A stretch of DNA of 64,000 nucleotides from the sequence record PP355768.1; one strand, given 5' to 3'. This document shows, piece after piece, positions 1 through 64,000 of the stretch. Both the position numbers and the translations under genes were made by a program. Position 1 is the stretch's first letter. The number at the start of each line of letters is the position of its first letter. The notes below the pieces were generated by a model. That model saw nothing but the letters and a program-made list of their open reading frames with translations. It searched no databases and had not been told where the DNA came from.

Positions 1-21
1 ATTTTAAGCGTTTAGCAAATA

Positions 22-55
22 ATAAAAAACCCCGGTCTCGTATTGAGCCGGGGTT
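22..55 (-). terminator. Rho-independent terminator
   Basis: CCCCGG/CCGGGG stem with an A-run on its left (+), i.e. a U-tract on the minus strand, just after thioredoxin. Confidence 0.7.
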
Positions 56-60
56 AGGTA

Positions 61-345
61 TTATTCTTCTACGTAGTCGATAAAGTCTTGGATAGCTTTA
101 CTAACTACCGCAGAGCGAAGTGAGGCACCACTCAAGATATGGTGTGCTTCTTCACGTCCGTTCTCCACATCCACTAGAACTACTGCGGGTACAGTGCGAA
201 GACCGAATTTACGTAGGGAGTCTACGTCGTCCGTGCGTTTTTCAACGGGCAGGTTGAACTCAGCAGTGAGTTTATCAAAAACTGGTTCAAATTGCTTGCA
301 TGGTACGCAGCTAGAACCTTTAAGGAATACAATCTTCTTAGACAT
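61..345 (-). CDS. Thioredoxin/glutaredoxin-like protein
   Basis: CVPC redox motif, TVP cis-Pro motif, 94 aa. Confidence 0.85.
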   Translation of the reverse strand: MSKKIVFLKGSSCVPCKQFEPVFDKLTAEFNLPVEKRTDDVDSLRKFGLRTVPAVVLVDVENGREEAHHILSGASLRSAVVSKAIQDFIDYVEE

Positions 346-742
346 TATTAATACTCTCCAATAGTGTTTTCATTGTTTTTACGGTTGCGGTATCTAGGTC
401 TAGCTTTTCTCCGAAAGCCTCAATTATAGCTTCCTGATACGGCTTTTTCAGACGACCCTCAGGCACTGCTACTTTTTTAACATCTCCTGCCTTGACTTTT
501 GCCAAAATAGTGGTTAAAGTTGGCATAGAAAGTTTTTGGCCCTCAATGTTAACGCCGAGCAGTTCGGTTAGCGCATTGTTAAGGTCAATTCGGGTCATTT
601 TCTTACCGTTGGACATAACACCCTCCGATTTCTTAGCAATTTTCTTAAATTCCGGTGATTCACGATCCCATAGAGCTATATTTAACTCGTAGGGAGATAC
701 TTTAAAATGCTCGCACATCTGAGTGTAGAATCTGTCCGACAT
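338..742 (-). CDS. Hypothetical protein
   Basis: 134-aa ORF with SD (GAGGAG) downstream of a promoter. Confidence 0.8.
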   Translation of the reverse strand: MSDRFYTQMCEHFKVSPYELNIALWDRESPEFKKIAKKSEGVMSNGKKMTRIDLNNALTELLGVNIEGQKLSMPTLTTILAKVKAGDVKKVAVPEGRLKKPYQEAIIEAFGEKLDLDTATVKTMKTLLESINNV

Positions 743-773
743 TTTGTATCTCCTCTCTCGAATTTATAAATAT

Positions 774-802
774 ATTATACGCTAAATCGAGCGGAAAGTC
801 AA
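774..802 (-). promoter_or_regulatory. Sigma70-type T5 early promoter
   Basis: TTGACT-17-TATAAT on the minus strand. Confidence 0.8.
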
Positions 803-814
803 TTGAATTTTTCA

Positions 815-1237
815 TTAATTGCAGTGCTTACCCCTTCTTACGAAAAACAGTGTAATTGGGTAGACTGAGTACATCAACACAGGGGAAGTTAGGGTTAGAA
901 TAGATGTCACCCCTCCTGCGTACATCAGCGGTATAAATGCTAGCGTTATAGCTAGGACTATCATACCAAATAGTAGCGCTAAGGACAATGAGAAGCAATT
1001 CTCTAGCCCTAACCAGAGCCAGCAGAACCCTGTTCCCCTCTTTTTCTCACATGGGCAGCGGAACACACCGAAAATACCAAATACGAAGTGTAGAAGCCAT
1101 CTAGCAACCCTAGCTAAGCGTGTTCTGCGAAAATAAATGGCACCGCGTATTAAAATCCATGTTGCGGAAAAGAATACTATACCGAATTGAAATATCTTGA
1201 GTAGCATTATAGTTACTAAACTTGCAAACATAACCAC
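815..1237 (-). CDS. Hypothetical membrane protein
   Basis: Several hydrophobic segments, 140 aa. Confidence 0.65.
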   Translation of the reverse strand: MVMFASLVTIMLLKIFQFGIVFFSATWILIRGAIYFRRTRLARVARWLLHFVFGIFGVFRCPCEKKRGTGFCWLWLGLENCFSLSLALLFGMIVLAITLAFIPLMYAGGVTSILTLTSPVLMYSVYPITLFFVRRGKHCN

Positions 1238-1290
1238 CTCCTATTTGCTTGCTCCATACAAAGAAGGGGAGCCTAAAGCTCCCCTTAATG

Positions 1291-1704
1291 TCACAGTAAC
1301 TCTACGTGTCCGCCGTCATACGTTCCGCGTTGGATTTCATCACGGTAGTCGCCAGAGTTGTTCCAATCCGCTCCGAAACGAACGGCAATGTTCATCTCAT
1401 TTGCGGCCTTTTTAAATGCACCGACGATAGCCCAGAATGCTTCTAAGTCGTTCCAGTCAATCTTACCATTGATATACGGAGCGAAATCAATGGCCTTTCC
1501 CGTAACGTGCTTAGACTTGCTAGGGTCTTTTAAAAATGAGGTGCCATTGGCAATATTCTGGGCACTCTGTTGTACAGTACGTTTGCCCTGAATGATGGTA
1601 AAATCGTGCGGTGAGAGTTCCAGAGCACGAATAGCCAGAGCCTTAAGTTTAGGATCTACAGTATCGAGCTGCTGGAGACTACGGTTTCCAAATCTGAAAC
1701 TCAT
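1291..1704 (-). CDS. lys: Endolysin, L-alanyl-D-glutamate peptidase (M15 family)
   Basis: SKH-x6-D and DGGH Zn-peptidase motifs; adjacent to holin. Confidence 0.95.
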   Translation of the reverse strand: MSFRFGNRSLQQLDTVDPKLKALAIRALELSPHDFTIIQGKRTVQQSAQNIANGTSFLKDPSKSKHVTGKAIDFAPYINGKIDWNDLEAFWAIVGAFKKAANEMNIAVRFGADWNNSGDYRDEIQRGTYDGGHVELL

Positions 1705-2363
1705 ATTGATCTCCCTAGTGATCTCTGCGGCGATGCGCAGATTTTTGCCATATAGTCATTAAACATACCCATGTCCTCGTCTTGTAGGGGGTACTTCTCC
1801 CACGCGACGGCGACATACCCAGCGTAGATGTTATTAAGGTTAAAATATGGGCACGTGTACACATACTCGAAGTTTGCACTCTTAAACGGCGGCAAACCCG
1901 TTCCAGACCACTTCGATAAACCTTGTTTATTCCTTGCGTCGATCGCAAAGTTTAGACCGTCTAAGTGAGCTCGGTAGAGCATAGACGTCTTGTCAACTGC
2001 TTTGTCGGATACATCGGATTTATCCAACTGAACGTTGCTTTCCCAAGCTATGATAGTTTGGTAATCATTTATAGCCTCAGGCTTGTACTTAACCACGAAG
2101 ACGGCATCAGCTCGAGTCTGTGAGAATAGGATCATTGCCTTCTCTCGTGCCACATTTGGAAACTCTAGTGTGCGTTGTACTTTAACATCTTGTAGGACCG
2201 CCGAAGTAGAGAAAGTCTTCAAGTACGACATGACTTCACTCGTATTAGCTATAAAGAGGTAGATAACTAGACCAACCAGTAAGGTTAGCAAACGTTTAAG
2301 AAGAGAAGCTGGATCCTTCGCTTCTTGTAGTAACAGCGATATCAACTGTATAAATTTATCCAT
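1701..2363 (-). CDS. hol: Holin (T4 t / T5 type)
   Basis: Single N-terminal TM segment plus large soluble domain, 220 aa, overlaps endolysin start. Confidence 0.85.
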   Translation of the reverse strand: MDKFIQLISLLLQEAKDPASLLKRLLTLLVGLVIYLFIANTSEVMSYLKTFSTSAVLQDVKVQRTLEFPNVAREKAMILFSQTRADAVFVVKYKPEAINDYQTIIAWESNVQLDKSDVSDKAVDKTSMLYRAHLDGLNFAIDARNKQGLSKWSGTGLPPFKSANFEYVYTCPYFNLNNIYAGYVAVAWEKYPLQDEDMGMFNDYMAKICASPQRSLGRSI

Positions 2364-2388
2364 TAAGAACCTCCTCTAACCATTTATA

Positions 2389-2417
2389 ATTATACCCTTT
2401 ATTGGAGAAAGTTGCAA
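2389..2417 (-). promoter_or_regulatory. Promoter for lysis genes
   Basis: TTGCAA-17-TATAAT. Confidence 0.75.
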
Positions 2418-2480
2418 TAAAAATTTATAGTTATTGCTCGGATCATACTTTGAGACAAATGTCAAGTAGAATTTAGATAA

Positions 2481-2512
2481 AGAAAAAGGCCAGAGCTAAA
2501 AAGCCCTGGCCT
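2481..2512 (-). terminator. Rho-independent terminator
   Basis: GGCCAG/CTGGCC stem with U-tract on the minus strand. Confidence 0.65.
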
Positions 2513-2520
2513 AATTAGTT

Positions 2521-3132
2521 TTATTGACCCGCAGCTTTACGGGCTTCTTGCTCTCGGTGCGCAGCCATACGATCTACACGTTCGTTGATCTCTTTGGAGG
2601 TCAGCCAAATATCCTTACCACCTTCTATCATCTCTGTGATCTCTTCTAGAGAGAAGAACGGGTAGTACAGGTCTAGCATCATATCCTCAAAGAATGAGTT
2701 GAACTGATCTGCATAGTGCTGGATCTCGTTTTTACCCTTACCATAGTGCGCACCACGATAGGTATGGCCCATCAACATAACGTAAGGGTGCACCAACCAG
2801 CCGTGGCAGGCTAGGAAGATTGAGCAGGCAGCTGATGCTGATGGCCCAACCAGATGCCCAATAACGGTTCCCTGGCAGTTCATGATAAGGTTGCACAACT
2901 GAACTGCTGTATCAACGTATCCGCCGGGACTATTAATATAAAGATTAAGAGTGTCTCCCTCTTGCATAGTTGCCAGAGTGACTGATAGGTCGCGGTAGTA
3001 GTCTACATCGACTATCGGCCCATCGAGATGATAGTGGTAAATATTATACTCTGCCTTAGTCGCCACCAGGGAGGCGAAGTAATTAGGAGTCTTATTGCCA
3101 CCTTTCTGCTCTACGTTATTAATTTGTCCCAT
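2521..3132 (-). CDS. ClpP-like protease subunit
   Basis: LYINSPGG and SASAA motifs of the ClpP/crotonase family. Confidence 0.85.
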   Translation of the reverse strand: MGQINNVEQKGGNKTPNYFASLVATKAEYNIYHYHLDGPIVDVDYYRDLSVTLATMQEGDTLNLYINSPGGYVDTAVQLCNLIMNCQGTVIGHLVGPSASAACSIFLACHGWLVHPYVMLMGHTYRGAHYGKGKNEIQHYADQFNSFFEDMMLDLYYPFFSLEEITEMIEGGKDIWLTSKEINERVDRMAAHREQEARKAAGQ

Positions 3133-3141
3133 ATTATTACC

Positions 3142-3903
3142 TTATATAAAGAGAATCCTCTCGTCGCAAAACGCGTTTACATTTTTACGGAAATTTTCCA
3201 GTCCGTCAAAGTTGTTTGTGACCACATCATCAATAAACTCAGGTGCAACACCTCTAGCAGAGGCATGAGTAGACTGAATAGCGTGGATGTTGTTAGGGGC
3301 GTGAACTTTAAGAATACTAGAGTTCTGCGCACCGGGGAAGTTCCGAACTAGTGCGGCTTCATTATCAAAACGAACATCAGAAATAATGCTAATGTCAGCT
3401 TTGGTAGCAGTGATACGATCTACTACAATATTTAACCACAAGTTCTCATCCACCAGAGCGCGTCCTAACTCCGTGCCAACAAATTCTAGCATTTTACGAG
3501 GGGACGTGTATAATGGGTACAGCGGGGTCTCGTGACCCTGGTAGAAGTCAGGCGCAGATTTTACAATCAACGGATACAGTGTTGACGCCTCAAACTGAGG
3601 CCAAACGTAAGGGAAATCGGCATACTTGTCGATACCAAAACGTTTCCAGACGTTGGCAGTACGTTCGAGGGCTTCCTGAGTTACCCAAAACCACTGCTTA
3701 ACTTCTTTTGTCCTGCGCTCTGCCAGCTTTTCTGGCGTGACTCCAAGGATTACAGCCGCAAGTTCGTAAACGGGAGCTGCAAAACTGAATTTACTGATAG
3801 AATACTCCGGACCGAGGACTTCCCAGGCCCAAACCTTAGCCATGTCAGCAAAGGTGTCTTTGCCTGCGCCGGCATCACCAACTAATCCTAAAACGTATTT
3901 CAT
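3142..3903 (-). CDS. dnk: Deoxynucleoside monophosphate kinase
   Basis: GDAGAGKDT P-loop, RKMLEFVGTE and SDVRFDNE motifs. Confidence 0.9.
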   Translation of the reverse strand: MKYVLGLVGDAGAGKDTFADMAKVWAWEVLGPEYSISKFSFAAPVYELAAVILGVTPEKLAERRTKEVKQWFWVTQEALERTANVWKRFGIDKYADFPYVWPQFEASTLYPLIVKSAPDFYQGHETPLYPLYTSPRKMLEFVGTELGRALVDENLWLNIVVDRITATKADISIISDVRFDNEAALVRNFPGAQNSSILKVHAPNNIHAIQSTHASARGVAPEFIDDVVTNNFDGLENFRKNVNAFCDERILFI

Positions 3904-4229
3904 TTTGTTTCCTTATTGAATGGTTTGCAACGATATTCATTAAGCGACACGCGATAGGTACACGTTAATGCAGTCAGATTGGCAATATAAGTGTAGACCT
4001 GCTCATTACACTTGCCCATTGTGATCCAATCTTGGTAAGGTATGCGAACATACACTTTACCTTCTTCGTTTATGAACTCAAAATTAAACGGGCAAGTCTG
4101 TAGGCTTGCTGGCCACGGTAGGTGTTGCGGCTCTATCCCCGTTACTGAGCTACTTGGGTCTGGCCGTTCTGCACACCCGGATGCGATAATTGCAGCCGAG
4201 AGCAGGAGTCCATATTTCCAGTTACGCAT
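3900..4229 (-). CDS. o-spanin (Rz1-like lipoprotein)
   Basis: Signal peptide with lipobox ASGC; overlaps i-spanin 3' end. Confidence 0.75.
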   Translation of the reverse strand: MRNWKYGLLLSAAIIASGCAERPDPSSSVTGIEPQHLPWPASLQTCPFNFEFINEEGKVYVRIPYQDWITMGKCNEQVYTYIANLTALTCTYRVSLNEYRCKPFNKETK

Positions 4230-4603
4230 GAAAGTCTCTCCTGGAACTCATTAACTTTGTCTTTTGCTACTTTGGTAGCAAGTTTAGGTTTAGCGGCAAC
4301 CACACCCTCTTTTGCCCTAGCTGCATCCAGTTTATTGATACGTCCGTCCAGGTCTTCCTGGTTCTTGGCTAGGTTGGTTATATAGGTAGTAGTGTTGCGA
4401 TCTCGATTTCGAATCTCTGTTTGGAGATTACCAACTGTCTTTTCTAGTTGTTCATTACGGTTTGATAGGGACTGTAAAGAACTGGACATATCTGTTAGCT
4501 TATTGGTAATGTAGTAGGCACCTCCGAAGGTGCCTGCTGCAATTGCCAGAAACAGAATTGCTCCAGTCTTACCGCTCCATATTCCTGAAAGAAACTTTAG
4601 CAT
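4142..4603 (-). CDS. i-spanin (Rz-like)
   Basis: N-terminal TM segment then coiled coil; start refined to MLKFLSG. Confidence 0.75.
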   Translation of the reverse strand: MLKFLSGIWSGKTGAILFLAIAAGTFGGAYYITNKLTDMSSSLQSLSNRNEQLEKTVGNLQTEIRNRDRNTTTYITNLAKNQEDLDGRINKLDAARAKEGVVAAKPKLATKVAKDKVNEFQERLSCVTGNMDSCSRLQLSHPGVQNGQTQVAQ

Positions 4604-5282
4604 CGAAGCCCTTAGCAATTAACCGATCACGATCAGACGTAGATTCGGTCTTTGGTTCCCCTTGACCCAGCACACCGAAGATATATGATTCTAGGGTCTG
4701 GTGCCAGCGATACAGGTTTGGATCAATTTCCTGCCACGGAAAATCTTCCGCATGGAAGTTGAAATCAGTTTTAACGGTAATGTTTACCGTCGGGTCAGTC
4801 TCTGACTTTGAAGCATCCCATGCCATCGCAATGGGCTTGTTGAAAGTCTCTAGGAACTTAGAAGCTGTAGCAGTTGCGTTACGAACGTGGGCGTCAATCT
4901 TTTCGAGTGTGTTAGTTTCCCAGCCCAGACGAACAGATAACCCCTCTTCTTCCATAAGCTCGATAACTTTGGAAAGCTCGAAGGTTTGGCAGTGGTAGCC
5001 AATCCAGGTGTTACCGCCATTAGGGCGATACGTATGGTATCCATACAGCCAACGCAAAGTGCCACAAATTAATACCGGACGAACCTCTAGGGTACCTACC
5101 TGATAGATCCCAGACTTGCCGTTCCTTGTAGTCTCAAACAGATTGGCATAGAAAATGATCTGTTCGAAATCTGCCGGTACGTTCACAACCTGCTTAATCT
5201 CTTCTCGGTGCCAAACGCGTTCTGCGTCGTACATGGTGCCCTGCAGGTCATATACATCTTTAAATTTAGAGATAATACGCAT
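4569..5282 (-). CDS. Hypothetical protein
   Basis: ATG at 5282 with GAGGAG SD. Confidence 0.8.
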   Translation of the reverse strand: MRIISKFKDVYDLQGTMYDAERVWHREEIKQVVNVPADFEQIIFYANLFETTRNGKSGIYQVGTLEVRPVLICGTLRWLYGYHTYRPNGGNTWIGYHCQTFELSKVIELMEEEGLSVRLGWETNTLEKIDAHVRNATATASKFLETFNKPIAMAWDASKSETDPTVNITVKTDFNFHAEDFPWQEIDPNLYRWHQTLESYIFGVLGQGEPKTESTSDRDRLIAKGFDAKVSFRNMER

Positions 5283-5309
5283 CTTTGTTCTCCTCTCATT
5301 TATAAAACC

Positions 5310-5338
5310 ATTATACAACATTTTAAGCGAGAGTGCAA
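5310..5338 (-). promoter_or_regulatory. Early promoter
   Basis: TTGCAC-17-TATAAT. Confidence 0.7.
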
Positions 5339-5347
5339 GTAATTTTT

Positions 5348-5384
5348 AAAAAAGAAAAGCCCAACACCTTTCGATGTCGGGCTT
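5348..5384 (-). terminator. Rho-independent terminator
   Basis: AAGCCC/GGGCTT stem with U-tract on the minus strand. Confidence 0.65.
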
Positions 5385-5390
5385 GGGTAG

Positions 5391-5783
5391 TTAGCGATTT
5401 AACGGGTGGTGTTCCACACAGTAATCGTTAAAGATCTTGGCTCGCTTGATACTATCCGGTTTATACTTAGCGAACGGGCCTTTCAACGCCCCCTGTACGA
5501 TGAAGATGGCCTTACACAGTCTGCCGATGGTCTTGCGACTCATACAGCGTAGCTCTGCGGCATGCTTACCGTTACGAAGCTCTAGGATCTTATCGAAGGA
5601 CTTCAGGACACTCGATGCATCTTTGGCACCACCTCCTGCGATGATGGCCTCGATATCTTTACGGGTGGCAAACTTAGCCAGGAACTCGAAGGCTTTAGCT
5701 GACAGCAGCTTAGCAGAGTCCAGACCATGATTGATACCAACTGCCATCCACGCTGATACTGCCAGTATAAATAAAGTAAACAT
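5391..5783 (-). CDS. Hypothetical protein with N-terminal hydrophobic segment
   Basis: 130-aa ORF, GAGGAA SD. Confidence 0.75.
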   Translation of the reverse strand: MFTLFILAVSAWMAVGINHGLDSAKLLSAKAFEFLAKFATRKDIEAIIAGGGAKDASSVLKSFDKILELRNGKHAAELRCMSRKTIGRLCKAIFIVQGALKGPFAKYKPDSIKRAKIFNDYCVEHHPLNR

Positions 5784-5902
5784 TTTGCTTCCTCAGTTTG
5801 TCTTTGAATTAGTTAATGGTCAGCGACCAACTCACCACTTCGTTCATCGCGGGCACGACTCCGGATAGGAACAGGAAGGTGACTCCTATAACGGCCCTAC
5901 CG

Positions 5903-6337
5903 TTATACGTGTGGATTCATGTTACACATCATCCTAGTCTTCTCTACTTCCCGTCGTGCTTTGCGACGTTGCCGCCGTAGTTTGTATTCATTTTCAATAA
6001 CCTTATGGAAATGATCATTGATGTTATCTTCTGGCAACATCAAACGAATTGTTGCCAACTGCTCGATCTGAACCCGAAGGTGGGAGTTAGGCATACAAAG
6101 CTCTTGCATCTCCACGAACCCGGATAATCCTAGAGCGGTCATAGAGGCTTTAGCGTATACTTTGTCCTCTTTTAGACTTAGTTCAACGGTTATCCGGTAG
6201 CGATTGTCAAATACAGTGCACCACTCTGAGGGTGCTGCACCAGCTCTTGCCCAGACACAGTAAGGAGCTTCCTCAAAAGCGCACTCCTCATTAATCCAGT
6301 CTAGGGTCTCCTGAAGTTTAGGATGGAGGTTACTCAT
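5903..6337 (-). CDS. Hypothetical protein
   Basis: Start refined to MSNLHPK; basic C-terminus. Confidence 0.75.
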   Translation of the reverse strand: MSNLHPKLQETLDWINEECAFEEAPYCVWARAGAAPSEWCTVFDNRYRITVELSLKEDKVYAKASMTALGLSGFVEMQELCMPNSHLRVQIEQLATIRLMLPEDNINDHFHKVIENEYKLRRQRRKARREVEKTRMMCNMNPHV

Positions 6338-6602
6338 CGCTATCATCCTCATCTTCTACCTGACGACCATAGCGGTCCAGGGTCACAGCGGGCTTGCCGT
6401 AGGTTTTGTTAGTGTAGATCTTAGTTTCTCCAAAACGGGTTTCGGATTTACGAAACTTACCAGCTTCTTTAGTAATCCCGTTCGTTGTCACACGAACACG
6501 CCCATTATCAGAGATCTCTACTTTGTTACGCTCTGCGGCCAGAGATACTCCGGAGTACATCATGCTGAACACGATGATTGCTGCAATTGAACGCTTACTC
6601 AT
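6330..6602 (-). CDS. Hypothetical exported protein
   Basis: MSKRSIAAIIVF...SLA-A signal-peptide-like N-terminus. Confidence 0.7.
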   Translation of the reverse strand: MSKRSIAAIIVFSMMYSGVSLAAERNKVEISDNGRVRVTTNGITKEAGKFRKSETRFGETKIYTNKTYGKPAVTLDRYGRQVEDEDDSDE

Positions 6603-6918
6603 AGTCTTCACCTTCGTTATCTTGTTCGTCAACTTCACCTTCGAGGTCTGGCTCACAGTCCCGGCAGATTTCCTCTATTTGGTTCTCCGCCCTTTCAAAA
6701 GCAGGACACCACCACCCACAATTCACGCACCGAAAGATCTCCATATCTTCCGCGGTCTGCCAGAAGAGATCCTCGATAACACCTTCGTGAAGGTTATACC
6801 CGTTAGCCACCAGCTCTTCTTCGATAACATTGAGAGCTTCAGTTTCGCTTACACAGGAACCTTGTACATACCCGTGCATTAACGGGCGGATAATGCTTTC
6901 AATACTTAGTTTGCTCAT
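6595..6918 (-). CDS. Hypothetical Zn-finger protein
   Basis: CxxC-x3-C...CxxC. Confidence 0.75.
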   Translation of the reverse strand: MSKLSIESIIRPLMHGYVQGSCVSETEALNVIEEELVANGYNLHEGVIEDLFWQTAEDMEIFRCVNCGWWCPAFERAENQIEEICRDCEPDLEGEVDEQDNEGEDYE

Positions 6919-6946
6919 GAAGCTCTCCCTATCAATTTATGTAACT

Positions 6947-6975
6947 ATTATATCGAAAAATCGCCTACAATGCAA
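6947..6975 (-). promoter_or_regulatory. Early promoter
   Basis: TTGCAT-17-TATAAT. Confidence 0.7.
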
Positions 6976-7402
6976 CTGAATTTTTCAATACTTTGGCTTC
7001 GGCACGCTTTCTTTTGTATTCGGCAGCTCCTTTTTCGAGTTCCGAATTAAGGTAGTCAACCATGGTATCCCACTTGCGATTTATCCAGTGACGAGTACCA
7101 TAATGCGAGAATACCTGTACGGTATAGTCTACCGGACTGGCGTCTTTGACGCTATACCAGGCCTCAGGACTAAACTGCTTGAGATCGTCCAGCTGCGGAG
7201 TTGGGATATCCAGAGCTTTTTGATGGTACAGTTTTGTCAGGTCAAATACTTTCTGCTGGTAACGTTCATGGTCACGATAGTAACCAGAGAGTCGCTCCAC
7301 TAGAGATTGGGCTGCTTCCAGATTACGAGAGGTTACAACGCAAATACGATCCGGCAACCCCTGCTCCATGAATTCATGTACTACACAATATCCGAGATCC
7401 AT
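6965..7402 (-). CDS. Hypothetical protein
   Basis: Start refined to MDLGY, abutting the upstream stop. Confidence 0.7.
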   Translation of the reverse strand: MDLGYCVVHEFMEQGLPDRICVVTSRNLEAAQSLVERLSGYYRDHERYQQKVFDLTKLYHQKALDIPTPQLDDLKQFSPEAWYSVKDASPVDYTVQVFSHYGTRHWINRKWDTMVDYLNSELEKGAAEYKRKRAEAKVLKNSVAL

Positions 7403-7403
7403 A

Positions 7404-7613
7404 TTAACAGCTCCAGCTACACTTAGGACACGGGCAGGACAGTGCGTGTACGCACATCTTGCCGTTCTTATCGACACCAGTACCATGACATTTGGTACAT
7501 GCTGCATGTAAACACACTGGTCGTTGCTCTTCGACTAACTTCTTAATAAACGGAGCGCTTTCAACCATTTTGCACAATTCTTCGTGAGAATATCCAAATC
7601 CTGTAGTAATCAT
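7404..7613 (-). CDS. Small Cys-rich hypothetical protein
   Basis: CxxCxGxG and CxCxxC motifs. Confidence 0.7.
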   Translation of the reverse strand: MITTGFGYSHEELCKMVESAPFIKKLVEEQRPVCLHAACTKCHGTGVDKNGKMCVHALSCPCPKCSWSC

Positions 7614-7915
7614 TTTCTACCTCTGCGTTTCGGAGTGGGCCAGGAATTAGTCTTGCCATGAGTAACCTCCTGGCGAGAGCTACGTGGCATAAAATTATTA
7701 CCAATAGGATGTTCGTGTTCCATTTCCCGAGCGTAGGATTCTAACTCTAGAAAGCTGGCTTGGGACTCTCGTTCCATTCTTTCTAGATCAGTGAAGCTGG
7801 GAAATCCGCCGATTCCGCCGTAGCCGATAAGCATTATTTTCGGCACCTCGACATTACGTTCTTCCAGTCGTTTCCGAATAAGTTCTATTGCTTCCCGAGC
7901 AATTTTATCGTCCAT
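7610..7915 (-). CDS. Hypothetical protein
   Basis: Start refined to MDDKIARE with GGAGGA SD. Confidence 0.75.
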   Translation of the reverse strand: MDDKIAREAIELIRKRLEERNVEVPKIMLIGYGGIGGFPSFTDLERMERESQASFLELESYAREMEHEHPIGNNFMPRSSRQEVTHGKTNSWPTPKRRGRK

Positions 7916-8171
7916 TGCGTTCCTCCTTCGGCAAATAATCATGAAGCTCTACGTAAGAGATATTTTTTCTCTCTTTATATTCTGGCTTACCATACATACC
8001 GTGCACTTCTACTACTTTGGCGCGGCGGGGATTATTAAACATAACGTTTCCTGGTATGACTACTACATCACCTATCTCTGGCGAGTATTTCCAATAACTA
8101 GGTACGCGGTAAACATACGTTCTGTTACTGTTGGAGAATTTAATTCCAACGTGGCGAATAGTTGAAGCCAT
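7905..8171 (-). CDS. Hypothetical protein
   Basis: Start uncertain; fills the gap in a packed operon. Confidence 0.6.
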   Translation of the reverse strand: MASTIRHVGIKFSNSNRTYVYRVPSYWKYSPEIGDVVVIPGNVMFNNPRRAKVVEVHGMYGKPEYKERKNISYVELHDYLPKEERNGR

Positions 8172-8502
8172 GATACAGAGCCTTAGCCGCCTGCCGCGGC
8201 ATGTTAAGTTTTTCAGCCAGTTCAGACCAGAAGTCTTTACCACTAACCATGTTATATGCTACGATGTTCCCATCGAAATCTTTGAGACGCTCGGCCTCTG
8301 CCTCTAAAGCTGGTCGGTTCTTCTCAACTTCGAGCTGAAACTCATTCAGACGCATGAAGTTGCTTTTGTCGCCTAGAAAACGGACGTAGGCTCCGGCAAC
8401 ACCATCTATTGAGGAAGCACCGCATTTACAAGTCTGCATCTTGTGATCGACCAGCTCCAGGGTGTCACGGCAGCATTTTACGAAATATACAACTTTACTC
8501 AT
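8140..8502 (-). CDS. Hypothetical protein
   Basis: Start refined to MSKVVYF; CC...CKCG motif. Confidence 0.7.
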   Translation of the reverse strand: MSKVVYFVKCCRDTLELVDHKMQTCKCGASSIDGVAGAYVRFLGDKSNFMRLNEFQLEVEKNRPALEAEAERLKDFDGNIVAYNMVSGKDFWSELAEKLNMPRQAAKALYHGFNYSPRWN

Positions 8503-8722
8503 AATCATTATATCCTTCAACTGTAAACCAGCGTTTAACTTGTGTGAAGCTCACCCAAATGCCCTCATTTGCGTCGCTTCGTACTTTGTAGCCTGCTCTA
8601 CTATCATGTAGTTCGACGAAGTAAAGCCTACCTGGGGTGAAGTATTGAAACTTGTGGCCTCCAACAATTTTATACTGGAGGCCAACTCCAGGAGTGAAGC
8701 GTAAGAGACTAGCTTTCACCAT
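8495..8722 (-). CDS. Hypothetical protein
   Basis: Start refined to MVKASLL with GGAG SD. Confidence 0.7.
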   Translation of the reverse strand: MVKASLLRFTPGVGLQYKIVGGHKFQYFTPGRLYFVELHDSRAGYKVRSDANEGIWVSFTQVKRWFTVEGYNDYE

Positions 8723-9251
8723 ATTTCTTCTCCAGGCGTTTTTCACGCAGTTCGGCTTTTCTCTTGGCCACACGTTCACGCAGTGTGCCGTGTTCTTTCT
8801 CATAGCGCAGGTGATGCTTATTGAAATCACGCTTCATACGAACGTTATGCCAGTATTCTTGGCTGGCAATAAAGATTGCCGGGCGAGACAGCCTAGGAAC
8901 ATCGTACAGCTCGAACATGCGCTTCATTTCTTTATATTCGGCGTAGTTCATAACACGATCGCCGGGAGCAATCTGATTGTCCCAAACCCACTTTTCATGA
9001 TCCCAATCCGTATAGAATGCTCTGATAACGCCAGGAGTTACTTCAATTTCGTACCACGCAGTCTTAGACACACGATCGTGATACAATCCTGGGCGGTTGA
9101 ATACTGGGTTTCGCTCTTTTTCTCGCCAATCATAGAACGTACCATCTAGTGCTTGCTCAACAGTGCGTCGTGTTGCTTTGCCCCAGATGTAGAAAGAGTC
9201 AACAAGGCTAGAACGAAAGACTCGGATACCACGTAGAGATTGCTTATTCAT
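8709..9251 (-). CDS. Hypothetical protein
   Basis: 180-aa ORF coupled to its neighbours. Confidence 0.75.
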   Translation of the reverse strand: MNKQSLRGIRVFRSSLVDSFYIWGKATRRTVEQALDGTFYDWREKERNPVFNRPGLYHDRVSKTAWYEIEVTPGVIRAFYTDWDHEKWVWDNQIAPGDRVMNYAEYKEMKRMFELYDVPRLSRPAIFIASQEYWHNVRMKRDFNKHHLRYEKEHGTLRERVAKRKAELREKRLEKKYGES

Positions 9252-9523
9252 TATTTGATCCCCAATGCGAGAAGATGATTAGACAGCTTATCCAGGGCTT
9301 CCAGAGCAGCTTTGTTGTTTTCGCTCAAGTTGCTAATAGTCTTCTGGAGGCTATCGATAACAAAGTCACGGACTGCTAATTCGGCGGCGATTGCAGACTT
9401 ACTGTTAAGTCCTTCCGCGGTCATTGCATTGACATGTCGGGTATAATAACCACCAGCGAAATCCAGCTCGTCAATAGCACGTTCGGCGTAATGCAATTCA
9501 TTCAGTTCATTGAGTTCGTTCAT
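9251..9523 (-). CDS. Hypothetical protein
   Basis: 90-aa ORF, AAGGAG SD. Confidence 0.75.
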   Translation of the reverse strand: MNELNELNELHYAERAIDELDFAGGYYTRHVNAMTAEGLNSKSAIAAELAVRDFVIDSLQKTISNLSENNKAALEALDKLSNHLLALGIK

Positions 9524-9526
9524 TGA

Positions 9527-9724
9527 TTACTCCTTATCCATCATTTCGAGGCGTTCTTTGACGTATACCAGTCTGTTGTGCTGTTCTTTTGCTAATTCTG
9601 CTAACCTGTAAATATCGGCCACTAACTGCATTGTGTGGTCGTCCATACCTTCGGGTGGGAGTGTATCTGCATATGCAGTGCAGATAGCGATAAACTCTTC
9701 TGTGTTTTCCATTGTTACTTTCAT
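9527..9724 (-). CDS. Hypothetical protein
   Basis: Start refined to MKVTM, GAGG SD. Confidence 0.7.
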   Translation of the reverse strand: MKVTMENTEEFIAICTAYADTLPPEGMDDHTMQLVADIYRLAELAKEQHNRLVYVKERLEMMDKE

Positions 9725-9756
9725 GTTGGAAACCTCTCTCATCAATTTATAAATCT

Positions 9757-9785
9757 ATTATACGGCAAAATTGGCATTTTTGCAA
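9757..9785 (-). promoter_or_regulatory. Early promoter
   Basis: TTGCAA-17-TATAAT. Confidence 0.75.
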
Positions 9786-9798
9786 GTGAATTTATAAA

Positions 9799-9834
9799 GA
9801 AAAAGCCCCTCGCTCAAAGAGACAAGGGGCTTTT
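9799..9834. terminator. Bidirectional terminator
   Basis: AAAAGCCCCT...AGGGGCTTTT. Confidence 0.75.
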
Positions 9835-9836
9835 GT

Positions 9837-10007
9837 TTAGAGGTCAGGAGGTGCCTCAGTGTTCTTTTCTGGTTGTTGACGATATTTAACCGGGATCATA
9901 TCATATAGCATTTCAATCGATGCAAATGTGAATGGTACCCGCCCATTAGATGGGGTAGTCAGTATCAGCAGTTGACGCTTTTCATCGATTTCTATACAGT
10001 TAGACAT
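9837..10007 (-). CDS. 56-aa hypothetical protein (not in ORF track)
   Basis: MSNCIEIDEKRQLL...PPDL*, translated by hand; SD GAGGA. Confidence 0.6.
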   Translation of the reverse strand: MSNCIEIDEKRQLLILTTPSNGRVPFTFASIEMLYDMIPVKYRQQPEKNTEAPPDL

Positions 10008-10167
10008 CTTGACGATCCTCTTCTAAGGATTTTTGTGCTCTCAGAACAATCTGATTTATTTGCTCCAGAGAGTCGAAGGAAAGTTGCAGGCCATGACCTT
10101 CATCCGTAGCCTGTATAAATAAAACTCTCTTAGAGGCGTCTACGAAGACTTGAAATTCTTGTTCCAC
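10000..10167 (-). CDS. 55-aa hypothetical protein (not in ORF track)
   Basis: GTG start after GGAGAG; MEQEFQVFVD...RQDV*. Confidence 0.6.
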   Translation of the reverse strand: MEQEFQVFVDASKRVLFIQATDEGHGLQLSFDSLEQINQIVLRAQKSLEEDRQDV

Positions 10168-10168
10168 T

Positions 10169-10549
10169 TTACTCTCCAAAAATAATTACAGGACACTGGT
10201 TTTCTCTGGCTATACGAACCACGTAAGCGTTTACGCCGTACTTAATAGCCAAGCTAGGCTCGTCAAACATAATGCAGCTGAATCGACGACCTATGCGGTA
10301 GGTTTCTAGCATGCTATACGTTGTAATTTTAACGTGAGGTTGAAGTTCATTATACTTCTTCTCTAGGCGTGCCATTTCACGGACACCGGATGCTACGTAT
10401 ACTGCTTGAATACCTTTAAATACTGCAAACTCATAGGCTGTATTAATAGCCTCGAACGTCTTGCCAGTAGCTCGTCCCGGATCGACTGATAGAGGCCAAC
10501 GAAGGTCAAGCTCTAGGAACCTGAATAGTTGGTTACGATCTATGTACAT
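10169..10549 (-). CDS. Small P-loop NTPase-like protein
   Basis: GRATGKT Walker A and CIMFDE Walker B. Confidence 0.65.
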   Translation of the reverse strand: MYIDRNQLFRFLELDLRWPLSVDPGRATGKTFEAINTAYEFAVFKGIQAVYVASGVREMARLEKKYNELQPHVKITTYSMLETYRIGRRFSCIMFDEPSLAIKYGVNAYVVRIARENQCPVIIFGE

Positions 10550-10896
10550 GCTGGCTCCTTAAACCAAACAATGCGAAAACCTGTCTCGTCCTCTAGAGCC
10601 TGCACAATTTGCTCTAACGTCAGAACCTTATCGGATGAGAATGTCCAAAGAAACTGTTGGAGTTCATTCCAAGACTCGGCCTCCATAATCGGAACACCGA
10701 TTTCCTGGCCGAAATAGTCATCAGTACCACGAACGTCAATGCGACCACCGGCATATCGTTTGGCAAATACTTTTCGAGTTAGTTGCCCGCCGTCTGCAAA
10801 ACGATTCGGCTCGGTTACTTCCGTATACGGAATACCCATACGAATGTACCAATTGTTGGAGACTGGCCCCATAAAATTGGTGCTATAAGTGATCAT
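10540..10896 (-). CDS. Hypothetical protein
   Basis: ATG with AGGAG SD. Confidence 0.75.
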   Translation of the reverse strand: MITYSTNFMGPVSNNWYIRMGIPYTEVTEPNRFADGGQLTRKVFAKRYAGGRIDVRGTDDYFGQEIGVPIMEAESWNELQQFLWTFSSDKVLTLEQIVQALEDETGFRIVWFKEPACT

Positions 10897-10912
10897 GATC
10901 ACTCCTTTAAAC

Positions 10913-10989
10913 TGGCAAACCCCAGGAGACTCGAACTCCTACTGCACGGTTTTGGAGACCGGCGTGCTGTCCAGTAACACTCGGGGAAT
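10913..10989 (-). tRNA. tRNA-Trp(CCA), atypical acceptor stem
   Basis: Cloverleaf, loop CT-CCA-AA, encoded CCA; U2:U71 and U3:U70 mismatches. Confidence 0.75.
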
Positions 10990-10993
10990 AGAA

Positions 10994-11185
10994 TTAGCTA
11001 CCGTGGTAGACAGATACTGTCTTACCATTCTGATTCATAACGTAAGCTACCTCATCTTCTTTTAGGAAGATATGCTGATCAAGGCCAGCAATAGAGATGC
11101 TCTTCTGCTTAGGGTTAAACCCAACGCTTGAACCATCGTGAATTTCTTCGCCACCGTTAGGTGACATTACCTTAACTGTTAACAT
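10994..11185 (-). CDS. Hypothetical protein
   Basis: 63 aa, AGGAG SD. Confidence 0.75.
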   Translation of the reverse strand: MLTVKVMSPNGGEEIHDGSSVGFNPKQKSISIAGLDQHIFLKEDEVAYVMNQNGKTVSVYHGS

Positions 11186-11202
11186 TTGCTTCTCCTATAG
11201 TT

Positions 11203-11378
11203 TGCCATCTCTGGCTGTTAAATGACGTCCTAACTATTATAGAGTCGAGCCCAGGCAGACGTCGGCACCCCGGACTACATAGGCTCTAGAACAGCAAATA
11301 ATTAGTATCGATAAAATGGCCTTACCGGCTCCCAGTTCCTTGTTTAATTCCCCGTAACGTCAGGGGACGGTCATTTTA
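11203..11378 (-). ncRNA. Candidate structured RNA
   Basis: No ORF; helices 11214-19/11290-95, 11224-29/11258-63, 11312-21/11369-78. Confidence 0.4.
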
Positions 11379-11385
11379 CCGAATT

Positions 11386-11461
11386 TGGAGCGACTAGGGG
11401 GAATCGAACCCCACTCAGTACCGCTTGGAAGGCGGACGCTGTAACCCGTACAGTTAGTCGC
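11386..11461 (-). tRNA. tRNA-Gly(TCC)
   Basis: Canonical cloverleaf, CCA end. Confidence 0.95.
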
Positions 11462-11599
11462 GGAATTATTTTATTACGCAAGTGCAGCCACCCGAGAATA
11501 TAGATCCGTAACACTTGTCGCACATAACGTCTTCTATTTTAAGAACTCTAAATTTCATAGGGGGTTATTACCTGTAGTAATATGCTTACCTTTTAGGGT

Positions 11600-11669
11600 T
11601 GCTGGCTTCCGGAATTGAACCGGAATTTAATGACAATGTAAACTTAATCACACTGTAACCATAACCAGC
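11600..11669 (-). pseudogene. Degenerate tRNA (intact acceptor and T arms; no CCA, no anticodon stem)
   Basis: GCTGGTT/AGCCAGC acceptor, TCCGG-TTCAATT-CCGGA T arm. Confidence 0.6.
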
Positions 11670-11674
11670 GAAAA

Positions 11675-11750
11675 TGGTGCCCCAAGTAGGAATCGAACCC
11701 ACGACCTACCGCTTACAAGGCGGTTGCTCTCCCGGCTGAGCTATTGAGGC
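11675..11750 (-). tRNA. tRNA-Thr(TGT)
   Basis: Canonical cloverleaf, CCA. Confidence 0.95.
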
Positions 11751-11755
11751 AAGAT

Positions 11756-11832
11756 TGGTCTCCCCTAAGTGATTTGAACACTTGACCTGACGCTCCCAAA
11801 GCGCCCGCTCTGCCAGACTGAGCTAAGGGGAA
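11756..11832 (-). tRNA. tRNA-Pro(TGG)
   Basis: Canonical cloverleaf, CCA. Confidence 0.95.
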
Positions 11833-11837
11833 ATATT

Positions 11838-11915
11838 TGGTACCCACTCCCGGACTCGAACCGGGAACCCTGAAGTCTTAAGCCTCATGCCTCTACCAGA
11901 TTGGACCAAGTGGGT
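11838..11915 (-). tRNA. tRNA-Leu(TAA), short variable loop
   Basis: Loop CT-TAA-GA, 5-nt variable loop, CCA. Confidence 0.85.
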
Positions 11916-11916
11916 G

Positions 11917-12066
11917 CTAATCGTTATCCAAGTAGGCTTCTATAGCCTCTAGGGCTTCCAGAGTAGAGATATTGAATCTCTCTTTAAGCACTACCACTAG
12001 AGTTTCCTGATTCCAGGAATCTACGGAATTAATGTAATTCTCGATGAAATTAGAGTAGCCGCCCAT
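11917..12066 (-). CDS. 49-aa hypothetical protein (not in ORF track)
   Basis: MGGYSNF...YLDND*; start overlaps the upstream stop (TAATG). Confidence 0.6.
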   Translation of the reverse strand: MGGYSNFIENYINSVDSWNQETLVVVLKERFNISTLEALEAIEAYLDND

Positions 12067-12404
12067 TATCGAATCTCCAGACCTTGGAAATACCGCGGGA
12101 ACGGAGAGCCCACTTCAAAGCTAATGCCCCAGTTGAGTTCCACCAGCTCTGACTTATCCAAAAGTAGATCATTGCCTTCAAAGATGTAGCCGTATACAGT
12201 TGGGAACATCGCTGCTAGATCTTCCATATTGGAGTAAGCATCATGCTCTTCACGGAATTGCTCAAACTCTTCAAAGAACTTCTCAAGGAAGAACTCCGGT
12301 ACAATGAACGTTACAACGTCAGTGCTATCATCAATACGATAGACCGTTGCCTGGAATAGGCCGACACCGACCAAGTTGATAGCAGGAGTAGTAAAGATAT
12401 CCAT
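12066..12404 (-). CDS. Acidic hypothetical protein
   Basis: 112-aa ORF. Confidence 0.75.
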   Translation of the reverse strand: MDIFTTPAINLVGVGLFQATVYRIDDSTDVVTFIVPEFFLEKFFEEFEQFREEHDAYSNMEDLAAMFPTVYGYIFEGNDLLLDKSELVELNWGISFEVGSPFPRYFQGLEIR

Positions 12405-12406
12405 TA

Positions 12407-12601
12407 TTAATATACCTTGATTAAAGTATTGTCGATGGTGTTCAGGAACTTAACTGCCGCATCTCTATTAGAGAATGTCTCCAGCACGATAATGTTGTTC
12501 TCAGGATCACCGTTACGCACTCGTATCTGGTACGATACAATCACTTCCCAGCGGAACCATAAAGCTCGTGGATTATATCGCATAAGAATTTTTTGATTCA
12601 T
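12407..12601 (-). CDS. Hypothetical protein
   Basis: 64-aa ORF behind a promoter. Confidence 0.7.
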   Translation of the reverse strand: MNQKILMRYNPRALWFRWEVIVSYQIRVRNGDPENNIIVLETFSNRDAAVKFLNTIDNTLIKVY

Positions 12602-12632
12602 TAGGTAAGCCCTCTCATTAATTTATATAAAT

Positions 12633-12661
12633 ATTATATTATAAATAAGAGCGTTTAGCAA
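12633..12661 (-). promoter_or_regulatory. Early promoter
   Basis: TTGCTA-17-TATAAT. Confidence 0.8.
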
Positions 12662-12692
12662 ATGAATTTTTCGAACTTTCGGGAAAATGCCA

Positions 12693-12904
12693 CCCTAAGT
12701 CAATGCCACTACTTGAGACGTTATAGGCAATCTATCTCAAGTTGTCTGCCCCATTGCTTTCAGTGATTTCTGCACGCAGAAATTCTTCTTGACTGGAGGA
12801 CTTTACCACGTCAAACGGCCGGAAATCAGTGGCTTATTTTATCCTGTCACCCATTACCTGCTTGTCTGAGTTTAATCAGAGAGCCTGTAACGGGCTACTT
12901 GGGA
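12693..12904 (-). ncRNA. Candidate ~210-nt multibranch RNA
   Basis: No ORF; closing helix plus several internal helices. Confidence 0.5.
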
Positions 12905-12906
12905 TT

Positions 12907-13015
12907 TGGAAGTATCAGTTGGATTCGAACCAACGCACCGGCTAACCTAGAGATCACCAGACGTTTCCAAGTCTGCTCACTAACGGCCAGCTGCTTTACC
13001 GTGAGCTTTAGGACT
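12907..13015 (-). ncRNA. tRNA-like RNA with helical extension replacing the anticodon loop, CCA end
   Basis: D arm GCT-CACGGTAA-AGC, T arm GTTGG-TTCGAAT-CCAAC, encoded CCA. Confidence 0.75.
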
Positions 13016-13048
13016 ATTCAGCTCCATAAGCTATTGATACTATTAATT

Positions 13049-13126
13049 TGGTGCAACCGGTTCGATTTGAACGAACGACCCCTGGACTTTCAAACCAGTG
13101 CTCTCACCTCGCTGAGCTACAGTTGC
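13049..13126 (-). tRNA. tRNA-Phe(GAA)
   Basis: Cloverleaf, U31:U39 mismatch, CCA. Confidence 0.9.
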
Positions 13127-13207
13127 GTAATTCGTGCCTGCTCCTTTGAATCAAGAAGTCCACCCCGGTCTTTGGGTCTTTGCAGTACATCACGCTGCTC
13201 TGATGTT

Positions 13208-13295
13208 TGGTGGAACTTGGGAGACTACGTGCTACTCCCCTCACAGACCGGGATTCCCCGCTATCTATGATGCTTAACCGATTAGCTGAAGTCCC
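13208..13295 (-). ncRNA. Anticodon-less tRNA mimic with alanine identity
   Basis: GGGACTT/AAGTTCC acceptor (G3:U70), A73, CCA, D arm, 11-nt T loop. Confidence 0.75.
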
Positions 13296-13301
13296 ATAAT
13301 G

Positions 13302-13377
13302 TGGTAGACCGCCCGGGACTCGAACCCGGAACCTATCGCTTAAAAGGCGAGTGCTCTAACCATTGAGCTAGCGATCT
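13302..13377 (-). tRNA. tRNA-Lys(TTT)
   Basis: Canonical cloverleaf, CCA. Confidence 0.95.
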
Positions 13378-13552
13378 ATGGATATGTTATTGTTACTTCC
13401 CATACATGAGCATAGCAGCTTTTCGATACTATATGGGTTTCCGCTTCTGTTAAAGCGGCTTCAAATGTATCATGTAACGTTGTACCTTCGAATTTAATAC
13501 TTGAATCTCCCGTTTGGGACTCTCTTGTTACAAACGCCTTATACTTAATCAT
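13376..13552 (-). CDS. 58-aa hypothetical protein
   Basis: Start refined to MIKYKAF (GAGG SD); the upstream part of the track ORF is tRNA-Cys. Confidence 0.7.
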   Translation of the reverse strand: MIKYKAFVTRESQTGDSSIKFEGTTLHDTFEAALTEAETHIVSKSCYAHVWEVTITYP

Positions 13553-13565
13553 AAGTACCTCGATT

Positions 13566-13639
13566 TGGAGCACCATCATGGATTTTAACCATGCTTCGAG
13601 GGTTTGCAAGCCTCTGCCTAGTCACTCGGCCAATGATGC
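13566..13639 (-). tRNA. tRNA-Cys(GCA)
   Basis: U73 discriminator, CCA; atypical T loop TTAAAAT; C31:C39 mismatch. Confidence 0.85.
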
Positions 13640-13646
13640 ATTGTTT

Positions 13647-13824
13647 AATTAGGGCGCACCGGAGTTCCACCGATTGCTAACGCTTCACTGCAACCTAAGT
13701 CGCTGTTCTTACCCTAATACTGTATTACTGACTAGGATTTTCACCTAGACGGAGTTAGCACCGTAGCGTGTAGCGGCATACCTCTCCAAACCGGGCCACA
13801 TCTTTCAATTTCGGTGGCAGTATT
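13647..13824 (-). ncRNA. Candidate two-domain RNA with T-loop-like hairpins
   Basis: AATACTG/CAGTATT and ATTAGGG/CCCTAAT closings; CTAGG-TGAAAAT-CCTAG. Confidence 0.5.
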
Positions 13825-13867
13825 CCTACGCGTGCCTGAGTTAATTAAATAACCCTTTCAGTAAAAT

Positions 13868-13945
13868 TGGCGGGAGAGGTGAGATTCGAACTCACTGTCA
13901 TTCGCTTAACAGGCGACCGCCTATACCACTTACTGCTTCTCTCCC
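13868..13945 (-). tRNA. tRNA-Asn(GTT)
   Basis: Cloverleaf, CCA. Confidence 0.95.
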
Positions 13946-13955
13946 AAATAGATTT

Positions 13956-14047
13956 AACAACCAAAGCGCTTTCGTCCATTTAAGCTACAAGGCCTTTATG
14001 CCGCCTGTTGCGTACGCGGGATTCGAACCCGGATCTCTTTGATTGTC
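13956..14047 (-). ncRNA. Circularly permuted tRNA-like RNA (YrlA-like topology)
   Basis: T arm precedes D arm; ends pair as an 11-bp stem in the anticodon-stem position. Confidence 0.75.
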
Positions 14048-14052
14048 AAAAT

Positions 14053-14140
14053 TGGTGGGGGAAGATGGAGTCGAACCACCCGAGCCGCAATGGCAACGAT
14101 TTTACAGACCGCTCTGCTACCACTTACAGAATATTCCCCC
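14053..14140 (-). tRNA. tRNA-Tyr(GTA)
   Basis: Long variable arm, CCA. Confidence 0.95.
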
Positions 14141-14178
14141 GTATTTGAAGAAGCTCTCGTGAGAACCTCTTCAAATAC
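14141..14178. repeat. 38-nt hairpin element, copy 1
   Basis: GTATTTGAAGA...CTCTCGTGAG...TCTTCAAATAC; second copy at 20116-20153. Confidence 0.7.
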
Positions 14179-14278
14179 CTCGTCGAAACGAGATATTTGC
14201 TAACTTATTGTGACTAGGGCTGACCCTTGTGTCTGAGGATACCTCTAGACGGTCATATCTCTTAGCCCAGAGAGAGTT

Positions 14279-14355
14279 TGGCGCGGCTAACGGGATTCGA
14301 ACCCGTGGCTCCGACGTGACAGGCCGGTATGTTGACCGCTGAACACCATAGCCGC
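14279..14355 (-). tRNA. tRNA-Asp(GTC)
   Basis: Canonical cloverleaf, CCA. Confidence 0.95.
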
Positions 14356-14363
14356 TTAATTTG

Positions 14364-14477
14364 TTATTCCGGTTCGTACTCCATCAGATCGTCTGACTCA
14401 CATGTCGGACACTCCCAATGGCATTCACTTAACTCACCGCAATCGGAACAAATGTATAACTTAACTTCATCTTCCAT
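14364..14477 (-). CDS. 37-aa zinc-ribbon mini-protein (not in ORF track)
   Basis: MEDEVKLYICSDCGELSECHWECPTCESDDLMEYEPE*; GAGGA SD; first gene after a promoter. Confidence 0.7.
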   Translation of the reverse strand: MEDEVKLYICSDCGELSECHWECPTCESDDLMEYEPE

Positions 14478-14507
14478 TTGCTTTTCCTCTTTCGTTTCAA
14501 TATAAAT

Positions 14508-14536
14508 ATTATACTAAATTTCAGGGTACTAGGCAA
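14508..14536 (-). promoter_or_regulatory. Early promoter
   Basis: TTGCCT-17-TATAAT. Confidence 0.75.
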
Positions 14537-14548
14537 ATGAATTTTTCA

Positions 14549-14764
14549 TTAATCGTCGTCTTCGTCCCATGAAAGGGAGTGCATGAAGATCGGTAGAACT
14601 GTAGGTTCTACGTCAAGCGACGGGTAGAAATAAGTTTTACCTTGAGACAGGTCAATGAATGTAGGAGTTCTACCCTCCTGCATGTGTTCATCAACCTTGT
14701 CTAGGGCGTCGTTTAACAGTTCGAAGCAGTCAGTATTCGCTCCGCAAACAACGATAAAATCCAT
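14549..14764 (-). CDS. Acidic hypothetical protein
   Basis: 71 aa, coupled to the upstream gene. Confidence 0.7.
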   Translation of the reverse strand: MDFIVVCGANTDCFELLNDALDKVDEHMQEGRTPTFIDLSQGKTYFYPSLDVEPTVLPIFMHSLSWDEDDD

Positions 14765-15141
14765 TAACGACCCCCGTTCGGGAAACCGGAGGCAAGCAGG
14801 AAGCGAACAACGTCTTCCAGCGACGGGCCTTCGCCATCTTCTTCTTCCAGATGGAAAGGCAGAATAGCGTACTGCATCTCAGCTGGCGCTACCGGGGTGA
14901 AGGTAGGCTCTGCGGGAGCTTCCGCCATGAACACTGCGGTTCCGTCAACCAGACGATCGATCGCTTCACAGACTTCTAGCTGTTCTTCGATCTTGGCCTC
15001 GCGTTCGCGCATCAGGGACAGCATCTCAGTGCGATACTCCTCAATACGACGGTCTAGAGACTCGATGTTGTTGGACAGGTTGTCCTGAACAATCATCAGG
15101 CGGACTACAGCAGAATTTCCATTAGTAGGACGTGTGTACAT
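14764..15141 (-). CDS. Coiled-coil hypothetical protein
   Basis: 125 aa, GAGGA SD. Confidence 0.75.
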   Translation of the reverse strand: MYTRPTNGNSAVVRLMIVQDNLSNNIESLDRRIEEYRTEMLSLMREREAKIEEQLEVCEAIDRLVDGTAVFMAEAPAEPTFTPVAPAEMQYAILPFHLEEEDGEGPSLEDVVRFLLASGFPNGGR

Positions 15142-15161
15142 AGTATTTCCTCAATTGATTA

Positions 15162-15434
15162 TTAGATAAAGTCGCCGGTAGAGACTACCAGTTTAATGCT
15201 TTTACGGAAGATTTCGTTCATACCGTCGTGAACCATTACTGTCCCGACCAGTTTTGGAAGGTAGACTTCCACATCAATATTACCGTATGGCATGGCGTGC
15301 TCGTCAGTAAGTTTAGTCCATAACTCCGGCTGAAGCTCGCAGTTATAGAACACCATCCATTCATGATCTCCGTCCCATCCGGCCCAATCAACCACCAGTG
15401 CAGATTCAATACCAGTTGCAGTAATCTTTTCCAT
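15162..15434 (-). CDS. Hypothetical protein
   Basis: 90 aa, GAGGAG SD. Confidence 0.75.
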   Translation of the reverse strand: MEKITATGIESALVVDWAGWDGDHEWMVFYNCELQPELWTKLTDEHAMPYGNIDVEVYLPKLVGTVMVHDGMNEIFRKSIKLVVSTGDFI

Positions 15435-15465
15435 TTGCTAACTCCTCTCATTAATTTATGTAACT

Positions 15466-15494
15466 ATTATACAGTAAATAAGAGCGTTTAGCAA
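15466..15494 (-). promoter_or_regulatory. Early promoter
   Basis: TTGCTA-17-TATAAT. Confidence 0.8.
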
Positions 15495-15511
15495 ATAAAT
15501 TTTTGAATTAT

Positions 15512-15915
15512 CCGCTCCGAAGAGCGGTAATCCAGGCTTGCAGCTGTTAATTGCACTTGGTTTGAAGTTGTCTAAGACATTAACTGAAGGTTGATAGCCT
15601 CCCCGTTTCTGCAATTAACAAATCCCAACTTGTTTTTAACGTGGATGCTTGGGTATTAAAGGAACCACTACGTTACACACTAGGGCCGATTGGCCGGAAC
15701 CTAGTCACTAACGCTAGGGCAATGACCGTCTAAGTCCCTAGATTCGCCATTTATACTCCTGGACGGCATGGAGTCGATTCCCTAGACTTTTACTCAGCAT
15801 TGCGCTAAAACCTGTAAAGGTAAGGATGGGGTATTCTTACGAATCTGGGATCATCCCCATCAGAAATTACAGCTTCTCGGACGTTTGACGGCCCTGACCG
15901 AAGTCTCACTGTAAA
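15512..15915 (-). ncRNA. Candidate ~400-nt structured RNA
   Basis: No credible ORF; 11-bp helix 15545-55/15610-20, several 6-7-bp helices, terminal C(UUCG)G hairpin. Confidence 0.55.
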
Positions 15916-15916
15916 T

Positions 15917-15992
15917 TGGTACTTGCTGCTGGTTTCGAACCAGCTACCCTCGCCGTGTAAAGACGATGCTCTCCCGATTGAGCTAAGCAAGT
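15917..15992 (-). tRNA. tRNA-Val(TAC)
   Basis: Canonical cloverleaf, CCA. Confidence 0.95.
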
Positions 15993-15995
15993 ATT

Positions 15996-16072
15996 TGGTG
16001 GTCAATAGTGGACTCGAACCACTGTAGTCTCACGTATGAAGCGAGTGCATAAACCATCTCTGCCAACTGACC
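15996..16072 (-). tRNA. tRNA with CAT anticodon (Met or Ile2)
   Basis: Loop TT-CAT-AC, G1:C72, CCA. Confidence 0.9.
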
Positions 16073-16079
16073 CAAAGAA

Positions 16080-16226
16080 TTTGCCTCAAGAATCTTACGC
16101 CACTATTCTTCTCCTACCTATACCTGATTTGCCCACAAAGTAAATTTGTCTAGGCTTAACAGGTAAGTACTATACTACGTACCATCGCTGGAGGATATTC
16201 CGATGAAATATCCTATAGGGGGCAAA
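16080..16226 (-). ncRNA. Candidate ~150-nt multibranch RNA
   Basis: Closing TTTGCC/GGCAAA; AGGATATT/AATATCCT and TACCTG/CAGGTA helices. Confidence 0.5.
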
Positions 16227-16229
16227 AAT

Positions 16230-16305
16230 TGGTACTCCGAACTGGACTCGAACCAGTGACCTAACGATTATCGGTCGTTTGCTCTACCAACTGAGCTATC
16301 GAAGC
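16230..16305 (-). tRNA. tRNA-Ile(GAT)
   Basis: Canonical cloverleaf, CCA. Confidence 0.95.
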
Positions 16306-16306
16306 A

Positions 16307-16465
16307 TTATTGTTCCTGCTGGCGGACGCAGATTTCCTCGTCCGGGTGTATTTTAGCGATCCTAGCGTCTTCCTCGGCTTCATTGTAGGTGTCGTGAAAA
16401 GCCGGTGCCAAGAATACAATCTCTTTTGTGTGGGTATTAATTAGCATACCTTGATAGCGAGTCAT
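16307..16465 (-). CDS. 52-aa hypothetical protein (not in ORF track)
   Basis: MTRYQGML...RQQEQ*; GAGGT SD. Confidence 0.65.
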   Translation of the reverse strand: MTRYQGMLINTHTKEIVFLAPAFHDTYNEAEEDARIAKIHPDEEICVRQQEQ

Positions 16466-16472
16466 AGTTACC

Positions 16473-16667
16473 TCAACGTTTACCATTACGAGGTGCTCCG
16501 GGACGTTTAGCAGCTTCTGCCATTCGTTTCTTGATTTTAGCGATATTCTCTGGTGTTTGTTCTGACTTGCGTAAGCCTGTCACGTTACACCAGCTATCAC
16601 CTTCCCAAGAAGTGATTAGCATTACTCCAGTACCTAGTACTCGTTCTGTGAAAGAGATTTTCATCAT
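16473..16667 (-). CDS. Hypothetical protein
   Basis: 64 aa, AGGAG SD. Confidence 0.7.
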   Translation of the reverse strand: MMKISFTERVLGTGVMLITSWEGDSWCNVTGLRKSEQTPENIAKIKKRMAEAAKRPGAPRNGKR

Positions 16668-16680
16668 CTTCTCCTAGAAT

Positions 16681-16757
16681 TGGATGCTCCGGCAAGATTC
16701 GAACTTGCGATCTCCAGCTTATGAGACTGGCGAGGACGGCCTCTCCTCTACGGTGCA
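16681..16757 (-). tRNA. tRNA with CAT anticodon (Met-type)
   Basis: Loop CT-CAT-AA, U1:A72, A4:A69 mismatch, CCA. Confidence 0.9.
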
Positions 16758-16759
16758 AT

Positions 16760-16835
16760 TGGCAGGGGCAACAAGAATCGAACTTGTGACCTAAGGCTTC
16801 AGAGACCTCCGCTCTACCTACTGAGCTATACCCCA
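16760..16835 (-). tRNA. tRNA-Gln(CTG)
   Basis: Cloverleaf, G73, CCA. Confidence 0.95.
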
Positions 16836-16845
16836 ATTATGCGCA

Positions 16846-16958
16846 CTCTGCTGAGTACAACGTTGTGTCTAGGGCCAGAACATAAATGCTTGCATTTATG
16901 GGAAGCGGCTAGAAGAGGGATGTGACCCGGAGGGCTAACCTCGTCACTCTCAGCAGAG
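16846..16958 (-). ncRNA. Candidate three-way-junction RNA
   Basis: Perfect 10-bp closing stem CTCTGCTGAG/CTCAGCAGAG and two internal arms. Confidence 0.55.
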
Positions 16959-16964
16959 ATTTTA

Positions 16965-17039
16965 TGGTACACCATCGAGGAATCGAACCTCAACCATAGA
17001 GTTCGTAGCTCTATATTCTATCCATTAAACTAATGGTGC
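16965..17039 (-). tRNA. tRNA-Arg(ACG)
   Basis: Canonical cloverleaf, CCA. Confidence 0.95.
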
Positions 17040-17046
17040 AGTAATC

Positions 17047-17123
17047 TGGAGGGATATCTTGGATTCGAACCAAGATAGACTCGATCCACAATCGAGGTCA
17101 TTATCCAGTTATGATAATATCCC
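17047..17123 (-). tRNA. tRNA-His(GTG) lacking G-1:C73
   Basis: Loop TT-GTG-GA; U73; T at position -1. Confidence 0.85.
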
Positions 17124-17276
17124 AAATTTGAGTACCATCGAGGGCTGATCAGACCTCCACAAATAAAATGCACATCGCACACCGTATTTGGTTAGACCGC
17201 GTACTGGGTATAGGACACTCAGTGTACTACGTAGTCCCAGCGTACGACTCCTATAATATCAATGATACTCAAATTT
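17124..17276 (-). ncRNA. Candidate ~150-nt structured RNA
   Basis: 11-bp closing stem AAATTTGAGTA/TACTCAAATTT with nested arms. Confidence 0.5.
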
Positions 17277-17376
17277 GGTGGCCCTAAGAAACTCTTCCCA
17301 CTCACAACTAGTTGATTACTTCTGGATTTTCGCCCAGAAAATTCTCTAGAAAGGGGCAACCGTTACTCGTCGGGCC
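17276..17376 (-). ncRNA. CCA-ended 101-nt RNA with an acceptor-like stem
   Basis: GGCCC(GA)/(TA)GGGCC-A-CCA; TTCTGG-GCGAAAAT-CCAGAA hairpin. Confidence 0.6.
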
Positions 17377-17382
17377 ATTGTT

Positions 17383-17468
17383 TGGCGGAAAGCGAAGGAC
17401 TTGAACCTTCATGCCCTTGCGGACTCATCATTAGCAGTGATGCGTGGCTACCGTTTCACCAGCTTTCC
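17383..17468 (-). tRNA. tRNA-Ser(GCT)
   Basis: Long variable arm, G73, CCA. Confidence 0.95.
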
Positions 17469-17475
17469 AGTTGTT

Positions 17476-17560
17476 TGGCGGAGAATAAAGGAATCGAACC
17501 CTCACCGTTTCCGATGGCGACTGATTTCAAGTCAGCTTGCTCCCATGAGCACTACTCTCC
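17476..17560 (-). tRNA. tRNA-Ser(TGA)
   Basis: Long variable arm, G73, CCA. Confidence 0.95.
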
Positions 17561-17573
17561 AGTTAATATAAGA

Positions 17574-17667
17574 TGATGCCTCGACTACACCGGGCTGTTT
17601 AAGCCCCGCCAGGATTCGAACCTGTTAAAACAGTGTTTCCACCAGCCGTAGGTTTCACTGAACATCA
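17574..17667 (-). ncRNA. T-arm-containing RNA with paired ends
   Basis: TGATGTT/GGCATCA closing stem; GAAA hairpin; CAGG-TTCGAAT-CCTG; GC hairpin. Confidence 0.6.
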
Positions 17668-17671
17668 AATT

Positions 17672-17758
17672 TGGTAGGGATGGAGGGGGTCGAACCCACA
17701 CGGATATTTCACCACTAGAACCTAAATCTAGCGCGGCTGCCAATTTCGCCACATCCCC
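17672..17758 (-). tRNA. tRNA-Leu(TAG)
   Basis: Long variable arm, CCA. Confidence 0.95.
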
Positions 17759-17765
17759 ATTTGTT

Positions 17766-17844
17766 TGGTGGAGGATAACGGATTTGAACCGTTCTGATTC
17801 CCGCATTGCAAGTGCGGTGTCCACTCCCAGCAGACCCATCCCCC
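17766..17844 (-). tRNA. tRNA-Ala(TGC)
   Basis: G3:U70, A73, CCA. Confidence 0.95.
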
Positions 17845-17849
17845 AATAA

Positions 17850-18059
17850 TTTGTTAAGGCAATTAATCCGGTGCGCGTAATACCCTGAGCAATTAGCCAT
17901 GCAAGGATACCCGCTCTTCACAAATACGATACACTCTACGCTTACCAGGCGTTTCGGAGAGCCACTCCGCTATTCTTGCAAACCCTCAGTTCAATTACCG
18001 AGCAAGCTGCAAGCGTGTTTTTTGGTTCCGGCTCTGTATCAGATTAATTCCTTAACAAA
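17850..18059 (-). ncRNA. Candidate ~210-nt rod-like RNA starting at a promoter
   Basis: ~17-bp closing helix 17851-68/18042-58 with further nested helices. Confidence 0.55.
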
Positions 18060-18069
18060 CTATATAAAT

Positions 18070-18098
18070 ATTATATCAATTTGTTAAGCATTTAGCAA
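18070..18098 (-). promoter_or_regulatory. Early promoter
   Basis: TTGCTA-17-TATAAT. Confidence 0.8.
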
Positions 18099-18117
18099 CT
18101 GAATTTTTCAGTAAATT

Positions 18118-18194
18118 TGGTACTCCCGACGGGGTTCGAACCCGTGTTCCCACTGTGAAAGAGTGGTGTCCTAACCAGCTTAGACGACAGGAGC
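18118..18194 (-). tRNA. tRNA-Glu(TTC)
   Basis: Canonical cloverleaf, CCA. Confidence 0.95.
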
Positions 18195-18204
18195 ATTTTA
18201 AATT

Positions 18205-18280
18205 TGGCAAGGGAAGGAGGAGTTGAACCTACCGATCTCGGAGTCAAAGGCCGATGCCGTAACCACTTGGCTATTCCCTT
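18205..18280 (-). tRNA. tRNA-Gln(TTG)
   Basis: Cloverleaf, C31:U39 mismatch, CCA. Confidence 0.95.
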
Positions 18281-18291
18281 TCAATATAAAT

Positions 18292-18320
18292 ATTATCTCA
18301 AATTCTAAAGCATTTAGCAA
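18292..18320 (-). promoter_or_regulatory. Early promoter
   Basis: TTGCTA-17-GATAAT. Confidence 0.7.
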
Positions 18321-18339
18321 TTGAATTTTTCAAGTATTT

Positions 18340-18367
18340 TGGTAGTGACCCGGCAACGCAGGTCACT
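18340..18367 (-). ncRNA. CCA-ended acceptor microhelix
   Basis: AGTGACC-loop-GGTCACT-A-CCA. Confidence 0.4.
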
Positions 18368-18374
18368 ATGCAAA

Positions 18375-18869
18375 CTACTCGCCGTGGTCTACACGAATGA
18401 GCGGACAAAGTTTGTCCTTCTTGTAGATTCGCATCTTTTGGTAGATGTTACCGAAGCGAAGCTCTTCATCGCGAGCATTATACTCTTTCTGTGCTCTTTC
18501 AAAGGATTTACTAGCGTTCCATTCCTGGATCCGATCCCCTATCTTAGCGCAGGCCCAGCCGATCCCAGCTATCGCCAGCAGAATCGCTACTATCGTAGAT
18601 AGTCCTGCTAGACTTAACCCTACAAGCATGTACCAGGGAGTAATTCCCAGCTCAAAGGTGAGGCCCAAGAACGTAGATAAGATACTTCCCATCCCCAAGG
18701 AGAAGAGTACAGCAATAGCAGTTACGCCAATCTGTAGCAGGAAATACCACACTGAGTGCCAAAATAGGCTACACAAGGTGACTCTGTTGTCGTTCAGCCG
18801 ATAGGTGAAAGACGCGGAAGAGAAATTAAGCCACTTGTAGAAAAAACCTTTACGTTTAATATTCAGCAT
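18375..18869 (-). CDS. Membrane protein
   Basis: Two or three TM segments, 164 aa. Confidence 0.8.
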   Translation of the reverse strand: MLNIKRKGFFYKWLNFSSASFTYRLNDNRVTLCSLFWHSVWYFLLQIGVTAIAVLFSLGMGSILSTFLGLTFELGITPWYMLVGLSLAGLSTIVAILLAIAGIGWACAKIGDRIQEWNASKSFERAQKEYNARDEELRFGNIYQKMRIYKKDKLCPLIRVDHGE

Positions 18870-18879
18870 ATTTAGCCTA

Positions 18880-19089
18880 TTACTTGAGTTGATTGATTAG
18901 GAAAACTTGTAGCGCGATAATGAATGCGGCATAGGAGTCAGAGCCTTTACCACCTTCGTTCTCATTAACTTCTTTTAGTAGGGCTTCAAAAGCTGCTTTG
19001 TGACGCTCATAGTGCCCTCTGACTGTCGGGCCAGCATCCTCTAACATGCCTAAAAGCATATAGTACTGGGTTTGTAATTGGGCGTCCAT
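18880..19089 (-). CDS. Hypothetical protein
   Basis: TAATG coupling, GGAGG SD. Confidence 0.75.
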   Translation of the reverse strand: MDAQLQTQYYMLLGMLEDAGPTVRGHYERHKAAFEALLKEVNENEGGKGSDSYAAFIIALQVFLINQLK

Positions 19090-19286
19090 TAGTCCTCCCA
19101 CACGATTTTAATCGAGAGAAGACGATTTACAGGAATGACCAGCATAGTCTCAGACCGTTTATTAAGAATTTCCAGGATATCCCCATCACGATGGAGCAGA
19201 CGTTTAGGACTGATATCTGTTACTGTGGACTCTAGGACGATACCACTGTCATCCACGAAGGATACGATTGCGTTTTTAGTAGACAT
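19089..19286 (-). CDS. Hypothetical protein
   Basis: 65 aa, AGGAG SD. Confidence 0.75.
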   Translation of the reverse strand: MSTKNAIVSFVDDSGIVLESTVTDISPKRLLHRDGDILEILNKRSETMLVIPVNRLLSIKIVWED

Positions 19287-19307
19287 TTTAGTCTCCTGTT
19301 ATGAAAT

Positions 19308-19385
19308 TGGTGGCTCCCGGAGGATTCGAACCTGCCTACCTTCCGCTTATGAGGCGGGTGCTCATACCCAATGAGCTTGAGAACC
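19308..19385 (-). tRNA. tRNA with CAT anticodon (Ile2 or Met)
   Basis: Loop CT-CAT-AA, G1:C72, A73, CCA. Confidence 0.9.
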
Positions 19386-19415
19386 TGAGAAGGGCTATTT
19401 CTAGCCCTTAGTTAT

Positions 19416-19709
19416 TTATACTGCTGCTTCATCTTCCGGGGTGCCTTCCACCGGAGGTTCTTCAGTAGGGGTATCCCCTACCGGAGTGTCTTCAGTTGGA
19501 GCATCTTCAACCGGCTCAGGATCTTTCACGAAGCCTGCTTCTTCATCGGAGATCACATACAGATCCTGAATATCCTCTGTATTGATCATACGAGCTACGC
19601 TACCATCTTTATAGAAGACGGATTTAGTGCCCTCGTTGCGAGCCATGTTCGCATCGATAATCAGCTCAGTGAGAACCCCTTTCTTTAAATATTCAATTTT
19701 GTAAGCCAT
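19416..19709 (-). CDS. Hypothetical protein with acidic Pro/Thr-rich repeat tail
   Basis: EDAPTEDTPVGDTPTEEPP tail; GAGGA SD. Confidence 0.8.
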   Translation of the reverse strand: MAYKIEYLKKGVLTELIIDANMARNEGTKSVFYKDGSVARMINTEDIQDLYVISDEEAGFVKDPEPVEDAPTEDTPVGDTPTEEPPVEGTPEDEAAV

Positions 19710-19743
19710 TTTATCCTCTACTTTCTCTTTGATTTAAAGAACT

Positions 19744-19772
19744 ATTATACAAAATTTCTGACAAAATTGCAA
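19744..19772 (-). promoter_or_regulatory. Early promoter
   Basis: TTGCAA-17-TATAAT. Confidence 0.8.
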
Positions 19773-19860
19773 GAAAAATTTTGTAGAATCAATCTCAGTC
19801 TGCGCCCTGCGGGCTTTTTACCGCTGCCCACTGAATATTACGTGTGGGCAGCGATTAAAG

Positions 19861-19936
19861 TGGTACTCCCTACAGGATTCGAACCTGTGACCCACGGTTT
19901 AGAAGACCGTTGCTCTATCCTCTGAGCTAAGGAAGC
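19861..19936 (-). tRNA. tRNA-Arg(TCT)
   Basis: Canonical cloverleaf, CCA. Confidence 0.95.
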
Positions 19937-19937
19937 A

Positions 19938-20102
19938 TTAATAAAGTTTAAGTGTTTTGACAACCAGATCATGAACCTGTTCAGAATACCGGCCAACGCT
20001 CTTATGCAGCGACTCCTTAAATTCTAGAGTACGTCTAGCGATTAGCTGCTTCTGTTCAGGTGTCAGATTCGGTGGTGGACGTTCATAAGGTGGTGTACGC
20101 AT
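19938..20102 (-). CDS. 54-aa hypothetical protein (not in ORF track)
   Basis: MRTPPYERPPP...TLKLY*; AGGAG SD. Confidence 0.65.
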   Translation of the reverse strand: MRTPPYERPPPNLTPEQKQLIARRTLEFKESLHKSVGRYSEQVHDLVVKTLKLY

Positions 20103-20115
20103 GTTAGTCTCCTAA

Positions 20116-20153
20116 GTATCTTTAAGAACTCTCGTGAAAGCTCTTAAAGATAC
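20116..20153. repeat. 38-nt hairpin element, copy 2
   Basis: GTATCTTTAAGA...CTCTCGTGAA...TCTTAAAGATAC. Confidence 0.7.
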
Positions 20154-21397
20154 CGCCAGTAGGTAGGGGCCTTCCCCTGTTTAAGCTATGCGGCCCTTCT
20201 GTCAGACGTATCTTCCAGTTATAGTCAAGGTGACTAATATACCTTGCCAGATCCCGGCCAACGGATATCCGTCGGCTAATGCGGTCTAGGCGAGGGCACA
20301 CTCCAAACAGGGGCACTTCTAGCCTGTGTAAGGGTGCTATAAATAGTGGTTATGCTTTCGCTCGGGGTGACTCCGGTCATGACTCCATTGTCACATGCTT
20401 ACACAGGGTATACGAGCTTCCGCGGAGCTGTATACTCAACCGTGTCCCACTTAGGTCTCGGAGCCACCGTTTGTACGAACGGCTATCCGAATACTCTTTC
20501 CCACTTAGAATCAGGCGAGATCCCACCTCGCCAAAGTTCATACGATCATCATGCCGTATTTAAGGACTAGCTTTGGCACTTCTGGAGAGCCATCCTCCAC
20601 GCGGTCTGTTAAAATCACACCTCCGAATTTTCGATGTGAAGTTTGGCTATCTCTAGCCTTCCAGCGTATGGTCGCTTCGCACCTGCCACTCTTACGTTCA
20701 AATCGGTTTAGGTGGTGGCAACCCTCCGAAGTTCCGAGTTTGGTTGAGGCCGTCAGGTTTCCTCGTGGTTTAGCTGTTTCGTTCCCGCGAGTCTCCCAAG
20801 TCTTTCCCTGGGAGGGGAGGAGGTACTCCAGCAGCGAGTGGTTCGCCAATAGAACCATCAGTTATCTAGCTCTTTCCGACCGCAGGATTCGAACCTGCAC
20901 TTTCCGCATCTGGGGATAGCTCCCCGCGTGCAGAAGTCTACCAATTAACTTAGGACGGCAGTGTTGCTACATAAGTGATTTCGACACCCCACTATGGTGG
21001 CAATAACCAGCACCAGACGCTATACACATGTCTCCAATTTGCAGCCTAGGCAGGTCAGTGTGGGAGCTATACGAGTTTCTCAGGCTCAGTTCCCCACCTC
21101 TCCGGCAGGCCACGCACCATGCTTCATTCTGGTCGAACAAGTTAAAGTGAGATTCCACCATTTTCTATAAATCAGGAGAAGAGTTTACGAGACTCCGGGA
21201 CAGCTCCCGAGTTTTACAAGAGATCTCTAACCTACGCCCGTCCAATACGCTCCCTGGCCGGTATCCGGACTGGATGCACGAACTTTGTCAGGTGATCACT
21301 CTTAACTCACCGATTCTATTCAACGAATCTTAATGCTCGACGAGTCTTACATTAAAACAAGTTCAGCGTAATCGGCCCGCTGTTCTCTCTAATTTAT
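20154..21397 (-). ncRNA. Candidate giant structured RNA (~1.2-1.3 kb, possibly more than one RNA)
   Basis: No SD-led ORF; over 20 hand-found helices; embedded tRNA-like domain; dedicated promoter. Confidence 0.65.
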
Positions 21398-21403
21398 GAA
21401 ACT

Positions 21404-21432
21404 ATTATATCAGCTTTTTAAGCATTAGGCAA
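21404..21432 (-). promoter_or_regulatory. Promoter driving the giant non-coding region
   Basis: TTGCCT-17-TATAAT, overlapping the hydrolase stop. Confidence 0.8.
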
Positions 21433-21879
21433 CTGAGATTTTAATTTATAGAACACATGGTTGCCAATTTTACTTGTTCTTTTGAAGTCCTTGTCTTTTG
21501 TCCAGTAAGGTTTAGTATCTTTACTGTGAAAGTACAAAGCTCCCTTCGTCGGATCTACTGGAAGATCCATATAGTAAACTAGTCTAGCTATCTCTTTAGC
21601 TTGTTTCCACTCTTCGTCTTTACGATCGAGTTTATGTTTCTTTTTACCAACCCAGCTGAACTGCCCTGGTTGATAGACTACTTTACAATATGTGGACGGG
21701 AATTTTCCATAGTTAACACGATTTTTCGTTACTTGTGCAACTGCGGTCATTCCTTTAACTCCTTCCCCTCTAGCTTCAAAGTACACATTTTTAGCTATGC
21801 ACTCTATCTCATGCGCATCAATCTTTGCCTGCGCATGGAAGCTAGTGAGGATGGAGATCATTAGAATGGCTGCTTTCAT
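21418..21879 (-). CDS. Cell-wall hydrolase, SleB/Hydrolase_2 family
   Basis: CIAKNVYFEARGE, VVYQPGQFSW and IGNHVFY motifs. Confidence 0.9.
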   Translation of the reverse strand: MKAAILMISILTSFHAQAKIDAHEIECIAKNVYFEARGEGVKGMTAVAQVTKNRVNYGKFPSTYCKVVYQPGQFSWVGKKKHKLDRKDEEWKQAKEIARLVYYMDLPVDPTKGALYFHSKDTKPYWTKDKDFKRTSKIGNHVFYKLKSQLPNA

Positions 21880-21943
21880 TATTTCTCCTTTACTCTTTGA
21901 TTCAAGAATAATAGTATATCAAGAAATCAGCCATTTAGTCAAA

Positions 21944-22948
21944 TCAAATTTTCAATTTCGATTCGATAGTTTTAATACAGTACGCTTCTACCAGGGCGTC
22001 AAACACCGGATCATGTTTCGACGGGTAGACCCCCTCAGGAATCAGGTTGTAACGCTCGATTACGTCATGTGCATAGATTTCAGCACAGCGTACCAATGCT
22101 TTCCAATCCCCTCCTAGAGCCTCAAAGTAGTCACGCGGGTTGCGGGCGCTAGAAATATCCCAGAACTTCCACGGAACAATCGCAGGATCAGACGGAGAAA
22201 AGACGTTAGCCTGAGCTGCCACTGTTTCGTAGATGGACATGTCGAACTGCGGGCCATTACCATAGTGGCGCAGAGAACGAGTGTCGATATCTTGCTCATC
22301 GATAATGCCTTCGATTACCTGTTTTGCCTCTACGAACGGGCAGATCAGATCCATGAACGTATGCTTGGATACCGGTGACTCATGAGTCGGGTTGCAAACC
22401 AGAACAGTAGACTCGCCGTCTTTAGCGTTCAGAGCTTCAATAATGGACAGCGACGGAGCACTACCCGCACGAGCCTCATTCATCCAGAATGCAATAGTTC
22501 CGGCGGACACCTTAGCACCGAGGGCCAACTGCTGGGCAACGTTAGGAATGCCTAGAACGATATAAGGATCTAGCGATAGATCTTTCATCAGTACGAAAGC
22601 GAAAGACGGCATAGCGATAAAGGTGCTCTTGCAGTCTCCCGGAGTTCCCAGAGATTCGATATCGCAAACAGAGATCCAGCGGTCTTGTAAGTTTTGCATA
22701 TTGTTTCCTTTGTTATTAAAGTTGCTTCTAGATGTGCTACCACATTTAGAAGCCACCTCCGGTGGTGGCTTAGTCATATCTTCGGACACATCCCAGTTTT
22801 CTTCCATAGACGGCCAGTCAGCCGCCCAATCTTCGAGTTCTTCGTAGCACGAATCCATCAGTTCCCGGGAGTTGACCCTAGAGTAATCTAGGGCCGACTT
22901 ATGTGTCGCTGCACGATTGAAATCGTTTTTAGCTACAAAATTTCGCAT
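21944..22948 (-). CDS. DEDDh 3'-5' exonuclease-like protein with N-terminal extension
   Basis: CDIES, GPQFDM and HDPVFDA motifs; internal SD-led ATG at 22699. Confidence 0.7.
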   Translation of the reverse strand: MRNFVAKNDFNRAATHKSALDYSRVNSRELMDSCYEELEDWAADWPSMEENWDVSEDMTKPPPEVASKCGSTSRSNFNNKGNNMQNLQDRWISVCDIESLGTPGDCKSTFIAMPSFAFVLMKDLSLDPYIVLGIPNVAQQLALGAKVSAGTIAFWMNEARAGSAPSLSIIEALNAKDGESTVLVCNPTHESPVSKHTFMDLICPFVEAKQVIEGIIDEQDIDTRSLRHYGNGPQFDMSIYETVAAQANVFSPSDPAIVPWKFWDISSARNPRDYFEALGGDWKALVRCAEIYAHDVIERYNLIPEGVYPSKHDPVFDALVEAYCIKTIESKLKI

Positions 22949-23358
22949 TATGCCTTCTTAGCGGGTTTGCGTTTTTGAGTACGAGGCTTGTTTGCCTTGC
23001 CCGTAAATTTAATACCTACGCCGTAGCACAGGGCGCGAACATTCTCACGGCTGTACTCGCAGCCAAAGATATTCGGCTTGACGCTACCGAAACGGCCCTG
23101 GGTCTTGCGCAGGACTTCTTTGGTGTCCGCCCTATCCGGCGTACTCCAGCCAACGATCTTCGAGACGTAGCCAGAGGTAGAACCCTTAGTTACCGGCTTT
23201 TTACGACGCGGGGCCGGTTTGCTTACAGCTGATGCTGCTTGAGTATCAGCCGGATGTTTACGCAGATGACGCTCCAGACGTGCTTTGCGATTCGCTTCAG
23301 TTTTGGGAAAAGTTGCAACTTTGGTTTCTACTGCTTTTTTAGAGGTCTGCTTAGCCAT
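22948..23358 (-). CDS. Basic hypothetical protein
   Basis: 136 aa, Lys/Arg-rich, AAGGA SD. Confidence 0.8.
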   Translation of the reverse strand: MAKQTSKKAVETKVATFPKTEANRKARLERHLRKHPADTQAASAVSKPAPRRKKPVTKGSTSGYVSKIVGWSTPDRADTKEVLRKTQGRFGSVKPNIFGCEYSRENVRALCYGVGIKFTGKANKPRTQKRKPAKKA

Positions 23359-23408
23359 GATTTATTTCCTTTGTTTTGTTTTGATTGGTTTCGTTAATTT
23401 ATGAATCT

Positions 23409-23437
23409 ATTATACGTTAATTTTTAGCGTTTAGCAA
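23409..23437 (-). promoter_or_regulatory. Early promoter
   Basis: TTGCTA-17-TATAAT. Confidence 0.8.
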
Positions 23438-23767
23438 CTGCGTTTTTTCATTTTCATCTACAAGCTCATCGAAGATGATGAACTCGTACCTGTTACCGCC
23501 CGATGTGCTTCGCTTGCTCTTCCGAGCTGATGTACTGGTACCCGCCTTTGTTGTATGCCGGTGCTGTACAGAGTTTCTTTCGCTCAATTTCTTTAAGAGC
23601 GGCTCGTTCTCTTTCAGCCATCTCAGGATCCAGGATTTCCCGTGCCTGCGGTCTTGGTGGTAGACGCGTAGAGGGTTCCCCGATTTTAACGCTTCCAGAA
23701 ACGCGGCGTAGAGATCGAGCTGGTACTGAGGTACGTTTGGGAACAAATCCCTCAAATCTGGTGCCAT
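23417..23767 (-). CDS. Small P-loop-like protein (overlapping frame)
   Basis: RRHGKS and FIIFDE motifs. Confidence 0.55.
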   Translation of the reverse strand: MAPDLRDLFPNVPQYQLDLYAAFLEALKSGNPLRVYHQDRRHGKSWILRWLKENEPLLKKLSERNSVQHRHTTKAGTSTSARKSKRSTSGGNRYEFIIFDELVDENEKTQLLNAKN

Positions 23768-23783
23768 TATAATTCATCTCCAC
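23493..23783 (-). CDS. Hypothetical protein (overlapping frame)
   Basis: APAYNKGGYQY motif; natural amino-acid composition. Confidence 0.6.
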   Translation of the reverse strand: MEMNYNGTRFEGFVPKRTSVPARSLRRVSGSVKIGEPSTRLPPRPQAREILDPEMAERERAALKEIERKKLCTAPAYNKGGYQYISSEEQAKHIGR

Positions 23784-23928
23784 CCCTCAGAGCTTTCCAC
23801 TCCGCTTCAAAGATTTGGGCTTCCATACGTGCGATTCGCAGTTTCATTACTACTCGATCCACACCCGGCTCCATCAGGAGCACCTCATATTTCATTTCGC
23901 TAACTAAGCGGCGTAAATTCTCTAACAT
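23767..23928 (-). CDS. 53-aa hypothetical protein (not in ORF track)
   Basis: MLENLRRL...GGDEL*; start overlaps the rnh stop. Confidence 0.6.
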   Translation of the reverse strand: MLENLRRLVSEMKYEVLLMEPGVDRVVMKLRIARMEAQIFEAEWKALRGGDEL

Positions 23929-24410
23929 CACATATCCTCCATTTCTAGCTCGGTCATGCGAACATTTAGCAGATTATCTGCGGCCTCATTACCTTCTACA
24001 CCGGAGTGGCCCTTAACCTTAACGAAAGTTGGGATCTCATTGTGGTTTAGACGATACTTCTTGAGTTCGTCGATAATCCACTTCCACTGGTCTAAGTTCA
24101 GAGGTGTATCACCATCTGCCTTCTTCCAGCCTTTACGTTCCCAGCCCCAAACCCAGGATTCACAACCATTCTTAACGTAGGTCGAGTCCAGATAGATTGT
24201 CATTGGTCGGCCAGGGTTTTTGTTAGACCATAGCAGAGCCTCTAGGACTGCTTGAAGCTCCATCTCATTATTAGTTGTGTTGCGTTTGGGAGCAGACTTG
24301 GTGCCGATTTGCTCTTCGCTGGAGTTGTAAACTACCATAGCCCAAGCACCAACGTTGTCTACCCCACGGGTATTACCGCGGCAACCACCATCAGTATAAA
24401 CATGAAACAT
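23928..24410 (-). CDS. rnh: Ribonuclease H
   Basis: YTDGGC, TNNEMEL, DSTY and KVKGHSG...NEAAD motifs. Confidence 0.95.
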   Translation of the reverse strand: MFHVYTDGGCRGNTRGVDNVGAWAMVVYNSSEEQIGTKSAPKRNTTNNEMELQAVLEALLWSNKNPGRPMTIYLDSTYVKNGCESWVWGWERKGWKKADGDTPLNLDQWKWIIDELKKYRLNHNEIPTFVKVKGHSGVEGNEAADNLLNVRMTELEMEDM

Positions 24411-24703
24411 TATGCGTGCCCCCAGGAAATGGTAATTGATTCAGTATCACGTTGGTCAAACGGATGATTTACTTTTACTTCATAGCCCGCGTCCTTTAGG
24501 TCTTCCATAATCTGAGACCGTGCGGCGATAGGCAGACCATTCAATGCGTAAGAATCTACTTCTGTTTTACCTGAGGAAGCTGATCCATCAATATTTGATA
24601 TAATAGATCTGCGAGCTGCTATAACTGCCATATCGTTAGACCTTTTGGCTTTAGCTGCCATTGCTTTTGCATCAGTAAAAGACATATTCATTTCCTCTCT
24701 CAA
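24410..24703 (-). CDS. Hypothetical protein
   Basis: 97 aa behind a promoter. Confidence 0.75.
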   Translation of the reverse strand: MREEMNMSFTDAKAMAAKAKRSNDMAVIAARRSIISNIDGSASSGKTEVDSYALNGLPIAARSQIMEDLKDAGYEVKVNHPFDQRDTESITISWGHA

Positions 24704-24715
24704 ATTTATGAATCT

Positions 24716-24744
24716 ATTATATTAAAAATTCACGTGGTTTGCAA
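24716..24744 (-). promoter_or_regulatory. Early promoter
   Basis: TTGCAA-17-TATAAT. Confidence 0.75.
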
Positions 24745-24782
24745 ATGAATTTTTAATATAAGTGGCCCGAAGGCCACCTTAG

Positions 24783-25016
24783 TTATAGTAATTTAGCTGG
24801 AGGAACTAGTAAATTACTGTTATAGTCCCGCTTGGCTGGGGGGTTTTCTTTAGGCGGTTTAGGGGCAAACTGACGCATTAGTGCGTCCATGCCCTTGTAC
24901 TTTACCATCCCTAGGATAACATCTATGTGTAACCCCGAGGATTGAACCAGAAACTTCAGCTGAGACTCCTCCCTTTCGGAGAAGGTTATTTTGGGGCGTC
25001 TGTTAAATAATCCCAT
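24783..25016 (-). CDS. Hypothetical protein
   Basis: 77 aa, GAGGA SD. Confidence 0.7.
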   Translation of the reverse strand: MGLFNRRPKITFSEREESQLKFLVQSSGLHIDVILGMVKYKGMDALMRQFAPKPPKENPPAKRDYNSNLLVPPAKLL

Positions 25017-25022
25017 AAGTCC

Positions 25023-25877
25023 TCACGCAGTGAACGGATAGGCAATAGGGTCATGAGACTTGTAACCCACGATTTTAAAGTCGTCCTTAGAAACCCAGGT
25101 GAGTACGTCCTCTAGGGTTTTGATTTCCGGGTTGATCTCTAGACGAGGGGCCGGGAAAGGCTTGCGATCGAATTGGCCATGTTCCATGAGAACCTTGTAC
25201 TGATTCTCGTAGATATGCATATTTACTATACGTTGGTTTGCTCGGATTGCCCGGTTCCCGGTGATCTGGGCCATAAGCGCAAGAAACGTGTAGCATTGGA
25301 CCATGTTAAAGGCTTGTCCCAGTAGGAAGTCATTGGATCTCTGGAAGGAGTCGAGATACAGATTTCCATTGAGTAGCGAGAACTGGTGGGTATGCATGCA
25401 CGGTCGTAAGCATCCTTGATCAAATTCGCCAGGGTTCCAGAAGGTGAGAATCTCTCCGCGGTCATCAATGCCTCGTCGTAAATTCTCATAGATCTTATAG
25501 AGTTGGTCAAAGTGGGAACCATCCGGTCTAAGCCACGTTCTGCCCTGTACTCCATAGACTCTACCCATATCGTCGGTTCCCTTTCTGTTAGGGTTGACCA
25601 ACCACGCCTCGTTTTCGTTGGCGTTAGCGTTCCACGTATTGCAGCCGATAGCACGGAATTGCTCTGCGGAATCATATCCTCGCAGATATCCGATAAGTTC
25701 CATGATGGCCTGAAGAGCGTATGCTTTACGGGTCGTGATAAGTGGGAATTTCTTTCCGAGTACATCATATTCAAAGTTTGACCCTATTACGGTTAAACAA
25801 CGAACCCCCGTTCGAGGGTTCTCCAGCCAGACACCTTCTTCGAGAATGCGTTTGCCTTCATTAATATAGTGAATCAC
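25023..25877 (-). CDS. thy: Thymidylate synthase
   Basis: LRPCM catalytic Cys, QRSND and HIYENQ motifs. Confidence 0.95.
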
Positions 25878-26437
25878 AGATAGACTCCTTCCATAACAAA
25901 ACGATAGCGCTCATTTTCCCCTGAAGCTATATGAGTTACTACAGCATCCGGAGGAGTGGACGTAAGTATCGGGTGTTCCAGATACATGATGTGGTCTAGG
26001 CTTGGTACTGTACCGGCCTTAGGATAAATGGTGGAGCGATAGATCGCATCCAGACAGCCCATAGTTGCTAGAGTTTCTAGCAAAGCTTTCCCGCCGATGC
26101 AGACTACCTCAACTTCATTACAGAAGTCCCGAATTTTAGAACCCAAGTGGGTAATAAACCGCACATTACGGGGAGGGTTTTTTATCAGGATTGGGGATAC
26201 CGAACCTACTACGTACACCATGGATTTCTTTTCCAGTGCTTTTTTCAGTCGGGGAGGTGCCGTTGTGTAGGTATTATGTCCCAGGATAACAACCTGATAG
26301 GTATCCAGGATTTTGTAGAACTGTTCTAGTTCCTCGGGGATGGAGCCCCAGGGAAGTTCCCCGTAGGCGTCCAGTGTAGCCGGATTAAAAATCCCGAAGG
26401 CTCCATCAACTCGCATTGCGTATAAAGCTGTAATCAT
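25874..26437 (-). CDS. frd: Dihydrofolate reductase
   Basis: [18 protein letters not shown] and IGGK motifs; adjacent to thy. Confidence 0.85.
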
Positions 26438-27597
26438 TACAGGAACTCTCCAAATTCGTCAGACAGATCGTCCGGGTTAGCCTGAGAGGTTGCACCAACA
26501 CGATAGTTGGTAATCTGTGCTTCTTGCGGAGCTACTTGCTGGTTCTTGGTGTTCAGCCAACCTTTCATCCAGCCAATAGGATCTTCCATAATTACCGGGA
26601 GATCTTCCGGCCACGGAATGTTGATTGCCATAAATGCCAGGCGTGCGTTGTAATACAGGTACTCTACCAGCAAATCGGCGTTCAGACCAGGAATATCTTC
26701 GCCTTCCGGGAAAATATAATGCGCCCAGTTAATTTCTGTCTCCAGAATACTGCGCAGGATCTTCGGAGCATTAGCCTGAGCTGCTGCCACTACATGTGGG
26801 GGAATTTCCCCATTTTGAAGAATACGCAGAACTTCCATCGCCATAACGGTGTGGAGCGCTTCGTCTTTTGCGATAAGCTGTAGGTTCTTAGCGATACCTG
26901 TCAGAATATCGTTCTCCGCCAGAGCAAAGGTACATGCAAACGATGCGTAGAACATAATGGCTTCTAGAGCGTATACAGCGTAGTAGAACTCCAGGATTTT
27001 CTGCTGTAATTGTTCGGTAAGTGCTAAGAAGTCTGCCTCTTCGGTGTATTCCAGAGTACCTTCCTTCTCAGCGATTTCCAGATTGGCTCTAGCGTCCAAC
27101 CAGACGTCCGCTAGTTCGGCCAGTTCATCAATAACAGAAACCGGCAGTGCTAAACGTGCGAATGCTTCGTCGTTAGCCTGTACAGTCGCAATGAAGTCGC
27201 CCGGATTAGGGAGAACGTTGCGAATAATGTTGGAATACGCACGGCTGTGAATATTCTCAAAGTAGCTCCACTGAATAAGCATACCTTCCAGCTCAGGGCG
27301 AGATACCAGTTTCAGAATGGCATCTTCCGGAGCACGGGTGATAATGGAGTCGGCTTGGGTTTGCCAGGCTAAGTTCAGCAGGGTTTTGTTTTTAATATGC
27401 TGAGGCAGATTAGGCCATTGTTTCTTATCGGCCTCTAGGGAGATCTCAGTCTCAACCCAGAACTGCGAGCGTTGCAGTAATGCAAGTTCCTCTAAACGAG
27501 GATAGCGAACGTTTACATAGTCGGCGATTCCCAGGTCTTGGCCCAGGAATAGTTTAGACTCAGTGTGATCCCATTCGCGGTTAAATACTGTTGCCAT
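26437..27597 (-). CDS. nrdB: Class Ia ribonucleotide reductase beta subunit
   Basis: ENIHSRAYS, EAIMFYASF and DEALH di-iron motifs. Confidence 0.95.
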   Translation of the reverse strand: MATVFNREWDHTESKLFLGQDLGIADYVNVRYPRLEELALLQRSQFWVETEISLEADKKQWPNLPQHIKNKTLLNLAWQTQADSIITRAPEDAILKLVSRPELEGMLIQWSYFENIHSRAYSNIIRNVLPNPGDFIATVQANDEAFARLALPVSVIDELAELADVWLDARANLEIAEKEGTLEYTEEADFLALTEQLQQKILEFYYAVYALEAIMFYASFACTFALAENDILTGIAKNLQLIAKDEALHTVMAMEVLRILQNGEIPPHVVAAAQANAPKILRSILETEINWAHYIFPEGEDIPGLNADLLVEYLYYNARLAFMAINIPWPEDLPVIMEDPIGWMKGWLNTKNQQVAPQEAQITNYRVGATSQANPDDLSDEFGEFL

Positions 27598-27693
27598 TGT
27601 TTAATTTCCTCTCTCATTTAATATATGAATATTATAACAAAAAATCCAACCTACTTGCAAATAAAATTTTGCTTTCGGTTGGATCGAGCTTAA

Positions 27694-30018
27694 TTACAGA
27701 GTACAACCGCCACTGGAACAACCCTGCTCTGCTGCAGAGCCTCCGGTATCTACGTCAAAGTTTGCGTAGTAGAGGTTCTTAATCCCATATTTAGTGGAGT
27801 TAAGGAGATCTTTGATAATCTCAGTACCCGGAATAATACCTCCAGGATATTTGTTAAAGTCGTAGTACAGGTTGGCACTGATGGCTTGATCCGTAAACTT
27901 CTGCAGAACTGCTAACCATTTAATGTGCTCAGTACGGTCAATGTCGAACGCATACTTATAGGACTGCATGGTGTCCCAATCGTCTAGACCCGGAGCTACA
28001 GTAATTACTTTGTTAACGCCCGAAGTCTTGATAGTTACTGCACTGCGAGGAGGCTCTACTGCGTTGGTAACACCAATCAGAACAGAGCTAGACTCTCCCG
28101 GCATACTTGCAGTCAGGACAGAGTTGCGCATACCATGAGTTTTGATCTCTTCACGGAGGCTCTCCCAGTCCATTTCTAGACCTACGGAAACCAGGTCATC
28201 CACAGTCTTCTTATAAGTATCGATTAACAGCGTACCATCAGAAGTATGAGTACGGTGGAACCATGCACAAGGGCCAATCTCTTTTGCCAGACGCACAGAT
28301 GCTTTGTGAAGGAAGAACGATGCTTTCTCTGCTTCACGGTGAATCCAGTTACGAGCTTCTTCACCTTCGAATGCCAGGCCTTCAGCGGCCATCGCTCCTG
28401 CAGCGTTCATCAGTCCAATACCTACGTTACGGCGGCGTAATGCTGTGTACTTCATAGCTGGGAACGGATAGTGCTGAATCTCGATGATGGTATCAACGAA
28501 CTTCAACAGGATGTAGGAGATCTTCTCCCATTCTTCCAGAGTTTTGATACGACCCAGGGCGAATCCGCCTAAGTTGCACAGAGATACTTCCCCATACTCT
28601 GAAACATCCATTTTATCCAGTTCTTCGTCTGTACGGTACAGGTCTACTACATGAGGGATCGGGAACGTTGGCTGTACAATCTCAACACAAAGGTTGGACA
28701 TACGCACAGGATCTTTGTAACGGCTGTTACGGTTCACTTCACCAGCGTCCATAGTGTACAGGCGGCCAGTCTCCATACGTACGGTTTTCCAGAACTCAAT
28801 CAGTTCTGCGGCAGGAATCACCGGTGCTACAGGGAGAACTTCGCCCTTGAAACCACGTTTGGTAACACCCGCTAGGCGTTTTTCGGCTGCGATGTATAGA
28901 CGTTCAAATTCTGCTACGTCGCCGGAGTCAAATGCTGCGTATACTTCTGGAGCGTACAGGAAGCTCATCAGTGTGATGTTCTCTTTACGCAGGAAGCGTT
29001 TCAGGAGAATACTGTTGAACTTCAGATTGTAGTCCATCTTATCGATTTTCTTTTCATCAGGGGAACGGTTGCTCTTAGCTTCCATTACCTGAATGATTTC
29101 CGGATCGAAGAACGCAGTGTAAACAGTTGCAGAACCACCACGAGACTGCTGAGTGTTAGCTTTTACGGAGCGGTCGATGTGTCGATAATATGGCAGTTTT
29201 CCAGAGTGTGGGAACGCGCCTTTTCGCACCGGATCAGCAATTGATCTACTCTCAAGATGATAGCCGATCCCTGCTCGGGCAGCGACCATTTTGAAGACGA
29301 CGTGCTCTGCTGCGTCAATGGAGTCCAGGGTGTCAGTACCATCAACAAGACAGCAAGAAGCGAAGCCCCTGTCAGCGCTCCGAAGGCCCACGAGCGGCGG
29401 AGTTGGGACGTTGATTTTCTGTAGCGACAGCGCGTTATAAAGGTCGATTGCATCGAGCATACTCCAGTGAGGTTGAGAAAGCATTGCCATTGCCATACCC
29501 ATGTAGGCAAACTGCGGAGTTTCATAGATCTCTTCCGTATAGATATTACGTCTAGAGTATTTATCCATGAACTGCTTCAGACCAGCATTAGTGAATAGTT
29601 CGTCACGGCTGTGGTCGATAACTTCGTTTAGAGCTTCGAACTGGTCGTCAGAGATCCAGCCGCTCATATCTTCCCACGCTCCCAACTCTACCATGTGGTC
29701 GTGGAAGAAACGCAGAGACGGCGGGGTGTAAGAATCAAACAGGTTCTTACGGAGCTGGGCTAAACGCAGCTCTAGGGCGAATCGGTCGTAACGATGATCA
29801 CGCTCGATCATTGATTCGGCAGACTTAATCAGCATTGTTTGCAGATCGTCTGAGTGTACATCACCTTTCGGCAGGTTCTTAACTGCGGCTACCGCTACCG
29901 GAGACCACGGAACATCGCTTCGAATTCCGATGTATTTTGCCCAGTCATTCAGCTTCTGGGCCATGAACGGCTCTTTTGTACCGTCACGCTTGATAACGTA
30001 TTCAATACGTTGGGTCAT
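27694..30018 (-). CDS. nrdA: Class Ia ribonucleotide reductase alpha subunit
   Basis: VIKRDG ATP cone, SNLCVE, C-terminal CxxxxC; start refined to MTQRIEY. Confidence 0.95.
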   Translation of the reverse strand: MTQRIEYVIKRDGTKEPFMAQKLNDWAKYIGIRSDVPWSPVAVAAVKNLPKGDVHSDDLQTMLIKSAESMIERDHRYDRFALELRLAQLRKNLFDSYTPPSLRFFHDHMVELGAWEDMSGWISDDQFEALNEVIDHSRDELFTNAGLKQFMDKYSRRNIYTEEIYETPQFAYMGMAMAMLSQPHWSMLDAIDLYNALSLQKINVPTPPLVGLRSADRGFASCCLVDGTDTLDSIDAAEHVVFKMVAARAGIGYHLESRSIADPVRKGAFPHSGKLPYYRHIDRSVKANTQQSRGGSATVYTAFFDPEIIQVMEAKSNRSPDEKKIDKMDYNLKFNSILLKRFLRKENITLMSFLYAPEVYAAFDSGDVAEFERLYIAAEKRLAGVTKRGFKGEVLPVAPVIPAAELIEFWKTVRMETGRLYTMDAGEVNRNSRYKDPVRMSNLCVEIVQPTFPIPHVVDLYRTDEELDKMDVSEYGEVSLCNLGGFALGRIKTLEEWEKISYILLKFVDTIIEIQHYPFPAMKYTALRRRNVGIGLMNAAGAMAAEGLAFEGEEARNWIHREAEKASFFLHKASVRLAKEIGPCAWFHRTHTSDGTLLIDTYKKTVDDLVSVGLEMDWESLREEIKTHGMRNSVLTASMPGESSSVLIGVTNAVEPPRSAVTIKTSGVNKVITVAPGLDDWDTMQSYKYAFDIDRTEHIKWLAVLQKFTDQAISANLYYDFNKYPGGIIPGTEIIKDLLNSTKYGIKNLYYANFDVDTGGSAAEQGCSSGGCTL

Positions 30019-30056
30019 TGGTAACTCCTTTTGGAGGTTGTCAGGATTTAAGAAAT

Positions 30057-30085
30057 ATTCTACTTTATTTTCGGCCATTTTGCAA
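30057..30085 (-). promoter_or_regulatory. Promoter for nrdA
   Basis: TTGCAA-17-TAGAAT. Confidence 0.65.
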
Positions 30086-30100
30086 ATGAGATTTTACAGA

Positions 30101-30135
30101 CAAAAACAGGCAACCCCTTTCGAGGCTGCCTGTGT
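30101..30135 (-). terminator. Rho-independent terminator
   Basis: ACAGGCA/TGCCTGT stem with U-tract on the minus strand. Confidence 0.65.
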
Positions 30136-30146
30136 GTCGGTCTACT

Positions 30147-30356
30147 TTAATAAAAGTGTAATTTTTTCATTCGACTAACTAACTCCTTAGTACCGAGGGG
30201 TTGGTTAGGAAACTCGTTTGCTATCTTGAAAGCGGCATGGTGTCGCCGCTCATCCTCAGGATAGTTAGCATTGTATTTATTGACTGTTGCCAGGGATACT
30301 GGATGCACTTTCGTTTTACGAGTGCGGAAGTTGTTCAGTGTAAATACGTTGTTCAT
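30147..30356 (-). CDS. Hypothetical protein
   Basis: 69 aa, AGGAG SD. Confidence 0.75.
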   Translation of the reverse strand: MNNVFTLNNFRTRKTKVHPVSLATVNKYNANYPEDERRHHAAFKIANEFPNQPLGTKELVSRMKKLHFY

Positions 30357-30370
30357 ACGCGCTCCTAGAG

Positions 30371-30484
30371 TTAGAGGTCAGGACGTTCGTCGTGAGAAGT
30401 GATACCTTCACCAAAGCCTACAAAGCCCCAGTTTTCTTCAGAGGTAATACCCTCACCATAACCAATGATCAGTTCAGTAACCAT
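30371..30484 (-). CDS. 37-aa mini-protein with internal repeat (not in ORF track)
   Basis: MVTELIIGYGEGITSEENWGFVGFGEGITSHDERPDL*. Confidence 0.55.
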   Translation of the reverse strand: MVTELIIGYGEGITSEENWGFVGFGEGITSHDERPDL

Positions 30485-30485
30485 A

Positions 30486-31235
30486 TTAGATTCCCATATC
30501 GTTAAAGATTGCCTGGAATGCTTTGGATTCAGCGGAACGCACGTTATCATGCAACTCTACTAAGGAGAATGGCACATGTTCGTACTGATCGTAGATATCC
30601 ATGATCAGTTGCAGACCAGAGTCGGATTTAATGTCTTTCTGCGCTACGTCGCCACAGATTACTAATTTGCAATCCTGACCTACGCGGGTTAGAATACACT
30701 TCATTGCTTCTACGGAGATATTTTGAGCTTCGTCAACAATTACATAAGAATTGTTGAAGGTACGACCGCGTGCATGTTCGATAGCAAGGTATTGGATTGC
30801 CTTGCGTTCAACCAGCCCCTGATAAGAACGTTCCCCCAAGGCCCATTTAAAGCCATCGGCGATTGGTTCTAACCACGGTGCCATCTTCTCGTTCAGATCT
30901 CCTGGCAGCATCCCTAGGGATTTACCAAGAGGTTCGTTCGGACGGACTAGGATGAACTTCTCGTACACAGAACCAGGAGTTGCTAACTCTTGAGCAGCGA
31001 GAACAGATGGGATAAACGTTTTACCCGTACCTGCTTCTCCAATACCAACTGTCACCGTAAAGTTACGGATGGTGCTAATATAGTGCTTTTGCTCAGCGTT
31101 CTTCGGCTTGAGTTCTTTTGCGGTTGGTTGAAAACGCTCCCGTGCTTCAAAATCAACAGGGATGACGTTTTCGTGACGTTCACGTTTTGCGCTGCCATTA
31201 CGGCGCGACTCCTTACGACGTGCTGCTTTTCTCAT
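30486..31235 (-). CDS. phoH: PhoH-like ATPase
   Basis: GEAGTGKT, RGRTF, VDEAQN and GDVAQ motifs. Confidence 0.95.
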   Translation of the reverse strand: MRKAARRKESRRNGSAKRERHENVIPVDFEARERFQPTAKELKPKNAEQKHYISTIRNFTVTVGIGEAGTGKTFIPSVLAAQELATPGSVYEKFILVRPNEPLGKSLGMLPGDLNEKMAPWLEPIADGFKWALGERSYQGLVERKAIQYLAIEHARGRTFNNSYVIVDEAQNISVEAMKCILTRVGQDCKLVICGDVAQKDIKSDSGLQLIMDIYDQYEHVPFSLVELHDNVRSAESKAFQAIFNDMGI

Positions 31236-31298
31236 TGCGATCTCCTTAGAGGTCTACAGAGGGTCAAATTTCGACCATGTTTATCAATTTAGAATACC

Positions 31299-31327
31299 AG
31301 TATACCAAGTTTTGGCGTGGATTGCAA
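31299..31327 (-). promoter_or_regulatory. Leftward promoter for phoH
   Basis: TTGCAA-17-TATACT. Confidence 0.7.
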
Positions 31328-31493
31328 CTGAAATTTTCTAGGATGATATGGAGGACGGATCCTTTCCTTTATTCGCGCGATGCGCGGGCGCACACGAATA
31401 ATATAAAATGAGGGAGATAAGCAAATAAAATTTTCCAGTTTTTATTGTTTTGATGATCCAGATCAAGTTACTGTTGATTATAATAAAATAAGG

Positions 31494-31522
31494 TTGACAT
31501 AGCTGTGCCTATTTGATATAAT
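31494..31522 (+). promoter_or_regulatory. Rightward consensus promoter for nrdD
   Basis: TTGACA-17-TATAAT. Confidence 0.85.
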
Positions 31523-31544
31523 ATATGCCTAACTGGAGGAATAT

Positions 31545-33374
31545 ATGAACGAATTAGACCTGATTGATAATATCTATAGTATCCTTGATAACGAAGGTGA
31601 AGAAGACCTTATGTTTAATAACGCCAATAAGGCAAGCGAGCAGTTTCCTACACAGAGGGACATGATAGCTGGGGAGGTTTCTAAATATGTGGTAGCACAG
31701 GAGCTTCCGGCATACCTATTAGCGGCGCATAATAGAGGGGAGATACACATTCACGATATGGACTACCGCGCACAAGGGTATACTAACTGCTGCCTAGTGG
31801 ATCTAGCGGGGATGTTTAAGAATGGAACTAAAATTGGTGGAGCAGAGATTGAAACTCCAAAATCTATCTCTACTGCAGCTGCAGTAACTGCCCAAGTTAT
31901 TGCCCAGGTAAGCTCGTGTCAGTATGGGGGTACGTCTATCGATCGTATTGACGAAGTCTTTGCCCCGTATGTCCGTAAGTCCTATGATAAGCACTTAGCT
32001 ATTGGCCAGCGTTGGCTGCACGATAGTAAGAAGGCAGCAGTGTACGCTACTGAAATGACAGAGAAAGAAGTATATGATGCGTGCCAGGGACTAGAGTACG
32101 AAGTTAATACTCTATTCAACTCTAATGGTCAGCAGCCATTTGTGACATTTGGGTTTGGTTTAGGAGAATCCTGGGAGGCACGCATGTTACAGAAAGCTAT
32201 GCTGGAAGTTCGTATAAGAGGCCTGGGTGCTTCAGGGCATACTGCTGTATTTCCTAAACTTATTTTCGCAGTTAAGGAAGGACTCAATAAGTCCCCGAGT
32301 GATCCTAACTACGATATCAAACAGCTGGCGCTCATCTGCACTTCTAAGAGAATGTACCCGGATTACGTGAGCTATGAAAGAGTATCGGCTGTTACGGGTG
32401 ATTTTAAGTTCCCTATGGGTTGTCGGTCTTTCCTTTCGGCTATTGAATCGGGGGAAACTGCTGGGCGCAATAACCTAGGAGTTGTATCCATTAACCTGCC
32501 GCTAGTTGCTGTAGAGTCTGAGGGATGCTTCGATAGGTTCTGGAAGTTGTTGGATGAATACATTGATAAAGCGATGGCTGCCCACGATTGGGCTATTGAG
32601 CGGTTGAAGCGTGTGCGTGCTAAACAGGCACCAATTCTCTATATGCACGGAGCTTTTGGGGTACGGTTGAAAGCCAATGATCTTGTATGGCCCATCTTTG
32701 AAGGCAGGGCATCAGTGTCTTTGGGATATATCGGTATTAACGAGGTGATTGAGGTAATGTTTGAAGATACCGACCCTATGTCTCCACCTGCGGTTGAATT
32801 TGCAGTACGGGTTCTCAATCACATGAAAGACCGTTGCAACAAAAAAGCTGAGGAAACTAATCTCGGATTCAGTCTTTATGCTACTCCTAGCGAATCCTTA
32901 TGCAATAGATTCAACACTAAAATTGCCGAACAGTATCCGGAGTATGACTGGCTAACGGATAAAGGCTACCTGACTAATAGTCACCACCTGGATGTCCGTA
33001 CAAAAGTTGCCCCTAACGTGAAGTTTGACTATGAAGCTAATTTTACTACCATCGCCAATGGGGGTAATATATCCTTTGTAGAACTTCCTGAGATGCGTAA
33101 GTTTATCTCTGCACTAGAATGGGTTGTTGACTATGGATTAAGTAAGTCCCACTACATAGGGGTTAACATTCCAGTTGATGAGTGTGAAGAGTGTGGGTAT
33201 TTAGGCGAATCCGTATCCGGAGAGCATGGTTTTGTATGCCCCCAATGTGGGTCGGGGAATATCTCAGTTACCCGTCGTGTTTGTGGGTACTTAGGTAGTC
33301 CTGGTAGTAGACCCTTTAACCCTGGTAAGCAACAGGAAGTAATGCAAAGGGTCAAACACATGAATTTGAAATAA
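31545..33374 (+). CDS. nrdD: Class III anaerobic ribonucleotide reductase
   Basis: TNCC, MGCRS and ATPSE motifs, CxxC Zn site, RVCGYL glycyl-radical motif. Confidence 0.95.
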   Translation: MNELDLIDNIYSILDNEGEEDLMFNNANKASEQFPTQRDMIAGEVSKYVVAQELPAYLLAAHNRGEIHIHDMDYRAQGYTNCCLVDLAGMFKNGTKIGGAEIETPKSISTAAAVTAQVIAQVSSCQYGGTSIDRIDEVFAPYVRKSYDKHLAIGQRWLHDSKKAAVYATEMTEKEVYDACQGLEYEVNTLFNSNGQQPFVTFGFGLGESWEARMLQKAMLEVRIRGLGASGHTAVFPKLIFAVKEGLNKSPSDPNYDIKQLALICTSKRMYPDYVSYERVSAVTGDFKFPMGCRSFLSAIESGETAGRNNLGVVSINLPLVAVESEGCFDRFWKLLDEYIDKAMAAHDWAIERLKRVRAKQAPILYMHGAFGVRLKANDLVWPIFEGRASVSLGYIGINEVIEVMFEDTDPMSPPAVEFAVRVLNHMKDRCNKKAEETNLGFSLYATPSESLCNRFNTKIAEQYPEYDWLTDKGYLTNSHHLDVRTKVAPNVKFDYEANFTTIANGGNISFVELPEMRKFISALEWVVDYGLSKSHYIGVNIPVDECEECGYLGESVSGEHGFVCPQCGSGNISVTRRVCGYLGSPGSRPFNPGKQQEVMQRVKHMNLK

Positions 33375-33434
33375 ATCACTTGCTAAATACCTCCGTTTTT
33401 GATAAGATAGTTGTAATTGAGAAACGGAGGATTT

Positions 33435-33647
33435 ATGAAAATCCATAAAACTGATGAAAAGCGTATCTACTTTATGATGGACTCTGGAGCATACGGATCT
33501 ATTTCCCGAGAAGACGTGGTAAAACTTCTGCGATGCCGTAACCACTTGTGGAAAGATAAAGTCGATCCCAGAACCTCTGAGTGCTTGTCCGAAAAGGCTG
33601 AGCAGTTGCGGAAAGAAGAAATGAGAAACTATATGGAGTTCCTGTAA
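33435..33647 (+). CDS. Hypothetical protein
   Basis: GGAGG SD; promoter TTGCTA-17-TAAGAT at 33380-33408. Confidence 0.75.
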   Translation: MKIHKTDEKRIYFMMDSGAYGSISREDVVKLLRCRNHLWKDKVDPRTSECLSEKAEQLRKEEMRNYMEFL

Positions 33648-34480
33648 TGCGTAGATTGATTATCGTAAGTGGTGCTGGATTGAGTGCTGATAGCGGAGTG
33701 CCAACGTTCCGTAAGGGTGCCATCACTCCCCTGTGGGATAAATACAAGCTAACCGAAGTATGCAACATTCAGGCATTCGATAAGGGGTTTCACTATCTGG
33801 ACGACCCTATGCCTCCGTTAGAAGCCCTTTCTGAGGGATCTGATGATGAGCCTAGTCGCAACCTGTACGAGCTAACCCATGAGTTCTACAACATGCGGCG
33901 GCAGGAGCTGGGTACGGTGGAGCCTAACATTGCTCACTTGAGAATTGCTGAGTGGTATGAGCGCTTCCCTGGTCAAGTCGTTAACTTTACTACTAACGTG
34001 GATGATCTGCTAGAGCGTGCTGGCATTCCTCATGATGATGTGATCCATGCTCATGGCTACCTTACGGAGATAATGTATCGCCGAGGTAAGGATGTGATCG
34101 TGGAAGATATCGGGTACACTGCGGTTGACTATCGTAAGTATGAGTGGGTTAAGCCTGCAATTACATTCTTCGGGGAAACCGCTCCGTGGTATATGGGGCA
34201 GATCAACCTGTTTGATACTCTGACAACCCAGGATCTGGTAATCATTGTTGGTGCCAGTAACCAAGTAATCGACTTTAATTGGGAACTATTCCCAGCCCAT
34301 AGTCGAGGTACTAAGGTGTGGGTAGTAAACAACGGTATTAACTATCTGGAGCAGAGTTTGTACGAGGAACGCGGGATCCCCGTTTGGTATGATACTGCTG
34401 CCAATGTATTTAGCAATAAACATTTCATAGGTCAAGTTGAGGCTTGGCTGGAGGAGAAAATTTATGTACCATCCCGATGA
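33647..34480 (+). CDS. Sir2-family NAD-dependent deacylase
   Basis: GAGLSADSGVPTFR, TTNVDDL, HAHG and KPAITFFGE motifs. Confidence 0.9.
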   Translation: MRRLIIVSGAGLSADSGVPTFRKGAITPLWDKYKLTEVCNIQAFDKGFHYLDDPMPPLEALSEGSDDEPSRNLYELTHEFYNMRRQELGTVEPNIAHLRIAEWYERFPGQVVNFTTNVDDLLERAGIPHDDVIHAHGYLTEIMYRRGKDVIVEDIGYTAVDYRKYEWVKPAITFFGETAPWYMGQINLFDTLTTQDLVIIVGASNQVIDFNWELFPAHSRGTKVWVVNNGINYLEQSLYEERGIPVWYDTAANVFSNKHFIGQVEAWLEEKIYVPSR

Positions 34481-34628
34481 TATCCTGTTATGGCCCAACG
34501 GTAGTTGGTGTTATCGCAGTGATGTACAAGATATGAGTCACCTATCGGACGACTATCAGGTTTTACGAGCGGACTCTGAGCAGTGGCACGAATTCATCCA
34601 AATGGGGGAAGAATATGCTGGTCAATGA
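34464..34628 (+). CDS. 54-aa hypothetical protein
   Basis: Start refined to MYHPDD; GGAGGAG SD. Confidence 0.7.
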   Translation: MYHPDDILLWPNGSWCYRSDVQDMSHLSDDYQVLRADSEQWHEFIQMGEEYAGQ

Positions 34629-35016
34629 AAAGGTTGTTAATCAAGGGGTTGGGCTAGTTCCTTGGGCTGAAATTCCTCTGGACGTAAAAGAGTCTCTTCT
34701 GGACCATCTTCGTGTGTGGTGCGATAATATGGAGGTCTACTTCGATTATGACAACATGCACCTGGGGCTATGGGTTCCTATGGACGAAGATCAAGATGAA
34801 GTCCTAGACTGGGGCGATCTGACTGAGATGGGGCTGGTGTTTGCACTAGGCTACGTGTGTCTGCTGCGTGAGTCCTATATCCCGGTTGGGGTTACAGGTG
34901 TTTCAGCAGGTATTTGGGTCGGACGTAATGAAGATTATTATGCTCCGGAAAATATTAACGGTTGGATCCAGGTGCTGCGTCGCTTCGGTTTCCAAGTTGA
35001 AGGGTTAACTAAATGA
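34615..35016 (+). CDS. Hypothetical protein (paralogue 1)
   Basis: 133 aa; similar to the next ORF. Confidence 0.75.
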   Translation: MLVNEKVVNQGVGLVPWAEIPLDVKESLLDHLRVWCDNMEVYFDYDNMHLGLWVPMDEDQDEVLDWGDLTEMGLVFALGYVCLLRESYIPVGVTGVSAGIWVGRNEDYYAPENINGWIQVLRRFGFQVEGLTK

Positions 35017-35408
35017 GTATTCCTAAAATGGAACGTATCTCCTGGGCGGATATCCCCAAGGAATTGATTGATGTAGCAGAGAATCTGCTGCGAGCCGCGT
35101 TGAGGGACGAGGAGCTTTGCTTCATCATCCAACATGACGTGTGTGTTGGTTTGTCCAAAGGTAGTTTGGCCCAGGATTATGAGATCCTCTTTGATTGGGA
35201 TGACCTCTCGGATCTGGGGCTAATGGTTCTGGTGAACAACGTTGTGTTCCACCCCTCTAATTTTGCAGCATTCCGTGAACCGGGGGCGGGTATTTCTCCT
35301 GGGTTCTTGGTAGCTGACGAGCCTTGGACGTATGCTCCAGAGGTTCTTCGTGAGGGCAAACAAAATGCCTCTTCTAACTCAATTAATATTATGGGTTGGA
35401 ATGCCTAG
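35013..35408 (+). CDS. Hypothetical protein (paralogue 2)
   Basis: 131 aa. Confidence 0.75.
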   Translation: MSIPKMERISWADIPKELIDVAENLLRAALRDEELCFIIQHDVCVGLSKGSLAQDYEILFDWDDLSDLGLMVLVNNVVFHPSNFAAFREPGAGISPGFLVADEPWTYAPEVLREGKQNASSNSINIMGWNA

Positions 35409-35418
35409 TTGAACACTT

Positions 35419-35448
35419 AGACCAGGGGATTATCCTCTGGTCTTTTCT
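35419..35448 (+). terminator. Rho-independent terminator
   Basis: AGACCAGGGG/CTCTGGTCT stem followed by TTTCT. Confidence 0.7.
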
Positions 35449-35490
35449 ATGCTTAAACCCAGTTACCTACCACGTATTTAAATATTTTAC

Positions 35491-35519
35491 TTGCAATCTC
35501 GCCACGATTTTTATATAAT
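35491..35519 (+). promoter_or_regulatory. Promoter upstream of the structured leader and obp
   Basis: TTGCAA-17-TATAAT. Confidence 0.8.
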
Positions 35520-35525
35520 ATATTC

Positions 35526-36000
35526 ATAGGTTGAGAGAAATGATGTGAGTTACAAAACTGACATAATTCCTCTCATTCACTTCCGAGCATACAGAACAGT
35601 CCGGCTGCTACATGCTTGGTTGGGTTTGGCTTACTGGAAAATTGATTCCGAACGGAATTATAGATAATTGATCTAGAATGCGGGTAAGAGAGGTTGGCAT
35701 CGCGAGGCTCTCAGATATTTGTTCGTTAGTCATGTGGAGCAAATAGCACCGCGGTCTGAAATGACCAAGAAGTGAAGCTGTAAGTAGCAACGTACCTCTG
35801 CGCAATAGCGACGAATAGGGGTCAACCACATGGAGCTTAGCGGCGATTACATGCTGTGTGGGAGTTGTGCGAAGCGGCCAGTTCTAGCAATGAGGAAGTG
35901 ACCACCCCTCCATCTATAAGGAAATTTGTTGAGTCAGTGGACTTTTAAGCTGTTCTATCCTTGATAGTTCGAGATCGCTTTATTCTTCAACATAGGAGAA
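35526..36000 (+). ncRNA. Candidate ~470-nt structured RNA or leader of obp
   Basis: No plus-strand ORF; over 10 helices with G:U pairs valid only on the plus strand. Confidence 0.6.
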
Positions 36001-36006
36001 AACGTA

Positions 36007-38796
36007 ATGTTTTCTATTCTAGAAGGACACGCGGGTTTTTCCCGCGATCCCGCTTCCGGAAACTGGAAGGAAGTGAAGACAACTGATTACCTTTTTGCGA
36101 AGGAGTTTTCTAACGAGCATCCAGAAGGTAAGCCAGCCTCAATGCCCTACAAATTTAACGTAGTGGATACAGTTGACCCAAAAAATCTTAATGAAGCGTA
36201 TGAGCTGATGGTTCAGCTCACTCAAGACCCACATCTCGTAGCAGTACGAGGTACATGCTTAGTTGCAGAGAAGGCCGTGCGTCGTAAACGTACTAACTTC
36301 AAAATCGACCATAAGAGCAATATTATTGCTATGGACGTCGATGGAATCTCTGATACCGGAGGATGCGACAGGTTTGACATTGTGGGTATGGGACGTCATG
36401 TCATTAAGTTATTAAATAGCATCAGCGAGGACATGTTCCCGCTTAACGCAGGGTTTATCGCCCATGCGTCGTCTTCGGCTGGAATTAAGCCAGGGATTCG
36501 TATGCACATGCTATTAGAGAGTAATATCCCTGTTACTCAGGGTCAGTTAAAGTTTCTATTTACGTCCCTCAATGATAGCTCTCGGCAGAAGTATGGTTTT
36601 GATATTGCCGACTTAGCTTATTATTCATCTGTACAGCTACACTATTTCGCTGACCCGATTTTTCGGGATCAGTTTACCGATCCGTTTAAAGCGGAGGGTA
36701 AGCCACGTCTGGTTAAAGTTAACGGTGCTAGGATTGAACTGCCCAATACTATGCCAGATTATGAAGCCACTCGTGGGGAGTTTAAAGAAGAGTTTCTATC
36801 CCTACTTAATCAGATTAAAGGAAAGCGTGTAGCCTCTGAAAAAGTGGAACAAACCATTGCAGAGCTGGAAGAAGCAGAGGATGGTGTTTATCTGCGTATT
36901 ATTCCTAAACTGTACCACAGAGCGCTGGAGGACGGTGTTGATTTCGCTTGGCTTGAGAAAGAGATTACCTCAGCTCTGTCCGATTATATCAACACGAAGG
37001 ACAACTCCCGTAGTCTTCAGGATTACTTCAATAACGGACGTAAGCAGGCGTTAAAAGCGTTTGTGAACAACTCTATGCGAGATATTCCTGAGTCGAATGT
37101 TAAAGGAGTTCCTGTACACAAGTTGACCTCTGATAGCCCCGATGGGATGAACTATTTGAAGATCAACCGTCCACCGCCGGAAGGTCATTTAACGTTTATC
37201 AAGGCTTCTCTAGGTACTGGTAAAACCACCGCAGTGACGAAGTGGCTAGAACGTGATCAGCTGAAAGGTAATTTCCTTGCAGTTACGAACACACGTGCCC
37301 TTGTTTCATCTAACGCCAAGAAGTTTGAAGCCGGACAGTATGATAAGTCTGTAGATATGTTAAACTTCAAGCGCGGTGCCATTGATCGTATGTCTACTAC
37401 TATTCACTCAATCCACAAGTTTAAAAACTTTGTTGGGCAGATCGATGTTATCTTTATCGATGAGTGCGATGCAGTTATGAATGATCTGTTATTCGCTCCA
37501 GTCGTTAAACAACGTCGTGAGTGTATCTCAGTTCTTCGTGAAATTCTGCTATCTGCAAAAGTAGTTATCCTGTCTGACGGGGATATCAGTGCAGAAACCA
37601 TTGAGGCATATGGATCTCTCATAGATTTTGACAAGCCGGTCTCTTATTATAAACATCATCGTAAGATGTTGTCTGATGCTCAGGCATATGAGTTCCCTGA
37701 TGAATCCAGTATTTGGGTTGCTCTCCAAACGTCCCTAGAGATGGGAGAGAAATCTATTCTGGTGTCCGACTGTGGGCCGGATGAGTTAAACGAGAAAGGC
37801 CTGACGTTAAGAAGCAATACAGGTGCGATTGTTAAAGAGATTCACTCAAACTCTACCTCTGATATAGATATTCGTCGTATCTTGGATTATACAACGAATG
37901 AGTTAATTGAGCAGCAGATTGATTGTCTACTGTGTAGTCCGTCGGTAACGAGTGGTGTTGACTTCAACTACTTCGACAACGTATTTGTTATCACCCGTAC
38001 CGCTAACCAGGCGCCGAACATGCGCTTCCAGGCAATCAGGCGCGACCGAGGAGCTAAGAATATCTTCTATTTCATCGATAAGTCCACCAGCGGATTCTCT
38101 GCGGGTTCGGAGCAGTACAACATCGATGAGGGTTGGATGGAGTTAGCCCAGCAACTTTACGTTAAACGTCGAGAGCTAGAGTCACGTAACTTTATCAGTA
38201 CTCTGCGGTACTATCTGCTGGATCAGGGAGCAACTATCGATATCTTCAGTGAAAGCTGGGGTAAGATTGATAGCTCGGCCGCAGAGTATACTGCTGAACG
38301 AGTCTCTGCTATTTTGAGTAGTACCCCGGATTGGTGTGCACCTCGTCATGCGGACGCATACGAAGCCAAGCTAATGCTGGTCAAGTATTTCCACCTGGAC
38401 TCTATCAAGAGTATCACACAGGAACATGCGGAGATGTGGATTAGTAAGAAACCGCACAAACGGGCGGAGTTCTTCCACAAACTTCAAGATATATTCTGGA
38501 AGGATATTAAGAAGTGTTCTAACGTGACGATTAGCCCCTTTATTGAAGCCCTGAAGAAACACAAGAAGGACTTCTTTATTAGGACAGGACAGTCTGCCAA
38601 CCCTAAATATGCCCGTATGTACCTAACTCAAATGGGTATTAATAAGGAAATGGAGACGGAGCAGATCGTAGACTGGTATCGAACCTACTGTTCTATCGAG
38701 GGTATCTCTGTACCGTATGAGTTTATGACGGACGAGGAGAAGGCGCTGGCCGATGAAGCGCAAAACGAACTTGGAGTACGTAATGAGCAAGCGTGA
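36007..38796 (+). CDS. obp: Replication origin-binding protein (SF2 helicase-like)
   Basis: 929 aa; ASLGTGKTT and FIDECD motifs; T5 synteny. Confidence 0.9.
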   Translation: MFSILEGHAGFSRDPASGNWKEVKTTDYLFAKEFSNEHPEGKPASMPYKFNVVDTVDPKNLNEAYELMVQLTQDPHLVAVRGTCLVAEKAVRRKRTNFKIDHKSNIIAMDVDGISDTGGCDRFDIVGMGRHVIKLLNSISEDMFPLNAGFIAHASSSAGIKPGIRMHMLLESNIPVTQGQLKFLFTSLNDSSRQKYGFDIADLAYYSSVQLHYFADPIFRDQFTDPFKAEGKPRLVKVNGARIELPNTMPDYEATRGEFKEEFLSLLNQIKGKRVASEKVEQTIAELEEAEDGVYLRIIPKLYHRALEDGVDFAWLEKEITSALSDYINTKDNSRSLQDYFNNGRKQALKAFVNNSMRDIPESNVKGVPVHKLTSDSPDGMNYLKINRPPPEGHLTFIKASLGTGKTTAVTKWLERDQLKGNFLAVTNTRALVSSNAKKFEAGQYDKSVDMLNFKRGAIDRMSTTIHSIHKFKNFVGQIDVIFIDECDAVMNDLLFAPVVKQRRECISVLREILLSAKVVILSDGDISAETIEAYGSLIDFDKPVSYYKHHRKMLSDAQAYEFPDESSIWVALQTSLEMGEKSILVSDCGPDELNEKGLTLRSNTGAIVKEIHSNSTSDIDIRRILDYTTNELIEQQIDCLLCSPSVTSGVDFNYFDNVFVITRTANQAPNMRFQAIRRDRGAKNIFYFIDKSTSGFSAGSEQYNIDEGWMELAQQLYVKRRELESRNFISTLRYYLLDQGATIDIFSESWGKIDSSAAEYTAERVSAILSSTPDWCAPRHADAYEAKLMLVKYFHLDSIKSITQEHAEMWISKKPHKRAEFFHKLQDIFWKDIKKCSNVTISPFIEALKKHKKDFFIRTGQSANPKYARMYLTQMGINKEMETEQIVDWYRTYCSIEGISVPYEFMTDEEKALADEAQNELGVRNEQA

Positions 38797-39067
38797 TGCC
38801 CGCTGGGAGACAAGGAAGTTTCCCAAACGCGATACGAAAACACGGAAGGCTAAAGAGATAGAGTTGTGTAGAGTAATACCCATTCGTTTAGCACAGATGC
38901 CAAATATCTATGATTGGCTAGAAGCTCAGCGAAAGACACGCCTTTCTATACGCATCAACATGGAACTTAACATGGGGTACAAGAGTCTATCTGAGTTTAT
39001 GCACGTTACTTTTGACCCTACGTTCTATGAAAATCGCGATTGCTTAGAAGCTAAATCTGTATTATAA
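38783..39067 (+). CDS. Hypothetical protein
   Basis: Start refined to MSKRDAR; GGAG SD. Confidence 0.7.
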   Translation: MSKRDARWETRKFPKRDTKTRKAKEIELCRVIPIRLAQMPNIYDWLEAQRKTRLSIRINMELNMGYKSLSEFMHVTFDPTFYENRDCLEAKSVL

Positions 39068-39099
39068 TAGTTTCATAAATTCGAGAGAGGATAAAGAAC

Positions 39100-39795
39100 A
39101 TGGCAATCCGCAAAAAACTTCATGCGAATAGCATCCCGGACGAAAAGTTTAAGGAAGCGATTCAGTGGCTAGAAGATGGCAAGACCAAGAAAGGCGCTTG
39201 CGAAATCCTCGGAGTAGCATCCAACTCCACGATGGAGCGTTTGATCGAGGAATGGAAAGATAACCAGCGTGTTTCTGCTGAAATGCGTAAAAAGAAACGT
39301 GGTACTAAAATCGAAGGGGCTGAGCTGGCCAACGTTATCGATTCGTATCTGTCCGGTGATAGTTTTGAAGCAATCGCCGAGCGTTTCTACCGTTCTGCAA
39401 ATATGATCCGAATGGTTCTGTCTGCACATGGTGCCCTGCTTCGCGTTAATGGTGAGGTTGACCCGCTCTTCCCGCCAGCGATTCCAGAAGAATCAATGAA
39501 AGAGGTATTTGAAGTAGGCGAACACGTTTGGGTTCCAGGATACCAGTGTATCGGCGAAGTTAAAAAAGCTCTGGACAATCCGGTAGGCGCATATCGTGTT
39601 TACTTGCTATCCGAAGCCCGTCAGCAGTACGTTAACTATATGTATTGGGATCTGGCGTCTGTTGAGCATCTGGTAGCACTTGGTGTTGATATCAAGTCCC
39701 TGGGATTCAAGTGGGGCAAAGAAGACGTAGCTGAACTGGTTAATAACGCTGTAAAAGCAGCCCTGAAATTAGAAAAGAGAGGCAAAGGTGAATAA
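39100..39795 (+). CDS. D2: D2 protein
   Basis: T5 synteny and size; promoter TTGCTT-17-TATAAT at 39040-39068. Confidence 0.75.
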   Translation: MAIRKKLHANSIPDEKFKEAIQWLEDGKTKKGACEILGVASNSTMERLIEEWKDNQRVSAEMRKKKRGTKIEGAELANVIDSYLSGDSFEAIAERFYRSANMIRMVLSAHGALLRVNGEVDPLFPPAIPEESMKEVFEVGEHVWVPGYQCIGEVKKALDNPVGAYRVYLLSEARQQYVNYMYWDLASVEHLVALGVDIKSLGFKWGKEDVAELVNNAVKAALKLEKRGKGE

Positions 39796-40006
39796 ATATC
39801 AACTCTTAAACCTGTTTCAGATTTATTCCGAGGGCGCTACAGCTATCCGAGATCTGCACTATGCAGTTCCCATGGACGAAGCGGAAGATAATGGCTGGCT
39901 TACCAAATACGATCGTGGGTTGCTGAAGATGTATCGTTTGTCCCCTAGCGGTTTGGTAGCTGTTAACCAAATCCTAGAAAATTCTGTTTGCTTTGCAGCT
40001 CAGTAA
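39788..40006 (+). CDS. Hypothetical protein
   Basis: 72 aa, GTG start overlapping the D2 stop. Confidence 0.65.
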   Translation: MNKYQLLNLFQIYSEGATAIRDLHYAVPMDEAEDNGWLTKYDRGLLKMYRLSPSGLVAVNQILENSVCFAAQ

Positions 40007-40080
40007 CTTGTTATAATATTCTCATAGTTTGAAACAAAACTTAAAAACTCTTTTTAACAATAAATAAGGAAGTAATAAAT

Positions 40081-40485
40081 ATGTCTACTCCAACTCAATG
40101 GTCTCCTGAACTCGAAGCTGAACTGACTTCTGCCTATGTCGCCAAAATCGAACTCTTCCCGGAAGATGAACGTCCTGGCGTTTCCATGGAGATCGTAGCT
40201 GAGATCGCTAAAGAGCACGGTGTTTCCCCGAATGGCCTTCGTATGAAGCTGTCCAAAGCTGGCGTATACGTCAAGAAAGAAGCCGGTAAGTCTACCGCTA
40301 AAACCGGTGGTGATGCTCCTAAAGCTGGTGGCCGTACTTCTAAGTCTGATGCTCAGGCTGAACTGCGCGCTGCATTTAACGACGCTGGACTGGAAGATGG
40401 CTTCCTGGACGAATCGATCGTTGACAAACTGACCGGTAAAGCTGCTTCTCACCTGGCTGAAGCTATCCGTAAAATCACTAAATAA
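40081..40485 (+). CDS. D3: D3 protein (DNA-binding)
   Basis: T5 synteny, 134 aa, HTH-like segment. Confidence 0.75.
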   Translation: MSTPTQWSPELEAELTSAYVAKIELFPEDERPGVSMEIVAEIAKEHGVSPNGLRMKLSKAGVYVKKEAGKSTAKTGGDAPKAGGRTSKSDAQAELRAAFNDAGLEDGFLDESIVDKLTGKAASHLAEAIRKITK

Positions 40486-40497
40486 GAGGGTATTGCA

Positions 40498-40794
40498 ATG
40501 AATAAAGCACAAGTCGTAGCTATCTGTGAAAAACACGGTGAGTTTTGCATGCAATACACCAAACTGCGTACCAAGGGGGTAACTTACCTCTACGGTACGA
40601 CTGAGTTCGATCCTAAGCAAGATAAATACCTTGCCGAGCGAATCGTCCGTGAAGGCCTGGAACCCGCTGACAAAGATCATATCCTGGTCTTTAGCCGCTC
40701 TAGCGATAAATTCCGCTATATTCCGATTGCGAATATTAAGCGCATCACCAGCCTCAACCAAGAACTTGATCGAGCTACTCCAGTAGGTCGTTAA
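40498..40794 (+). CDS. Hypothetical protein
   Basis: 98 aa, GAGGG SD. Confidence 0.8.
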   Translation: MNKAQVVAICEKHGEFCMQYTKLRTKGVTYLYGTTEFDPKQDKYLAERIVREGLEPADKDHILVFSRSSDKFRYIPIANIKRITSLNQELDRATPVGR

Positions 40795-40802
40795 GACACA
40801 AT

Positions 40803-40829
40803 CAGCCCCTTCGGGGGCTTTTTGTTTAT
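40803..40829 (+). terminator. Rho-independent terminator
   Basis: AGCCCC-TTCG-GGGGCT followed by TTTTGTTT. Confidence 0.85.
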
Positions 40830-40844
40830 CTGAGAACAATAAAA

Positions 40845-41153
40845 ATGAATCAAAACATTTGTCAGGATTACGAAGGACATATTGATGATCAGTCCCACGT
40901 TATCTTTGAAGATGAAGGGCGACAGATTCGTATGACTGTCTCGGAGTTTAGAGGCAATTTATACTTTGGTTTCCGATTGTGGTTACTGGATATTGAAGAT
41001 AACTGGTTTCCTACTAAATCAGGCTTCTCGTTCCCCTACACGTTAGAAATGACTAGCACGTTGTTCCGTGCCTTTACTAAAATACTAAGCAATTCAGAGG
41101 TTCTTCATGAAGTTTACCGCGAATCTCAAAAGACCCAAGCCAGTGACGACTAA
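40845..41153 (+). CDS. PC4/p15-like ssDNA-binding protein
   Basis: MTVSEFRGNLYFGFRLW...WFPTKSGFSF pattern. Confidence 0.75.
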   Translation: MNQNICQDYEGHIDDQSHVIFEDEGRQIRMTVSEFRGNLYFGFRLWLLDIEDNWFPTKSGFSFPYTLEMTSTLFRAFTKILSNSEVLHEVYRESQKTQASDD

Positions 41154-41236
41154 GTTGCTGGCTTTTTCTTTAAAATCTCAATTGCTTAGTGTTTTAAACC
41201 TTGATATAATATTCTCATAGTTTGAAGGAGATCTTT

Positions 41237-41419
41237 ATGAAAGATCATGAAATTGCTCAGTTAGTCAATAAGCTGACCGAAGCTGCTAAGACGTATGCTC
41301 ATACGCAGCAATTAAGAGCACACATGTCTAGAATTATTAATGAGGCGCTACGCCATGAAAAAGATAACTGTCGATGCGTACAGTGCTCCTCCCCTGAAAT
41401 TCCAGGCCATGACGCTTGA
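41237..41419 (+). CDS. Hypothetical protein
   Basis: AAGGAG SD; promoter TTGCTT-17-TATAAT at 41182-41210. Confidence 0.6.
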   Translation: MKDHEIAQLVNKLTEAAKTYAHTQQLRAHMSRIINEALRHEKDNCRCVQCSSPEIPGHDA

Positions 41420-41618
41420 GTGGGTAGAGGATAAGCAAAAGAAAACCCTACCCGGTTATGTATTTATCGGGGCGTGGATTGAAAACAACGTGACACTATG
41501 CGAAATGCTTAGCCCTAAATCGCTAGGCAGAACGGTAACAACTTTCCAAGCACTTTGCCGAGATTTCAATTGGGAAGGAAAGACCAAGAAGCTGTGCGAA
41601 CACTACGAGGTTAAATAA
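41355..41618 (+). CDS. Hypothetical protein
   Basis: Start refined to MKKITV; coupled to ligase A. Confidence 0.65.
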
Positions 41619-42580
41619 TGCAACACGTTAAAGAATTTATCAAGCTGTGCCAAGACGCGTACTACAAAGGCATGTCGATTATCTCCGATGAAGAGTATGA
41701 TGCCTTAATCCGTCGTTTCCCGCTAGAGGAAGAAATTGGCCCTAAAGGGGATGTACCTCACCTATTCCGTATGTTCTCCCTGCAGAAAGTGTACCCAGGC
41801 CGCGGCGAAGAAGTACCCTTCCAGGGCATTGAAACGCCGAAGCTCGATGGCTGTGCTATTTCACTTCTGTATATCGATGGAAAGTTCGTTTCTGCGTTAA
41901 CCCGTGGTAACGGCGTCTTAGGTAATGATGTAACTCATAATGTGAAGTTACTGAACATCCCTAAACGGATCTCCCAAAAGACTCCGGTGCAGATTACTGG
42001 TGAAGTACACATCACCAAAGAAGTTGAAAATATGCGTAACTTCGCCTCTGGTGCTATTAACCTGAAAGATTCTGGGGAGTTTCTCTCCCGTATTGCGGAA
42101 GGTGGCCTGATGTTTACGGCATATAGTATTCAGTGTGAAACCGGCAAAGTTGGCCTGACCGCTACTTTCTGTGGAGATATGCATATCCTTCAGGGTGATG
42201 GTTTTGTTACCTGTCTGGATATCTCCAGCCGGGTAGATTGGTTCCCAACGGACGGCGTGGTGGTTCGTATGGACGGCAACAATCAGTTTAACGCAGCGGG
42301 TTGGACTAACAAGTTCCCCCGTGGTGCATACGCCATCAAAGAAGACGATGAGGGCGAGGTTACTACGCTAGAACGGGTAGAATGGCAAGTTGGGGCTTCC
42401 GGTAAGGTTACTCCTGTTGGATACTTCACCCCGGTAGTCATCGACGACGCTGTCATCTCAAAAGCTACTCTGAATAACGTTGGCTATATCACTGCCCTTG
42501 ACCTAGAAATCGGTTGCCAGATTCGTGTAATTCGTAGTGGTGGGGTCATCCCTCGCATCGTAGAACGCGTTTACGAGTAA
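41618..42580 (+). CDS. ligA: NAD-dependent DNA ligase, subunit A (adenylation/OB)
   Basis: PKLDG, TRGNG and DGVV motifs. Confidence 0.9.
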
Positions 42581-42625
42581 CACTTGATTCAATAGATACA
42601 CCGTGATGATTTTTTAAAGTAGTTA

Positions 42626-42749
42626 TTGACATTTTCATCGCCAGGGTGTATACTATTATCATTCAGTTGAGGGAAAGAAATATTTGGTGAGAGACTGAGC
42701 TAAATTCTGAAAAATTTCGATTGCTTAGTCCTGATTTTCTTGCTATAAT
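42626..42749 (+). promoter_or_regulatory. Two tandem promoters before ligase B
   Basis: TTGACA-17-TATACT (42626-54) and TTGCTT-17-TATAAT (42721-49). Confidence 0.75.
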
Positions 42750-42779
42750 ATTTATATAAATTGATGAGGAAGAAAATCA

Positions 42780-43529
42780 ATGAAAATTGAAATTCCACTG
42801 AATTGCCCCTCTTGTGGTTCGAAACTGGACTTAGTTAACGATCAGTTGTTCTGCCGTAACAAGTCTATGTGTCCAGCTCAAGGCAGTAAATTAATAGAGA
42901 ACTTCTGCTCAAAGATGAAGTTAAAGGGCTTTGGCCCACAGACGATTGCTAAACTGGAGATCACAAAAGTTTCAGAACTCTTTTTCCTGACTAAAGAAGA
43001 TTTAGTCAGAGCTGTAGGTGATAAAGTCGCCACGAAACTTGAGCTAGAGTTGGAAACTAAGCTGAGACAAGATGTTGACTTTGGTTCGGTTCTTGGATCT
43101 CTTAGTATCCCTCTTATCGGTGAAGTTGCTGCTAAGAAATTATCCCAGCTTTACAACGATTTCCAATCTGTGAAAGCGGAAGGTAAAGCTGGAGAAAACT
43201 TAGCTTCGTGGAAGAATACACCGGCAGGACAGGACGTAATTAATCTACCATGGAAATTCAGTGGGGCGCGGGAAGCTCAAGTTACCCCGGCGACTGAATC
43301 CAACGGAGTTGTTCTTTGCATTACTGGTAAGCTCAACGACTTCAAAAATCGTGCAGATGCTACCAAATACCTGGAAAGTCTTGGATATACGGTGAAAACC
43401 TCCGTTACTAAGGCTGTAAACTACTTAATCTGCGAAGATGAAACCAAGATCGGTTCTTCTTCATACAAAAAAGCACAATCGCTGGGCATCGAAGTCTTGA
43501 CGATTAAAATTCTACTGGAGAATAAATAA
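42780..43529 (+). CDS. ligB: NAD-dependent DNA ligase, subunit B (Zn finger, HhH, BRCT)
   Basis: CPSC...C...C, HhH motifs, ITGKL BRCT. Confidence 0.9.
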   Translation: MKIEIPLNCPSCGSKLDLVNDQLFCRNKSMCPAQGSKLIENFCSKMKLKGFGPQTIAKLEITKVSELFFLTKEDLVRAVGDKVATKLELELETKLRQDVDFGSVLGSLSIPLIGEVAAKKLSQLYNDFQSVKAEGKAGENLASWKNTPAGQDVINLPWKFSGAREAQVTPATESNGVVLCITGKLNDFKNRADATKYLESLGYTVKTSVTKAVNYLICEDETKIGSSSYKKAQSLGIEVLTIKILLENK

Positions 43530-43531
43530 AA

Positions 43532-44290
43532 ATGGCTAAATTAACCTGGAACGAAGAAATCACTGCATCCCTGACCGCTAAAGCTAACGCTCTGAACGCG
43601 ACCGTTATCTCTCAGGAAGCTGTTGCTAACATCGCTGCTGAACTGGCTGCTGAAACCGGCAAAGAAGTTACCGCCCGTTCGGTTGGTTCTAAACTGCGTA
43701 AAGAAGGCTTCGAAGTACAGAAAGCATCCGACGTAACCAAATCTCCGTGGACTCCGGGTCAGGAAGATGAACTGGTTGCATTCCTGAACGATCATCCGGG
43801 TCAGTATACCTACGCTGAAATCGCTGCTGCTGTAGTTGGTGGTGCTTATACCGCTAAACAAGTACAGGGTAAAATCCTGAGCCTGGAACTGACCGCTGCT
43901 GTTAAGCCGACTGAAAAGGCCGCTGCTGTACGTAGCTTTAGCCCGGACCAGGAAGCTGCTTTCATTAACGCCGTTGCCAGTGGCGCGTCCGTTGAAGCAA
44001 TCGCTGCTCAGTTCGAACGTACCGTTAAGCAGATCCGTGGTAAAGCTCTGAGCCTGCTGCGTGAAGGCCGTATCGAAGCTATGCCGGTTCAGGAAGTCTC
44101 TAATGCTAAGGCACGTGAAGACGTTCTGGAAGGTCTGAATATCGCCGATATGACCGTTGCTGAGATCGCAGAAGCAACTGGTAAATCCGAGCGTGGTGTT
44201 AAGTCTATGCTGAGCCGCCGTGGTATCTCTGCTAAGGATCACGATGGTGTTGCTAAGCGCGCTAAACTTGACGCTAAATCCGCCAAGTAA
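43532..44290 (+). CDS. D5: D5 DNA-binding protein
   Basis: Repeated HTH-like units, T5 synteny. Confidence 0.8.
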   Translation: MAKLTWNEEITASLTAKANALNATVISQEAVANIAAELAAETGKEVTARSVGSKLRKEGFEVQKASDVTKSPWTPGQEDELVAFLNDHPGQYTYAEIAAAVVGGAYTAKQVQGKILSLELTAAVKPTEKAAAVRSFSPDQEAAFINAVASGASVEAIAAQFERTVKQIRGKALSLLREGRIEAMPVQEVSNAKAREDVLEGLNIADMTVAEIAEATGKSERGVKSMLSRRGISAKDHDGVAKRAKLDAKSAK

Positions 44291-44302
44291 TTGATTTGAC
44301 CT

Positions 44303-44342
44303 GAGGGGAGAGGAATTTTGTTCCTCTCCCCTTTTTCGTTTA
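44303..44342 (+). terminator. Rho-independent terminator
   Basis: AGGGGAGAGGAA/TTCCTCTCCCCT followed by a T-run. Confidence 0.85.
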
Positions 44343-44374
44343 AGTAGACGCTAACGCGGCGTAGAGAGTATCTT

Positions 44375-45853
44375 ATGTATAACGTCCAAGCAGTAGTTTT
44401 GAAAATGCTCCTAGCCTCCGATCAAAAGCAGGTGGCTCTAGAGACATTCTCTAGACTGCGCAAAGATCACTTCAATGACGCATTTACCGCGATCTACCAA
44501 GCTGTCCAGAATTATTACAAAAAGCATAACGGAATGCCTTCGTTAGATGCTCTAATGCTAGAGTCTAACAGAAACGCAAGGTTGTCTCAAGCACTAACTG
44601 TTTTAGCAAACACTCAGATTCCAGACGTTGACATATCGCATGCGATTCATGTCCTAGAGTCGGAATATACACAGGATCTATTCCTGAATCTGCTAGAAAC
44701 TGATGTGTTGCAGGATATTACCATACTGGATCAGGGAGAATTACTTGATCGAGTAGCGGCTCTGCACATGAAGCTAGAGGAAAGAGTAACAACGACTGGT
44801 AAGGTCTTCAACGCCGATACTATGCGTGTTTTCAAGAGAAAAGAAGACTCCATGTTAAATCTTATCTCTCTCGGCATCTCAAACGAATTTGATGCTCAAC
44901 TTGGCGGAATTGCCAGAAAAGAAACACTGCTACTCGGTGGATGGCGTGGTACAGGTAAATCAATCATCTGTTCTAACATTCAAGTAGCCCAGTATTACAA
45001 CGGGGATATCGCCCCATATTTCTCCATCGAAATGCCAGAGAATGAGGTCTTTAGACGTAACCTAGCCATTATGGCTGGTGTTTCCGCTAAGGCTATGCGC
45101 AACGACTCCTTACAAGGTATTGAACTTAACAAACTTGCGAAGACTCGTGCAAAAATGTTCGAAGGTGGTCTGGAAGTATATAACGATTTTGTATCACGTT
45201 ATACGCTCAACGAGATGAGTGACTTTCATGATATGGAGACTATGCTAATGCAGGAAAGGCCCCTGCACACTCCGATGATCATTGTGTATGATCCGGAACT
45301 TAGTACAGCAACCATCGATGTTGAACTAACTAAGCTAACCTCCAAGTATGGGGACAAGGTAACAATCGCCCTGCTAGACTATATCAACCAGGTACGTTTG
45401 CCGGATACGAAGACATTAGATATGTACGACTGGAAGCAGCAGATGGTTGTCTCCTCTACATTCAAGTCTACGTGCCAAAAGCATAACGTTGCTGGTGTAG
45501 CTCCTTATCAGATTGACCAACAGGGTAACGCCCGTATGGCAAGAGGTATTCTCGATTCCTGTGATATGGCTGCAAATCTAAATGCTGCTAAACAGAACGA
45601 GGGGCATGACGGTGCAATCAAGTTTGACTTCGTAAAAACCCGTAACTCCGAGGGTATGACATTCATGCCGAAGATCAATTGGAACTCACTGCGTATGGAT
45701 CAGACTTCTGATCTTAAACTAGAGGACATTCGTCAGATGGAAGCAGAGTTTGTTATCCCACTTGAAAGTGATAAACCGAAAGACAAACCAAAAAGGAAAA
45801 AGGCTTCGGATGAGGATACTAATCCCACCGGAGAATCCTCAAGAGACTTATGA
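44375..45853 (+). CDS. Replicative DnaB-like helicase
   Basis: GWRGTGKS, FSIEM and LDYI motifs. Confidence 0.85.
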   Translation: MYNVQAVVLKMLLASDQKQVALETFSRLRKDHFNDAFTAIYQAVQNYYKKHNGMPSLDALMLESNRNARLSQALTVLANTQIPDVDISHAIHVLESEYTQDLFLNLLETDVLQDITILDQGELLDRVAALHMKLEERVTTTGKVFNADTMRVFKRKEDSMLNLISLGISNEFDAQLGGIARKETLLLGGWRGTGKSIICSNIQVAQYYNGDIAPYFSIEMPENEVFRRNLAIMAGVSAKAMRNDSLQGIELNKLAKTRAKMFEGGLEVYNDFVSRYTLNEMSDFHDMETMLMQERPLHTPMIIVYDPELSTATIDVELTKLTSKYGDKVTIALLDYINQVRLPDTKTLDMYDWKQQMVVSSTFKSTCQKHNVAGVAPYQIDQQGNARMARGILDSCDMAANLNAAKQNEGHDGAIKFDFVKTRNSEGMTFMPKINWNSLRMDQTSDLKLEDIRQMEAEFVIPLESDKPKDKPKRKKASDEDTNPTGESSRDL

Positions 45854-46734
45854 GTAGAATAACCGAGCTTTTAGATCTCAAAGGGATTGAATACAGAGAT
45901 ACGGGTGGGGACATCCTCATCCGCTGTCTCAATCCTGATCATGAGGATGCTCATCCTAGTTTGCGTGTTGACCCCGATTCCGGGGTTTTTCACTGCCTAA
46001 GCTGCGGATTTGGTCGTGGTATACCAAGCATCTTTCATTACTTCAATGAAGAACAGTACAGGACGTCTCCTAGACTCCTGAAAGTTCGCAGAATGATTAG
46101 TGACCTCCGAACTGAGGGTCGCAGTCTAGAAATTCCAGAATCAGCCATGATATTCGACCAGGATTTTCGTGGTATCAAAGCAGAGACTTTCAAAAAGTAC
46201 TTTGCATTCCAACAAACAGAGGACTGGGAAGGTCGTGTAGTGTTTCCTATTACGGATGCCGTAGGGAGAAACTTATTCTTCTTAGGCCGTAATATGGATA
46301 GCTCTGCCCCTCCGAAATATATGATTAGACCTAAGAAGGTCTCCCCACCAATCTTCCCTGTTCGATATAACACCCCAGCTTTAATCTTAGTCGAAGGTAT
46401 ATTCGACATGTTAAATCTAGAAGATAAAGGTTGCCATAATGTTTCCTGCTGTTTTGGTACCCACCAGTTCTCCCTAGATAACATAGCCGACAAGTTCATG
46501 CCGTTCCAAATCGCAGGTACGACTCACGTAGTCATCATATTGGATAATGATAAGTCCGGTAATGAGGCGGCTAAGAAGTTGGCCAAATTAATCCGTGATA
46601 AGACTAGAATTATACCAATTATAGGTAACTTCTTGCTTCCAGAGGGCAAAGACCCTGGAGATCTAGATGCTGAAGAAGTCGACCAGCTCATCAGAAACGT
46701 AGAAATCTTGATTGCCGAACATGTCAAGATTTGA
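45850..46734 (+). CDS. pri: DNA primase
   Basis: N-terminal Zn finger; EGIFD and LDND TOPRIM motifs. Confidence 0.9.
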   Translation: MSRITELLDLKGIEYRDTGGDILIRCLNPDHEDAHPSLRVDPDSGVFHCLSCGFGRGIPSIFHYFNEEQYRTSPRLLKVRRMISDLRTEGRSLEIPESAMIFDQDFRGIKAETFKKYFAFQQTEDWEGRVVFPITDAVGRNLFFLGRNMDSSAPPKYMIRPKKVSPPIFPVRYNTPALILVEGIFDMLNLEDKGCHNVSCCFGTHQFSLDNIADKFMPFQIAGTTHVVIILDNDKSGNEAAKKLAKLIRDKTRIIPIIGNFLLPEGKDPGDLDAEEVDQLIRNVEILIAEHVKI

Positions 46735-46801
46735 TATAATAATTGGGTAAGTTTGAGAAGAAACACTGACGTTTTACTTGCTTACCTAATAGGAGAAATC
46801 A

Positions 46802-49372
46802 ATGAAAATTGCAGTTGTAGACAAATCACCGAATAACGTCCGCTATCAGAAACACTTCGAACTCTTCGACCATGAGGTTGAGACCTTCTTCATGGCTAGT
46901 GAGAAAGTAACCGGGCGACTGCTCAAGAAACATATCACTATCGGAACACCGGAGAACCCGTTCAATCCGGAAGATTTTGATTACGTTATTCTGGTAGGTG
47001 CAGACCCGTTCTTGAAGTTTGCAGCTAAGAAAGGCATTTCCGATTACTCAGGTAAACGTGTTGAGCACGATGGGTACGCTAACTGGATTGCAAGTATCAG
47101 TCCGGCCCAGCTCCACTTTAAACCGGAAATGAAGCCTGTATTTGAAGCCACAGTAGAGAGCATTCATGCCATTCTCAATGGTCGTGAAAAACGCTCCAAA
47201 GCAGGTGATTACCGCCCGATTCAGTGCCCGGATGAAGCCGAAGCATACGTGAAGATGGTGTATACCATGTGTCCCGGTATGATCGCATACGACTCCGAAA
47301 CCAGTGCGCTGTATTGCCGAGATGGTTACATGTTGGGGATCTCAATCTCCCACCAAGAGTACCAGGGCGTGTATATTGATGCAGACGTCATCACAGAAAA
47401 TACCGTCTATTACTTACAGAAGCTGTTCGATAGTCCGGAACATGGCGTTGTGTTCCATAACTTGAAGTTTGATATGCACTTCTACTGTTATCATTTAGGT
47501 CTATCCTTTGATAAGGCAGCAGAAGAGAAACGCCTCCACGATACCATGCTGATGCACTACGCCCTAGATGAACGACGTGGTACACACGGTTTGAAATCTT
47601 TGGCGATGAAGTATACCGATATGGGGGATTACGATTTTGAACTCGACCAGTTCAAGGAGACGTATTGCAAGACGCATAAGATCAAGAAAGAGGATTTCTC
47701 TTATGATCTCATTCCGTTTGATATCATGTGGCCTTACGCAGCGAAGGATACCGATGCAACACTGCGTCTATCCAATTTCTTCCTGCCAAAAGTCGAAGCT
47801 AACCCTCGACTGAAATCCCTGTATTATGACGTACTGATGCCGGGATGTGTATTCCTGCAGCGTATGGAAGACCGTGGTGTGCCGATCTCCAAAGATCGTC
47901 TGAAAGAGGCTCAGGTTCAGTTAATGACTGCGCTACAGCTTGCAAAAGCTAAGCTGTATGAGTATCCAGAAGTTCGTAAGCTAGAGGAAGATCAGGGCTC
48001 AGTATTTAACGCAGCCTCTGTTGTCCAGCTTCGTAAGCTCCTGTTCGATTATGTTGGCTTAACCCCAACTGGTATCATGACAGATACGGGTGCAGATTCC
48101 ACTGGCGCAGATGCCCTGAAAGAACTCTCAGACCAACATCCGATAGCTAAGACTCTGCTAGAGATTCGTAAGATCTCCAAGCTGCTCTCGACGTATATCG
48201 AGAAGATGCTGATCAGTATCGATGCTGACGGTTGCATTCGTACTGGATTCCATATCCATATGACTACCTCCGGTCGTCTGAGTTCGTCTGGTAAGCTGAA
48301 CCTTCAACAGTTACCTCGTGATGAGTCTGTTATTAAAGGTTGTATTGTTGCCCCTATCGGTTATCGCATTATCGCATGGGACTTAACAACTGCTGAGATC
48401 TACTATGCCGCTGTACTGTCTGGTGACATTAACATGCAGCAAGTGTTTATCAACATGCAGAACGACCCGGAAAACTACTCGGACTTCCACGGTTCGATTG
48501 CACACATGGTGTTTGCTCTGCCGTGTAAACCGACTGAGGTTAAAAAGCTGTATCCTGCACTGCGTCAGGCTGCAAAAGCGATTTCGTTTGGTATTCTTTA
48601 CGGTTCTGGCCCAGCTAAAGTAGCAGCATCAGTAAACGAAGCTCTCCTAGAAGAGCACATGAAGACTGGTAAACCGTACACCGAATGTACCACCGGTGAT
48701 GCGAAAGAGTATATCGAAACCTACTTTGGCCGATTCCCTCAGCTTAAGAAATGGATCGATAAATCTCATGCCCAGATCCAGACTAACGGCTTCATCTACA
48801 GCCACTTTGGCCGTAAGCGTCGTCTGCACAACATTAACTCCGAAGACCGTGGTGTACAGGGTGAAGAACTGCGTTCTGGTTTCAACGCCATCATTCAGTC
48901 TGCATCTTCTGATAGTCTCCTGCTGGGTGCTATTGATACCGATAACGAGATTCGTTCTCTAGGTCTGCAGGACGAAATGAAGATTATCATGCTGGTTCAC
49001 GACTCCGTGGTTGCCATTGTTCGTGAGGATTTAGTTGATCAGTACAACGAGATGCTAATCCGTAACATTCAGGTAGACCGTGGTATTAGTATTCCTGGCT
49101 GTCCTATTGGTATCGACTCCGACTCAGAGGCTGGCGGTTCTCGTGATTACTCCTGTGGTAAAATCAAGAAACAGCGTCCTTCTGTTGCTTGCATTGAGGA
49201 CAAGGAGTTTGAGGAGAAAGTACGTAGTATTATCGGTATGGAGGATTTCGATTACGCTGCTATTGCGGCTAACGATGAAAACCACCCTGATCACGATAAG
49301 TACGCCAATATTAAGTTCTTGCCGGAAATCAGCAAAGATATTGTCAACGTTCGCAGGGTTCTTGGTGCTTAA
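46802..49372 (+). CDS. pol: DNA polymerase (family A)
   Basis: DSET exonuclease motif; DLTTAE, RQAAKAISFGILYG and VHDS; no intein or intron. Confidence 0.95.
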   Translation: MKIAVVDKSPNNVRYQKHFELFDHEVETFFMASEKVTGRLLKKHITIGTPENPFNPEDFDYVILVGADPFLKFAAKKGISDYSGKRVEHDGYANWIASISPAQLHFKPEMKPVFEATVESIHAILNGREKRSKAGDYRPIQCPDEAEAYVKMVYTMCPGMIAYDSETSALYCRDGYMLGISISHQEYQGVYIDADVITENTVYYLQKLFDSPEHGVVFHNLKFDMHFYCYHLGLSFDKAAEEKRLHDTMLMHYALDERRGTHGLKSLAMKYTDMGDYDFELDQFKETYCKTHKIKKEDFSYDLIPFDIMWPYAAKDTDATLRLSNFFLPKVEANPRLKSLYYDVLMPGCVFLQRMEDRGVPISKDRLKEAQVQLMTALQLAKAKLYEYPEVRKLEEDQGSVFNAASVVQLRKLLFDYVGLTPTGIMTDTGADSTGADALKELSDQHPIAKTLLEIRKISKLLSTYIEKMLISIDADGCIRTGFHIHMTTSGRLSSSGKLNLQQLPRDESVIKGCIVAPIGYRIIAWDLTTAEIYYAAVLSGDINMQQVFINMQNDPENYSDFHGSIAHMVFALPCKPTEVKKLYPALRQAAKAISFGILYGSGPAKVAASVNEALLEEHMKTGKPYTECTTGDAKEYIETYFGRFPQLKKWIDKSHAQIQTNGFIYSHFGRKRRLHNINSEDRGVQGEELRSGFNAIIQSASSDSLLLGAIDTDNEIRSLGLQDEMKIIMLVHDSVVAIVREDLVDQYNEMLIRNIQVDRGISIPGCPIGIDSDSEAGGSRDYSCGKIKKQRPSVACIEDKEFEEKVRSIIGMEDFDYAAIAANDENHPDHDKYANIKFLPEISKDIVNVRRVLGA

Positions 49373-49862
49373 CTTTAGCTTACCAGTATATGCTTTAAGG
49401 GCTTATGATGTACTCTTCCAAGAGGGGGAGTACATTGTTATCCAGACGAGATTTACAAGGTATGTGCTGGACAATCCAAGCCTTCCTGGGACATTCTCTC
49501 AGCGAAGGCTTTTTCTTTATGGTGAGCGGGAAAATTTACCTTATAAGCTCTATCCTTTAAAGAAACAGTTCAAGTACTTATCTCAAATAATAAATTCTGG
49601 ACTAAAGCATTTCATCGACTCCACAGGTAAGATAGTAACATGGAAACCTACAACTTATTATAACATTATCACAGAACGCGTTAGAGGATCAACTAGAATC
49701 TTCAACGGAAAGTACCAGTGTTATGTCAAGAACGTTCCATATCCTTTCTTACTTAGTGAACCTGCCAACTATATTTCCTACGCGTTGGTTCGCGGTTCAC
49801 CAGTTATTTTTGACACGCACGAAGAGGAGCCAGAAACTCCTAGACTTAGAGTTAAGATATGA
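49365..49862 (+). CDS. Hypothetical protein
   Basis: Probable GTG start overlapping the pol stop; upstream part of the track ORF is a pol shadow. Confidence 0.7.
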   Translation: MLNFSLPVYALRAYDVLFQEGEYIVIQTRFTRYVLDNPSLPGTFSQRRLFLYGERENLPYKLYPLKKQFKYLSQIINSGLKHFIDSTGKIVTWKPTTYYNIITERVRGSTRIFNGKYQCYVKNVPYPFLLSEPANYISYALVRGSPVIFDTHEEEPETPRLRVKI

Positions 49863-51217
49863 AGATAGTTATATCTAATAAAATCTATTGTAAACCCAGC
49901 AACGAATTGTGGGAATACTTATTAAAACACACTTCATACCAGATCTTTAAACCTGGGGCGAAGTACCCTCTAATGTTCCAGAACTCAGGATCGGTAGGTA
50001 AAGAAATCAAGTGGTTCCCCGTAACCAGATTAGATCTCCTAGAATCTTTCGGACAAAAAGTGACAGAGATCGTGGATAAACGTACTCTGGCTCCTGTGGA
50101 TATTCCAAAGCCATCGTTTACCCTGAGACCAGGGGATCAGCTCCCTATATATGAAGACTGTAACGATACGTGCATTATTAATGGTAAGCCTGGGTTCGGT
50201 AAAACGATCCTTGCTCTTGCTATCGCCCATAAACTTGGGCAAAAAACGTTAGTTATATGTACCAATACTACCATTCGAGCTATGTGGGAGAAGGAGGTAC
50301 GCAAGTTCTTTGGGATTGAGCCAGGAGTCATTGGGTCGGGCAAATTTAATATCGATTCCCCTATCGTTATTAGTAATATACAGACAGTTAACAAACACGG
50401 AGCCGCTTTGGCAAAAGAATTCGGCACCGTTATTGTTGACGAAGTGCATCACTGCGTTGCCACCACGTTTACCAAGTTTCTAGAGCAGTCTTCGGCACGA
50501 TATAAAATCGGGCTATCCGGTACATTAAAACGTAAGGATGGGCTACAGGTTATGTTTAAGGACTATTTTGGAACGAAAGTGTATAGTCCTCCGGTAAATA
50601 ACACTCTGCCACCTACTATCCATAGGTTTGCGCTAAAAACGCAGGTTTCTGGAAATATGAATGTGCCGTGGGCGATAAGAGCTAACGATGTGTATTCGCA
50701 GCCAGAATACTTTCAACAGGTTGTTGACTTGTGCGAGTTATATTCGATGGCAGGTCATAAAGTCCTGTTTGTGTCCGATCGTATAGATCTGATCGAGAGA
50801 GTTACGAATGCTTTGGAACTCAGGGGTGTGAAGACCTACACGATCACCGGAGTAACTTCGCTCGATGATAGGGAGCAGGTACAGATTGACGTGACCAATG
50901 ACGGTCCGTGTGTATTAGCGGCTTCCCAAAGCATCTTCTCGGAGGGTGTATCATTAAATGCTTTATCGTGTTTAGTGTTAGGCTCTTTAATAAATAACGA
51001 ATCTCTAATCGAACAGTTGGCAGGTCGTGTCCAACGTATGGCAGATGATAAGTTAGACCCAATCCTCGTGGATCTGAAGCTAGGAGGTGTAGGATTTAAG
51101 CAGGCGGCGGGTAGAGAAGCGGTATATCGTCTCAATGGGTGGGAAGTTCTTGACTTTAACGAGAAGAATATGGCAAACTTAGATAAAATTCTGTTTGCTA
51201 AGAACCCCAAAGTTTGA
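49859..51217 (+). CDS. D10: D10 SF2 helicase
   Basis: PGFGKT, DEVHH, SGT and QLAGRVQR motifs. Confidence 0.9.
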   Translation: MKIVISNKIYCKPSNELWEYLLKHTSYQIFKPGAKYPLMFQNSGSVGKEIKWFPVTRLDLLESFGQKVTEIVDKRTLAPVDIPKPSFTLRPGDQLPIYEDCNDTCIINGKPGFGKTILALAIAHKLGQKTLVICTNTTIRAMWEKEVRKFFGIEPGVIGSGKFNIDSPIVISNIQTVNKHGAALAKEFGTVIVDEVHHCVATTFTKFLEQSSARYKIGLSGTLKRKDGLQVMFKDYFGTKVYSPPVNNTLPPTIHRFALKTQVSGNMNVPWAIRANDVYSQPEYFQQVVDLCELYSMAGHKVLFVSDRIDLIERVTNALELRGVKTYTITGVTSLDDREQVQIDVTNDGPCVLAASQSIFSEGVSLNALSCLVLGSLINNESLIEQLAGRVQRMADDKLDPILVDLKLGGVGFKQAAGREAVYRLNGWEVLDFNEKNMANLDKILFAKNPKV

Positions 51218-51415
51218 TATAATATTTATATTGAATTGAGAGACAGATTTACAAAGAAGAGTTAAGCAAATAGTTAAAAATTTCAGTTGCTGAGTCCTCA
51301 AAAATACGATATAATATCTGTATAAATTAATGGGAACAGCAACTGAATCTTCGGAAAGTCCGAAGCAGAAAAATAAAAAACTTAGTTGCTAAATTCTCTC
51401 AAAATGGTGTATAAT
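51195..51415 (+). promoter_or_regulatory. Three tandem promoters
   Basis: TTGCTA-17-TATAAT (51195), TTGCTG-17-TATAAT (51287), TTGCTA-18-TATAAT (51386). Confidence 0.7.
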
Positions 51416-51419
51416 AATC

Positions 51420-51773
51420 ATGTTGTTTTATGATTACGAAAAAATTTACATATTAGCGCGAGGTAACTCATCGCTGATTGTACAGATTATCAGACGAATG
51501 GTTGAAGATCCCGAAGCTCATGTGATGTTAACGGGTAGATCATTTATCTTGAACGAAGATACAATCGTTTATAACAAACGAAAGCTGTCAGACCGACAGT
51601 TGGCTGAGTATCTAGGACTTTTGAGTTTTAGAAACTATGCCGAATATAGCTTCTCGAAGGATTCTTCACTGGATATGCAATATATCCCGCCGTGGGTTCC
51701 TAGAGCAGTTATCGAGCACCACCCACTAATCGCAATCAACAAGTCAAAATTGACATTTATCGAGGAAAAATAA
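51420..51773 (+). CDS. Hypothetical protein
   Basis: 117 aa. Confidence 0.75.
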   Translation: MLFYDYEKIYILARGNSSLIVQIIRRMVEDPEAHVMLTGRSFILNEDTIVYNKRKLSDRQLAEYLGLLSFRNYAEYSFSKDSSLDMQYIPPWVPRAVIEHHPLIAINKSKLTFIEEK

Positions 51774-51775
51774 AT

Positions 51776-52549
51776 ATGGCTACTAAATCTTGGGGTTCTA
51801 CTACTGGCGGTTCTAACGGCGACAAACTGGACTACATGAAGTTCAACAACGGTAAGAACGTTGTACGTATCGTTTCCGGCGTTCTCCCGCGTTATGTGTA
51901 CTGGATTCAGAACAAAGAAGGTAAACCGGCTCCGTTCGAGTGCCTGCGTTTCGACCGTGAGAAAGAGCGTTTCATCCGTGGAGCATCCGATCCGGTTCAC
52001 GACATGGGCTTCAAAGATCCGGAGAAGAAAGATGGTAAGGCTCAGCCGCTGCGTCCTAAGAAAAACTACCTGGCCGTTGTTATCGACCGTACTGATAACA
52101 AACTGAAGCTGATGGAAGTTAAGGCAACCATCCTGACTGGTATCCACTCCATCATGGCCCAGCTGAATCTGGAAGATCCGGGTGAGATCGATATCACTAT
52201 CTCCAAATCTGGTACTGGCTTCGATACCAAGTACGATGTACAGCAGATCGCTGCAATGCAGTTCCAGATGGCTAAAAATCAGCCGGGTTCTAAAGAGGCC
52301 GCCCTGCATGAAGCCGACGTTGCTCTGATTGGTGAGGCTCTGTACAACGAAGCGGACGAATTCGAAGGCTTCGAAAAAGTGCCTAAACTGGATGTTACCT
52401 ACCCGGTTCCGTCCTATGATGAGCAGAAGAAAGCAATCCAGGCATGGCTGGAAGGTAAGAAAGATGAGGAGGGCGATGAATCTAAAGGTAACGAAGGTTC
52501 CGCGAACTCCGGTAACATCGATCACGAAGCAGCTTCTGACCTCGATTAA
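51776..52549 (+). CDS. D11: D11 single-stranded DNA-binding protein
   Basis: gp32-like organisation with acidic tail; T5 synteny. Confidence 0.8.
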   Translation: MATKSWGSTTGGSNGDKLDYMKFNNGKNVVRIVSGVLPRYVYWIQNKEGKPAPFECLRFDREKERFIRGASDPVHDMGFKDPEKKDGKAQPLRPKKNYLAVVIDRTDNKLKLMEVKATILTGIHSIMAQLNLEDPGEIDITISKSGTGFDTKYDVQQIAAMQFQMAKNQPGSKEAALHEADVALIGEALYNEADEFEGFEKVPKLDVTYPVPSYDEQKKAIQAWLEGKKDEEGDESKGNEGSANSGNIDHEAASDLD

Positions 52550-52556
52550 TCCAAAC

Positions 52557-52586
52557 AAGGGGAGCTTCGGCTCCCTTTTATTTTGA
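52557..52586 (+). terminator. Rho-independent terminator
   Basis: GGGAGC-TTCG-GCTCCC followed by a T-rich tail. Confidence 0.8.
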
Positions 52587-52588
52587 CT

Positions 52589-53581
52589 ATGAAAATACTT
52601 TTCTCAGCAGATCATCACATCAAGCTAGGGGCGAAGAACGTTCCTCAGGAATGGCAGAAAAATCGGTTTATCCTTCTCGGTGAAAAGCTGGACGAAGTGT
52701 TTGGAGCTACTGGGTGTGACCTTCACATTATTGGTGGTGACATCATGGATGTTTCAGACCCGTCTTCCGAAGAGGTTGAACTACTGTTTGCATTCCTAGC
52801 TACCCTCCAACATCCTGGTATTATTTACACCGGGAACCACGAAATGAAATCTAAAACGATTTCTTGCCTGGATCATTATGCAGCAGCAATTAGCGACGCA
52901 ACAGACGGGCTTTGGAAAGTCGTCAAAGACTACCGATCTCCAGAGTTCGATATCATCCCTTACAGCAGCCTTCACAAAGCTAGTTGGAAGCCCAGAGTTT
53001 CAGACATTTGCTTCACGCATGTCAGAGGTGCAATCCCGCCTCACGTCGTACCAGAAATCGACCTCGAAAGATTCGTCGAACATGGGTACTCCAAAGTATT
53101 TGCAGGCGATCTCCACAGCTACAAGAACAGCCAAAAGATCGGGGATGTTGACCTGCTCTATCCCGGATCTCCGCTTACAACTTCGTTTCACAGAGAAAGG
53201 ACAAAAGGAACTAACGGAGCTTTTATCATCGATACGGTCTTGCCAAGAGACCATGAGCACTACCTTTCGTGGGTTGAACTGGGAGATCTTCCACAGCTCA
53301 TACGAAAAACTATTGAAGTCGGCGAGCCAATGGAAGCCGATGCGTATGACAGAGTTATATACGAAGTCACCGGCGACGTATCACAACTCAAAACGTTAAA
53401 GAACAGCGAACTGTTGGATAAGAAGATCAATAACCGCGTCACTAAAGATGCTAAGTTAGATCTTGATGATATGTCACTGCTACAGGAGCTGGATACTTAT
53501 TTTACAAACGTGCAGAAACTAGACGAGGCGTCTAGAACTCGCATATTAAAGAGAGCCGCTGAGTATGTCGATAGTAATTAA
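52589..53581 (+). CDS. D12: D12 Mre11/SbcD-like nuclease
   Basis: ADHH, GGDI, GNHE, GDLH and YPGS phosphoesterase motifs. Confidence 0.9.
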   Translation: MKILFSADHHIKLGAKNVPQEWQKNRFILLGEKLDEVFGATGCDLHIIGGDIMDVSDPSSEEVELLFAFLATLQHPGIIYTGNHEMKSKTISCLDHYAAAISDATDGLWKVVKDYRSPEFDIIPYSSLHKASWKPRVSDICFTHVRGAIPPHVVPEIDLERFVEHGYSKVFAGDLHSYKNSQKIGDVDLLYPGSPLTTSFHRERTKGTNGAFIIDTVLPRDHEHYLSWVELGDLPQLIRKTIEVGEPMEADAYDRVIYEVTGDVSQLKTLKNSELLDKKINNRVTKDAKLDLDDMSLLQELDTYFTNVQKLDEASRTRILKRAAEYVDSN

Positions 53582-55400
53582 TAAATTGACAATCAGCCAT
53601 TTTATGTCGTATGCTGAGAACGTGGTGATCGAATTTGATAATCACCGCGTAACTCAGTTAATCGGACGTAATGGGCTGGGTAAATCAACAATTGGTACAG
53701 CTCTAGAGGAACTTCTTTATAATAAGAACTCACGCGGTATCAAGAAGGACGACCTGTTTAACTGGCATACTGGTTCTAAGGCCTATACGCTAGAAGGTCA
53801 GTTCACTAAAGATGGTGACGTGTATAACGTCAAGAAAGTTGTGAAGTCAACCGCCAAAGTAACCCTCACTAAAAATGGTGAAGATATCAGTGGCCATACT
53901 GCAACCCAAACGTATAAGCTGATAGAAGAGGTACTCGCCTGTGATTTTACGACATTTACTAAGCTCGTATATCAGTCAGTTGGATCCAGTCTCGACTTCC
54001 TCAAGACTACGGATGCTCAGCGCAAGGCTTTCCTCGTTAACCTGTTCGACCAGGAACAATATAAGAAAGTTTCTGAACGTGTTAAAGCGGGACGTAAAGC
54101 CGTCTCGGCAAAACTGTCCGGATTGGAAGGTAGCCTGCGAACTGCCCAATCTATACTTTCCTCAAAAGCCTCGCTTGGCACACCTCAATCAGAGATCCCA
54201 ATCCCTGTTTTCGATGAAGAGCCACTAGTCGAAGAATTAACCGAAGCAAAAGTCAAGGTAGCACTGGCTCAGAAGCAAAAAGCCAGTATTGCAAAACGTA
54301 GCTCTTTGGACATGGCCGTACAAGCTGCCGAAAAAACTTTTGCACCATTTGAAAATTTACCTGCGCCCACCTCGAAATCTGAGGAACTCCTGAGTGTTAC
54401 GCGTAACCTAACGGTCGTGGCAACTAGAGCGGATGATTTGAAGAAACGTTACTACGATTTCAAAAATGCGGCAGGTAAAACTCAGTGTTCTGCGTGCGGA
54501 ACCCACTTAGACACCTCCGCCGCTCAAGAGGCCATGAGACGAACTAAGGAGGAGTATGATCCGCTCTATAAAGAACGTCAAAAGCTGGAAGCAGAAGTTG
54601 AAGAACTTAGGAAGGAAGATAGGGCGTTTAAGGATTATATCTCTAAGTTTAACGCTCTGGAACAGGCTCGCAAAAACCTCAAGGAATTTGATGAGGTCAA
54701 TGGAACGCAGGATGAAATCGTAGATGCAAGCGGATTAGCTGAACGTATCAAAGCTATTGAGTCTAGCATTCGTCAAGGCAGATCTTCGGTAGAACTTGCA
54801 AGAACCCATAACGAATCAGTTGTACGTGAAAACGCGAAGTATGAAGCTAAACGTGAGCAGATTCAAAAGGCCGAGCAGGAGTTTGATAAAATCCAAGCCG
54901 AACTGTCCTTAGTTGCGGAAGAAGTAGCGGATCTGGATATCTTAATCACCGGACTGAAAGATCTGGTAGGGTATAAGCTAGAGCACAGCGTCAAGGTATT
55001 TGAGGAGATGATCAACCACTATCTCTCTATCATGACCAGTGGTAAATTTGCTCTAGGGTTCGAGTTGGACGAGACGAAGCTACAGGTTGTCATCTACAAT
55101 GATGGTAACAGGACTTCTATGGTTAACTGCTCAACCGGTCAGCAGAGCCGTATCAATATCTCCACGCTATTAGCAATTCGAATGTTGCTTTCAACAATTA
55201 GTAAGGTTAATATCAATCTGCTCTTCCTTGATGAAGTTGTAAGTTATATTGACCCAGACGGAATTAATACCCTCGTAGAACTTCTACAGGAAGAAGATCA
55301 GCTGAACTCAATCATCGTATCTCACGGGCATACTCATCCGTACGCACATAAGATTGAGGTTAAACAAGACGAAGCTGGCTTATCAATTTTGGAGGCCTAA
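53565..55400 (+). CDS. D13: D13 Rad50/SbcC-like ATPase
   Basis: GRNGLGKS, coiled coil with CxxC hook, STGQ and FLDE motifs. Confidence 0.9.
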   Translation: MSIVINKLTISHFMSYAENVVIEFDNHRVTQLIGRNGLGKSTIGTALEELLYNKNSRGIKKDDLFNWHTGSKAYTLEGQFTKDGDVYNVKKVVKSTAKVTLTKNGEDISGHTATQTYKLIEEVLACDFTTFTKLVYQSVGSSLDFLKTTDAQRKAFLVNLFDQEQYKKVSERVKAGRKAVSAKLSGLEGSLRTAQSILSSKASLGTPQSEIPIPVFDEEPLVEELTEAKVKVALAQKQKASIAKRSSLDMAVQAAEKTFAPFENLPAPTSKSEELLSVTRNLTVVATRADDLKKRYYDFKNAAGKTQCSACGTHLDTSAAQEAMRRTKEEYDPLYKERQKLEAEVEELRKEDRAFKDYISKFNALEQARKNLKEFDEVNGTQDEIVDASGLAERIKAIESSIRQGRSSVELARTHNESVVRENAKYEAKREQIQKAEQEFDKIQAELSLVAEEVADLDILITGLKDLVGYKLEHSVKVFEEMINHYLSIMTSGKFALGFELDETKLQVVIYNDGNRTSMVNCSTGQQSRINISTLLAIRMLLSTISKVNINLLFLDEVVSYIDPDGINTLVELLQEEDQLNSIIVSHGHTHPYAHKIEVKQDEAGLSILEA

Positions 55401-55882
55401 TGGCCGTAGATAGTCGCGAGAAAGGAAAACGCGCGGAATACCAAATCCGTGATATGCTGCGTAAGTATACCTCCTTGGACTGGGAACGTGTTCCTGGTTC
55501 AGGAGCTTTTGGACAGTCTCACTCTTTGAAGGGTGATGTGTATTTGCCTCCTAGTGTGGGTAAAATGAGCCAATACTGCTTTGAGATCAAACACTACGCA
55601 GACGAGAAATTTAATAGCAATATCCTAAACGTTGGAGAATCCCAACTAGAAAAATGGTGGGCCCAAGCCGCACGTGAAGGTGAGCAAATGAACATGAAAC
55701 CCGCCCTGATCTTTAAGAAAGATCGTGGTCAATGGCTTATCGCTCTGGATAGTAGCGACCCTATGATTGATAACCTCATGAGTAGAGCACATTTCATAGT
55801 AAATAAACGTGGAATGGAAATTGTTATCGGTCTTTTTGAGCCGTGGTTAAACGCATGTGATATTGGAGATTTAGTTAAATGA
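55400..55882 (+). CDS. D14: D14 Holliday-junction resolvase-like nuclease
   Basis: KGKRAE, RVPGSGA, GD and EIK PD-(D/E)xK pattern. Confidence 0.8.
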   Translation: MAVDSREKGKRAEYQIRDMLRKYTSLDWERVPGSGAFGQSHSLKGDVYLPPSVGKMSQYCFEIKHYADEKFNSNILNVGESQLEKWWAQAAREGEQMNMKPALIFKKDRGQWLIALDSSDPMIDNLMSRAHFIVNKRGMEIVIGLFEPWLNACDIGDLVK

Positions 55883-56757
55883 GTAAATCCTGGGGAACAA
55901 TGAAACGAGAGGCAGAACAACGCCTCGCCTCACGCCGTAATCTTATGATTGTTGACGGTACGAACTTGGGCTTCCGCTTCAAAAAAGATAGTGGCAAGCC
56001 TATTGCAGCATCCTTTGCAAACACCATCAACTCTTTGGCAAACTCCTATGACGCGAAGCATACTATCGTTCTAGGAGATAAAGGGAAGAGTATCTTCCGT
56101 ACTAATATTTTCCCGGAGTATAAAGGCAACCGAGATGCGAAATACGCCGATCGCTCCGAAGCAGAAGTAGAAGCGGATCGCCAGTTCTTCGAGTACTTAG
56201 ACGATGCATTTGATCTTATAGCAAGTCAATTCCCTACTTTCCGAATCCGAGGGGTAGAAGCAGATGATATGGCGGCTTTCATTATTCAACTGATAGGCCA
56301 CCACTACGACCATATCTGGCTAATCTCTACAGACGGTGACTGGGACACTCTGTTAGCTCCAAATATCTCACGCTTCTCGTTTACTACTCGTAAAGAATAC
56401 CACGAGAAAGATATGTTCGATAACCATAACGTAGATACGGTTGATCAGTTTATCTCTTTGAAGGCTATTATGGGCGATATGGGGGATAACATTCGTGGGG
56501 TTGAAGGTATCGGTGAAAAACGGGGCTACAATCTAATCCGGGAACACGGTAGCGTGCTAGACATTATCGATGCACTACCGCTTCCAGGAACTCAAAAATT
56601 CGTTCAGGCACTGAATAAATCAGGCGAACTCATGGAGCGTAATCTAACTCTAGTAGATCTCCCAAGTTTCTGTGGAGAAGCAGTTGCCGCAGCAGGACAG
56701 GATATCTACGATCAATTTGTTAAAGACATTACGGCTATTGCCACAGGAGAAGTATAA
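55879..56757 (+). CDS. D15: D15 flap endonuclease / 5'-3' exonuclease
   Basis: VDG, YKGNR, EADD, DGD and GDMGDNIRGVEGIG motifs. Confidence 0.95.
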   Translation: MSKSWGTMKREAEQRLASRRNLMIVDGTNLGFRFKKDSGKPIAASFANTINSLANSYDAKHTIVLGDKGKSIFRTNIFPEYKGNRDAKYADRSEAEVEADRQFFEYLDDAFDLIASQFPTFRIRGVEADDMAAFIIQLIGHHYDHIWLISTDGDWDTLLAPNISRFSFTTRKEYHEKDMFDNHNVDTVDQFISLKAIMGDMGDNIRGVEGIGEKRGYNLIREHGSVLDIIDALPLPGTQKFVQALNKSGELMERNLTLVDLPSFCGEAVAAAGQDIYDQFVKDITAIATGEV

Positions 56758-57200
56758 TGCGTATTAAATTATCTCACCCCGATTGTAAACCTCACGTTGG
56801 AAGTTCGGAAGCAGCCGGTATGGATCTACGGGCCTACTTCGGAGATCGTGCTTCCGACCTACTGCGTGCCATACCTCCCGGGGAGTCATTGATGATTGAT
56901 ACCGGAGTTGCGGTTGAGATTCCCGAAGGCTGGGTAGGAATCGTGGTTCCGAGAAGTTCTTTAGGAAAACGTCGGCTAATGATTGCTAATACAACGGGGG
57001 TGATTGACTCGGATTATCGAGGAACTATCAAGATGAATCTGTTGAATATGAGTAATGAGACGCAACCAATTGATAACTTTGAGCGTCTGTGCCAATTAGT
57101 GATCGTACCTCATTATAACCCCAATGACATTGAAATTGTCGACAGTCTGACAGACACTGATCGTGGCGAAGGTGGCTTCGGAAGTTCTGGTAAGATGTAA
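56757..57200 (+). CDS. dut: dUTPase
   Basis: AGMDL, PRSS, GVIDSDYRG and RGEGGFGSSG motifs. Confidence 0.95.
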   Translation: MRIKLSHPDCKPHVGSSEAAGMDLRAYFGDRASDLLRAIPPGESLMIDTGVAVEIPEGWVGIVVPRSSLGKRRLMIANTTGVIDSDYRGTIKMNLLNMSNETQPIDNFERLCQLVIVPHYNPNDIEIVDSLTDTDRGEGGFGSSGKM

Positions 57201-57204
57201 ATAG

Positions 57205-57244
57205 AAAAACCCCAGTCGGAGCAATCCGCTGGGGTTTTGTTTTA
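57205..57244. terminator. Bidirectional terminator between early and late units
   Basis: AAAAACCCCAG-CGGA-GCAA-TCCG-CTGGGGTTTT. Confidence 0.85.
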
Positions 57245-59287
57245 TTCTACCTCTGGATCTTCTGGAAATTCCACTTCCGGGATTTCCACTTTTGGCATTT
57301 CCAGACGCAGGTCAATCCAACGACCTTGTGGTATTTCCATAGGCTCACCAGCAATAATATTACCTGTGTTAATATCAAATTTACGAGTGAATACCTGTAT
57401 GTTTAGCTCCTTCTCCTCTTCGTTCCAATCCGATTCCACGAAGCACAGCATATTACCATTGTCATCTCTTGGTAATTCGAATTTCCAGCCCTCCGTGTTC
57501 CAGCCTAAACTCCCTTTAATCGTATACCTGCCTAGTCCAGTTTTTACAGCAAATACACCTTGAGCCTCTGCGTTACACCCTACGTAGCCTCCTACAGTTT
57601 CCACACCTGTCCAGAAGAACGAATCCTCTTTGCTAGGAATTTCTGCGATGAGCTTGGCTATCGGGGAGGCTTTCTTGACAAAACCATTACCGTCTATAGT
57701 AATACCTGCTATACCGGACTGGATGTTAGGCTTATTACCTTCATGGTATAAGGCAAACCAAGGTCTTGGACTAGTTCCTGAGTCTGCTCTCAGTGAGCGA
57801 ACAAATACCCCAAGTGACGTACCGCCGTTCCCAGTATTGGAATCGAAGAATATCTGAGATAAACGGTATTGAGACTGACGAAACGTAGCTATAGTACCTA
57901 AGCGCCCGGTGGTATTACCGGGAGTATTTTTGGTTCCGGCGCCCGCCTGTTGTAACTGAACACCCCTTCCCCACTGATCATTTCCACTCTCGGTGTTATT
58001 GACGTCTAAATCTGCCAAGGCTTCGGAAGTAACACCAGCCTCAGGTGCTCTAGAGCTGATCAAGTTTATAACTGTGTCCCTACGAGTCAGAATATTGGGC
58101 TCATCAACGTTTGCGGCGGTTTGTTTTAGGTTACCATCAGCTCGCAGTTGTATTTCTGTAGTAGTAGCGCTATCTCCATTGGGTCTAAAAGCTAGGAATC
58201 CCGTAGTTTGTCCGTTACCATTGTTCCCTGAAATAACCATTGTTCCGGTATCGTTAGCTCGTATTCTGGCGCCCCCTTGCCAGGAAAGAATATGATTTTT
58301 AGTTGCTGTGAGAGGGAAGACTAAGTTACCATTCGGGGCAATTTCTACGGAAGCCACAGTATCCTCAGTACCTGCAGGGCGCAGATAGATAGATCTGTTA
58401 TTCAGTGAAATTATTCCACCAGTAGGCCTTGCGGTAAGCGTGAGATACTCGTTTCCGGAGTCACCAGTTACTCTTAAAGCCTTGAGTTTAGCCAGGCTAA
58501 TGCCATCATCAATCACTTGCGCCCTATTTACATAGATAACATCAGTATCAAAACCTGTAGTTCTCCACGCAGGGGCTGTTCCGTCCACTAAAGGTCCGGT
58601 AGGTGGAGTAACAGATATGGAACCGGATAAAAATGCCATCTTAGGGTCTCTGAAACTACTACGAGATTTGAGGTATACATCGTAAGTTACGTTGCTACCC
58701 TCTATAGTGGACTTAAGCCCCACCATAAATCCATTCGTGTTGGCCGGACCTATTACTCGATGACTAAGGAAGCTACCAATGTTATCAGCGGTTACAGAGG
58801 TTACAGGACCAGGTAGTGCCAGGGATACTATCTCCATATTATATATATCATCCCTGTTGGCTCCATTACCCGTAGCGTAGAGCGCAAACAATACGTGAAC
58901 GCTAGAAGACTGATTTGCGGCTATTGTTATCGACGCAATCTTAGCTTCTGCCGAGCCAGTCATAACTCCCAGAGGTGTTACTAGAGACGCTTTACCTGCC
59001 AAATTCTGGGCTAATTGAGCAGATGCTGCCGCATTAGTTTCTGAAGTCTTGGCTGCTGTCTGGGAATTTTTACTAGCGGTTTCAGAAGCCTTAGCGTTAG
59101 TTTCCGAAGTTTTAGCGGCAGCGGCGGATGCTGCCGATCTAGTGGCAGCATCCAGTAATTCTGTAGCAGCCAGAGAACTAACTGAATAGCCTAGCTGTAC
59201 GGTAAACTTTGGGTACTTACTTACCCTTGAGTTAGCTCCGTCAAGGGCGGTAACCTGTTGTGCAATAATTCTTGTTGTAATAGCCAT
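57242..59287 (-). CDS. ltf: L-shaped tail fibre homologue (short form)
   Basis: pb1-like N-terminus (SKYPKFTVQL) and AKTSETNA repeats; T1-like C-terminal domain. Confidence 0.8.
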   Translation of the reverse strand: MAITTRIIAQQVTALDGANSRVSKYPKFTVQLGYSVSSLAATELLDAATRSAASAAAAKTSETNAKASETASKNSQTAAKTSETNAAASAQLAQNLAGKASLVTPLGVMTGSAEAKIASITIAANQSSSVHVLFALYATGNGANRDDIYNMEIVSLALPGPVTSVTADNIGSFLSHRVIGPANTNGFMVGLKSTIEGSNVTYDVYLKSRSSFRDPKMAFLSGSISVTPPTGPLVDGTAPAWRTTGFDTDVIYVNRAQVIDDGISLAKLKALRVTGDSGNEYLTLTARPTGGIISLNNRSIYLRPAGTEDTVASVEIAPNGNLVFPLTATKNHILSWQGGARIRANDTGTMVISGNNGNGQTTGFLAFRPNGDSATTTEIQLRADGNLKQTAANVDEPNILTRRDTVINLISSRAPEAGVTSEALADLDVNNTESGNDQWGRGVQLQQAGAGTKNTPGNTTGRLGTIATFRQSQYRLSQIFFDSNTGNGGTSLGVFVRSLRADSGTSPRPWFALYHEGNKPNIQSGIAGITIDGNGFVKKASPIAKLIAEIPSKEDSFFWTGVETVGGYVGCNAEAQGVFAVKTGLGRYTIKGSLGWNTEGWKFELPRDDNGNMLCFVESDWNEEEKELNIQVFTRKFDINTGNIIAGEPMEIPQGRWIDLRLEMPKVEIPEVEFPEDPEVE

Positions 59288-59706
59288 TACGCGGTTACTC
59301 CGTCACTGACGTACACGCTCCCTTCCATAACTCTATAAGAGGTAGCGGTAGCTCCTGTTCCTTTGGTCATGATTACATCGTAGTAACCTGCGAACCGAAG
59401 TCTAGGATTATATTTATCTCGTTCTTTACTTGCTTTGTTAACTATTGTTGTCACAGTAGCCGCTGTCAATCCTAGCGACGCCTGACCTTGTGTAGCATTT
59501 ACTACTGTTACGACGAAATCTGCTAATTTTACCCCAGTGGATTCCAGAGAGTCTTTAATTGAAGACTTAAGGGTTACCCCCGTCAAATTGACGGGGGTTT
59601 CCGTTGCTGGGTAAGCAGAGTCATCGATATCCATGAACTGTAGCATCAGTCCGTATGATACGTTTTGATCAAGGATAATATCAACTACTCTGTTTTCCGT
59701 GCTCAT
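59287..59706 (-). CDS. Tail-tip collar / fibre-attachment protein (p132-like)
   Basis: 139 aa, between the central fibre and ltf as in T5. Confidence 0.75.
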   Translation of the reverse strand: MSTENRVVDIILDQNVSYGLMLQFMDIDDSAYPATETPVNLTGVTLKSSIKDSLESTGVKLADFVVTVVNATQGQASLGLTAATVTTIVNKASKERDKYNPRLRFAGYYDVIMTKGTGATATSYRVMEGSVYVSDGVTA

Positions 59707-59709
59707 TTG

Positions 59710-62700
59710 TTACCTTATATGAATGTACCCGTTAGCCAGGTCTATTTTCATTGTGTACGTACCTTCCGGATTAGAACTCAGTGCGGCAGCCCTATTGTAT
59801 AGGATGTCAACACCAATCTGCGCCAGGAACGCGTTGTTTGCAATAATCTTATCCGCAGTGATAGAGCCGGAAACGATCATATCACCGTGAACAGTTAGTG
59901 CAGGAGCTGTCCATGCTGAGCCATTCCATTGGCGAGTCCAGGAGTTCTGGGGGGAACCTGATTTATACTGAGTCAGTACATCATACTTAACTGGCGGTCC
60001 AGCGAAGGTTGACTGGAAGAACGCTGCAGCTTGAGTGTCATTCCATGCAGTCAGGTTTGAGATCGCCTGAGTATAGAACCCAGGACCGCGCTCTCCTTTA
60101 GCACCACTGCTTCCTGCCGGTCCTTGAGGGCCGGTGTCCCCTTTATCCCCTTTGTTCCCTTGTGGGCCTTGTGGGCCTGTATCTCCTTTACTACCCTGTG
60201 GACCAGTAGGACCCGTAGCACCAGTGTTACCCTGTGGACCTTGGGGGCCTGTTGCACCATCCGCACCATCCATAGACAGATCTTCGATCGCTATAGCGGC
60301 CACATAAGCGTTACCAAAAGGTGCTGCCCCACCATTCATCTGAATAAATGGTCTTGCCCTACCGGTCTCGGCGGAACCTCCGTCCGTTACCGTGACGACG
60401 GTGGAAACTAGTTTCCAACCCTCAGGGTCTTTGGCCGAAGCAACAGGCTGAGCGGGCCAGGCAGTGTTAACACTACCACTCGCGTTCTGACAGTGTAAAC
60501 CAAGACGTAGCTGGTATTCACCCTCAGAGTTGTTCACCCATGCAGTTACACGGTAGCTCATACCCTTGCGAGTAGGGAACCAGTTATTAGCTTCCATAGT
60601 GTCCCTAGAGGTGCACTGTATAGCCTTGGTGTGCCCTCCAGGAGTCCCTGAAGCTATATCCACTACCGGGCGTCCCCATGATCCATTGTTACCGGAGTCA
60701 AAGGAACCTGTGAACACTCTATCGTAACCGATACCGGGAAGGTTCTTTTTGAGAGTATAACGCTTAGTGACAGTACCATACTTAGGATGTGTAGCCGTAT
60801 AATCGACCCACCCGGAGGTAATTTCCAGCCCGTTTGGCATAGCACTAGGGGCATAATAACCACTTGACCCTATGTTGCCATTAATATTGCTCTTATCTCC
60901 CACTCCGAAAGTACACTGACTAGTAACATCTACTGTACCATAGAACACTTTGAAGTTACCAGTGGTACCATCCCAATTCTGCACGAAACCGTAGGAGTTA
61001 CACGACAGGTTAGCCGCTTCGTTAGTTAAGTACCCGACTAGAGAGTTCACCCCGTCTTGCAGCCTAACTATTGTAATGGAATCGGTTATTCCATCACACG
61101 TCGCGGTTACTGTTACGTACTCTGAGCTTCCGAACTGAGCAGAGGTTATAGTCTTGTTAGTAGCAGTGCCACCTAAAGTTATATTACTCCCTGCTTGGTT
61201 CTTGGCAGTCCAGGTTATTGCAGCAGTGGTATTCTGTCTCCAGCTATCGATCTTGATAGTACCATTAGATTTCAGGTTACCACTAGTATCGAAGCTAAAG
61301 GACAGGCTATCGGATGTTAAGGCAAAGGCTTTGGCGCTAGTACCATTTGGACCCTGCGGACCTTGTGGACCAGTAGCTCCTGTGTCCCCTTTATCACCTT
61401 TACTACCCTGTGGACCTTGTGGGCCTTGTGAACCATCAGCACCAATAGTATCAAGCTCGTTTCTGATGAACGCTGTAGCGAAGTCTCCCTCTTCTAGCTT
61501 GATATTGGAAACAACGTTAGTTCCCCCAGGGTTATTGTTCAACGACACACGTACTGAGACCCTATCACATCCAGCAGGGACAGTGAAGGACCAGCTCGTC
61601 TTACCTGCGGTCGTAGAGGCTATCCACGAGAACGCAGTAGTGGTGGTATTGGCTCCTGCCTGGATAAAGAATACGTGCATTCTCATTTCCAGTGCGCTAT
61701 CTGTGTCAAATGACATAGTGTAGCGTTTGCCAGCACTAACTTTAGTAAAGAACGTACCATCGCCACTGCTAGGAATCGTATATGCATCGTTGGCGCCAGA
61801 ACCTGCGGTAATCCGTAGTCGCAGCTCATCCGGGTTTTTAGCTACGGTAGATCCACTTCCACTAGCTCCCGTTATAGATGCAATCCATGCTTTGCTCGAG
61901 AATAGGTTAAGGTTAACCGTCTCACCGTCTAAACGAACAGGGTCTGACCAAGTTCCTTGGAGTTGGTTACTGGAGTTGAACTCACCCTTAACCATCCATA
62001 GTGGAGAGCCAGAAGGAGGAGCGTCTGACCAGTTTACTGGAGCATTCCCAGTAGGTTTAGCAGGTTTAGTTGCAGCTACTTGGAACCTCAGGGAGGTATA
62101 CTTACCATCAGCACCAACCTGTCCATCCTCACCAACTGCACGAATTGCAGAAGACCACACACCGTTAACTTGCTGACGCATGTAAATGTCGCCAGTAGCA
62201 TAGGTGGTATGCCAGTCACTAGCGTTGCCAGTCTTAGACCACTGAACACCTACTGAAGCACCTGCAGGACCTTGAGGACCTTGAGGACCAGTATCCCCTT
62301 TGTTACCTTGCGGACCAGTAGCACCAGTGTTCCCCTGTGGACCTTGTGGTCCTGTAGCCCCATCCGCCCCATCCATAGACAGATCTTCGAAGTGTATGTC
62401 AGCAACAAGCATATAGCCTAGTGAAGCTCCAGTTGTTTTGTTATCTAACTGGAACCACGGCCAGGCAATCCCCTCATCAGCAGAGCCTAGAGTTAACTCT
62501 TGATCAAAGTAAGCCCAGGAACTATTTGATGCTGGTCCGGTAAGCACGGTTCTTGAAGGATATCCTCTATTACCATCCTTACGATGAACGATAAACCCTA
62601 CTCTAAAGTGGGCTTCCTCCAATCCTATTGGGTTGTACCAGAACCGGATACGAACTTTTTGTCCACCTACTACTGGAATGGTGTTTCTACCTTCCAGGTT

Positions 62701-64000
62701 ATCCCTTGACGAGATACGTAGTGCCTTGGAGATACCCTGGTTAGTTGGCCCAGAAACGTCCTGTAAAGACCCCGGCCATGAACCTTTATTACCGTTTTCG
62801 AAGGTGTTAGTGATAACCATCTCGTAACTTTTGGCCAGGAACACCTTAGTTACCGCAAAACGCTTGGTAATTGCTCCATATTTTGGATGAGTAGCCTTAA
62901 CGTCCACCCAACCTTCAGTAACATCGGTTCCGTCTGACATACCAGTAACGGAGTAGTTTCCATTCGAAGAGTTGATGCTAGGAGTTACGTTACTTCTTCC
63001 GCCCTCAGAGAAAGTGCACTGACCAGTAACATCGGTGCTTCCGTACCAAACTCTCATCTGACCTTTGGCGTTTTCGTAGCTCTGGCAATACCCGGAGTAG
63101 TTAGCAAGTACCGTAGCCGCCTCATTTGTCATAACAGCGGTCAACACGTTCTCGCCGTCCTGCAAACGAACCACCGTAATCTGATCAGACAAACCATCAC
63201 AGGTTGCTGTTACCGTAACCCACTTAGAAGTGCCGAAGTTCGCAGCGGTTAGCTGACGGTTATCTCCGGAGTTCATCAGTGTTACTGCAGCTCCCTTATC
63301 GTTTACAGCACTCCACGTGATCCCTGCAGTGGTATTCTGTTTTAGTCCCTTGAACAGAATAGTAGAGGCAGATTTAATGTCCCCAACAGTATCGTACACA
63401 AATGACTGGTAATCTGACGTTAGAGCGAACCCTTTAGCGTTCTCTCCCGCGTTACCTTTCGGACCTTGTGGACCTTGTGGGCCAGTAGCACCAGTATCCC
63501 CTTTGTTACCCTGAGGACCCTGAGAACCAGTGGCACCAGTAGCACCAGTGTTACCCTGTGGACCTTGTGGACCAGTAGCACCATCTTTACCCATAGCATC
63601 GCTAGGATGAATAACGTAGGCCGTAACGTATGCTCCCAGCTCAAGTTTACCACGGCTTAACACGTTGGTGGAGTTGGCTGCGTTGACAGACCAGCGTAGT
63701 GAAATATGGGTTGTGGCAGCACCGGTGGTGATAGTCAAGCTCTGGCGTCCTGCCGTAGAGGTCATCACACTATTAGTTCTAGCGAAGTTTGCCCCATTAC
63801 CATTGTCGAACTGCATAACAAACAGTCTAGTAGGAACAGCCGTTTCAAGGTCAAACGATACTGTATACTTAGTATTTGGCTGCACTTCGATGAAGTGAGT
63901 ACCAGTACCTTGATACGGGTTGGTGTATCCGTCTGTAGAACCCGTAGTGGTAATACGGAAGCGCATTTGCTCCTCGTTTTTACTCATAGAGGAACCCGTC
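59710..64000 (-). CDS. Central tail fibre (pb4-like) with collagen linkers and duplicated modules; 5'-truncated by the window
   Basis: Frame stays open to the window end (ACG GGT TCC TCT before the track ATG); four GXY blocks; C-terminal [12 protein letters not shown]. Confidence 0.75.

Follow-up and report, generated by a model that had tools for sequence, protein, structure and literature searches.

The question raised by this locus is what a phage keeps in a stretch of about 1.28 kb that follows a promoter, stands at the head of a tRNA cluster and seemed, when only the letters of the DNA were read, to carry no real coding sequence. The DNA is that of Klebsiella phage vB_Kpn_AM_K6, a T5-like Sugarlandvirus, and the part of record PP355768.1 that was analysed, 64,000 nucleotides in length, is called the window here. 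An earlier note had proposed that a large, promoter-driven, structured non-coding RNA heads the tRNA cluster of a T5-like phage, and comparison with related phages has borne this out, the evidence for structure being covariation. Very probably, the 1.28-kb stretch is a non-coding RNA of many structured domains and the orthologue of RNAX, which is annotated in phage T5. The explanation that we consider best, with an overall probability of about 0.7, combines such a modular RNAX orthologue with a proposed route of biogenesis and a role in trans. The RNA region stands out by its GC content, which is 0.50-0.53 as compared to 0.36-0.45 in the flanks. All RNA parts are given in minus-strand coordinates, the RNA having the sense of that strand. 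The transcription unit consists of the following elements.

21404..21432, minus strand: sigma-70 early promoter TTGCCT-17-TATAAT, from a promoter scan; probable transcription start near 21397
20116..21397, minus strand: whole non-coding RNA, an expanded orthologue of T5 RNAX, about 1282 nt, assigned from the collinear block map, the T5 annotation and the lack of a conserved ORF
20102-19938, minus strand: small ORF of 54 aa with a GGAG Shine-Dalgarno sequence, downstream in the same transcript
19936-19861, minus strand: tRNA-Arg(UCU), downstream in the same transcript

Promoter and non-coding nature

The promoter that had been read from the sequence was recovered by the scan at 21432-21404, where it belongs to a family (D2) with eight copies in the window, and it is conserved in homologous loci. 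A homologous promoter (TTGCYWAAYGCYT...TATAAT) is present in 63 of the 64 loci that have the core-motif pattern, the sole locus without it (L059) being a chance match to that pattern. The homologous site in T5 is annotated as P16-17, and promoter and leader together are 83% identical to T5 over 53 nt (blastn).

The absence of real coding in this part of the genome, also claimed at the outset, withstood a check of ORF conservation. When every ORF of the region (roughly 21397-20116) was compared by tblastn to 14 relatives no conserved ORF was found; every mechanical ORF is fragmented or contains stops in relatives, whereas the neighbouring sleB is 98-100% intact. The coding hypothesis was rejected on the basis of these comparisons and of a search of PHROGs, which gave no family matches for ORFs of the RNA region. 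Indels of 1, 2, 7, 28 and 41 nt occur among relatives. Several GenBank records do annotate small proteins here (3-6 hypothetical proteins), and both strands contain mechanical ORFs of 54-122 aa, some of which are annotated in Sugarland, Roth50, DevonBitter and K7_rec phages. That they are genes is nevertheless hardly credible: the annotated ORFs and their strands differ from record to record, stops, frame-shifting indels and block replacements break them in close relatives, the 106-aa ORF has no Shine-Dalgarno sequence upstream, and two overlapping plus-strand frames look conserved merely through a nucleotide identity of about 95-100%.

Relationship to RNAX of phage T5

The GenBank record of T5 (AY543070) lists a misc_RNA, rnaX, at 40848-41566 (719 nt), directly upstream of tRNA-Arg, as a "stable RNA with unknown functions"; the label "stable RNA" is the wording of this record, from which accumulation in infected cells may be presumed. 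In searchable literature, no published description of RNAX, of T5 stable RNAs or of a structured RNA in Demerecviridae was found, and an apparent "RNAX" hit proved spurious. The gene order in vB_Kpn_AM_K6, which is sleB (21879-21418), RNA (21397-20116) and tRNA-Arg (19936-19861), is the same in T5, phiR2-01, Epseptimavirus and DU_PP_V. Placement of the RNA before tRNA-Arg is also seen in Yersinia, Salmonella and E. coli phages, as well as in Pectobacterium phage DU_PP_V, which belongs to another subfamily. Homologous records number about 527. In 18 loci from T5, Epseptimavirus and Sugarlandvirus the blocks follow in collinear order, and identity to T5 reaches 73% over 146 nt in the core and 90% over 41 nt in the 3' hairpin.

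The two RNAs share the slot after the sleB/T5.081 module and before tRNA-Arg(UCU) on the same strand, the homologous promoter P16-17, a homologous core with the UAGUGGGGUG motif, long-range helix, tRNA-like domain and hairpin Pb, and further downstream a AAGUGGGA motif, the GAGUCAUGACC loop and a complete 3' domain, terminal hairpin included. They differ in that T5 RNAX measures 0.72 kb, whereas the RNA of vB_Kpn_AM_K6 measures 1.28 kb and has two extra 5' domains (about 400 nt), an extended anticodon arm, different middle cassettes, a Sugarlandvirus-specific expansion of about 85 nt and a small ORF that separates it from tRNA-Arg. The RNA is therefore a new and expanded member of an annotated but uncharacterised family; what is new with respect to T5 rnaX is the size (1.28 vs 0.72 kb), the extra domains and the covariation-backed architecture. 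The other RNAs of the same early tRNA cluster of T5 (RNAI, RNAIII, RNAIV, RNA1, RNA2, RNA2H and RNA3) are likewise non-coding and annotated as stable or tRNA-like, but they are only 73-172 nt each, while RNAX is 4-10 times longer, has many domains and forms the promoter-proximal head of its unit.

Evidence for structure

The structure that had been claimed for the region shows when about 70 related loci are compared, whereas in the single sequence both the number of helices and the folding-energy scores are ordinary. Complementary segments of at least 6 bp are not in excess (19 observed, 21.6 +/- 4.6 in dinucleotide shuffles), the only segment that is unusual in comparison with shuffles being the 12-bp terminal stem, and sliding 150-nt windows on both strands gave no folding-energy signal (MFE z-scores of -3.2 to +1.4). 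Covariation among the related loci is strong. In the core alignment (A1), 33 pairs are 93.4% paired versus 84.8% in shuffles and 32-42% with partners slid, and 14 pairs are doubly changed (0/500 shuffles); in the 5' domains, 48 pairs are 97.7% paired and 12 are doubly changed (0/500 shuffles), where all these counts are per cell of MAFFT-based alignments of related, much-recombining phages and do not represent independent events. The fold is strand-specific, because many minus-sense G.U pairs are A.C mismatches on the other strand.

The individual helices that had been picked out by eye met with varying success. Compensatory changes uphold TGGTTC/GAACCA, GGCTA-GAGA-TAGCC and TGCCAC/GTGGCA, and the related sequences are consistent with TTAATG/CATTAA, GCCAACGG/CCGTCGGC, CTCCCA/TGGGAG and the 10-bp helix CCTGTGTAAG/CTTACACAGG, through G.U intermediates or a T5-type counterpart. 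GTATAC...GTATAC and GGCGAG/CTCGCC are invariant among related sequences, and GCCAAAG/CTTTGGC and CAAGGT/ACCTTG received no support from them. The architecture that covariation reveals comprises two closed 5' domains, a clamped tRNA-shaped core, exchangeable hairpin and pseudoknot cassettes, a hairpin with an invariant palindromic loop and a 3' domain.

The 5' domains

21167..21397, minus strand: 5' domain a, closed by AUAAAUU (21397-21391)/GAUUUAU (21173-21167) plus GAA/UUC; from the consensus fold and pair counts (helices 1-7)
21358-21327, minus strand: covarying UUAAUG/CAUUAA helix of domain a
21212-21192, minus strand: covarying hairpin ACUCGGGA-GCUG-UCCCGGAGU of domain a
20996..21159, minus strand: 5' domain b, closed by GGUGG (21159-21155)/CCACC (21000-20996)
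21122-21118 with 21030-21026, minus strand: inner helix GCAUG/CAUGU of domain b
21087-21073, minus strand: hairpin GAG-CCUGAGAAA-CUC of domain b, with variants seen by eye

In T5, which lacks domain a, 41 nt separate the -10 box and the core motif. In domain b, pair counts of helices 8 and 10 revealed changes between GC and AU and between AU and UA or GC; L014 and L069, whose versions measure 236-244 nt, do not have this domain.

The core

20985..20994, minus strand: UAGUGGGGUG motif, with which the core begins; it served as pattern in the search for loci
20857..20979, minus strand: 12-bp long-range helix around the tRNA-like domain, AUCACUUAUGUAGC (20979-20966)/GCUAGAUAACUGAU (20870-20857)
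20874..20959, minus strand: tRNA-like domain, with acceptor stem GCCGUCC/GGUCGGA, D and T arms, and no 3' CCA
20840..20856, minus strand: hairpin Pb, GGUUC-UAUUGGC-GAACC, 100% paired

The GGGGUG of the UAGUGGGGUG motif is invariant in all loci, with UUAC instead of UAGU in Pectobacterium phages (alignments A1 and A5). A partner for the invariant motif was not found: CACCCC is present in the window, but there is no such complement in the T5-type sequences that were read. The long-range helix is 99.7% paired in alignment A1 with five pairs doubly changed, and when DU_PP_V is added these values become 99.5% and 7 of the 12 pairs. Hairpin Pb contains two doubly changed pairs (GG/CC to and from GC/GC, and C-G, U-A and A-U alternating).

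The embedded tRNA-like element that had been suspected was recovered at 20959-20874, where it scores 35.1 bits against the Rfam tRNA model (RF00005; gathering score 29). Its acceptor, D and T stems covary, and two acceptor-stem mismatches, G1xA72 and U5xU68, are kept even in DU_PP_V. The acceptor stem is followed by AAAGA instead of CCA, whereas the other tRNAs of vB_Kpn_AM_K6 encode a 3' CCA. The extended anticodon arm measures 30 nt (20933-20904) and has a 19-nt loop insertion relative to the tRNA model, and in L058 a compensatory GGAGA/UCUCC change is found in this extended arm; a short allele of the domain has a 6-nt anticodon loop. The domain thus lacks a canonical anticodon stem with a 7-nt loop, a fully paired acceptor stem and CCA. 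ARAGORN did not call it in the window, and its results for homologues are inconsistent, varying between Ser(act), Ser(cga), SeC(tca) and no call. In NBSal002-type phages, another module takes the place of the tRNA-like domain. Domain content thus varies greatly among the loci, and with the 5' domains missing from T5 and the tRNA-like domain exchanged in NBSal002-type phages, no single domain, the tRNA mimic included, is indispensable.

Middle cassettes and 3' domain

20584..20833, minus strand: middle cassette region, with compensatory variants
20730-20703, minus strand: candidate pseudoknot, UCGG/CCGA with UGCCAC (20720-20715)/GUGGCA (20689-20684)
20658-20645, minus strand: GNRA hairpin GGCUA-GAGA-UAGCC
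20639-20615, minus strand: hairpin UCACA...UGUGA
20598-20584, minus strand: hairpin GGAG-GAUGGCU-CUCC
20445..20506, minus strand: AAGUGGGA motif, present twice (20506-20499, 20452-20445) and related to the UAGUGGGG motif of the core
20323..20407, minus strand: 10-bp helix CCUGUGUAAG/CUUACACAGG, enclosing hairpin GUGAC...GUCAC (20394-20367)
20383-20376, minus strand: palindrome GUCAUGAC in the loop of that hairpin
20236..20322, minus strand: Sugarlandvirus-specific expansion, with no Markadamsvirinae counterpart
20276-20257, minus strand: hairpin GCCGACGG-AUAU-CCGUUGGC within the expansion
20116..20235, minus strand: 3' domain, common to every full-length locus aligned and absent from the truncated BF23
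20235-20223, minus strand: hairpin AGUCA-CCU-UGACU of the 3' domain
within the 3' domain, minus strand: conserved ACUGGAAGAUA
20203-20199 with 20159-20155, minus strand: junction helix GACAG/CUGGC of the 3' domain
20153-20116, minus strand: terminal hairpin of 17 bp and 38 nt, single copy in the window

The middle cassettes show both replacement and strict conservation: a whole block is replaced in L018-L021, and the 52-nt stretch 20781-20730 is 100% identical to Salmonella phages. At least one AAGUGGGA-type motif occurs downstream of the core motif in T5, phiR201, NBSal002 and S124, and GTGGG occurs five times in the RNA (0.9 expected). A possible CsrA sponge was considered and rejected: GGA occurs 35 times versus 21 expected, but the RNA is simply G-richer.

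The palindrome-loop element GTCATGAC is found in 59 of 60 loci, and the stems that flank the loop vary by lineage. For Markadamsvirinae, the hairpin was assessed by alignment-based pair counts; a test based on the best flanking stem had no discriminating power (mean of 6.2 bp, as compared to 5.6 in the null). The Sugarlandvirus expansion carries a 28-nt segment that is deleted in L003 and L018-21, and changes in L001 keep its pairing.

The RNA would end, as had been proposed, at the 38-nt hairpin element. The 3' domain was delineated from alignment A3 with a consensus fold, single-sequence folds and the DU_PP_V sequence. RNAalifold on the MAFFT alignment of this domain recovered the terminal hairpin alone because the variable sub-hairpins are misaligned, and the junction helix is less well supported since it is based on single-sequence folds and helices found by eye.

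Comparison with known RNA classes

GOLLD and ROOL are phage RNAs that are often found near tRNA islands, and in GOLLD a conserved 3' part is combined with a variable 5' part, with a linker that sometimes carries a tRNA (10.1101/2024.12.08.627333). The proposal that the present RNA is either a divergent member of these classes or a new class turned out to be only partly right. Membership of GOLLD or ROOL was rejected because no Rfam family but tRNA matches the region 19900-21600 or the T5 RNAX homologue at E <= 10, and newness is partial as T5 rnaX was already in GenBank. Nor was there an Rfam match to OLE, RNase P RNA, tmRNA, group I or II introns or riboswitches (gathering threshold, E <= 10), and ARAGORN found no tmRNA. 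RNAX does resemble GOLLD as a large (over 700 nt) structured phage RNA next to tRNA genes that is better conserved at the 3' side, variable at the 5' side and provided with an internal tRNA or tRNA-like element; this is a resemblance only, as GOLLD gives no model match at E <= 10, and the host range differs, RNAX being carried by enterobacterial virulent siphophages. With ROOL it shares the nature of a large ornate RNA of phages or prophages near tRNA islands with a pseudoknot-rich structure, whereas sequence and helices are unrelated and an Rfam match is absent.

Modules that resemble tRNA and serve in processing or mimicry occur in MALAT1 (mascRNA) and at the 3' end of plant-virus RNAs (TLS). 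These have in common with RNAX an L-shaped acceptor/T-arm mimic within a far longer RNA and a non-decoding anticodon region, and recognition by RNase P is plausible; the mimic in RNAX differs in being internal, clamped by a long-range helix, devoid of CCA and marked by conserved G.A and U.U acceptor mismatches.

Biogenesis, possible function and alternative explanations

Host sigma-70 RNA polymerase would read one primary minus-strand transcript from the conserved early promoter. Since terminator-like sites are absent within 19600-22000, transcription would probably continue into tRNA-Arg(UCU), in vB_Kpn_AM_K6 after crossing the 54-codon ORF. In T5 and Epseptimavirus, tRNA-Arg lies directly 3' of the terminal hairpin, and because the annotated 3' end of the T5 RNA abuts the 5' end of the tRNA, its release by RNase P would be implied. 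Cleavage at the tRNA-like domain may also leave the RNA in pieces. In the folded core, a tRNA-shaped domain with a non-decoding anticodon arm is clamped by the 12-bp helix. The weakest part of our explanation is the function, for which we favour, with low confidence, an accessory early RNA that acts in trans where phage and host contend over tRNAs; it could, for example, serve as a tRNA-mimic decoy or sponge for a host factor directed at tRNA. In BF23, everything 3' of the tRNA-like T-arm has been lost in a deletion of about 4 kb that also removed tRNA-Arg and the anti-retron gene Rad (PMC10644984), and from the sequence this loss may be counted in favour of an accessory status of the RNA.

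Several other explanations have to be weighed against this one. The transcript might be a polycistronic precursor that is cut by RNase P, E or III into several small stable RNAs including the tRNA-like one, comparable to T5 RNAI, RNAIII, RNA1, RNA2 and RNA3, which we consider possible although rather unlikely. A tRNA-shaped domain is a natural substrate of RNase P, the T5 cluster contains seven further small RNAs that are annotated as stable or tRNA-like, the domains behave as cassettes that come, go and are swapped, and RNase III could act on the perfect stem of 17 bp. However, the long-range helix clamps both sides of the tRNA-like domain and is kept where that domain is replaced, which points to an integrated fold; the halves would remain base-paired even if the RNA were cut, and the T5 annotators recorded RNAX as a single species of 719 nt. 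It is less probable that the RNA acts only in cis, as a leader or scaffold that stabilises, folds or times the processing of tRNA-Arg(UCU), or in Sugarland-like phages provides the small ORF with a long 5' UTR. Such a role would agree with the position ahead of tRNA-Arg(UCU), which is the same in all full-length loci examined (the truncated BF23 has lost this tRNA), the distance of about 6 nt between the T5 terminal hairpin and the 5' end of the tRNA, the lack of a terminator between RNA and tRNA, and the fact that in the window the hairpin adjoins the Shine-Dalgarno sequence of the 54-aa ORF. On the other hand, a covarying structure of 0.7-1.3 kb with many domains goes far beyond what the other ~24 tRNAs of the cluster need, ORFs of one or two genes can intervene between RNA and tRNA, and it is not obvious what the G-rich motifs and the conserved loop with the palindrome would do in processing.

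The palindromic loop bears on a further alternative, a self-assembling RNA-only particle like the GOLLD and ROOL nanocages, which would multimerise via this invariant element. The palindrome GUCAUGAC lies in a hairpin loop in 59/60 loci, and RNAX shares the tRNA-island location, the conserved 3' and variable 5' parts and the internal tRNA element with those RNAs. Nevertheless, such a particle is improbable, in view of the lack of an Rfam match to GOLLD or ROOL, the varying domain composition, which is hard to square with a fixed cage, and the fact that chance alone gives about 5 palindromes of 8 nt per 1.3 kb, so that only the conservation of this one is notable. Also hardly credible is an element that works at the DNA level, such as a hot-spot for recombination or homing or a site of replication or nicking, or a decaying graveyard of tRNA genes without RNA function. 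The locus is indeed a mosaic with insertions of an HNH endonuclease or other ORFs in KKP_3831, H8 and BF23, Klebsiella and Salmonella phages have one block of 52 nt with 100% identity, and one element is tRNA-derived; but compensatory changes keep pairing across three subfamilies, the abundant G.U pairs work only on the transcribed strand, the promoter is conserved, and the tRNA-like element is just one of many modules.

With the modular RNAX orthologue as the preferred reading, the RNAX line in the T5 record stands for a covariation-supported RNA of 0.7-1.3 kb with many domains and no Rfam family, which occurs in three lineages of Demerecviridae (Markadamsvirinae, Sugarlandvirus and Mccorquodalevirinae). 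It stands out by the clamped tRNA mimic, the invariant palindromic loop and the cassette-like exchange of domains. Large structured RNAs beside phage tRNA genes, such as GOLLD and ROOL, are a standing puzzle, and their hosts are hard to manipulate. Because the family includes T5, the function of RNAX is directly testable by deletion and complementation in E. coli K-12. A bolder proposal, which at present we find quite unlikely, is that GOLLD and ROOL are joined by RNAX as a third, independent class of giant ornate phage RNA; it would be a modular scaffold that clamps a tRNA mimic inside a long-range helix, self-associates via the invariant GUCAUGAC loop and counters, in trans, host immunity directed at tRNA. 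If true, its occurrence in T5 and E. coli K-12 would make an enigmatic class genetically tractable for the first time. There is also a consequence for annotation, since many GenBank records place 3-6 spurious "hypothetical proteins" or tRNA-Sec/Ser/Pro/OTHER calls in the RNAX region.

Locus, promoter and transcript

The nearest relatives of the window belong to Sugarlandvirus, within the T5 family Demerecviridae. All 25 tRNA genes found by ARAGORN lie on the minus strand, at 10.9–19.9 kb of the window, and RNAX (the ~1.28-kb non-coding RNA at ~21397-20116, with the minus strand as RNA sense) is located just upstream of this cluster in the sense of transcription, between sleB and tRNA-Arg(UCU). 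The GC content is 0.50–0.53 in the RNAX region as compared to 0.36–0.45 in the flanks. The promoter, the embedded tRNA-like domain and the 38-nt hairpin put forward in the earlier note are all present.

Features of the RNAX locus
21879-21418, minus strand: sleB, cell-wall hydrolase gene
21432-21404, minus strand: promoter TTGCCT-17-TATAAT (promoter scan)
20959-20874, minus strand: tRNA-like element (Rfam tRNA, 35.1 bits)
20153-20116, minus strand: 38-nt hairpin, single copy in the window
19936-19861, minus strand: tRNA-Arg(UCU) (ARAGORN)

A promoter homologue occurs in 63 of the 64 loci with the pattern of the G-rich core motif, the exception (locus L059) being a chance match, and no terminator-like site was found in 22000-19600. 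The promoter belongs to an eight-site family of similar early promoters in the tRNA region (repeat family D2); these ~48-nt sites (AAAAATTCA-TTGCTAAA...TATAAT-like) are spread over 9723-21442, one per ~1–3 kb of tRNA cluster. Between the terminal hairpin and tRNA-Arg, the window carries a 54-codon ORF (19938-20102) preceded by the Shine-Dalgarno sequence GGAG; this ORF has a ~94% identical counterpart in other Sugarland-like loci (tblastn). Other Sugarland-like phages have two ORFs between the RNA and tRNA-Arg, one of 108 aa that belongs to PHROG 18988 (unknown function) and one of 58 aa (locus L001, 979-1484). The PP355768 record, at 261,044 bp, is more than twice as long as the other Sugarlandvirus genomes listed (~106–123 kb) and may represent a chimeric or concatenated assembly, yet it contains the RNAX region a single time.

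Counterparts in other phages

Similarity was detected by blastn in 527 phage records, with 79 Sugarland-like ones covering at least 80% of the region, and collinear blocks are common to T5-like phages of Yersinia, Salmonella and E. coli. The homologous site in T5 (AY543070) carries the misc_RNA entry rnaX ('RNAX, stable RNA with unknown functions'; 40848-41566, 719 nt), with promoter P16-17 upstream and tRNA-Arg directly after it. The window RNA agrees with T5 RNAX in all respects that could be tested, i.e. synteny, promoter, sequence and structure. A gene-free interval of 0.8–1.1 kb is found in every Epseptimavirus and Tequintavirus locus fetched, and an equivalent interval is present in the Mccorquodalevirinae, in Pectobacterium phage DU_PP_V and probably in Pectobacterium phage My1; there the promoter is followed by ~1.03 kb of non-coding DNA that has a pseudo-tRNA midway, after which come the same terminal hairpin and tRNA-Arg. 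Between the -10 box and the core motif lie 41 (T5), 188, 203, 220, 236, 368–412 or 485 nt, in discrete steps, and therefore whole 5' domains are present or absent, the window RNAX being among the largest versions. The 492-nt spacing of KKP_3831 and H8 reflects an inserted ORF, not a 5' domain.

Coding potential

The view that the region contains no real ORF withstood comparison with relatives. The Sugarlandvirus alignment shows indels of 1, 2, 7, 28 and 41 nt as well as wholesale block replacements, and tblastn of each mechanical ORF against 14 relatives gave fragmented hits with in-frame stops, whereas the control gene sleB was 98–100% intact in the same genomes and 61–67% identical across genera. 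No RNAX ORF matched a PHROG family, and GenBank records disagree with one another on the ORFs and strands annotated, some having none. On these grounds, the mechanical ORFs were rejected as genes. In six records (L001, L002, L010, L021, L022 and L067), the RNAX region carries 2–6 mutually inconsistent 'hypothetical protein' CDSs together with tRNA-Pro/Sec/Ser/OTHER calls, which are a systematic annotation artefact of this phage family.

A conserved fold

From the window sequence alone, the structure of RNAX would be unproven. The statement that helices run throughout finds no support in the single sequence, with 19 complementary segments of at least 6 bp versus 21.6 ± 4.6 in dinucleotide shuffles, only a 12-bp terminal stem being exceptional, and ordinary MFE z-scores in 150-nt windows (-3.2 to +1.4); it is covariation in relatives that reveals structure. 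A large structured RNA at this locus is real and worth following, and the earlier note was right in its conclusion even though its own structural evidence was insufficient. By far the strongest local folding signal of the neighbourhood lies not in RNAX but inside the 5' end of sleB (21725-21874, minus strand; MFE -61.7 kcal/mol; z-scores of -7.07 for the minus and -4.07 for the plus strand), and may be a structured translation-initiation or signal-sequence region.

Structure was tested on three alignments, with explicit structures and controls. In the core (window 20996-20834, 32 distinct sequences), 93.4% of the cells of 33 pairs were paired as compared to 84.8% after shuffling, and at 14 pairs both partners had changed with pairing kept (doubly changed), neither value being reached in 500 shuffles; sliding the partners by 1–3 columns reduced pairing to 32–42%. 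Here RNAalifold places a 12-bp long-range helix, AUCACUUAUGUAGC (20979-20966) with GCUAGAUAACUGAU (20870-20857), which surrounds the tRNA-like domain and, with the distant DU_PP_V included, is 99.5% paired and doubly changed at 7 of its 12 pairs. NBSal002-type phages have an unrelated ~55-nt module instead of the tRNA-like domain and keep the helix with compensatory changes, and therefore it is part of a larger fold rather than of a tRNA. The hairpin GGUUC-7 nt-GAACC that follows (20856-20840) covaries at two positions. G.U pairs are frequent in the minus-strand sense, and two positions of the long-range helix, for instance, have them in 16 and 19 sequences; since these would be A.C mismatches on the other strand, the fold belongs to the minus-strand transcript and not to the DNA. 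Among the single-stranded features, GGGGUG..GAA, with which the core begins, is invariant even in DU_PP_V, and so are the two linkers that flank the tRNA-like domain, AACACU and AAAGA.

Within this domain the acceptor, D and T stems covary. The anticodon arm exists as a 3–5-bp stem with a 5–6-nt loop or as an extended 30-nt arm, in the window CUGCA-CGC-GGGGA-GCUA-UCCCC-AGA-UGCGG, the tip of which covaries in locus L058 (GGAGA/UCUCC). The acceptor mismatches G1xA72 and U5xU68 are maintained across subfamilies, no CCA is encoded, and ARAGORN and record annotators call the element Ser(ACT), Ser(CGA), SeC(TCA), Pro, 'OTHER' or nothing. With this anticodon arm, conserved mismatches, missing CCA and inconsistent calls, it was rejected as a decoding tRNA.

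The 5' domains a (21397-21167) and b (21159-20996) were aligned over 21403-20987 in 12 lineages; their 48 pairs were 97.7% paired, with 12 doubly changed (0/500 shuffles). Domain a is closed by AUAAAUU/GAUUUAU and GAA/UUC, and domain b by GGUGG/CCACC, which is GAUGG/CCAUC in other phages; four pairs of its inner helix GCAUG/CAUGU covary. The UCGGGA-GCUG-UCCCGGA type of hairpin has the alternative complementary forms CCCGGA/UCCGGG and UUGGGA/UCCCGAA, and some phages carry a different hairpin instead, GUGG-CGUCUGAAA-CCAC, itself covarying with GAGG/CCUC.

Compensatory variants also support helices in the middle region: UCACA/UGUGA with UCGCA/UGCGA, GGCUA-GAGA-UAGCC with GGUUA/UAACC, UGCCAC/GUGGCA with UGCCAG/CUGGCA, and UCGG/CCGA with CAGG/CCUG, of which the UCGG/CCGA and UGCCAC/GUGGCA helices suggest a pseudoknot. 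A AAGUGGGA-type motif downstream of the core has two copies in the window and at least one each in T5, phiR2-01, NBSal002 and S124. The sequence GAGUCAUGACC, holding the palindrome GUCAUGAC, is found in 59 of the 60 loci that extend far enough downstream, the truncated BF23 being the sole exception. The palindrome always stands between complementary, lineage-specific flanks: GUGAC/GUCAC in the window (20394-20367), UAGGCU/AGCCUA or UAGACU/AGUCUA in Epseptimavirus, 9 bp in phiR2-01-type phages and 7 bp in DU_PP_V. In Markadamsvirinae, pairing in this hairpin amounts to 87% (slid controls 25–49%) and three pairs are doubly changed. The hairpin is surrounded by the 10-bp helix of the earlier note (20407-20398/20332-20323), and T5-type phages have CCUG...UUGAG with CUCAR...CAGG at the corresponding position. 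The 3' domain (20235-20116) is alignable across all groups, including T5 and DU_PP_V, and comprises the hairpin AGUCA-CCU-UGACU, conserved ACUGGAAGAUA, a junction helix (GACAG/CUGGC, GACGG/CCGUC, AGACG/CGUCU or GACUAG/CUAGUC by lineage) and a 17-bp terminal hairpin; it was tested less rigorously because MAFFT misaligns its variable sub-hairpins.

Mosaic evolution

The RNAX locus is a mosaic of cassettes, with blocks that are near-identical in some relatives and wholly replaced in others. In PWKp9S-type Sugarland phages, the replacement block is homologous to the T5-type block. Over a 52-nt block (20781-20730), the window shows 100% identity to phages NBSal002 and JNwz02 of Salmonella and H8 of E. 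coli, with flanks of ~70% identity, which points to a recent exchange of a cassette between T5-like phages of Klebsiella and those of Salmonella/E. coli. Kpn24-P2, AmPh_EK80, TrudiGerster and DU_PP_V have a ~70–76-nt module before the core, and in KKP_3831 (L015 1814-2296) and H8 (L017) a 160-aa ORF, which may encode a homing endonuclease, replaces the 5' domains between promoter and core motif.

In BF23, nothing of RNAX remains on the 3' side of the tRNA-like T-arm, and thus most of RNAX is dispensable for growth on laboratory E. coli. The ~4-kb deletion also removes tRNA-Arg and the anti-retron gene Rad, and was read by the BF23 authors as loss of an anti-defence locus (PMC10644984). At the junction (L006 1940-2060) the tRNA-like domain runs on after the T-arm as ...GGTTCGAATCCTCGGGGAGCCACCA, which resembles the 3' terminus of a true, CCA-bearing tRNA; recombination between two tRNA-like T-arms may have given rise to the deletion.

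Possible function

The comparisons show that the promoter is conserved, that the body is non-coding and that the transcribed strand has a conserved fold of several domains; readings as coding sequence, DNA-level element or 'junk' are effectively excluded. Host RNA polymerase would make a single long early transcript that continues into tRNA-Arg. Since the annotated 3' end of T5 RNAX adjoins the tRNA 5' end, release would be by RNase P; in the window, where the 54-codon ORF intervenes, the RNA may owe its end to a different cut close to the hairpin, or the ORF may stay attached to it as a 3' tail. Its early expression and dispensability, the turnover of cassettes, the neighbouring anti-defence and tRNA genes and a tRNA mimic unable to decode argue for an accessory trans-acting RNA in a tRNA-centred arms race, which could serve as decoy or sponge and bind a tRNA-directed factor of the host (probability about 0.25–0.3). 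A precursor cut into several small RNAs, compatible with the main reading, is a tentative option, and a purely cis-acting leader for tRNA-Arg seems unlikely.

A self-assembling particle of the GOLLD/ROOL kind, held together via the palindromic loop, is considered quite improbable. RNAX resembles GOLLD and ROOL in lifestyle, and its layout of a conserved 3' and a variable 5' part is that of GOLLD, in which tRNAs sometimes occur in the linker (10.1101/2024.12.08.627333). However, the attribution to these classes proposed earlier was not borne out by the only objective membership test, as among Rfam models only tRNA matched the RNAX region of the window (19900-21600) or T5 RNAX at E ≤ 10. No publication (in open-access text) or Rfam family was found for the architecture, the spread among Demerecviridae, the tRNA mimic clamped by a helix or the palindromic loop. 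The locus was already recorded when the T5 genome was annotated and is thus not categorically new; the window phage adds an expanded member. AY543070 also has entries for seven smaller RNAs, stable or tRNA-like, in other parts of the tRNA cluster. Outside the 25 ARAGORN tRNAs, the window has T-arm-like GGNTTCGAANCC at 11380-11411, 12901-12932, 14008-14029 and 17605-17625 (repeat families D3, D9 and D11), which may be counterparts of the T5 'tRNA-like stable RNAs' RNA1-3; one T-arm-like site (11390-11461) gives a weak tRNA-Sec-like Rfam match.

Follow-up and report, generated by a model that had tools for sequence, protein, structure and literature searches.

A conserved tRNA-shaped domain embedded in RNAX, a large structured RNA of T5-like phages

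Upstream of the tRNA cluster of a T5-like phage lies a cloverleaf with neither an anticodon loop nor a CCA end, which raises the question of whether such an element is a tRNA, the remnant of one, or a working part of a larger RNA. The element occupies positions 20875-20959 on the minus strand of the window, by which we mean the whole 64,000-nt stretch of sequence record PP355768.1 that was analyzed; its coordinates and sequence are exactly those given in the original prediction, which described it as a tRNA-like domain inside a giant RNA. Between positions 20300 and 21500, the window matches Klebsiella phage vB_Kpn_AM_K6 with 100% identity, and many Sugarlandvirus genomes are 96-99% identical to it over this stretch. 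The window belongs to a Sugarlandvirus, a T5-like Klebsiella phage of the family Demerecviridae. ARAGORN and Rfam locate 25 tRNA genes on its minus strand at 10913-19936 (the ARAGORN spans extend 3 nt beyond those of Rfam). The first gene of the cluster, tRNA-Arg(UCU), was detected by both programs at 19861-19936 of the minus strand, visibly ends in CCA, and lies ~940 nt downstream of the tRNA-like domain.

The domain is 85 nt long, with G1 at 20959 and position 72 at 20875. Its acceptor stem (20953-20959 with 20875-20881, GCCGUCC/GGUCGGA) contains five Watson-Crick pairs together with the oppositions G1.A72 and U5.U68. It is followed by a D arm (20935-20950, AGUU-AAUUGGUA-GACU), a substitute for the anticodon arm (20904-20933), in which the stem CUGCA/UGCGG surrounds CGC-GGGGA-GCUA-UCCCC-AGA and hence an inner hairpin, GGGGA-GCUA-UCCCC (20912-20925), a variable loop (20899-20903, AAAGU), and a T arm (20882-20898, GCAGG-UUCGAAU-CCUGC), all on the minus strand. 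The 3' flank is AAGA, without CCA. When the 85 nt were folded alone, the minimum free energy structure was exactly this cloverleaf (-32.5 kcal/mol, z = -2.1). The D arm, T arm and variable loop are canonical, and the replacement of the anticodon loop by a hairpin and the missing CCA had likewise been described correctly.

The window copy of the domain was missed by ARAGORN run on the whole window, and the Rfam tRNA model (RF00005) did not match it at E values up to 10 in the 19900-24000 region. The failure of the window copy is due only to 20 nt, folded as a hairpin, where a tRNA has its 7-nt anticodon loop. In two near-identical phages, Roth37 and K7PH164C4, the homologous 85-nt feature is annotated as "tRNA-OTHER" and "trna-Undet(NNN)", respectively. 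Related phages contain a shorter version of the domain, ~72 nt in length, which scores above the RF00005 gathering score of 29 bits in BF23 (39.6 bits), S132 (33.0) and EscoHU1 (29.3), and below it in B01 (26.6) and phiR2-01 (26.4). Some annotators have labeled the shorter version "tRNA-Sec". We considered whether the S132-type copy could be a real tRNA-Sec(UCA) and rejected the assignment, as the loop closed by its stem is 5 nt long and no pairing forms in the canonical register. Judged by what defines RF00005, the domain has a four-arm cloverleaf with the conserved D-loop and T-loop nucleotides, while the window copy lacks the 7-nt anticodon loop with U33 and an anticodon, the required score, and a 3' CCA with free termini. 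The domain is not a tRNA.

The RNA gene in which the domain resides is already known by its GenBank annotation in the classical phages. In BF23 (AJ604530), the domain falls within rnaX, a 784-nt misc_RNA that runs from promoter P16-17 to tRNA-Arg, and the T5 record of the same group (AY543070) has an rnaX of 719 nt at the corresponding location; in both phages the label reads "stable RNA with unknown functions", and the tRNA-Arg gene begins one base past the annotated RNAX 3' end. Seven smaller stable RNAs are also listed in the T5 record, two of them as "tRNA-like stable RNA" and a third as "putative tRNA-like RNA". A promoter scan of the window revealed a sigma-70 promoter at 21404-21432 of the minus strand (TTGCCT, 17-nt spacer, TG-TATAAT), which aligns with P16-17. 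The structured non-coding RNA that begins there (~20113-21390, minus strand; ~1.28 kb, 1278 nt) stops shortly before tRNA-Arg(UCU), which comes after RNAX in every T5-like phage examined. It shares the 5' motif AACAGCGRGCCGAUUACGCUGA with T5 and BF23 RNAX, is 73% identical to T5 RNAX over 146 nt (blastn, E = 7e-18) and 90% identical over 41 nt, and ends in a hairpin with a fully paired stem (20116-20153, minus strand) that is 90% identical to the T5 RNAX 3' end. By position and by sequence, the window RNA is a homologue of rnaX of T5 and BF23. Between it and tRNA-Arg, the window contains a 54-aa ORF (19938-20102).

Alignment of 14 full-length versions, which range from 635 to 1320 nt, revealed invariant blocks separated by lineage-specific modules. 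The RNAalifold score of these 14 sequences was -60, compared with -0.9±1.0 in column shuffles, and 29 of the 99 pairs of the consensus structure were compensatory, compared with 1.1±1.4 (maximum 5) in the shuffles. An invariant GUCAUGAC palindrome in RNAX was considered as a possible dimerization site. RNAalifold pairs it intramolecularly with an invariant AGUCACCUUGACU block, and neither segment varies. The ORFs of 106, 54, 64 and 64 aa that tile RNAX were also evaluated as protein-coding genes and were rejected: ORFs within the RNAX region (54-106 aa) matched no PHROG family, indels and swaps of whole cassettes among Sugarlandvirus relatives break the reading frames, and several annotators leave 1-1.6 kb blank at this position. 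Rfam contains no family for RNAX or for the domain, as judged by searches of the whole window at gathering scores and of 19900-24000 at E values up to 10. A search of the literature on RNAX and T5 non-coding RNAs did not reveal a paper giving RNAX structure or function.

To find homologues of the domain, conserved DNA motifs were used, because a locus search anchored on the endolysin gene returned only two near-identical phages. In this way, 27 distinct versions were gathered from a phage collection, IMG/VR and metagenomes. Seventeen distinct homologues were aligned with MAFFT in an unbiased manner and scored on the cloverleaf and the flanking helix. In this alignment, 89% of cells were paired and 12 pairs were compensatory, compared with 6.4±1.4 in shuffles (none of 500 shuffles reached the observed value). 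When 19 sequences were aligned by a covariance model, 14 compensatory pairs were counted in the cloverleaf and enclosing helix. Controls in which the pairing partners were slid out of register gave one to four compensatory pairs for the 17 homologues and at most five overall, compared with 12-14 in the true register, and the covariation that had been proposed as a check on the domain is thus present above both shuffled and slid controls.

Compensatory changes occur in every stem of the cloverleaf and span at least three genera, Tequintavirus, Epseptimavirus and Sugarlandvirus. T-stem pairs switch between UA and CG and between AU and GC, and in the D stem the window type and the T5 type differ at all four pairs. 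Acceptor pair 6:67 is C-G or U-A, as is pair 3:70; pair 5:68 is U.U in most homologues, A-U in T5 and U-A in BF23. The acceptor mismatches at 1:72 and 5:68 are conserved, and the nucleotides that build the elbow (U8, A14, G18, G19, A21, G53, U54, U55, C56, A58 and C61) are all invariant. A covariance model trained on the domain recovered nine genuine tRNAs of the window phage with 18-40 bits, so the domain is related to tRNA in both sequence and shape. The alternative TGCAC/GTGCA fold, which had been named as the outcome that would speak against a cloverleaf, requires a pairing that is impossible in T5-type and S132-type homologues, and hence has no comparative support. These data confirm that the 85-base domain is a real, conserved tRNA-shaped element.

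The anticodon arm is the variable part of the domain. At least six lineage-specific forms were observed; a 7-nt loop is absent from all of them, as is a CCA end from every homologue examined. The loops of the homologues contain 4-6 nt, and the window has instead the 20-nt insert that forms the inner hairpin. A metagenome locus (L056) has GGAGA-UUAUA-UCUCC at this place, so that GGGGA/UCCCC is replaced by GGAGA/UCUCC, a compensatory change that supports the window-type inner hairpin. T5, BF23 and Sugarlandvirus B01 have a stem of 3-4 bp under a conserved GUAACU loop, and this short stem also covaries (GCC/GGU vs GGC/GCC). S132, EK80 and phiR2-01 each have a different closed stem of their own. 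The arm appears in the lineages as a cassette that has been exchanged between them. In two phages of the HildyBeyeler type (L040 and L042), the tRNA body is replaced by an unrelated 47-nt hairpin, while the enclosing helix, its junctions and the initial pairs of the acceptor stem are retained, and in one metagenome contig (L062) the D arm is missing. The existence of these variants implies that the elbow is not indispensable to RNAX.

The domain, which begins ~430 nt from the RNAX 5' end, is mounted on a helix whose 5' strand (20966-20979) and 3' strand (20857-20870, both minus strand) are supported by covariation; the helix was also seen in the minimum free energy and centroid folds of the full RNA. 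Positions 20977-20966 pair with 20870-20859 as a 12-bp helix, and RNAalifold adds two further covarying pairs (20979-20857 and 20978-20858), for a length of 12-14 bp with the extension. All 10 counted pairs are formed in every sequence, four of them with compensatory changes, and the helix includes conserved C.C and G.G mismatches. It is connected to the acceptor stem by two single strands. The 5' strand, AACACU (20960-20965, minus strand, with U at -1), is invariant in the 17 distinct homologues; that of phiR2-01 reads AAACAU. The 3' strand, AAGA (20871-20874, minus strand), is invariant in all homologues and occupies the place of the tRNA discriminator and CCA. Directly 3' of the helix, the minus strand encodes a hairpin, GGUUC-UAUUGGC-GAACC (20840-20856), with compensatory changes at 20855-20841 and 20852-20844. 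In the consensus fold, a GUGG/CCAC pairing closes off the helix, the domain and this following covarying hairpin.

Expression of RNAX was evaluated in three RNA libraries (X5, X6 and X7) that were mapped on 18600-23400; the public RNA data with this sequence are all assembled, unstranded contigs whose ends are not resolved. Contigs of 624-1168 nt jointly cover ~20213-21388. In X7, there is a single contig of 1133 nt (20213-21377); in X5, a single contig of 1168 nt (20218-21381) that carries an EK80/B01-type cassette at 20645-20762; and in X6, three pieces, one of which spans 20763-21388. The contigs begin at 21377-21388, 2-13 nt from the predicted start site. Contig depth on RNAX was 10-43 in the three libraries, while that of the upstream endolysin and exonuclease genes (21498-22141) was 0, and that of other flanks 0-8.5. 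In all three libraries the contigs are uninterrupted across both borders of the domain, over 20763-21381, 20763-21388 and 20213-21377. The contigs are what would be expected of an abundant, long RNA with the domain inside it. Together with the homology to rnaX, the covarying structure of the whole RNA, and the covarying helix on which the domain sits, they bear out its embedding in a giant RNA. An invariant motif surrounds the 3' contig ends at 20213-20218, and these may have arisen as breaks in the assembly. The X5 bin with the domain had a summed depth of 16228, compared with ~30 across the rest of RNAX; at least four of the X5 contigs mapped here run on into an upstream flank of T5/BF23 type (loose end 20995), and tRNA sequence of other organisms may add to the spike.

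The comparative data show that the elbow, made up of the acceptor, T and D parts, is kept under purifying selection, and that decoding and acceptor ends are absent. On balance, we lean towards the view that the domain is a retained mimic of the tRNA elbow within RNAX, recognized by a partner that binds the tRNA body. The host RNA polymerase transcribes RNAX from the strong sigma-70 promoter that heads the tRNA-Arg unit, and in the transcript the enclosing helix opens, via the AACACU and AAGA strands, into a complete tRNA "top half" composed of the acceptor stem, D arm and T arm. The domain would probably stay covalently within RNAX, unexcised, with the L-shaped elbow as the likely functional surface and the anticodon arm as a closed, variable spacer hairpin only. 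Candidate partners are RNase P, enzymes that modify the T and D loops, the ribosome, and another part or another copy of RNAX; any of these would recognize an elbow that can neither decode nor be aminoacylated. The original prediction had offered two roles, an RNase P/Z handle and an elbow docking module. Retention of the domain as a module is favored by the unbroken contigs, the invariant junction strands and the enclosing helix, although reads from precursors would span a cut, so that unbroken contigs are compatible with even efficient processing.

Such processing is the core of the main alternative, possible if rather doubtful, according to which the domain is a handle for nucleases: RNase P would cut 5' of G1, while RNase E, RNase Z or exonucleases would trim the 3' side. 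RNAX would then be split into a 5' part, an 85-nt tRNA-like RNA and a 3' part, with the enclosing helix possibly holding the parts together; mascRNA from MALAT1 and the tRNAs in the GOLLD linker would be the analogues. Bacterial RNase P recognizes the stack of acceptor and T arm, the T loop, a G at +1 and a U at -1, and the domain has all of these, the U at -1 being conserved. In T5 and BF23, RNase P acting at the 5' end of tRNA-Arg presumably already sets the RNAX 3' end, as the tRNA gene begins one base past it. The depth spike in X5 could also mean that a sub-fragment of RNAX is far more stable than the rest, but at least four of the X5 contigs run past the domain into T5-type flank, and tRNA of other organisms may feed the spike. 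Moreover, the contigs are continuous over both predicted cut sites in three libraries, the invariant AAGA on the 3' side is neither CCA nor a free trailer, the acceptor mismatches at 1:72 and 5:68 are conserved, and a helix of 12-14 bp, separated from the acceptor stem by only 6 and 4 nt, would be expected to hinder RNase P.

A tRNA body could also act as a decoy or sponge that binds anticodon nucleases or other tRNA-directed defenses and so shields host or phage tRNAs, a role that we regard as quite unlikely. Counter-defense by tRNAs of the T5 family is documented: a T5 tRNA neutralizes PARIS (PMC11464382), and T5 tRNA-Tyr rescues retron Eco7 toxicity, as a work cited in PMC10644984 has it. 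The tRNA body is kept in the homologues and an anticodon loop is found in none, RNAX exceeds its flanking genes in abundance in the RNA libraries, and cassette-like swaps of the anticodon arm are a pattern that an arms race could produce. However, direct evidence for a decoy is lacking, known anticodon nucleases depend heavily on the very loop that is missing, some phages do without the tRNA body altogether, and the tight integration of the domain in a large conserved RNA is left unaccounted for. The domain, which lies at the edge of a 25-gene tRNA cluster, could also be a functionless, decaying tRNA pseudogene that tRNA finders happen to pick up. The absence of an anticodon loop and of CCA, the two acceptor mismatches, and the lineages in which the D arm is lost or the body replaced are in line with such decay. 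We disfavor this reading and consider it highly improbable, since compensatory changes occur in all four stems and in at least three genera, neither the tertiary nucleotides nor the junction strands vary, even the inner hairpin specific to the window type covaries, and the domain sits in an expressed, covarying RNA.

The RNA gene is known, and the domain is a new, well-supported case of a tRNA mimic embedded in a larger RNA. T5 and BF23, which carry RNAX, are classical E. coli model phages, and hundreds of relatives that have been sequenced and serve phage therapy and biocontrol carry it too. Many annotation pipelines place "hypothetical proteins" on RNAX or an odd tRNA, including "tRNA-Sec", on the domain; recognition of a conserved, expressed and structured RNA of 0.6-1.3 kb with a tRNA mimic corrects such annotations. 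RNAX also offers a genetically tractable system for a question posed by the GOLLD and ROOL RNAs, that is, why giant RNAs sit beside tRNA islands and are linked to tRNAs.

The closest counterpart of the window RNA is RNAX of T5 and BF23. The RNAs have in common a promoter of P16-17 type, a place upstream of tRNA-Arg(UCU), the conserved sequence blocks, the tRNA-like domain together with the helix that carries it, and the 3' hairpin. They differ in length, the window RNA being ~1278 nt compared with 719 nt in T5 and 784 nt in BF23 on account of extra and swapped modules, and in the anticodon arm, which is a long hairpin in the window and a short stem with the GUAACU loop in T5 and BF23. The window is also alone among these in having the 54-aa ORF before tRNA-Arg.

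Two other cloverleaf-like RNAs, at 12907-13040 and 13208-13295, had been proposed to form a recurring family with the domain. The architectural likeness holds, as the anticodon region is replaced by a closed structure in each. The common family does not: both are stand-alone genes located between tRNAs and have encoded CCA ends, and the covariance model of the RNAX domain missed both, though it found nine real tRNAs. RNA1, RNA2 and RNA3 of T5 are likewise cloverleaf-like phage RNAs in the tRNA cluster with a replaced anticodon region; blastn revealed no match to them in the window.

Outside the T5 family, a comparable arrangement is known from YrlA, a bacterial Y RNA-like RNA with T and D arms and no anticodon. 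As in the RNAX domain, an anticodon-less tRNA-like element sits atop a longer stem within a non-coding RNA. The Rfam YrlA model had no match in the RNAX region at E values up to 10, and its sole match in the window was weak (26.7 bits, compared with a gathering score of 69) and fell on real tRNAs. tRNA mimicry inside a larger transcript is also shared with tmRNA and with MALAT1/mascRNA, the latter being an example of the use of such mimicry as a processing handle. Unlike tmRNA, the RNAX domain has neither CCA nor an alanine-identity context, and ARAGORN found no tmRNA in the window; tmRNA is encoded by bacterial chromosomes and MALAT1/mascRNA by eukaryotes, while RNAX belongs to phages.

GOLLD and ROOL, like RNAX, are phage-encoded, lie beside tRNA islands, are hundreds of nucleotides long, covary extensively and are without a known protein partner. 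Their sequences and helices are unrelated to those of RNAX, and their covariance models did not match the RNAX region, either with gathering scores in the window or at E values up to 10 in 19900-24000. The element is neither tmRNA, YrlA, GOLLD nor ROOL. A bolder proposal, which we put forward as speculative and rather unlikely, is that RNAX may represent, within the T5 family, a previously unrecognized class of giant, ornate phage RNA that functions like GOLLD and ROOL: it could form a higher-order particle that displays the covalently incorporated mimic of the tRNA elbow and captures or interferes with a host machine that handles tRNA (RNase P, the ribosome or a defense nuclease), tuned by the cassettes of the anticodon arm. 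Among known systems, RNAX resembles GOLLD the most; GOLLD sometimes carries tRNAs in its linker, whereas the insert of RNAX is a mimic that does not decode.

In the HildyBeyeler-type phages, a non-tRNA hairpin element of 47 nt stands in place of the tRNA body of the tRNA-like domain (20875–20959, minus strand) of RNAX, the structured non-coding RNA homologous to T5/BF23 rnaX. At loci L040:13323–13403 and L042:7457–7537, where this is seen, the enclosing helix that carries the element, both junction strands (AACACU and AAGA), and the initial pairs of the acceptor stem are those of the domain. The RNAX module at 20645–20762 (minus strand, ~118 nt) is known in two versions that are unrelated to each other. 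The version of phages EK80 and B01 substitutes for this module in the DNA of relatives, and is also found in RNA contigs of both the X5 and X6 libraries (“skips 118, 122 letters between”). Several further RNAX modules are likewise exchanged between lineages as cassettes.

The hairpin inserted in the anticodon arm (20912–20925, minus strand; GGGGA-GCUA-UCCCC) is similar to a conserved one in the 5′ domain of RNAX (21190–21203, minus strand), which reads CGGGA-GCUG-UCCCG in the window and has the stem CCGGA/UCCGG in EK80; the two may be an internally duplicated module. Two blocks, GGAGUCAUGACC, which contains the palindrome GUCAUGAC, and AGUCACCUUGACU..AACUGGA (20378–20389 and 20222–20240, respectively, both minus strand), are invariant in all 14 RNAX versions, and the second is present twice in T5. 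Pairing of the two blocks with each other is predicted by RNAalifold and, both being invariant, is without covariation.

In X5, the summed contig depth was 16228 in the bin 20854–21014, and ~30 over the remainder of RNAX. Part of the contigs covering this bin run on into upstream sequence of T5/BF23 type. The excess would come either from unrelated tRNA sequence or from a T5-type RNAX that co-occurs and yields a sub-fragment of very high stability.

The second gene upstream from RNAX (21944–22948, minus strand) encodes a 334-aa protein, for which annotations of related genomes give “3′ exoribonuclease” or “exonuclease”. Its sole Pfam match, to the Rv2179c-like 3′–5′ exoribonuclease domain, is sub-threshold (18.6 bits; cut-off 27). 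Across RNAX, the annotation of PP355768.1 contains “sleB” only. The GenBank record is 261 kb long, related Sugarlandvirus genomes all being 109–114 kb; its assembly is possibly concatenated or mixed.

The segment 11389–11461 (minus strand) is probably a tRNA-Gly(UCC). It has a 7-nt loop, CUUCCAA, and a 3′ end UCCA, and scores 29 bits with the Rfam tRNA-Sec model; it was called neither by ARAGORN nor by the Rfam tRNA model at the gathering score. Gly is absent among the 25 tRNAs called in the window.

Two cloverleaf-like RNAs, each standing alone and flanked by tRNA genes, are encoded at 13208–13295 and 12907–13040 (minus strand). The former has a 7-bp acceptor stem, a closed hairpin replacing the anticodon arm, and an encoded ACCA end (z = −2.8), while the latter, at 134 nt, has a canonical T arm, a weak Rfam tRNA match (21 bits), and an encoded UCCA end. 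A blastn search of the entire window with the sequences of T5 RNA1–3, small tRNA-like stable RNAs of phage T5, gave no match; in design, the two window RNAs are similar to T5 RNA1–3.

Follow-up and report, generated by a model that had tools for sequence, protein, structure and literature searches.

In T5-like phages, the leader that precedes the obp gene is apparently a large structured RNA, shared by the whole family and not described before. Comparison of relatives strongly supports a plus-strand RNA fold that T5-like phages have kept by means of compensating base changes. The sequence-only reading had proposed a structured RNA of ~470 nt on the plus strand between a promoter and obp, and covariation, strand asymmetry and conservation in at least eight lineages bear this out. 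The window, meaning the whole stretch of DNA analyzed and the reference for all positions below, is the first 64 kb (64,000 nt) of Klebsiella phage vB_Kpn_AM_K6 (hereafter K6; PP355768; Sugarlandvirus, Demerecviridae, T5-like). The same 681 bases recur at 97.8-100% identity in 80 other Klebsiella phage records. The record itself, at 261,044 bp, is more than twice as long as the ~111-kb genomes of other Sugarlandvirus phages and is possibly concatemeric or assembled from a mixture.

In K6, a 598-nt gap separates a 131-aa ORF (35013-35408) from the 929-aa obp. A terminator, a promoter and a long ORF-free leader had been read from the letters of this region, and all three were found by our scan, with no ORF of at least 41 aa in the gap. 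The signals and the gene that frame the leader are as follows.

35419..35451, plus strand: intrinsic terminator with an 11-bp stem (35419-35443) and a T run, closing the operon of two DUF7415 genes.
35491..35519, plus strand: strong, near-consensus sigma-70 promoter TTGCAA-17 nt-TATAAT, with 10 of 12 consensus matches in the promoter scan.
35994..36009, plus strand: Shine-Dalgarno (SD) sequence AGGAG (35994-98) and obp ATG.
36007..38796, plus strand: obp, homologue of T5 D2, 929 aa; Pfam Herpes_ori_bp (E = 8.8e-7, residues 395-534), PHROG 3712.

The terminator is annotated in the GenBank records of phages Sugarland and Spivey, and its stem covaries in the alignment of relatives. The promoter elements TTGC and TATAATAT are unchanged across 12 relatives, and the T5 GenBank record carries a "putative promoter" at the equivalent site. 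Judging from the promoter, transcription is predicted to start near 35526, 7 nt past TATAAT. A plus-strand scan from the promoter to obp detected no further promoter and no terminator, so the K6 RNA is predicted to form the first ~480 nt, the 5′ leader, of the obp mRNA. The leader promoter is the sole predicted obp promoter in both K6 and T5, and no terminator follows the RNA core in any lineage examined. The match of Obp to solved herpesvirus OBP structures is limited to the helicase core, as is the Pfam match, so the "origin-binding" name derives solely from helicase-core similarity. Upstream, two tandem paralogues (34615-35408) of 133 and 131 aa, assigned to Pfam DUF7415 and PHROG 2502, run up to the terminator. 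The second is named "RNA-binding protein" in phage Spivey, the DUF7415 protein has no sequence relative in the PDB, and T5 has an equivalent pair (T5p104 and T5p105) ahead of its RNA.

The order of terminator, promoter, ORF-free gap of ~600 nt and obp is kept in at least eight lineages. This layout is present in T5, in Yersinia phage phiR2-01 and in many Tequintavirus and Epseptimavirus contigs, and also in Pectobacterium phages My1 and DU_PP_V, Providencia phages PR1 and PSTCR5, and Proteus phage PM135. Phage Eos, which shares the layout and 69% identity, is the sole relative outside Sugarlandvirus that can be recognized at the DNA level. We extracted 33 distinct leaders, each taken from the position 7 nt past TATAAT up to the start codon, which fall into six groups at 90% identity. 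Their length is 471-497 nt, or ~100 nt greater when the first hairpin is followed by an insert, and the differences between lineages are not multiples of three. Between groups, leaders are 41-48% identical, compared with ~78% for the Obp proteins. The T5-type promoter and first two hairpins were found in at least 440 phage records. A search with the P2-loop motif matched 32 viral contigs, all of them T5-like, and a metagenome scan with this motif returned close relatives only. The leaders of T5 and Epseptimavirus share 98% identity across nt 1-110 and 84% at the 3′ end; their central ~300 nt (L014 versus L005, nt 111-420) are 35-48% identical and form the same helices. The divergent center of these sequences points to an exchange of modules or to a core that evolves very rapidly with compensation.

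Several lineages carry additional segments. An optional segment of ~100 nt with its own stem-loop domain lies exactly between P1 and P2 (the 35578/35580 site of the window), bounded by the 8-nt repeat UUUUUCUU. A single copy is present in each of 51 phage records, in T5-type and Epseptimavirus-type leaders (for example L009:2455-2560, and also L010, L015, which is phiR2-01, and L033), and the segment looks like an accessory RNA domain, not a mobile repeat. The PM135 RNA (L016:2205-2964) is homologous and longer, at 764 nt, and is preceded by the same kind of promoter; it has a long-range closing helix, and the distance from its start to the CUUAGCGG hairpin is ~350 nt, as in the others. In PM135, two sigma-70 promoters match the consensus at 12 of 12 positions: one drives the RNA, the other lies ~40 nt upstream of obp, and the interval between the two lacks a terminator. 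The -35 box of the obp-proximal promoter is overlapped by a second CUUAGCC-like motif. In Providencia phages, ~130 nt of extra sequence lie between the RNA core and obp. Vibrio Demerecviridae have 600-860 nt without a substantial ORF before obp (L017:2161-2872, L050:1200-2064, L051:1223-1860 and L052:1-1042), and Vibrio phage River4 has a promoter-like site ~650 nt upstream of obp; in these Vibrio-phage loci, the CUUAGCGG hairpin covariance model and the sequence motifs detected no homology. In some Epseptimavirus phages (L005, L007 and L012; obp at 3001), the obp frame remains open beyond the conserved SD and start codon, extending as much as 66 codons upstream into the structured RNA, so that gene callers could yield a falsely extended Obp of 995 aa.

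The map of the leader takes its coordinates from the K6/Eos comparison, refined by eye against Eos, and runs from the 5′ end as follows.

35529..35578, plus strand: P1, the 5′-terminal long hairpin, with compensatory pairs in five lineages.
35580..35622, plus strand: P2, a hairpin with a covarying stem and the conserved loop AUACAGAACAGUCCGGCUGCUACAU at 35589-35613.
35623-37 with 35942-56, plus strand: P3, the long-range closing helix between sites ~320 nt apart, with 4 compensatory changes between K6 and Eos.
35643..35660, plus strand: local hairpin UGAUUCC-GAAC-GGAAUUA, with the Eos equivalent UGAAAUC...GAUUUCA read from the alignment.
35658-65 with 35912-19, plus strand: long-range helix; K6 versus Eos, 2 compensatory changes, 1 one-sided, 0 broken.
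35667-79 with 35881-91, plus strand: long-range helix; K6 versus Eos, 4 compensatory changes, 3 one-sided, 0 broken.
35680..35774, plus strand: domain A, from the K6 versus Eos comparison, with junction helix 35680-85/35746-52 and hairpins at 35688-35712 and 35716-35745.
35753-66, plus strand: domain A hairpin GGUC-UGAAAU-GACC, followed by the conserved AAGAAGUG (35767-74).
35777..35878, plus strand: domain B, with helices 35777-81/35874-78 and 35784-91/35864-70 and a hairpin at 35794-35822.
35826-35861, plus strand: PM hairpin of domain B, around the motif GCUUAGCGGC (35835-44) with the invariant core CUUAGCGG.
35869-74, plus strand: GNRA-like GCGAAG of domain B, after the PM hairpin.
35892-95/35907-10, plus strand: PB1 hairpin with the conserved loop AAGUGACCACC.
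35955..35967, plus strand: PT, a small hairpin CUAUC-CUU-GAUAG after the closed domain, with the obp ribosome-binding site ~40 nt downstream.

P3 seals a closed core of ~330 nt with two multi-helix domains, and the conserved unpaired motifs of this core are AAGAAGUG, CUUAGCGG, the GNRA-like loop and AGUUGCCA. P2 reads CCGAGCAU/AUGCUUGG in K6, CAAUCC/GGGUUG in T5 and GAGG..GUG/CAC..CCUC in Eos, with 8 compensatory changes between K6 and Eos, and the loop that it presents is conserved across groups in RNAalifold as AUACGGAACAGUnnGGCUGCCCCAU. The P3 strands are AACUAUUAC/GUAAUAGUU in T5 versus AACUGUUAC/GUAACAGUU in Epseptimavirus, and a conserved CUGUUC directly follows the 3′ strand. The domain A hairpin has an equivalent in Epseptimavirus, My1 and DU_PP_V, with different stems and with GAGAAGUG following it. 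In the PB1 region, L005 has AAGGGG/CCCCUU and L006 has AAGUGG/CCACUU, a compensatory difference. The counterparts of PT are CCAUC/GAUGG in Eos (compensatory) and CUAUUC/GAAUAG in T5, and the hairpin is also present in My1 and DU_PP_V. The closed domain ends 50-75 nt ahead of the start codon in every lineage compared. Among these lineages, no conserved helix sequesters the SD or the start codon; the predicted pairing of the SD is 0.35-0.98, with partners that differ by lineage.

Two further pairings were considered and rejected. A pseudoknot between the P2 loop (GAACAG) and CUGUUC is compatible with the sequences of K6, T5 and Eos, but My1 and DU_PP_V lack the 3′ motif. In K6, the P1-P2 linker (35576-35584) is a perfect 9-nt complement of obp codons 21-24 (36069-36077), a pairing that is not conserved in other lineages. 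The 9-mer GAAGTGAAG of the linker recurs beside the domain A hairpin (35769-35777).

Ten helices had been proposed from the K6 letters, and relatives back eight of them. TGAGAG/CTCTCA with its nested pairs corresponds to P1 and CCGAGCAT/ATGCTTGG to P2, both of them backed by covariation, as are GAGAG/CTCTC, GGTC-TGAAAT-GACC, CCTCT/AGGGG and CCACAT/GTGTGG. Covariation supports TATTTGTTC/GAGCAAATA weakly. ATTCC-GAAC-GGAAT is supported by eye against Eos; for this region (35643-60), RNAalifold favored a long-range alternative that is broken at 4 pairs in Eos. The remaining two did not hold: in place of a local TAGAT/ATCTA hairpin, 35658-65 pairs better, and with covariation, with 35912-19, and TGTTGA/TCAACA shows no preference for strands of its own lineage (154 of 720 permutations do as well). 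The overall topology also needed correction, and the closing helix P3 had been missed.

The single-sequence minimum free energy (MFE) fold of K6 is not unusually stable against shuffles (z = -1.39 for the plus strand and -0.67 for the minus strand). Excess stability over shuffles is a weak criterion for real RNAs. Since the z-score was not significant, it counts neither for nor against the fold; the helices could not be judged from K6 alone, and relatives were compared instead. RNAalifold, run separately on each group, returned the same plan of P1, P2, the long-range P3 and inner helices with single-stranded motifs. Between K6 and Eos, the 150 pairs predicted from K6, Eos and two Sugarlandvirus variants include 35 compensatory, 17 one-sided and 18 broken pairs, whereas slid controls, in which the 3′ partners were moved by 1-3 columns, gave 0-5 compensatory pairs. 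Even the structure predicted from K6 only has 16 compensatory pairs against Eos (1-4 in slid controls). In the 5′ domain, 18 of 37 predicted pairs are compensatory across five lineages.

A pairing-profile alignment recovered P1, P2, P3, PM and PB1 and was too unclean for whole-molecule pair counts, so anchored strand tests and a domain covariance model were used. For the strand tests, helix strands were taken from anchor-fixed windows in six lineages, and duplex energies were compared for own-lineage and other-lineage partners over 720 permutations. Own-lineage duplexes were more stable for P1 (-16.1 versus -9.9 kcal/mol), P2 (-8.7 versus -4.6), P3 (-21.3 versus -8.3), PM (-10.2 versus -5.1) and PB1 (-8.2 versus -5.8). 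The true strand assignment was the best or tied-best of the 720 permutations for P1 (tied), P2, P3 and PM, being uniquely best for P3 and 1/720 for PM; the ties reflect the identity of the T5 and Epseptimavirus sequences in the stretch concerned. Control pairings put through the same permutation test gave no signal (linker with coding region, 110/720; linker with mid-region, 362/720).

The PM hairpin was analyzed as a domain of its own. In its alignment, 94.2% of cells are paired, versus 64.6% in shuffles, and all 8 of 8 stem pairs covary with changes on both sides. The covariation score is 0.757 versus 0.186, a value that 0 of 500 shuffles reached, and slid controls scored 0.06-0.19. A covariance model built from six PM sequences gave one match per genome in further lineages, and did not fully align My1, DU_PP_V and PM135, which have shorter loops. 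Two checks attached to the sequence-only reading turned out to support it: leader helices covary, and the region encodes no conserved peptide.

The direction of the molecule is also evident. The duplex is more stable on the plus strand in 23 of 24 helix-by-lineage comparisons, the whole-leader fold is better on the plus strand by 13-45 kcal/mol in every lineage, and the alignment fold reaches -126 kcal/mol on the plus strand versus -87 on the minus strand. G.U pairs make up 62 of 335 (18%) and would be C.A mismatches on the opposite strand, which agrees with the argument from G:U pairs made when the region was first read. This strand asymmetry, together with a covarying helix that spans 320 nt, indicates that the folded molecule is the sense transcript and not a DNA cruciform.

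No known RNA family accounts for the leader. A search of Rfam 15 (including GOLLD, ROOL, OLE, HEARO, riboswitches, RNase P, tmRNA and 6S) with the K6 leader gave no match at E up to 10, and none was obtained at E up to 1 for the leaders of T5, PM135, My1, PR1 and Eos. ARAGORN detected no tRNA or tmRNA, and a full-text literature search found no description of the element.

The sequence-only reading had named three possible roles, a cis-regulator, a primer or R-loop RNA and a partner of Obp, with no preference among them. Regarding function, the reading we place first, with a confidence that falls somewhat short of even, is that the RNA is a cis-acting regulatory leader of obp. The leader lies in the 5′ UTR of obp on the same strand, with this layout in eight lineages. 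Given the sole promoter, the terminator upstream and none downstream, and a core that ends 50-75 nt before the start codon, a cis-regulator is the simplest reading. The transcript from the conserved sigma-70 promoter folds, over its first ~480 nt, into the large multi-domain RNA. Under a cis-acting model, the partner of the compact core would be a protein of phage or host origin, perhaps Obp, or else a small ligand; its binding would set the amount of Obp through access to the ribosome-binding region, mRNA stability or both, while P1 would shield the transcript from 5′-end-dependent decay. The E. coli rne 5′ UTR, the T4 gene 32 leader, ribosomal-protein leaders and riboswitches are structured cis-acting 5′ UTRs that bind proteins or ligands, and the obp leader shares with them a structured 5′ UTR with a 5′-terminal hairpin. 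Unlike these autoregulated leaders, it is much larger and more complex and has no recognizable conserved SD-sequestering or terminator platform. The main points against the cis-regulatory reading are indeed that no conserved helix sequesters the SD or start, that there is no terminator-type expression platform, and that ~15 helices far exceed what is typical of cis-regulators. In PM135, moreover, the second promoter directly before obp means that the RNA is kept where obp need not depend on the leader. The PM135 promoter, the Providencia extension, the large size and the missing SD helix keep stand-alone and replication-linked alternatives alive.

A broader proposal, possible but rather doubtful in our estimation, is that the leader opens a new class of large structured RNAs (~430-490 nt) specific to T5-like phages, with a compact, long-range-closed core that acts beyond the tuning of obp translation. 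The core might license or prime replication together with Obp, or might work as a processed RNP or ribozyme in host takeover.

That the RNA is a stand-alone large noncoding RNA seems unlikely, although it deserves serious consideration. Here a processing event, such as a cut at PT or at the base of P3, would release the core, which would act in trans as an RNP scaffold, as a ribozyme, or as a sponge or decoy that captures a host factor, and the place of the RNA before obp would reflect common early expression instead of control of obp. The closed core of ~330 nt, with its many conserved unpaired motifs and GNRA-like loop, is nearer to large noncoding RNAs than to leaders, and there is no consistent SD-sequestering helix. 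PM135 retains the RNA although its obp has a perfect promoter of its own, Providencia phages have the ~130-nt 3′ extension between core and obp, and an extra domain of ~100 nt between P1 and P2 is tolerated in 51 phages. On the other hand, none of the lineages examined has a terminator after the core, the leader promoter is the only predicted obp promoter in K6 and T5, and we know of no processing site in the leader RNA. Gene order is conserved throughout the family, so synteny argues neither for nor against a stand-alone RNA. GOLLD, ROOL, OLE, HEARO and raiA resemble the leader RNA in having several hundred nucleotides, many covarying helices, unpaired motifs and long-range closure, and GOLLD and ROOL are often borne by phages or prophages. 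Unlike these RNAs, the leader RNA is restricted to T5-like phages, matches no Rfam model, and always lies 5′ of one gene without a terminator of its own.

Quite unlikely, in our view, is a role at a replication origin, in which transcription and the folded transcript would serve initiation beside the initiator gene. The RNA would then be a pre-primer or R-loop former whose hybrid is controlled by the fold, in the manner of ColE1 RNA II, or a platform for loading Obp. The leader is directly upstream of the gene annotated as an origin-binding helicase, and T5 obp starts ~59.5 kb into the 121.75-kb genome (49%). Electron microscopy in the 1970s reportedly placed the beginning of early T5 replication near the middle of the genome. 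The leader is similar in length to RNA II, a ~500-nt transcript from a strong promoter for which folding matters, its fold is conserved at the RNA level, and it too lies beside replication functions. Unlike ColE1 RNA II, the leader has no antisense promoter of the RNA I type (no minus-strand promoter-like site was found within 35520-36006), a coding gene follows directly, and the element belongs to a phage and not a plasmid. There is also a likeness to the T4 R-loop origins (ori uvsY and ori 34) and the T7 primary origin, where a promoter lies upstream of a region in which the transcript can prime. These origins need a promoter and a short AT-rich unwinding element but no conserved RNA fold, whereas the leader has an elaborate conserved fold and no AT-rich element; the leader is 45-50% GC (0.40-0.51 along its length), which is not below the value of its flanks. 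Repeats in the leader are only two-copy ones (9-27 nt, 70-100% identity), with no iterons or repeat array. The lack of an AT-rich element, iterons and an antisense promoter weakens the classical-origin version. Furthermore, the GC-skew turn at 24-30 kb tracks gene orientation and not the leader site, and the "origin-binding" label comes from helicase-core similarity only.

A DNA-level element, either a cruciform or a fixed-length protein-binding spacer whose RNA fold has no function, would fit the conserved length and the position between two transcription signals, but it is very improbable given the covariation of helices between sites 320 nt apart, the 18% of G.U pairs and the consistently lower stability of the minus strand.

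The possibility that the gap encodes small proteins can practically be dismissed: ORFs of 22-40 codons exist and some GenBank records annotate them, but none is conserved in place or frame from one lineage to the next, the reading frame over the invariant CUUAGCGG varies, with UAG in one frame, and leader lengths do not differ by multiples of three. No conserved peptide is encoded. Many GenBank records show up to four "hypothetical proteins" of 30-40 aa within positions 35396-35948 of the window, and the frame comparison indicates that these ORFs are probably annotation artifacts.

T5 has long been a classic model among phages, and phage therapy and biocontrol make wide use of its relatives. 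Yet GenBank records leave this ~480-nt element blank, label it a "putative promoter" or fill it with spurious small ORFs, and the small "hypothetical proteins" annotated inside the leader should be removed. The size and complexity of the fold are matched in few bacterial or phage RNA classes, and it precedes the gene presumed to start replication. Among large structured RNAs, which are poorly understood, E. coli K-12 and T5 would offer a tractable system. To our knowledge, the replication origin of T5-like phages has never been defined at the sequence level, and the element would provide an entry point to the control or the initiation of replication in this family.
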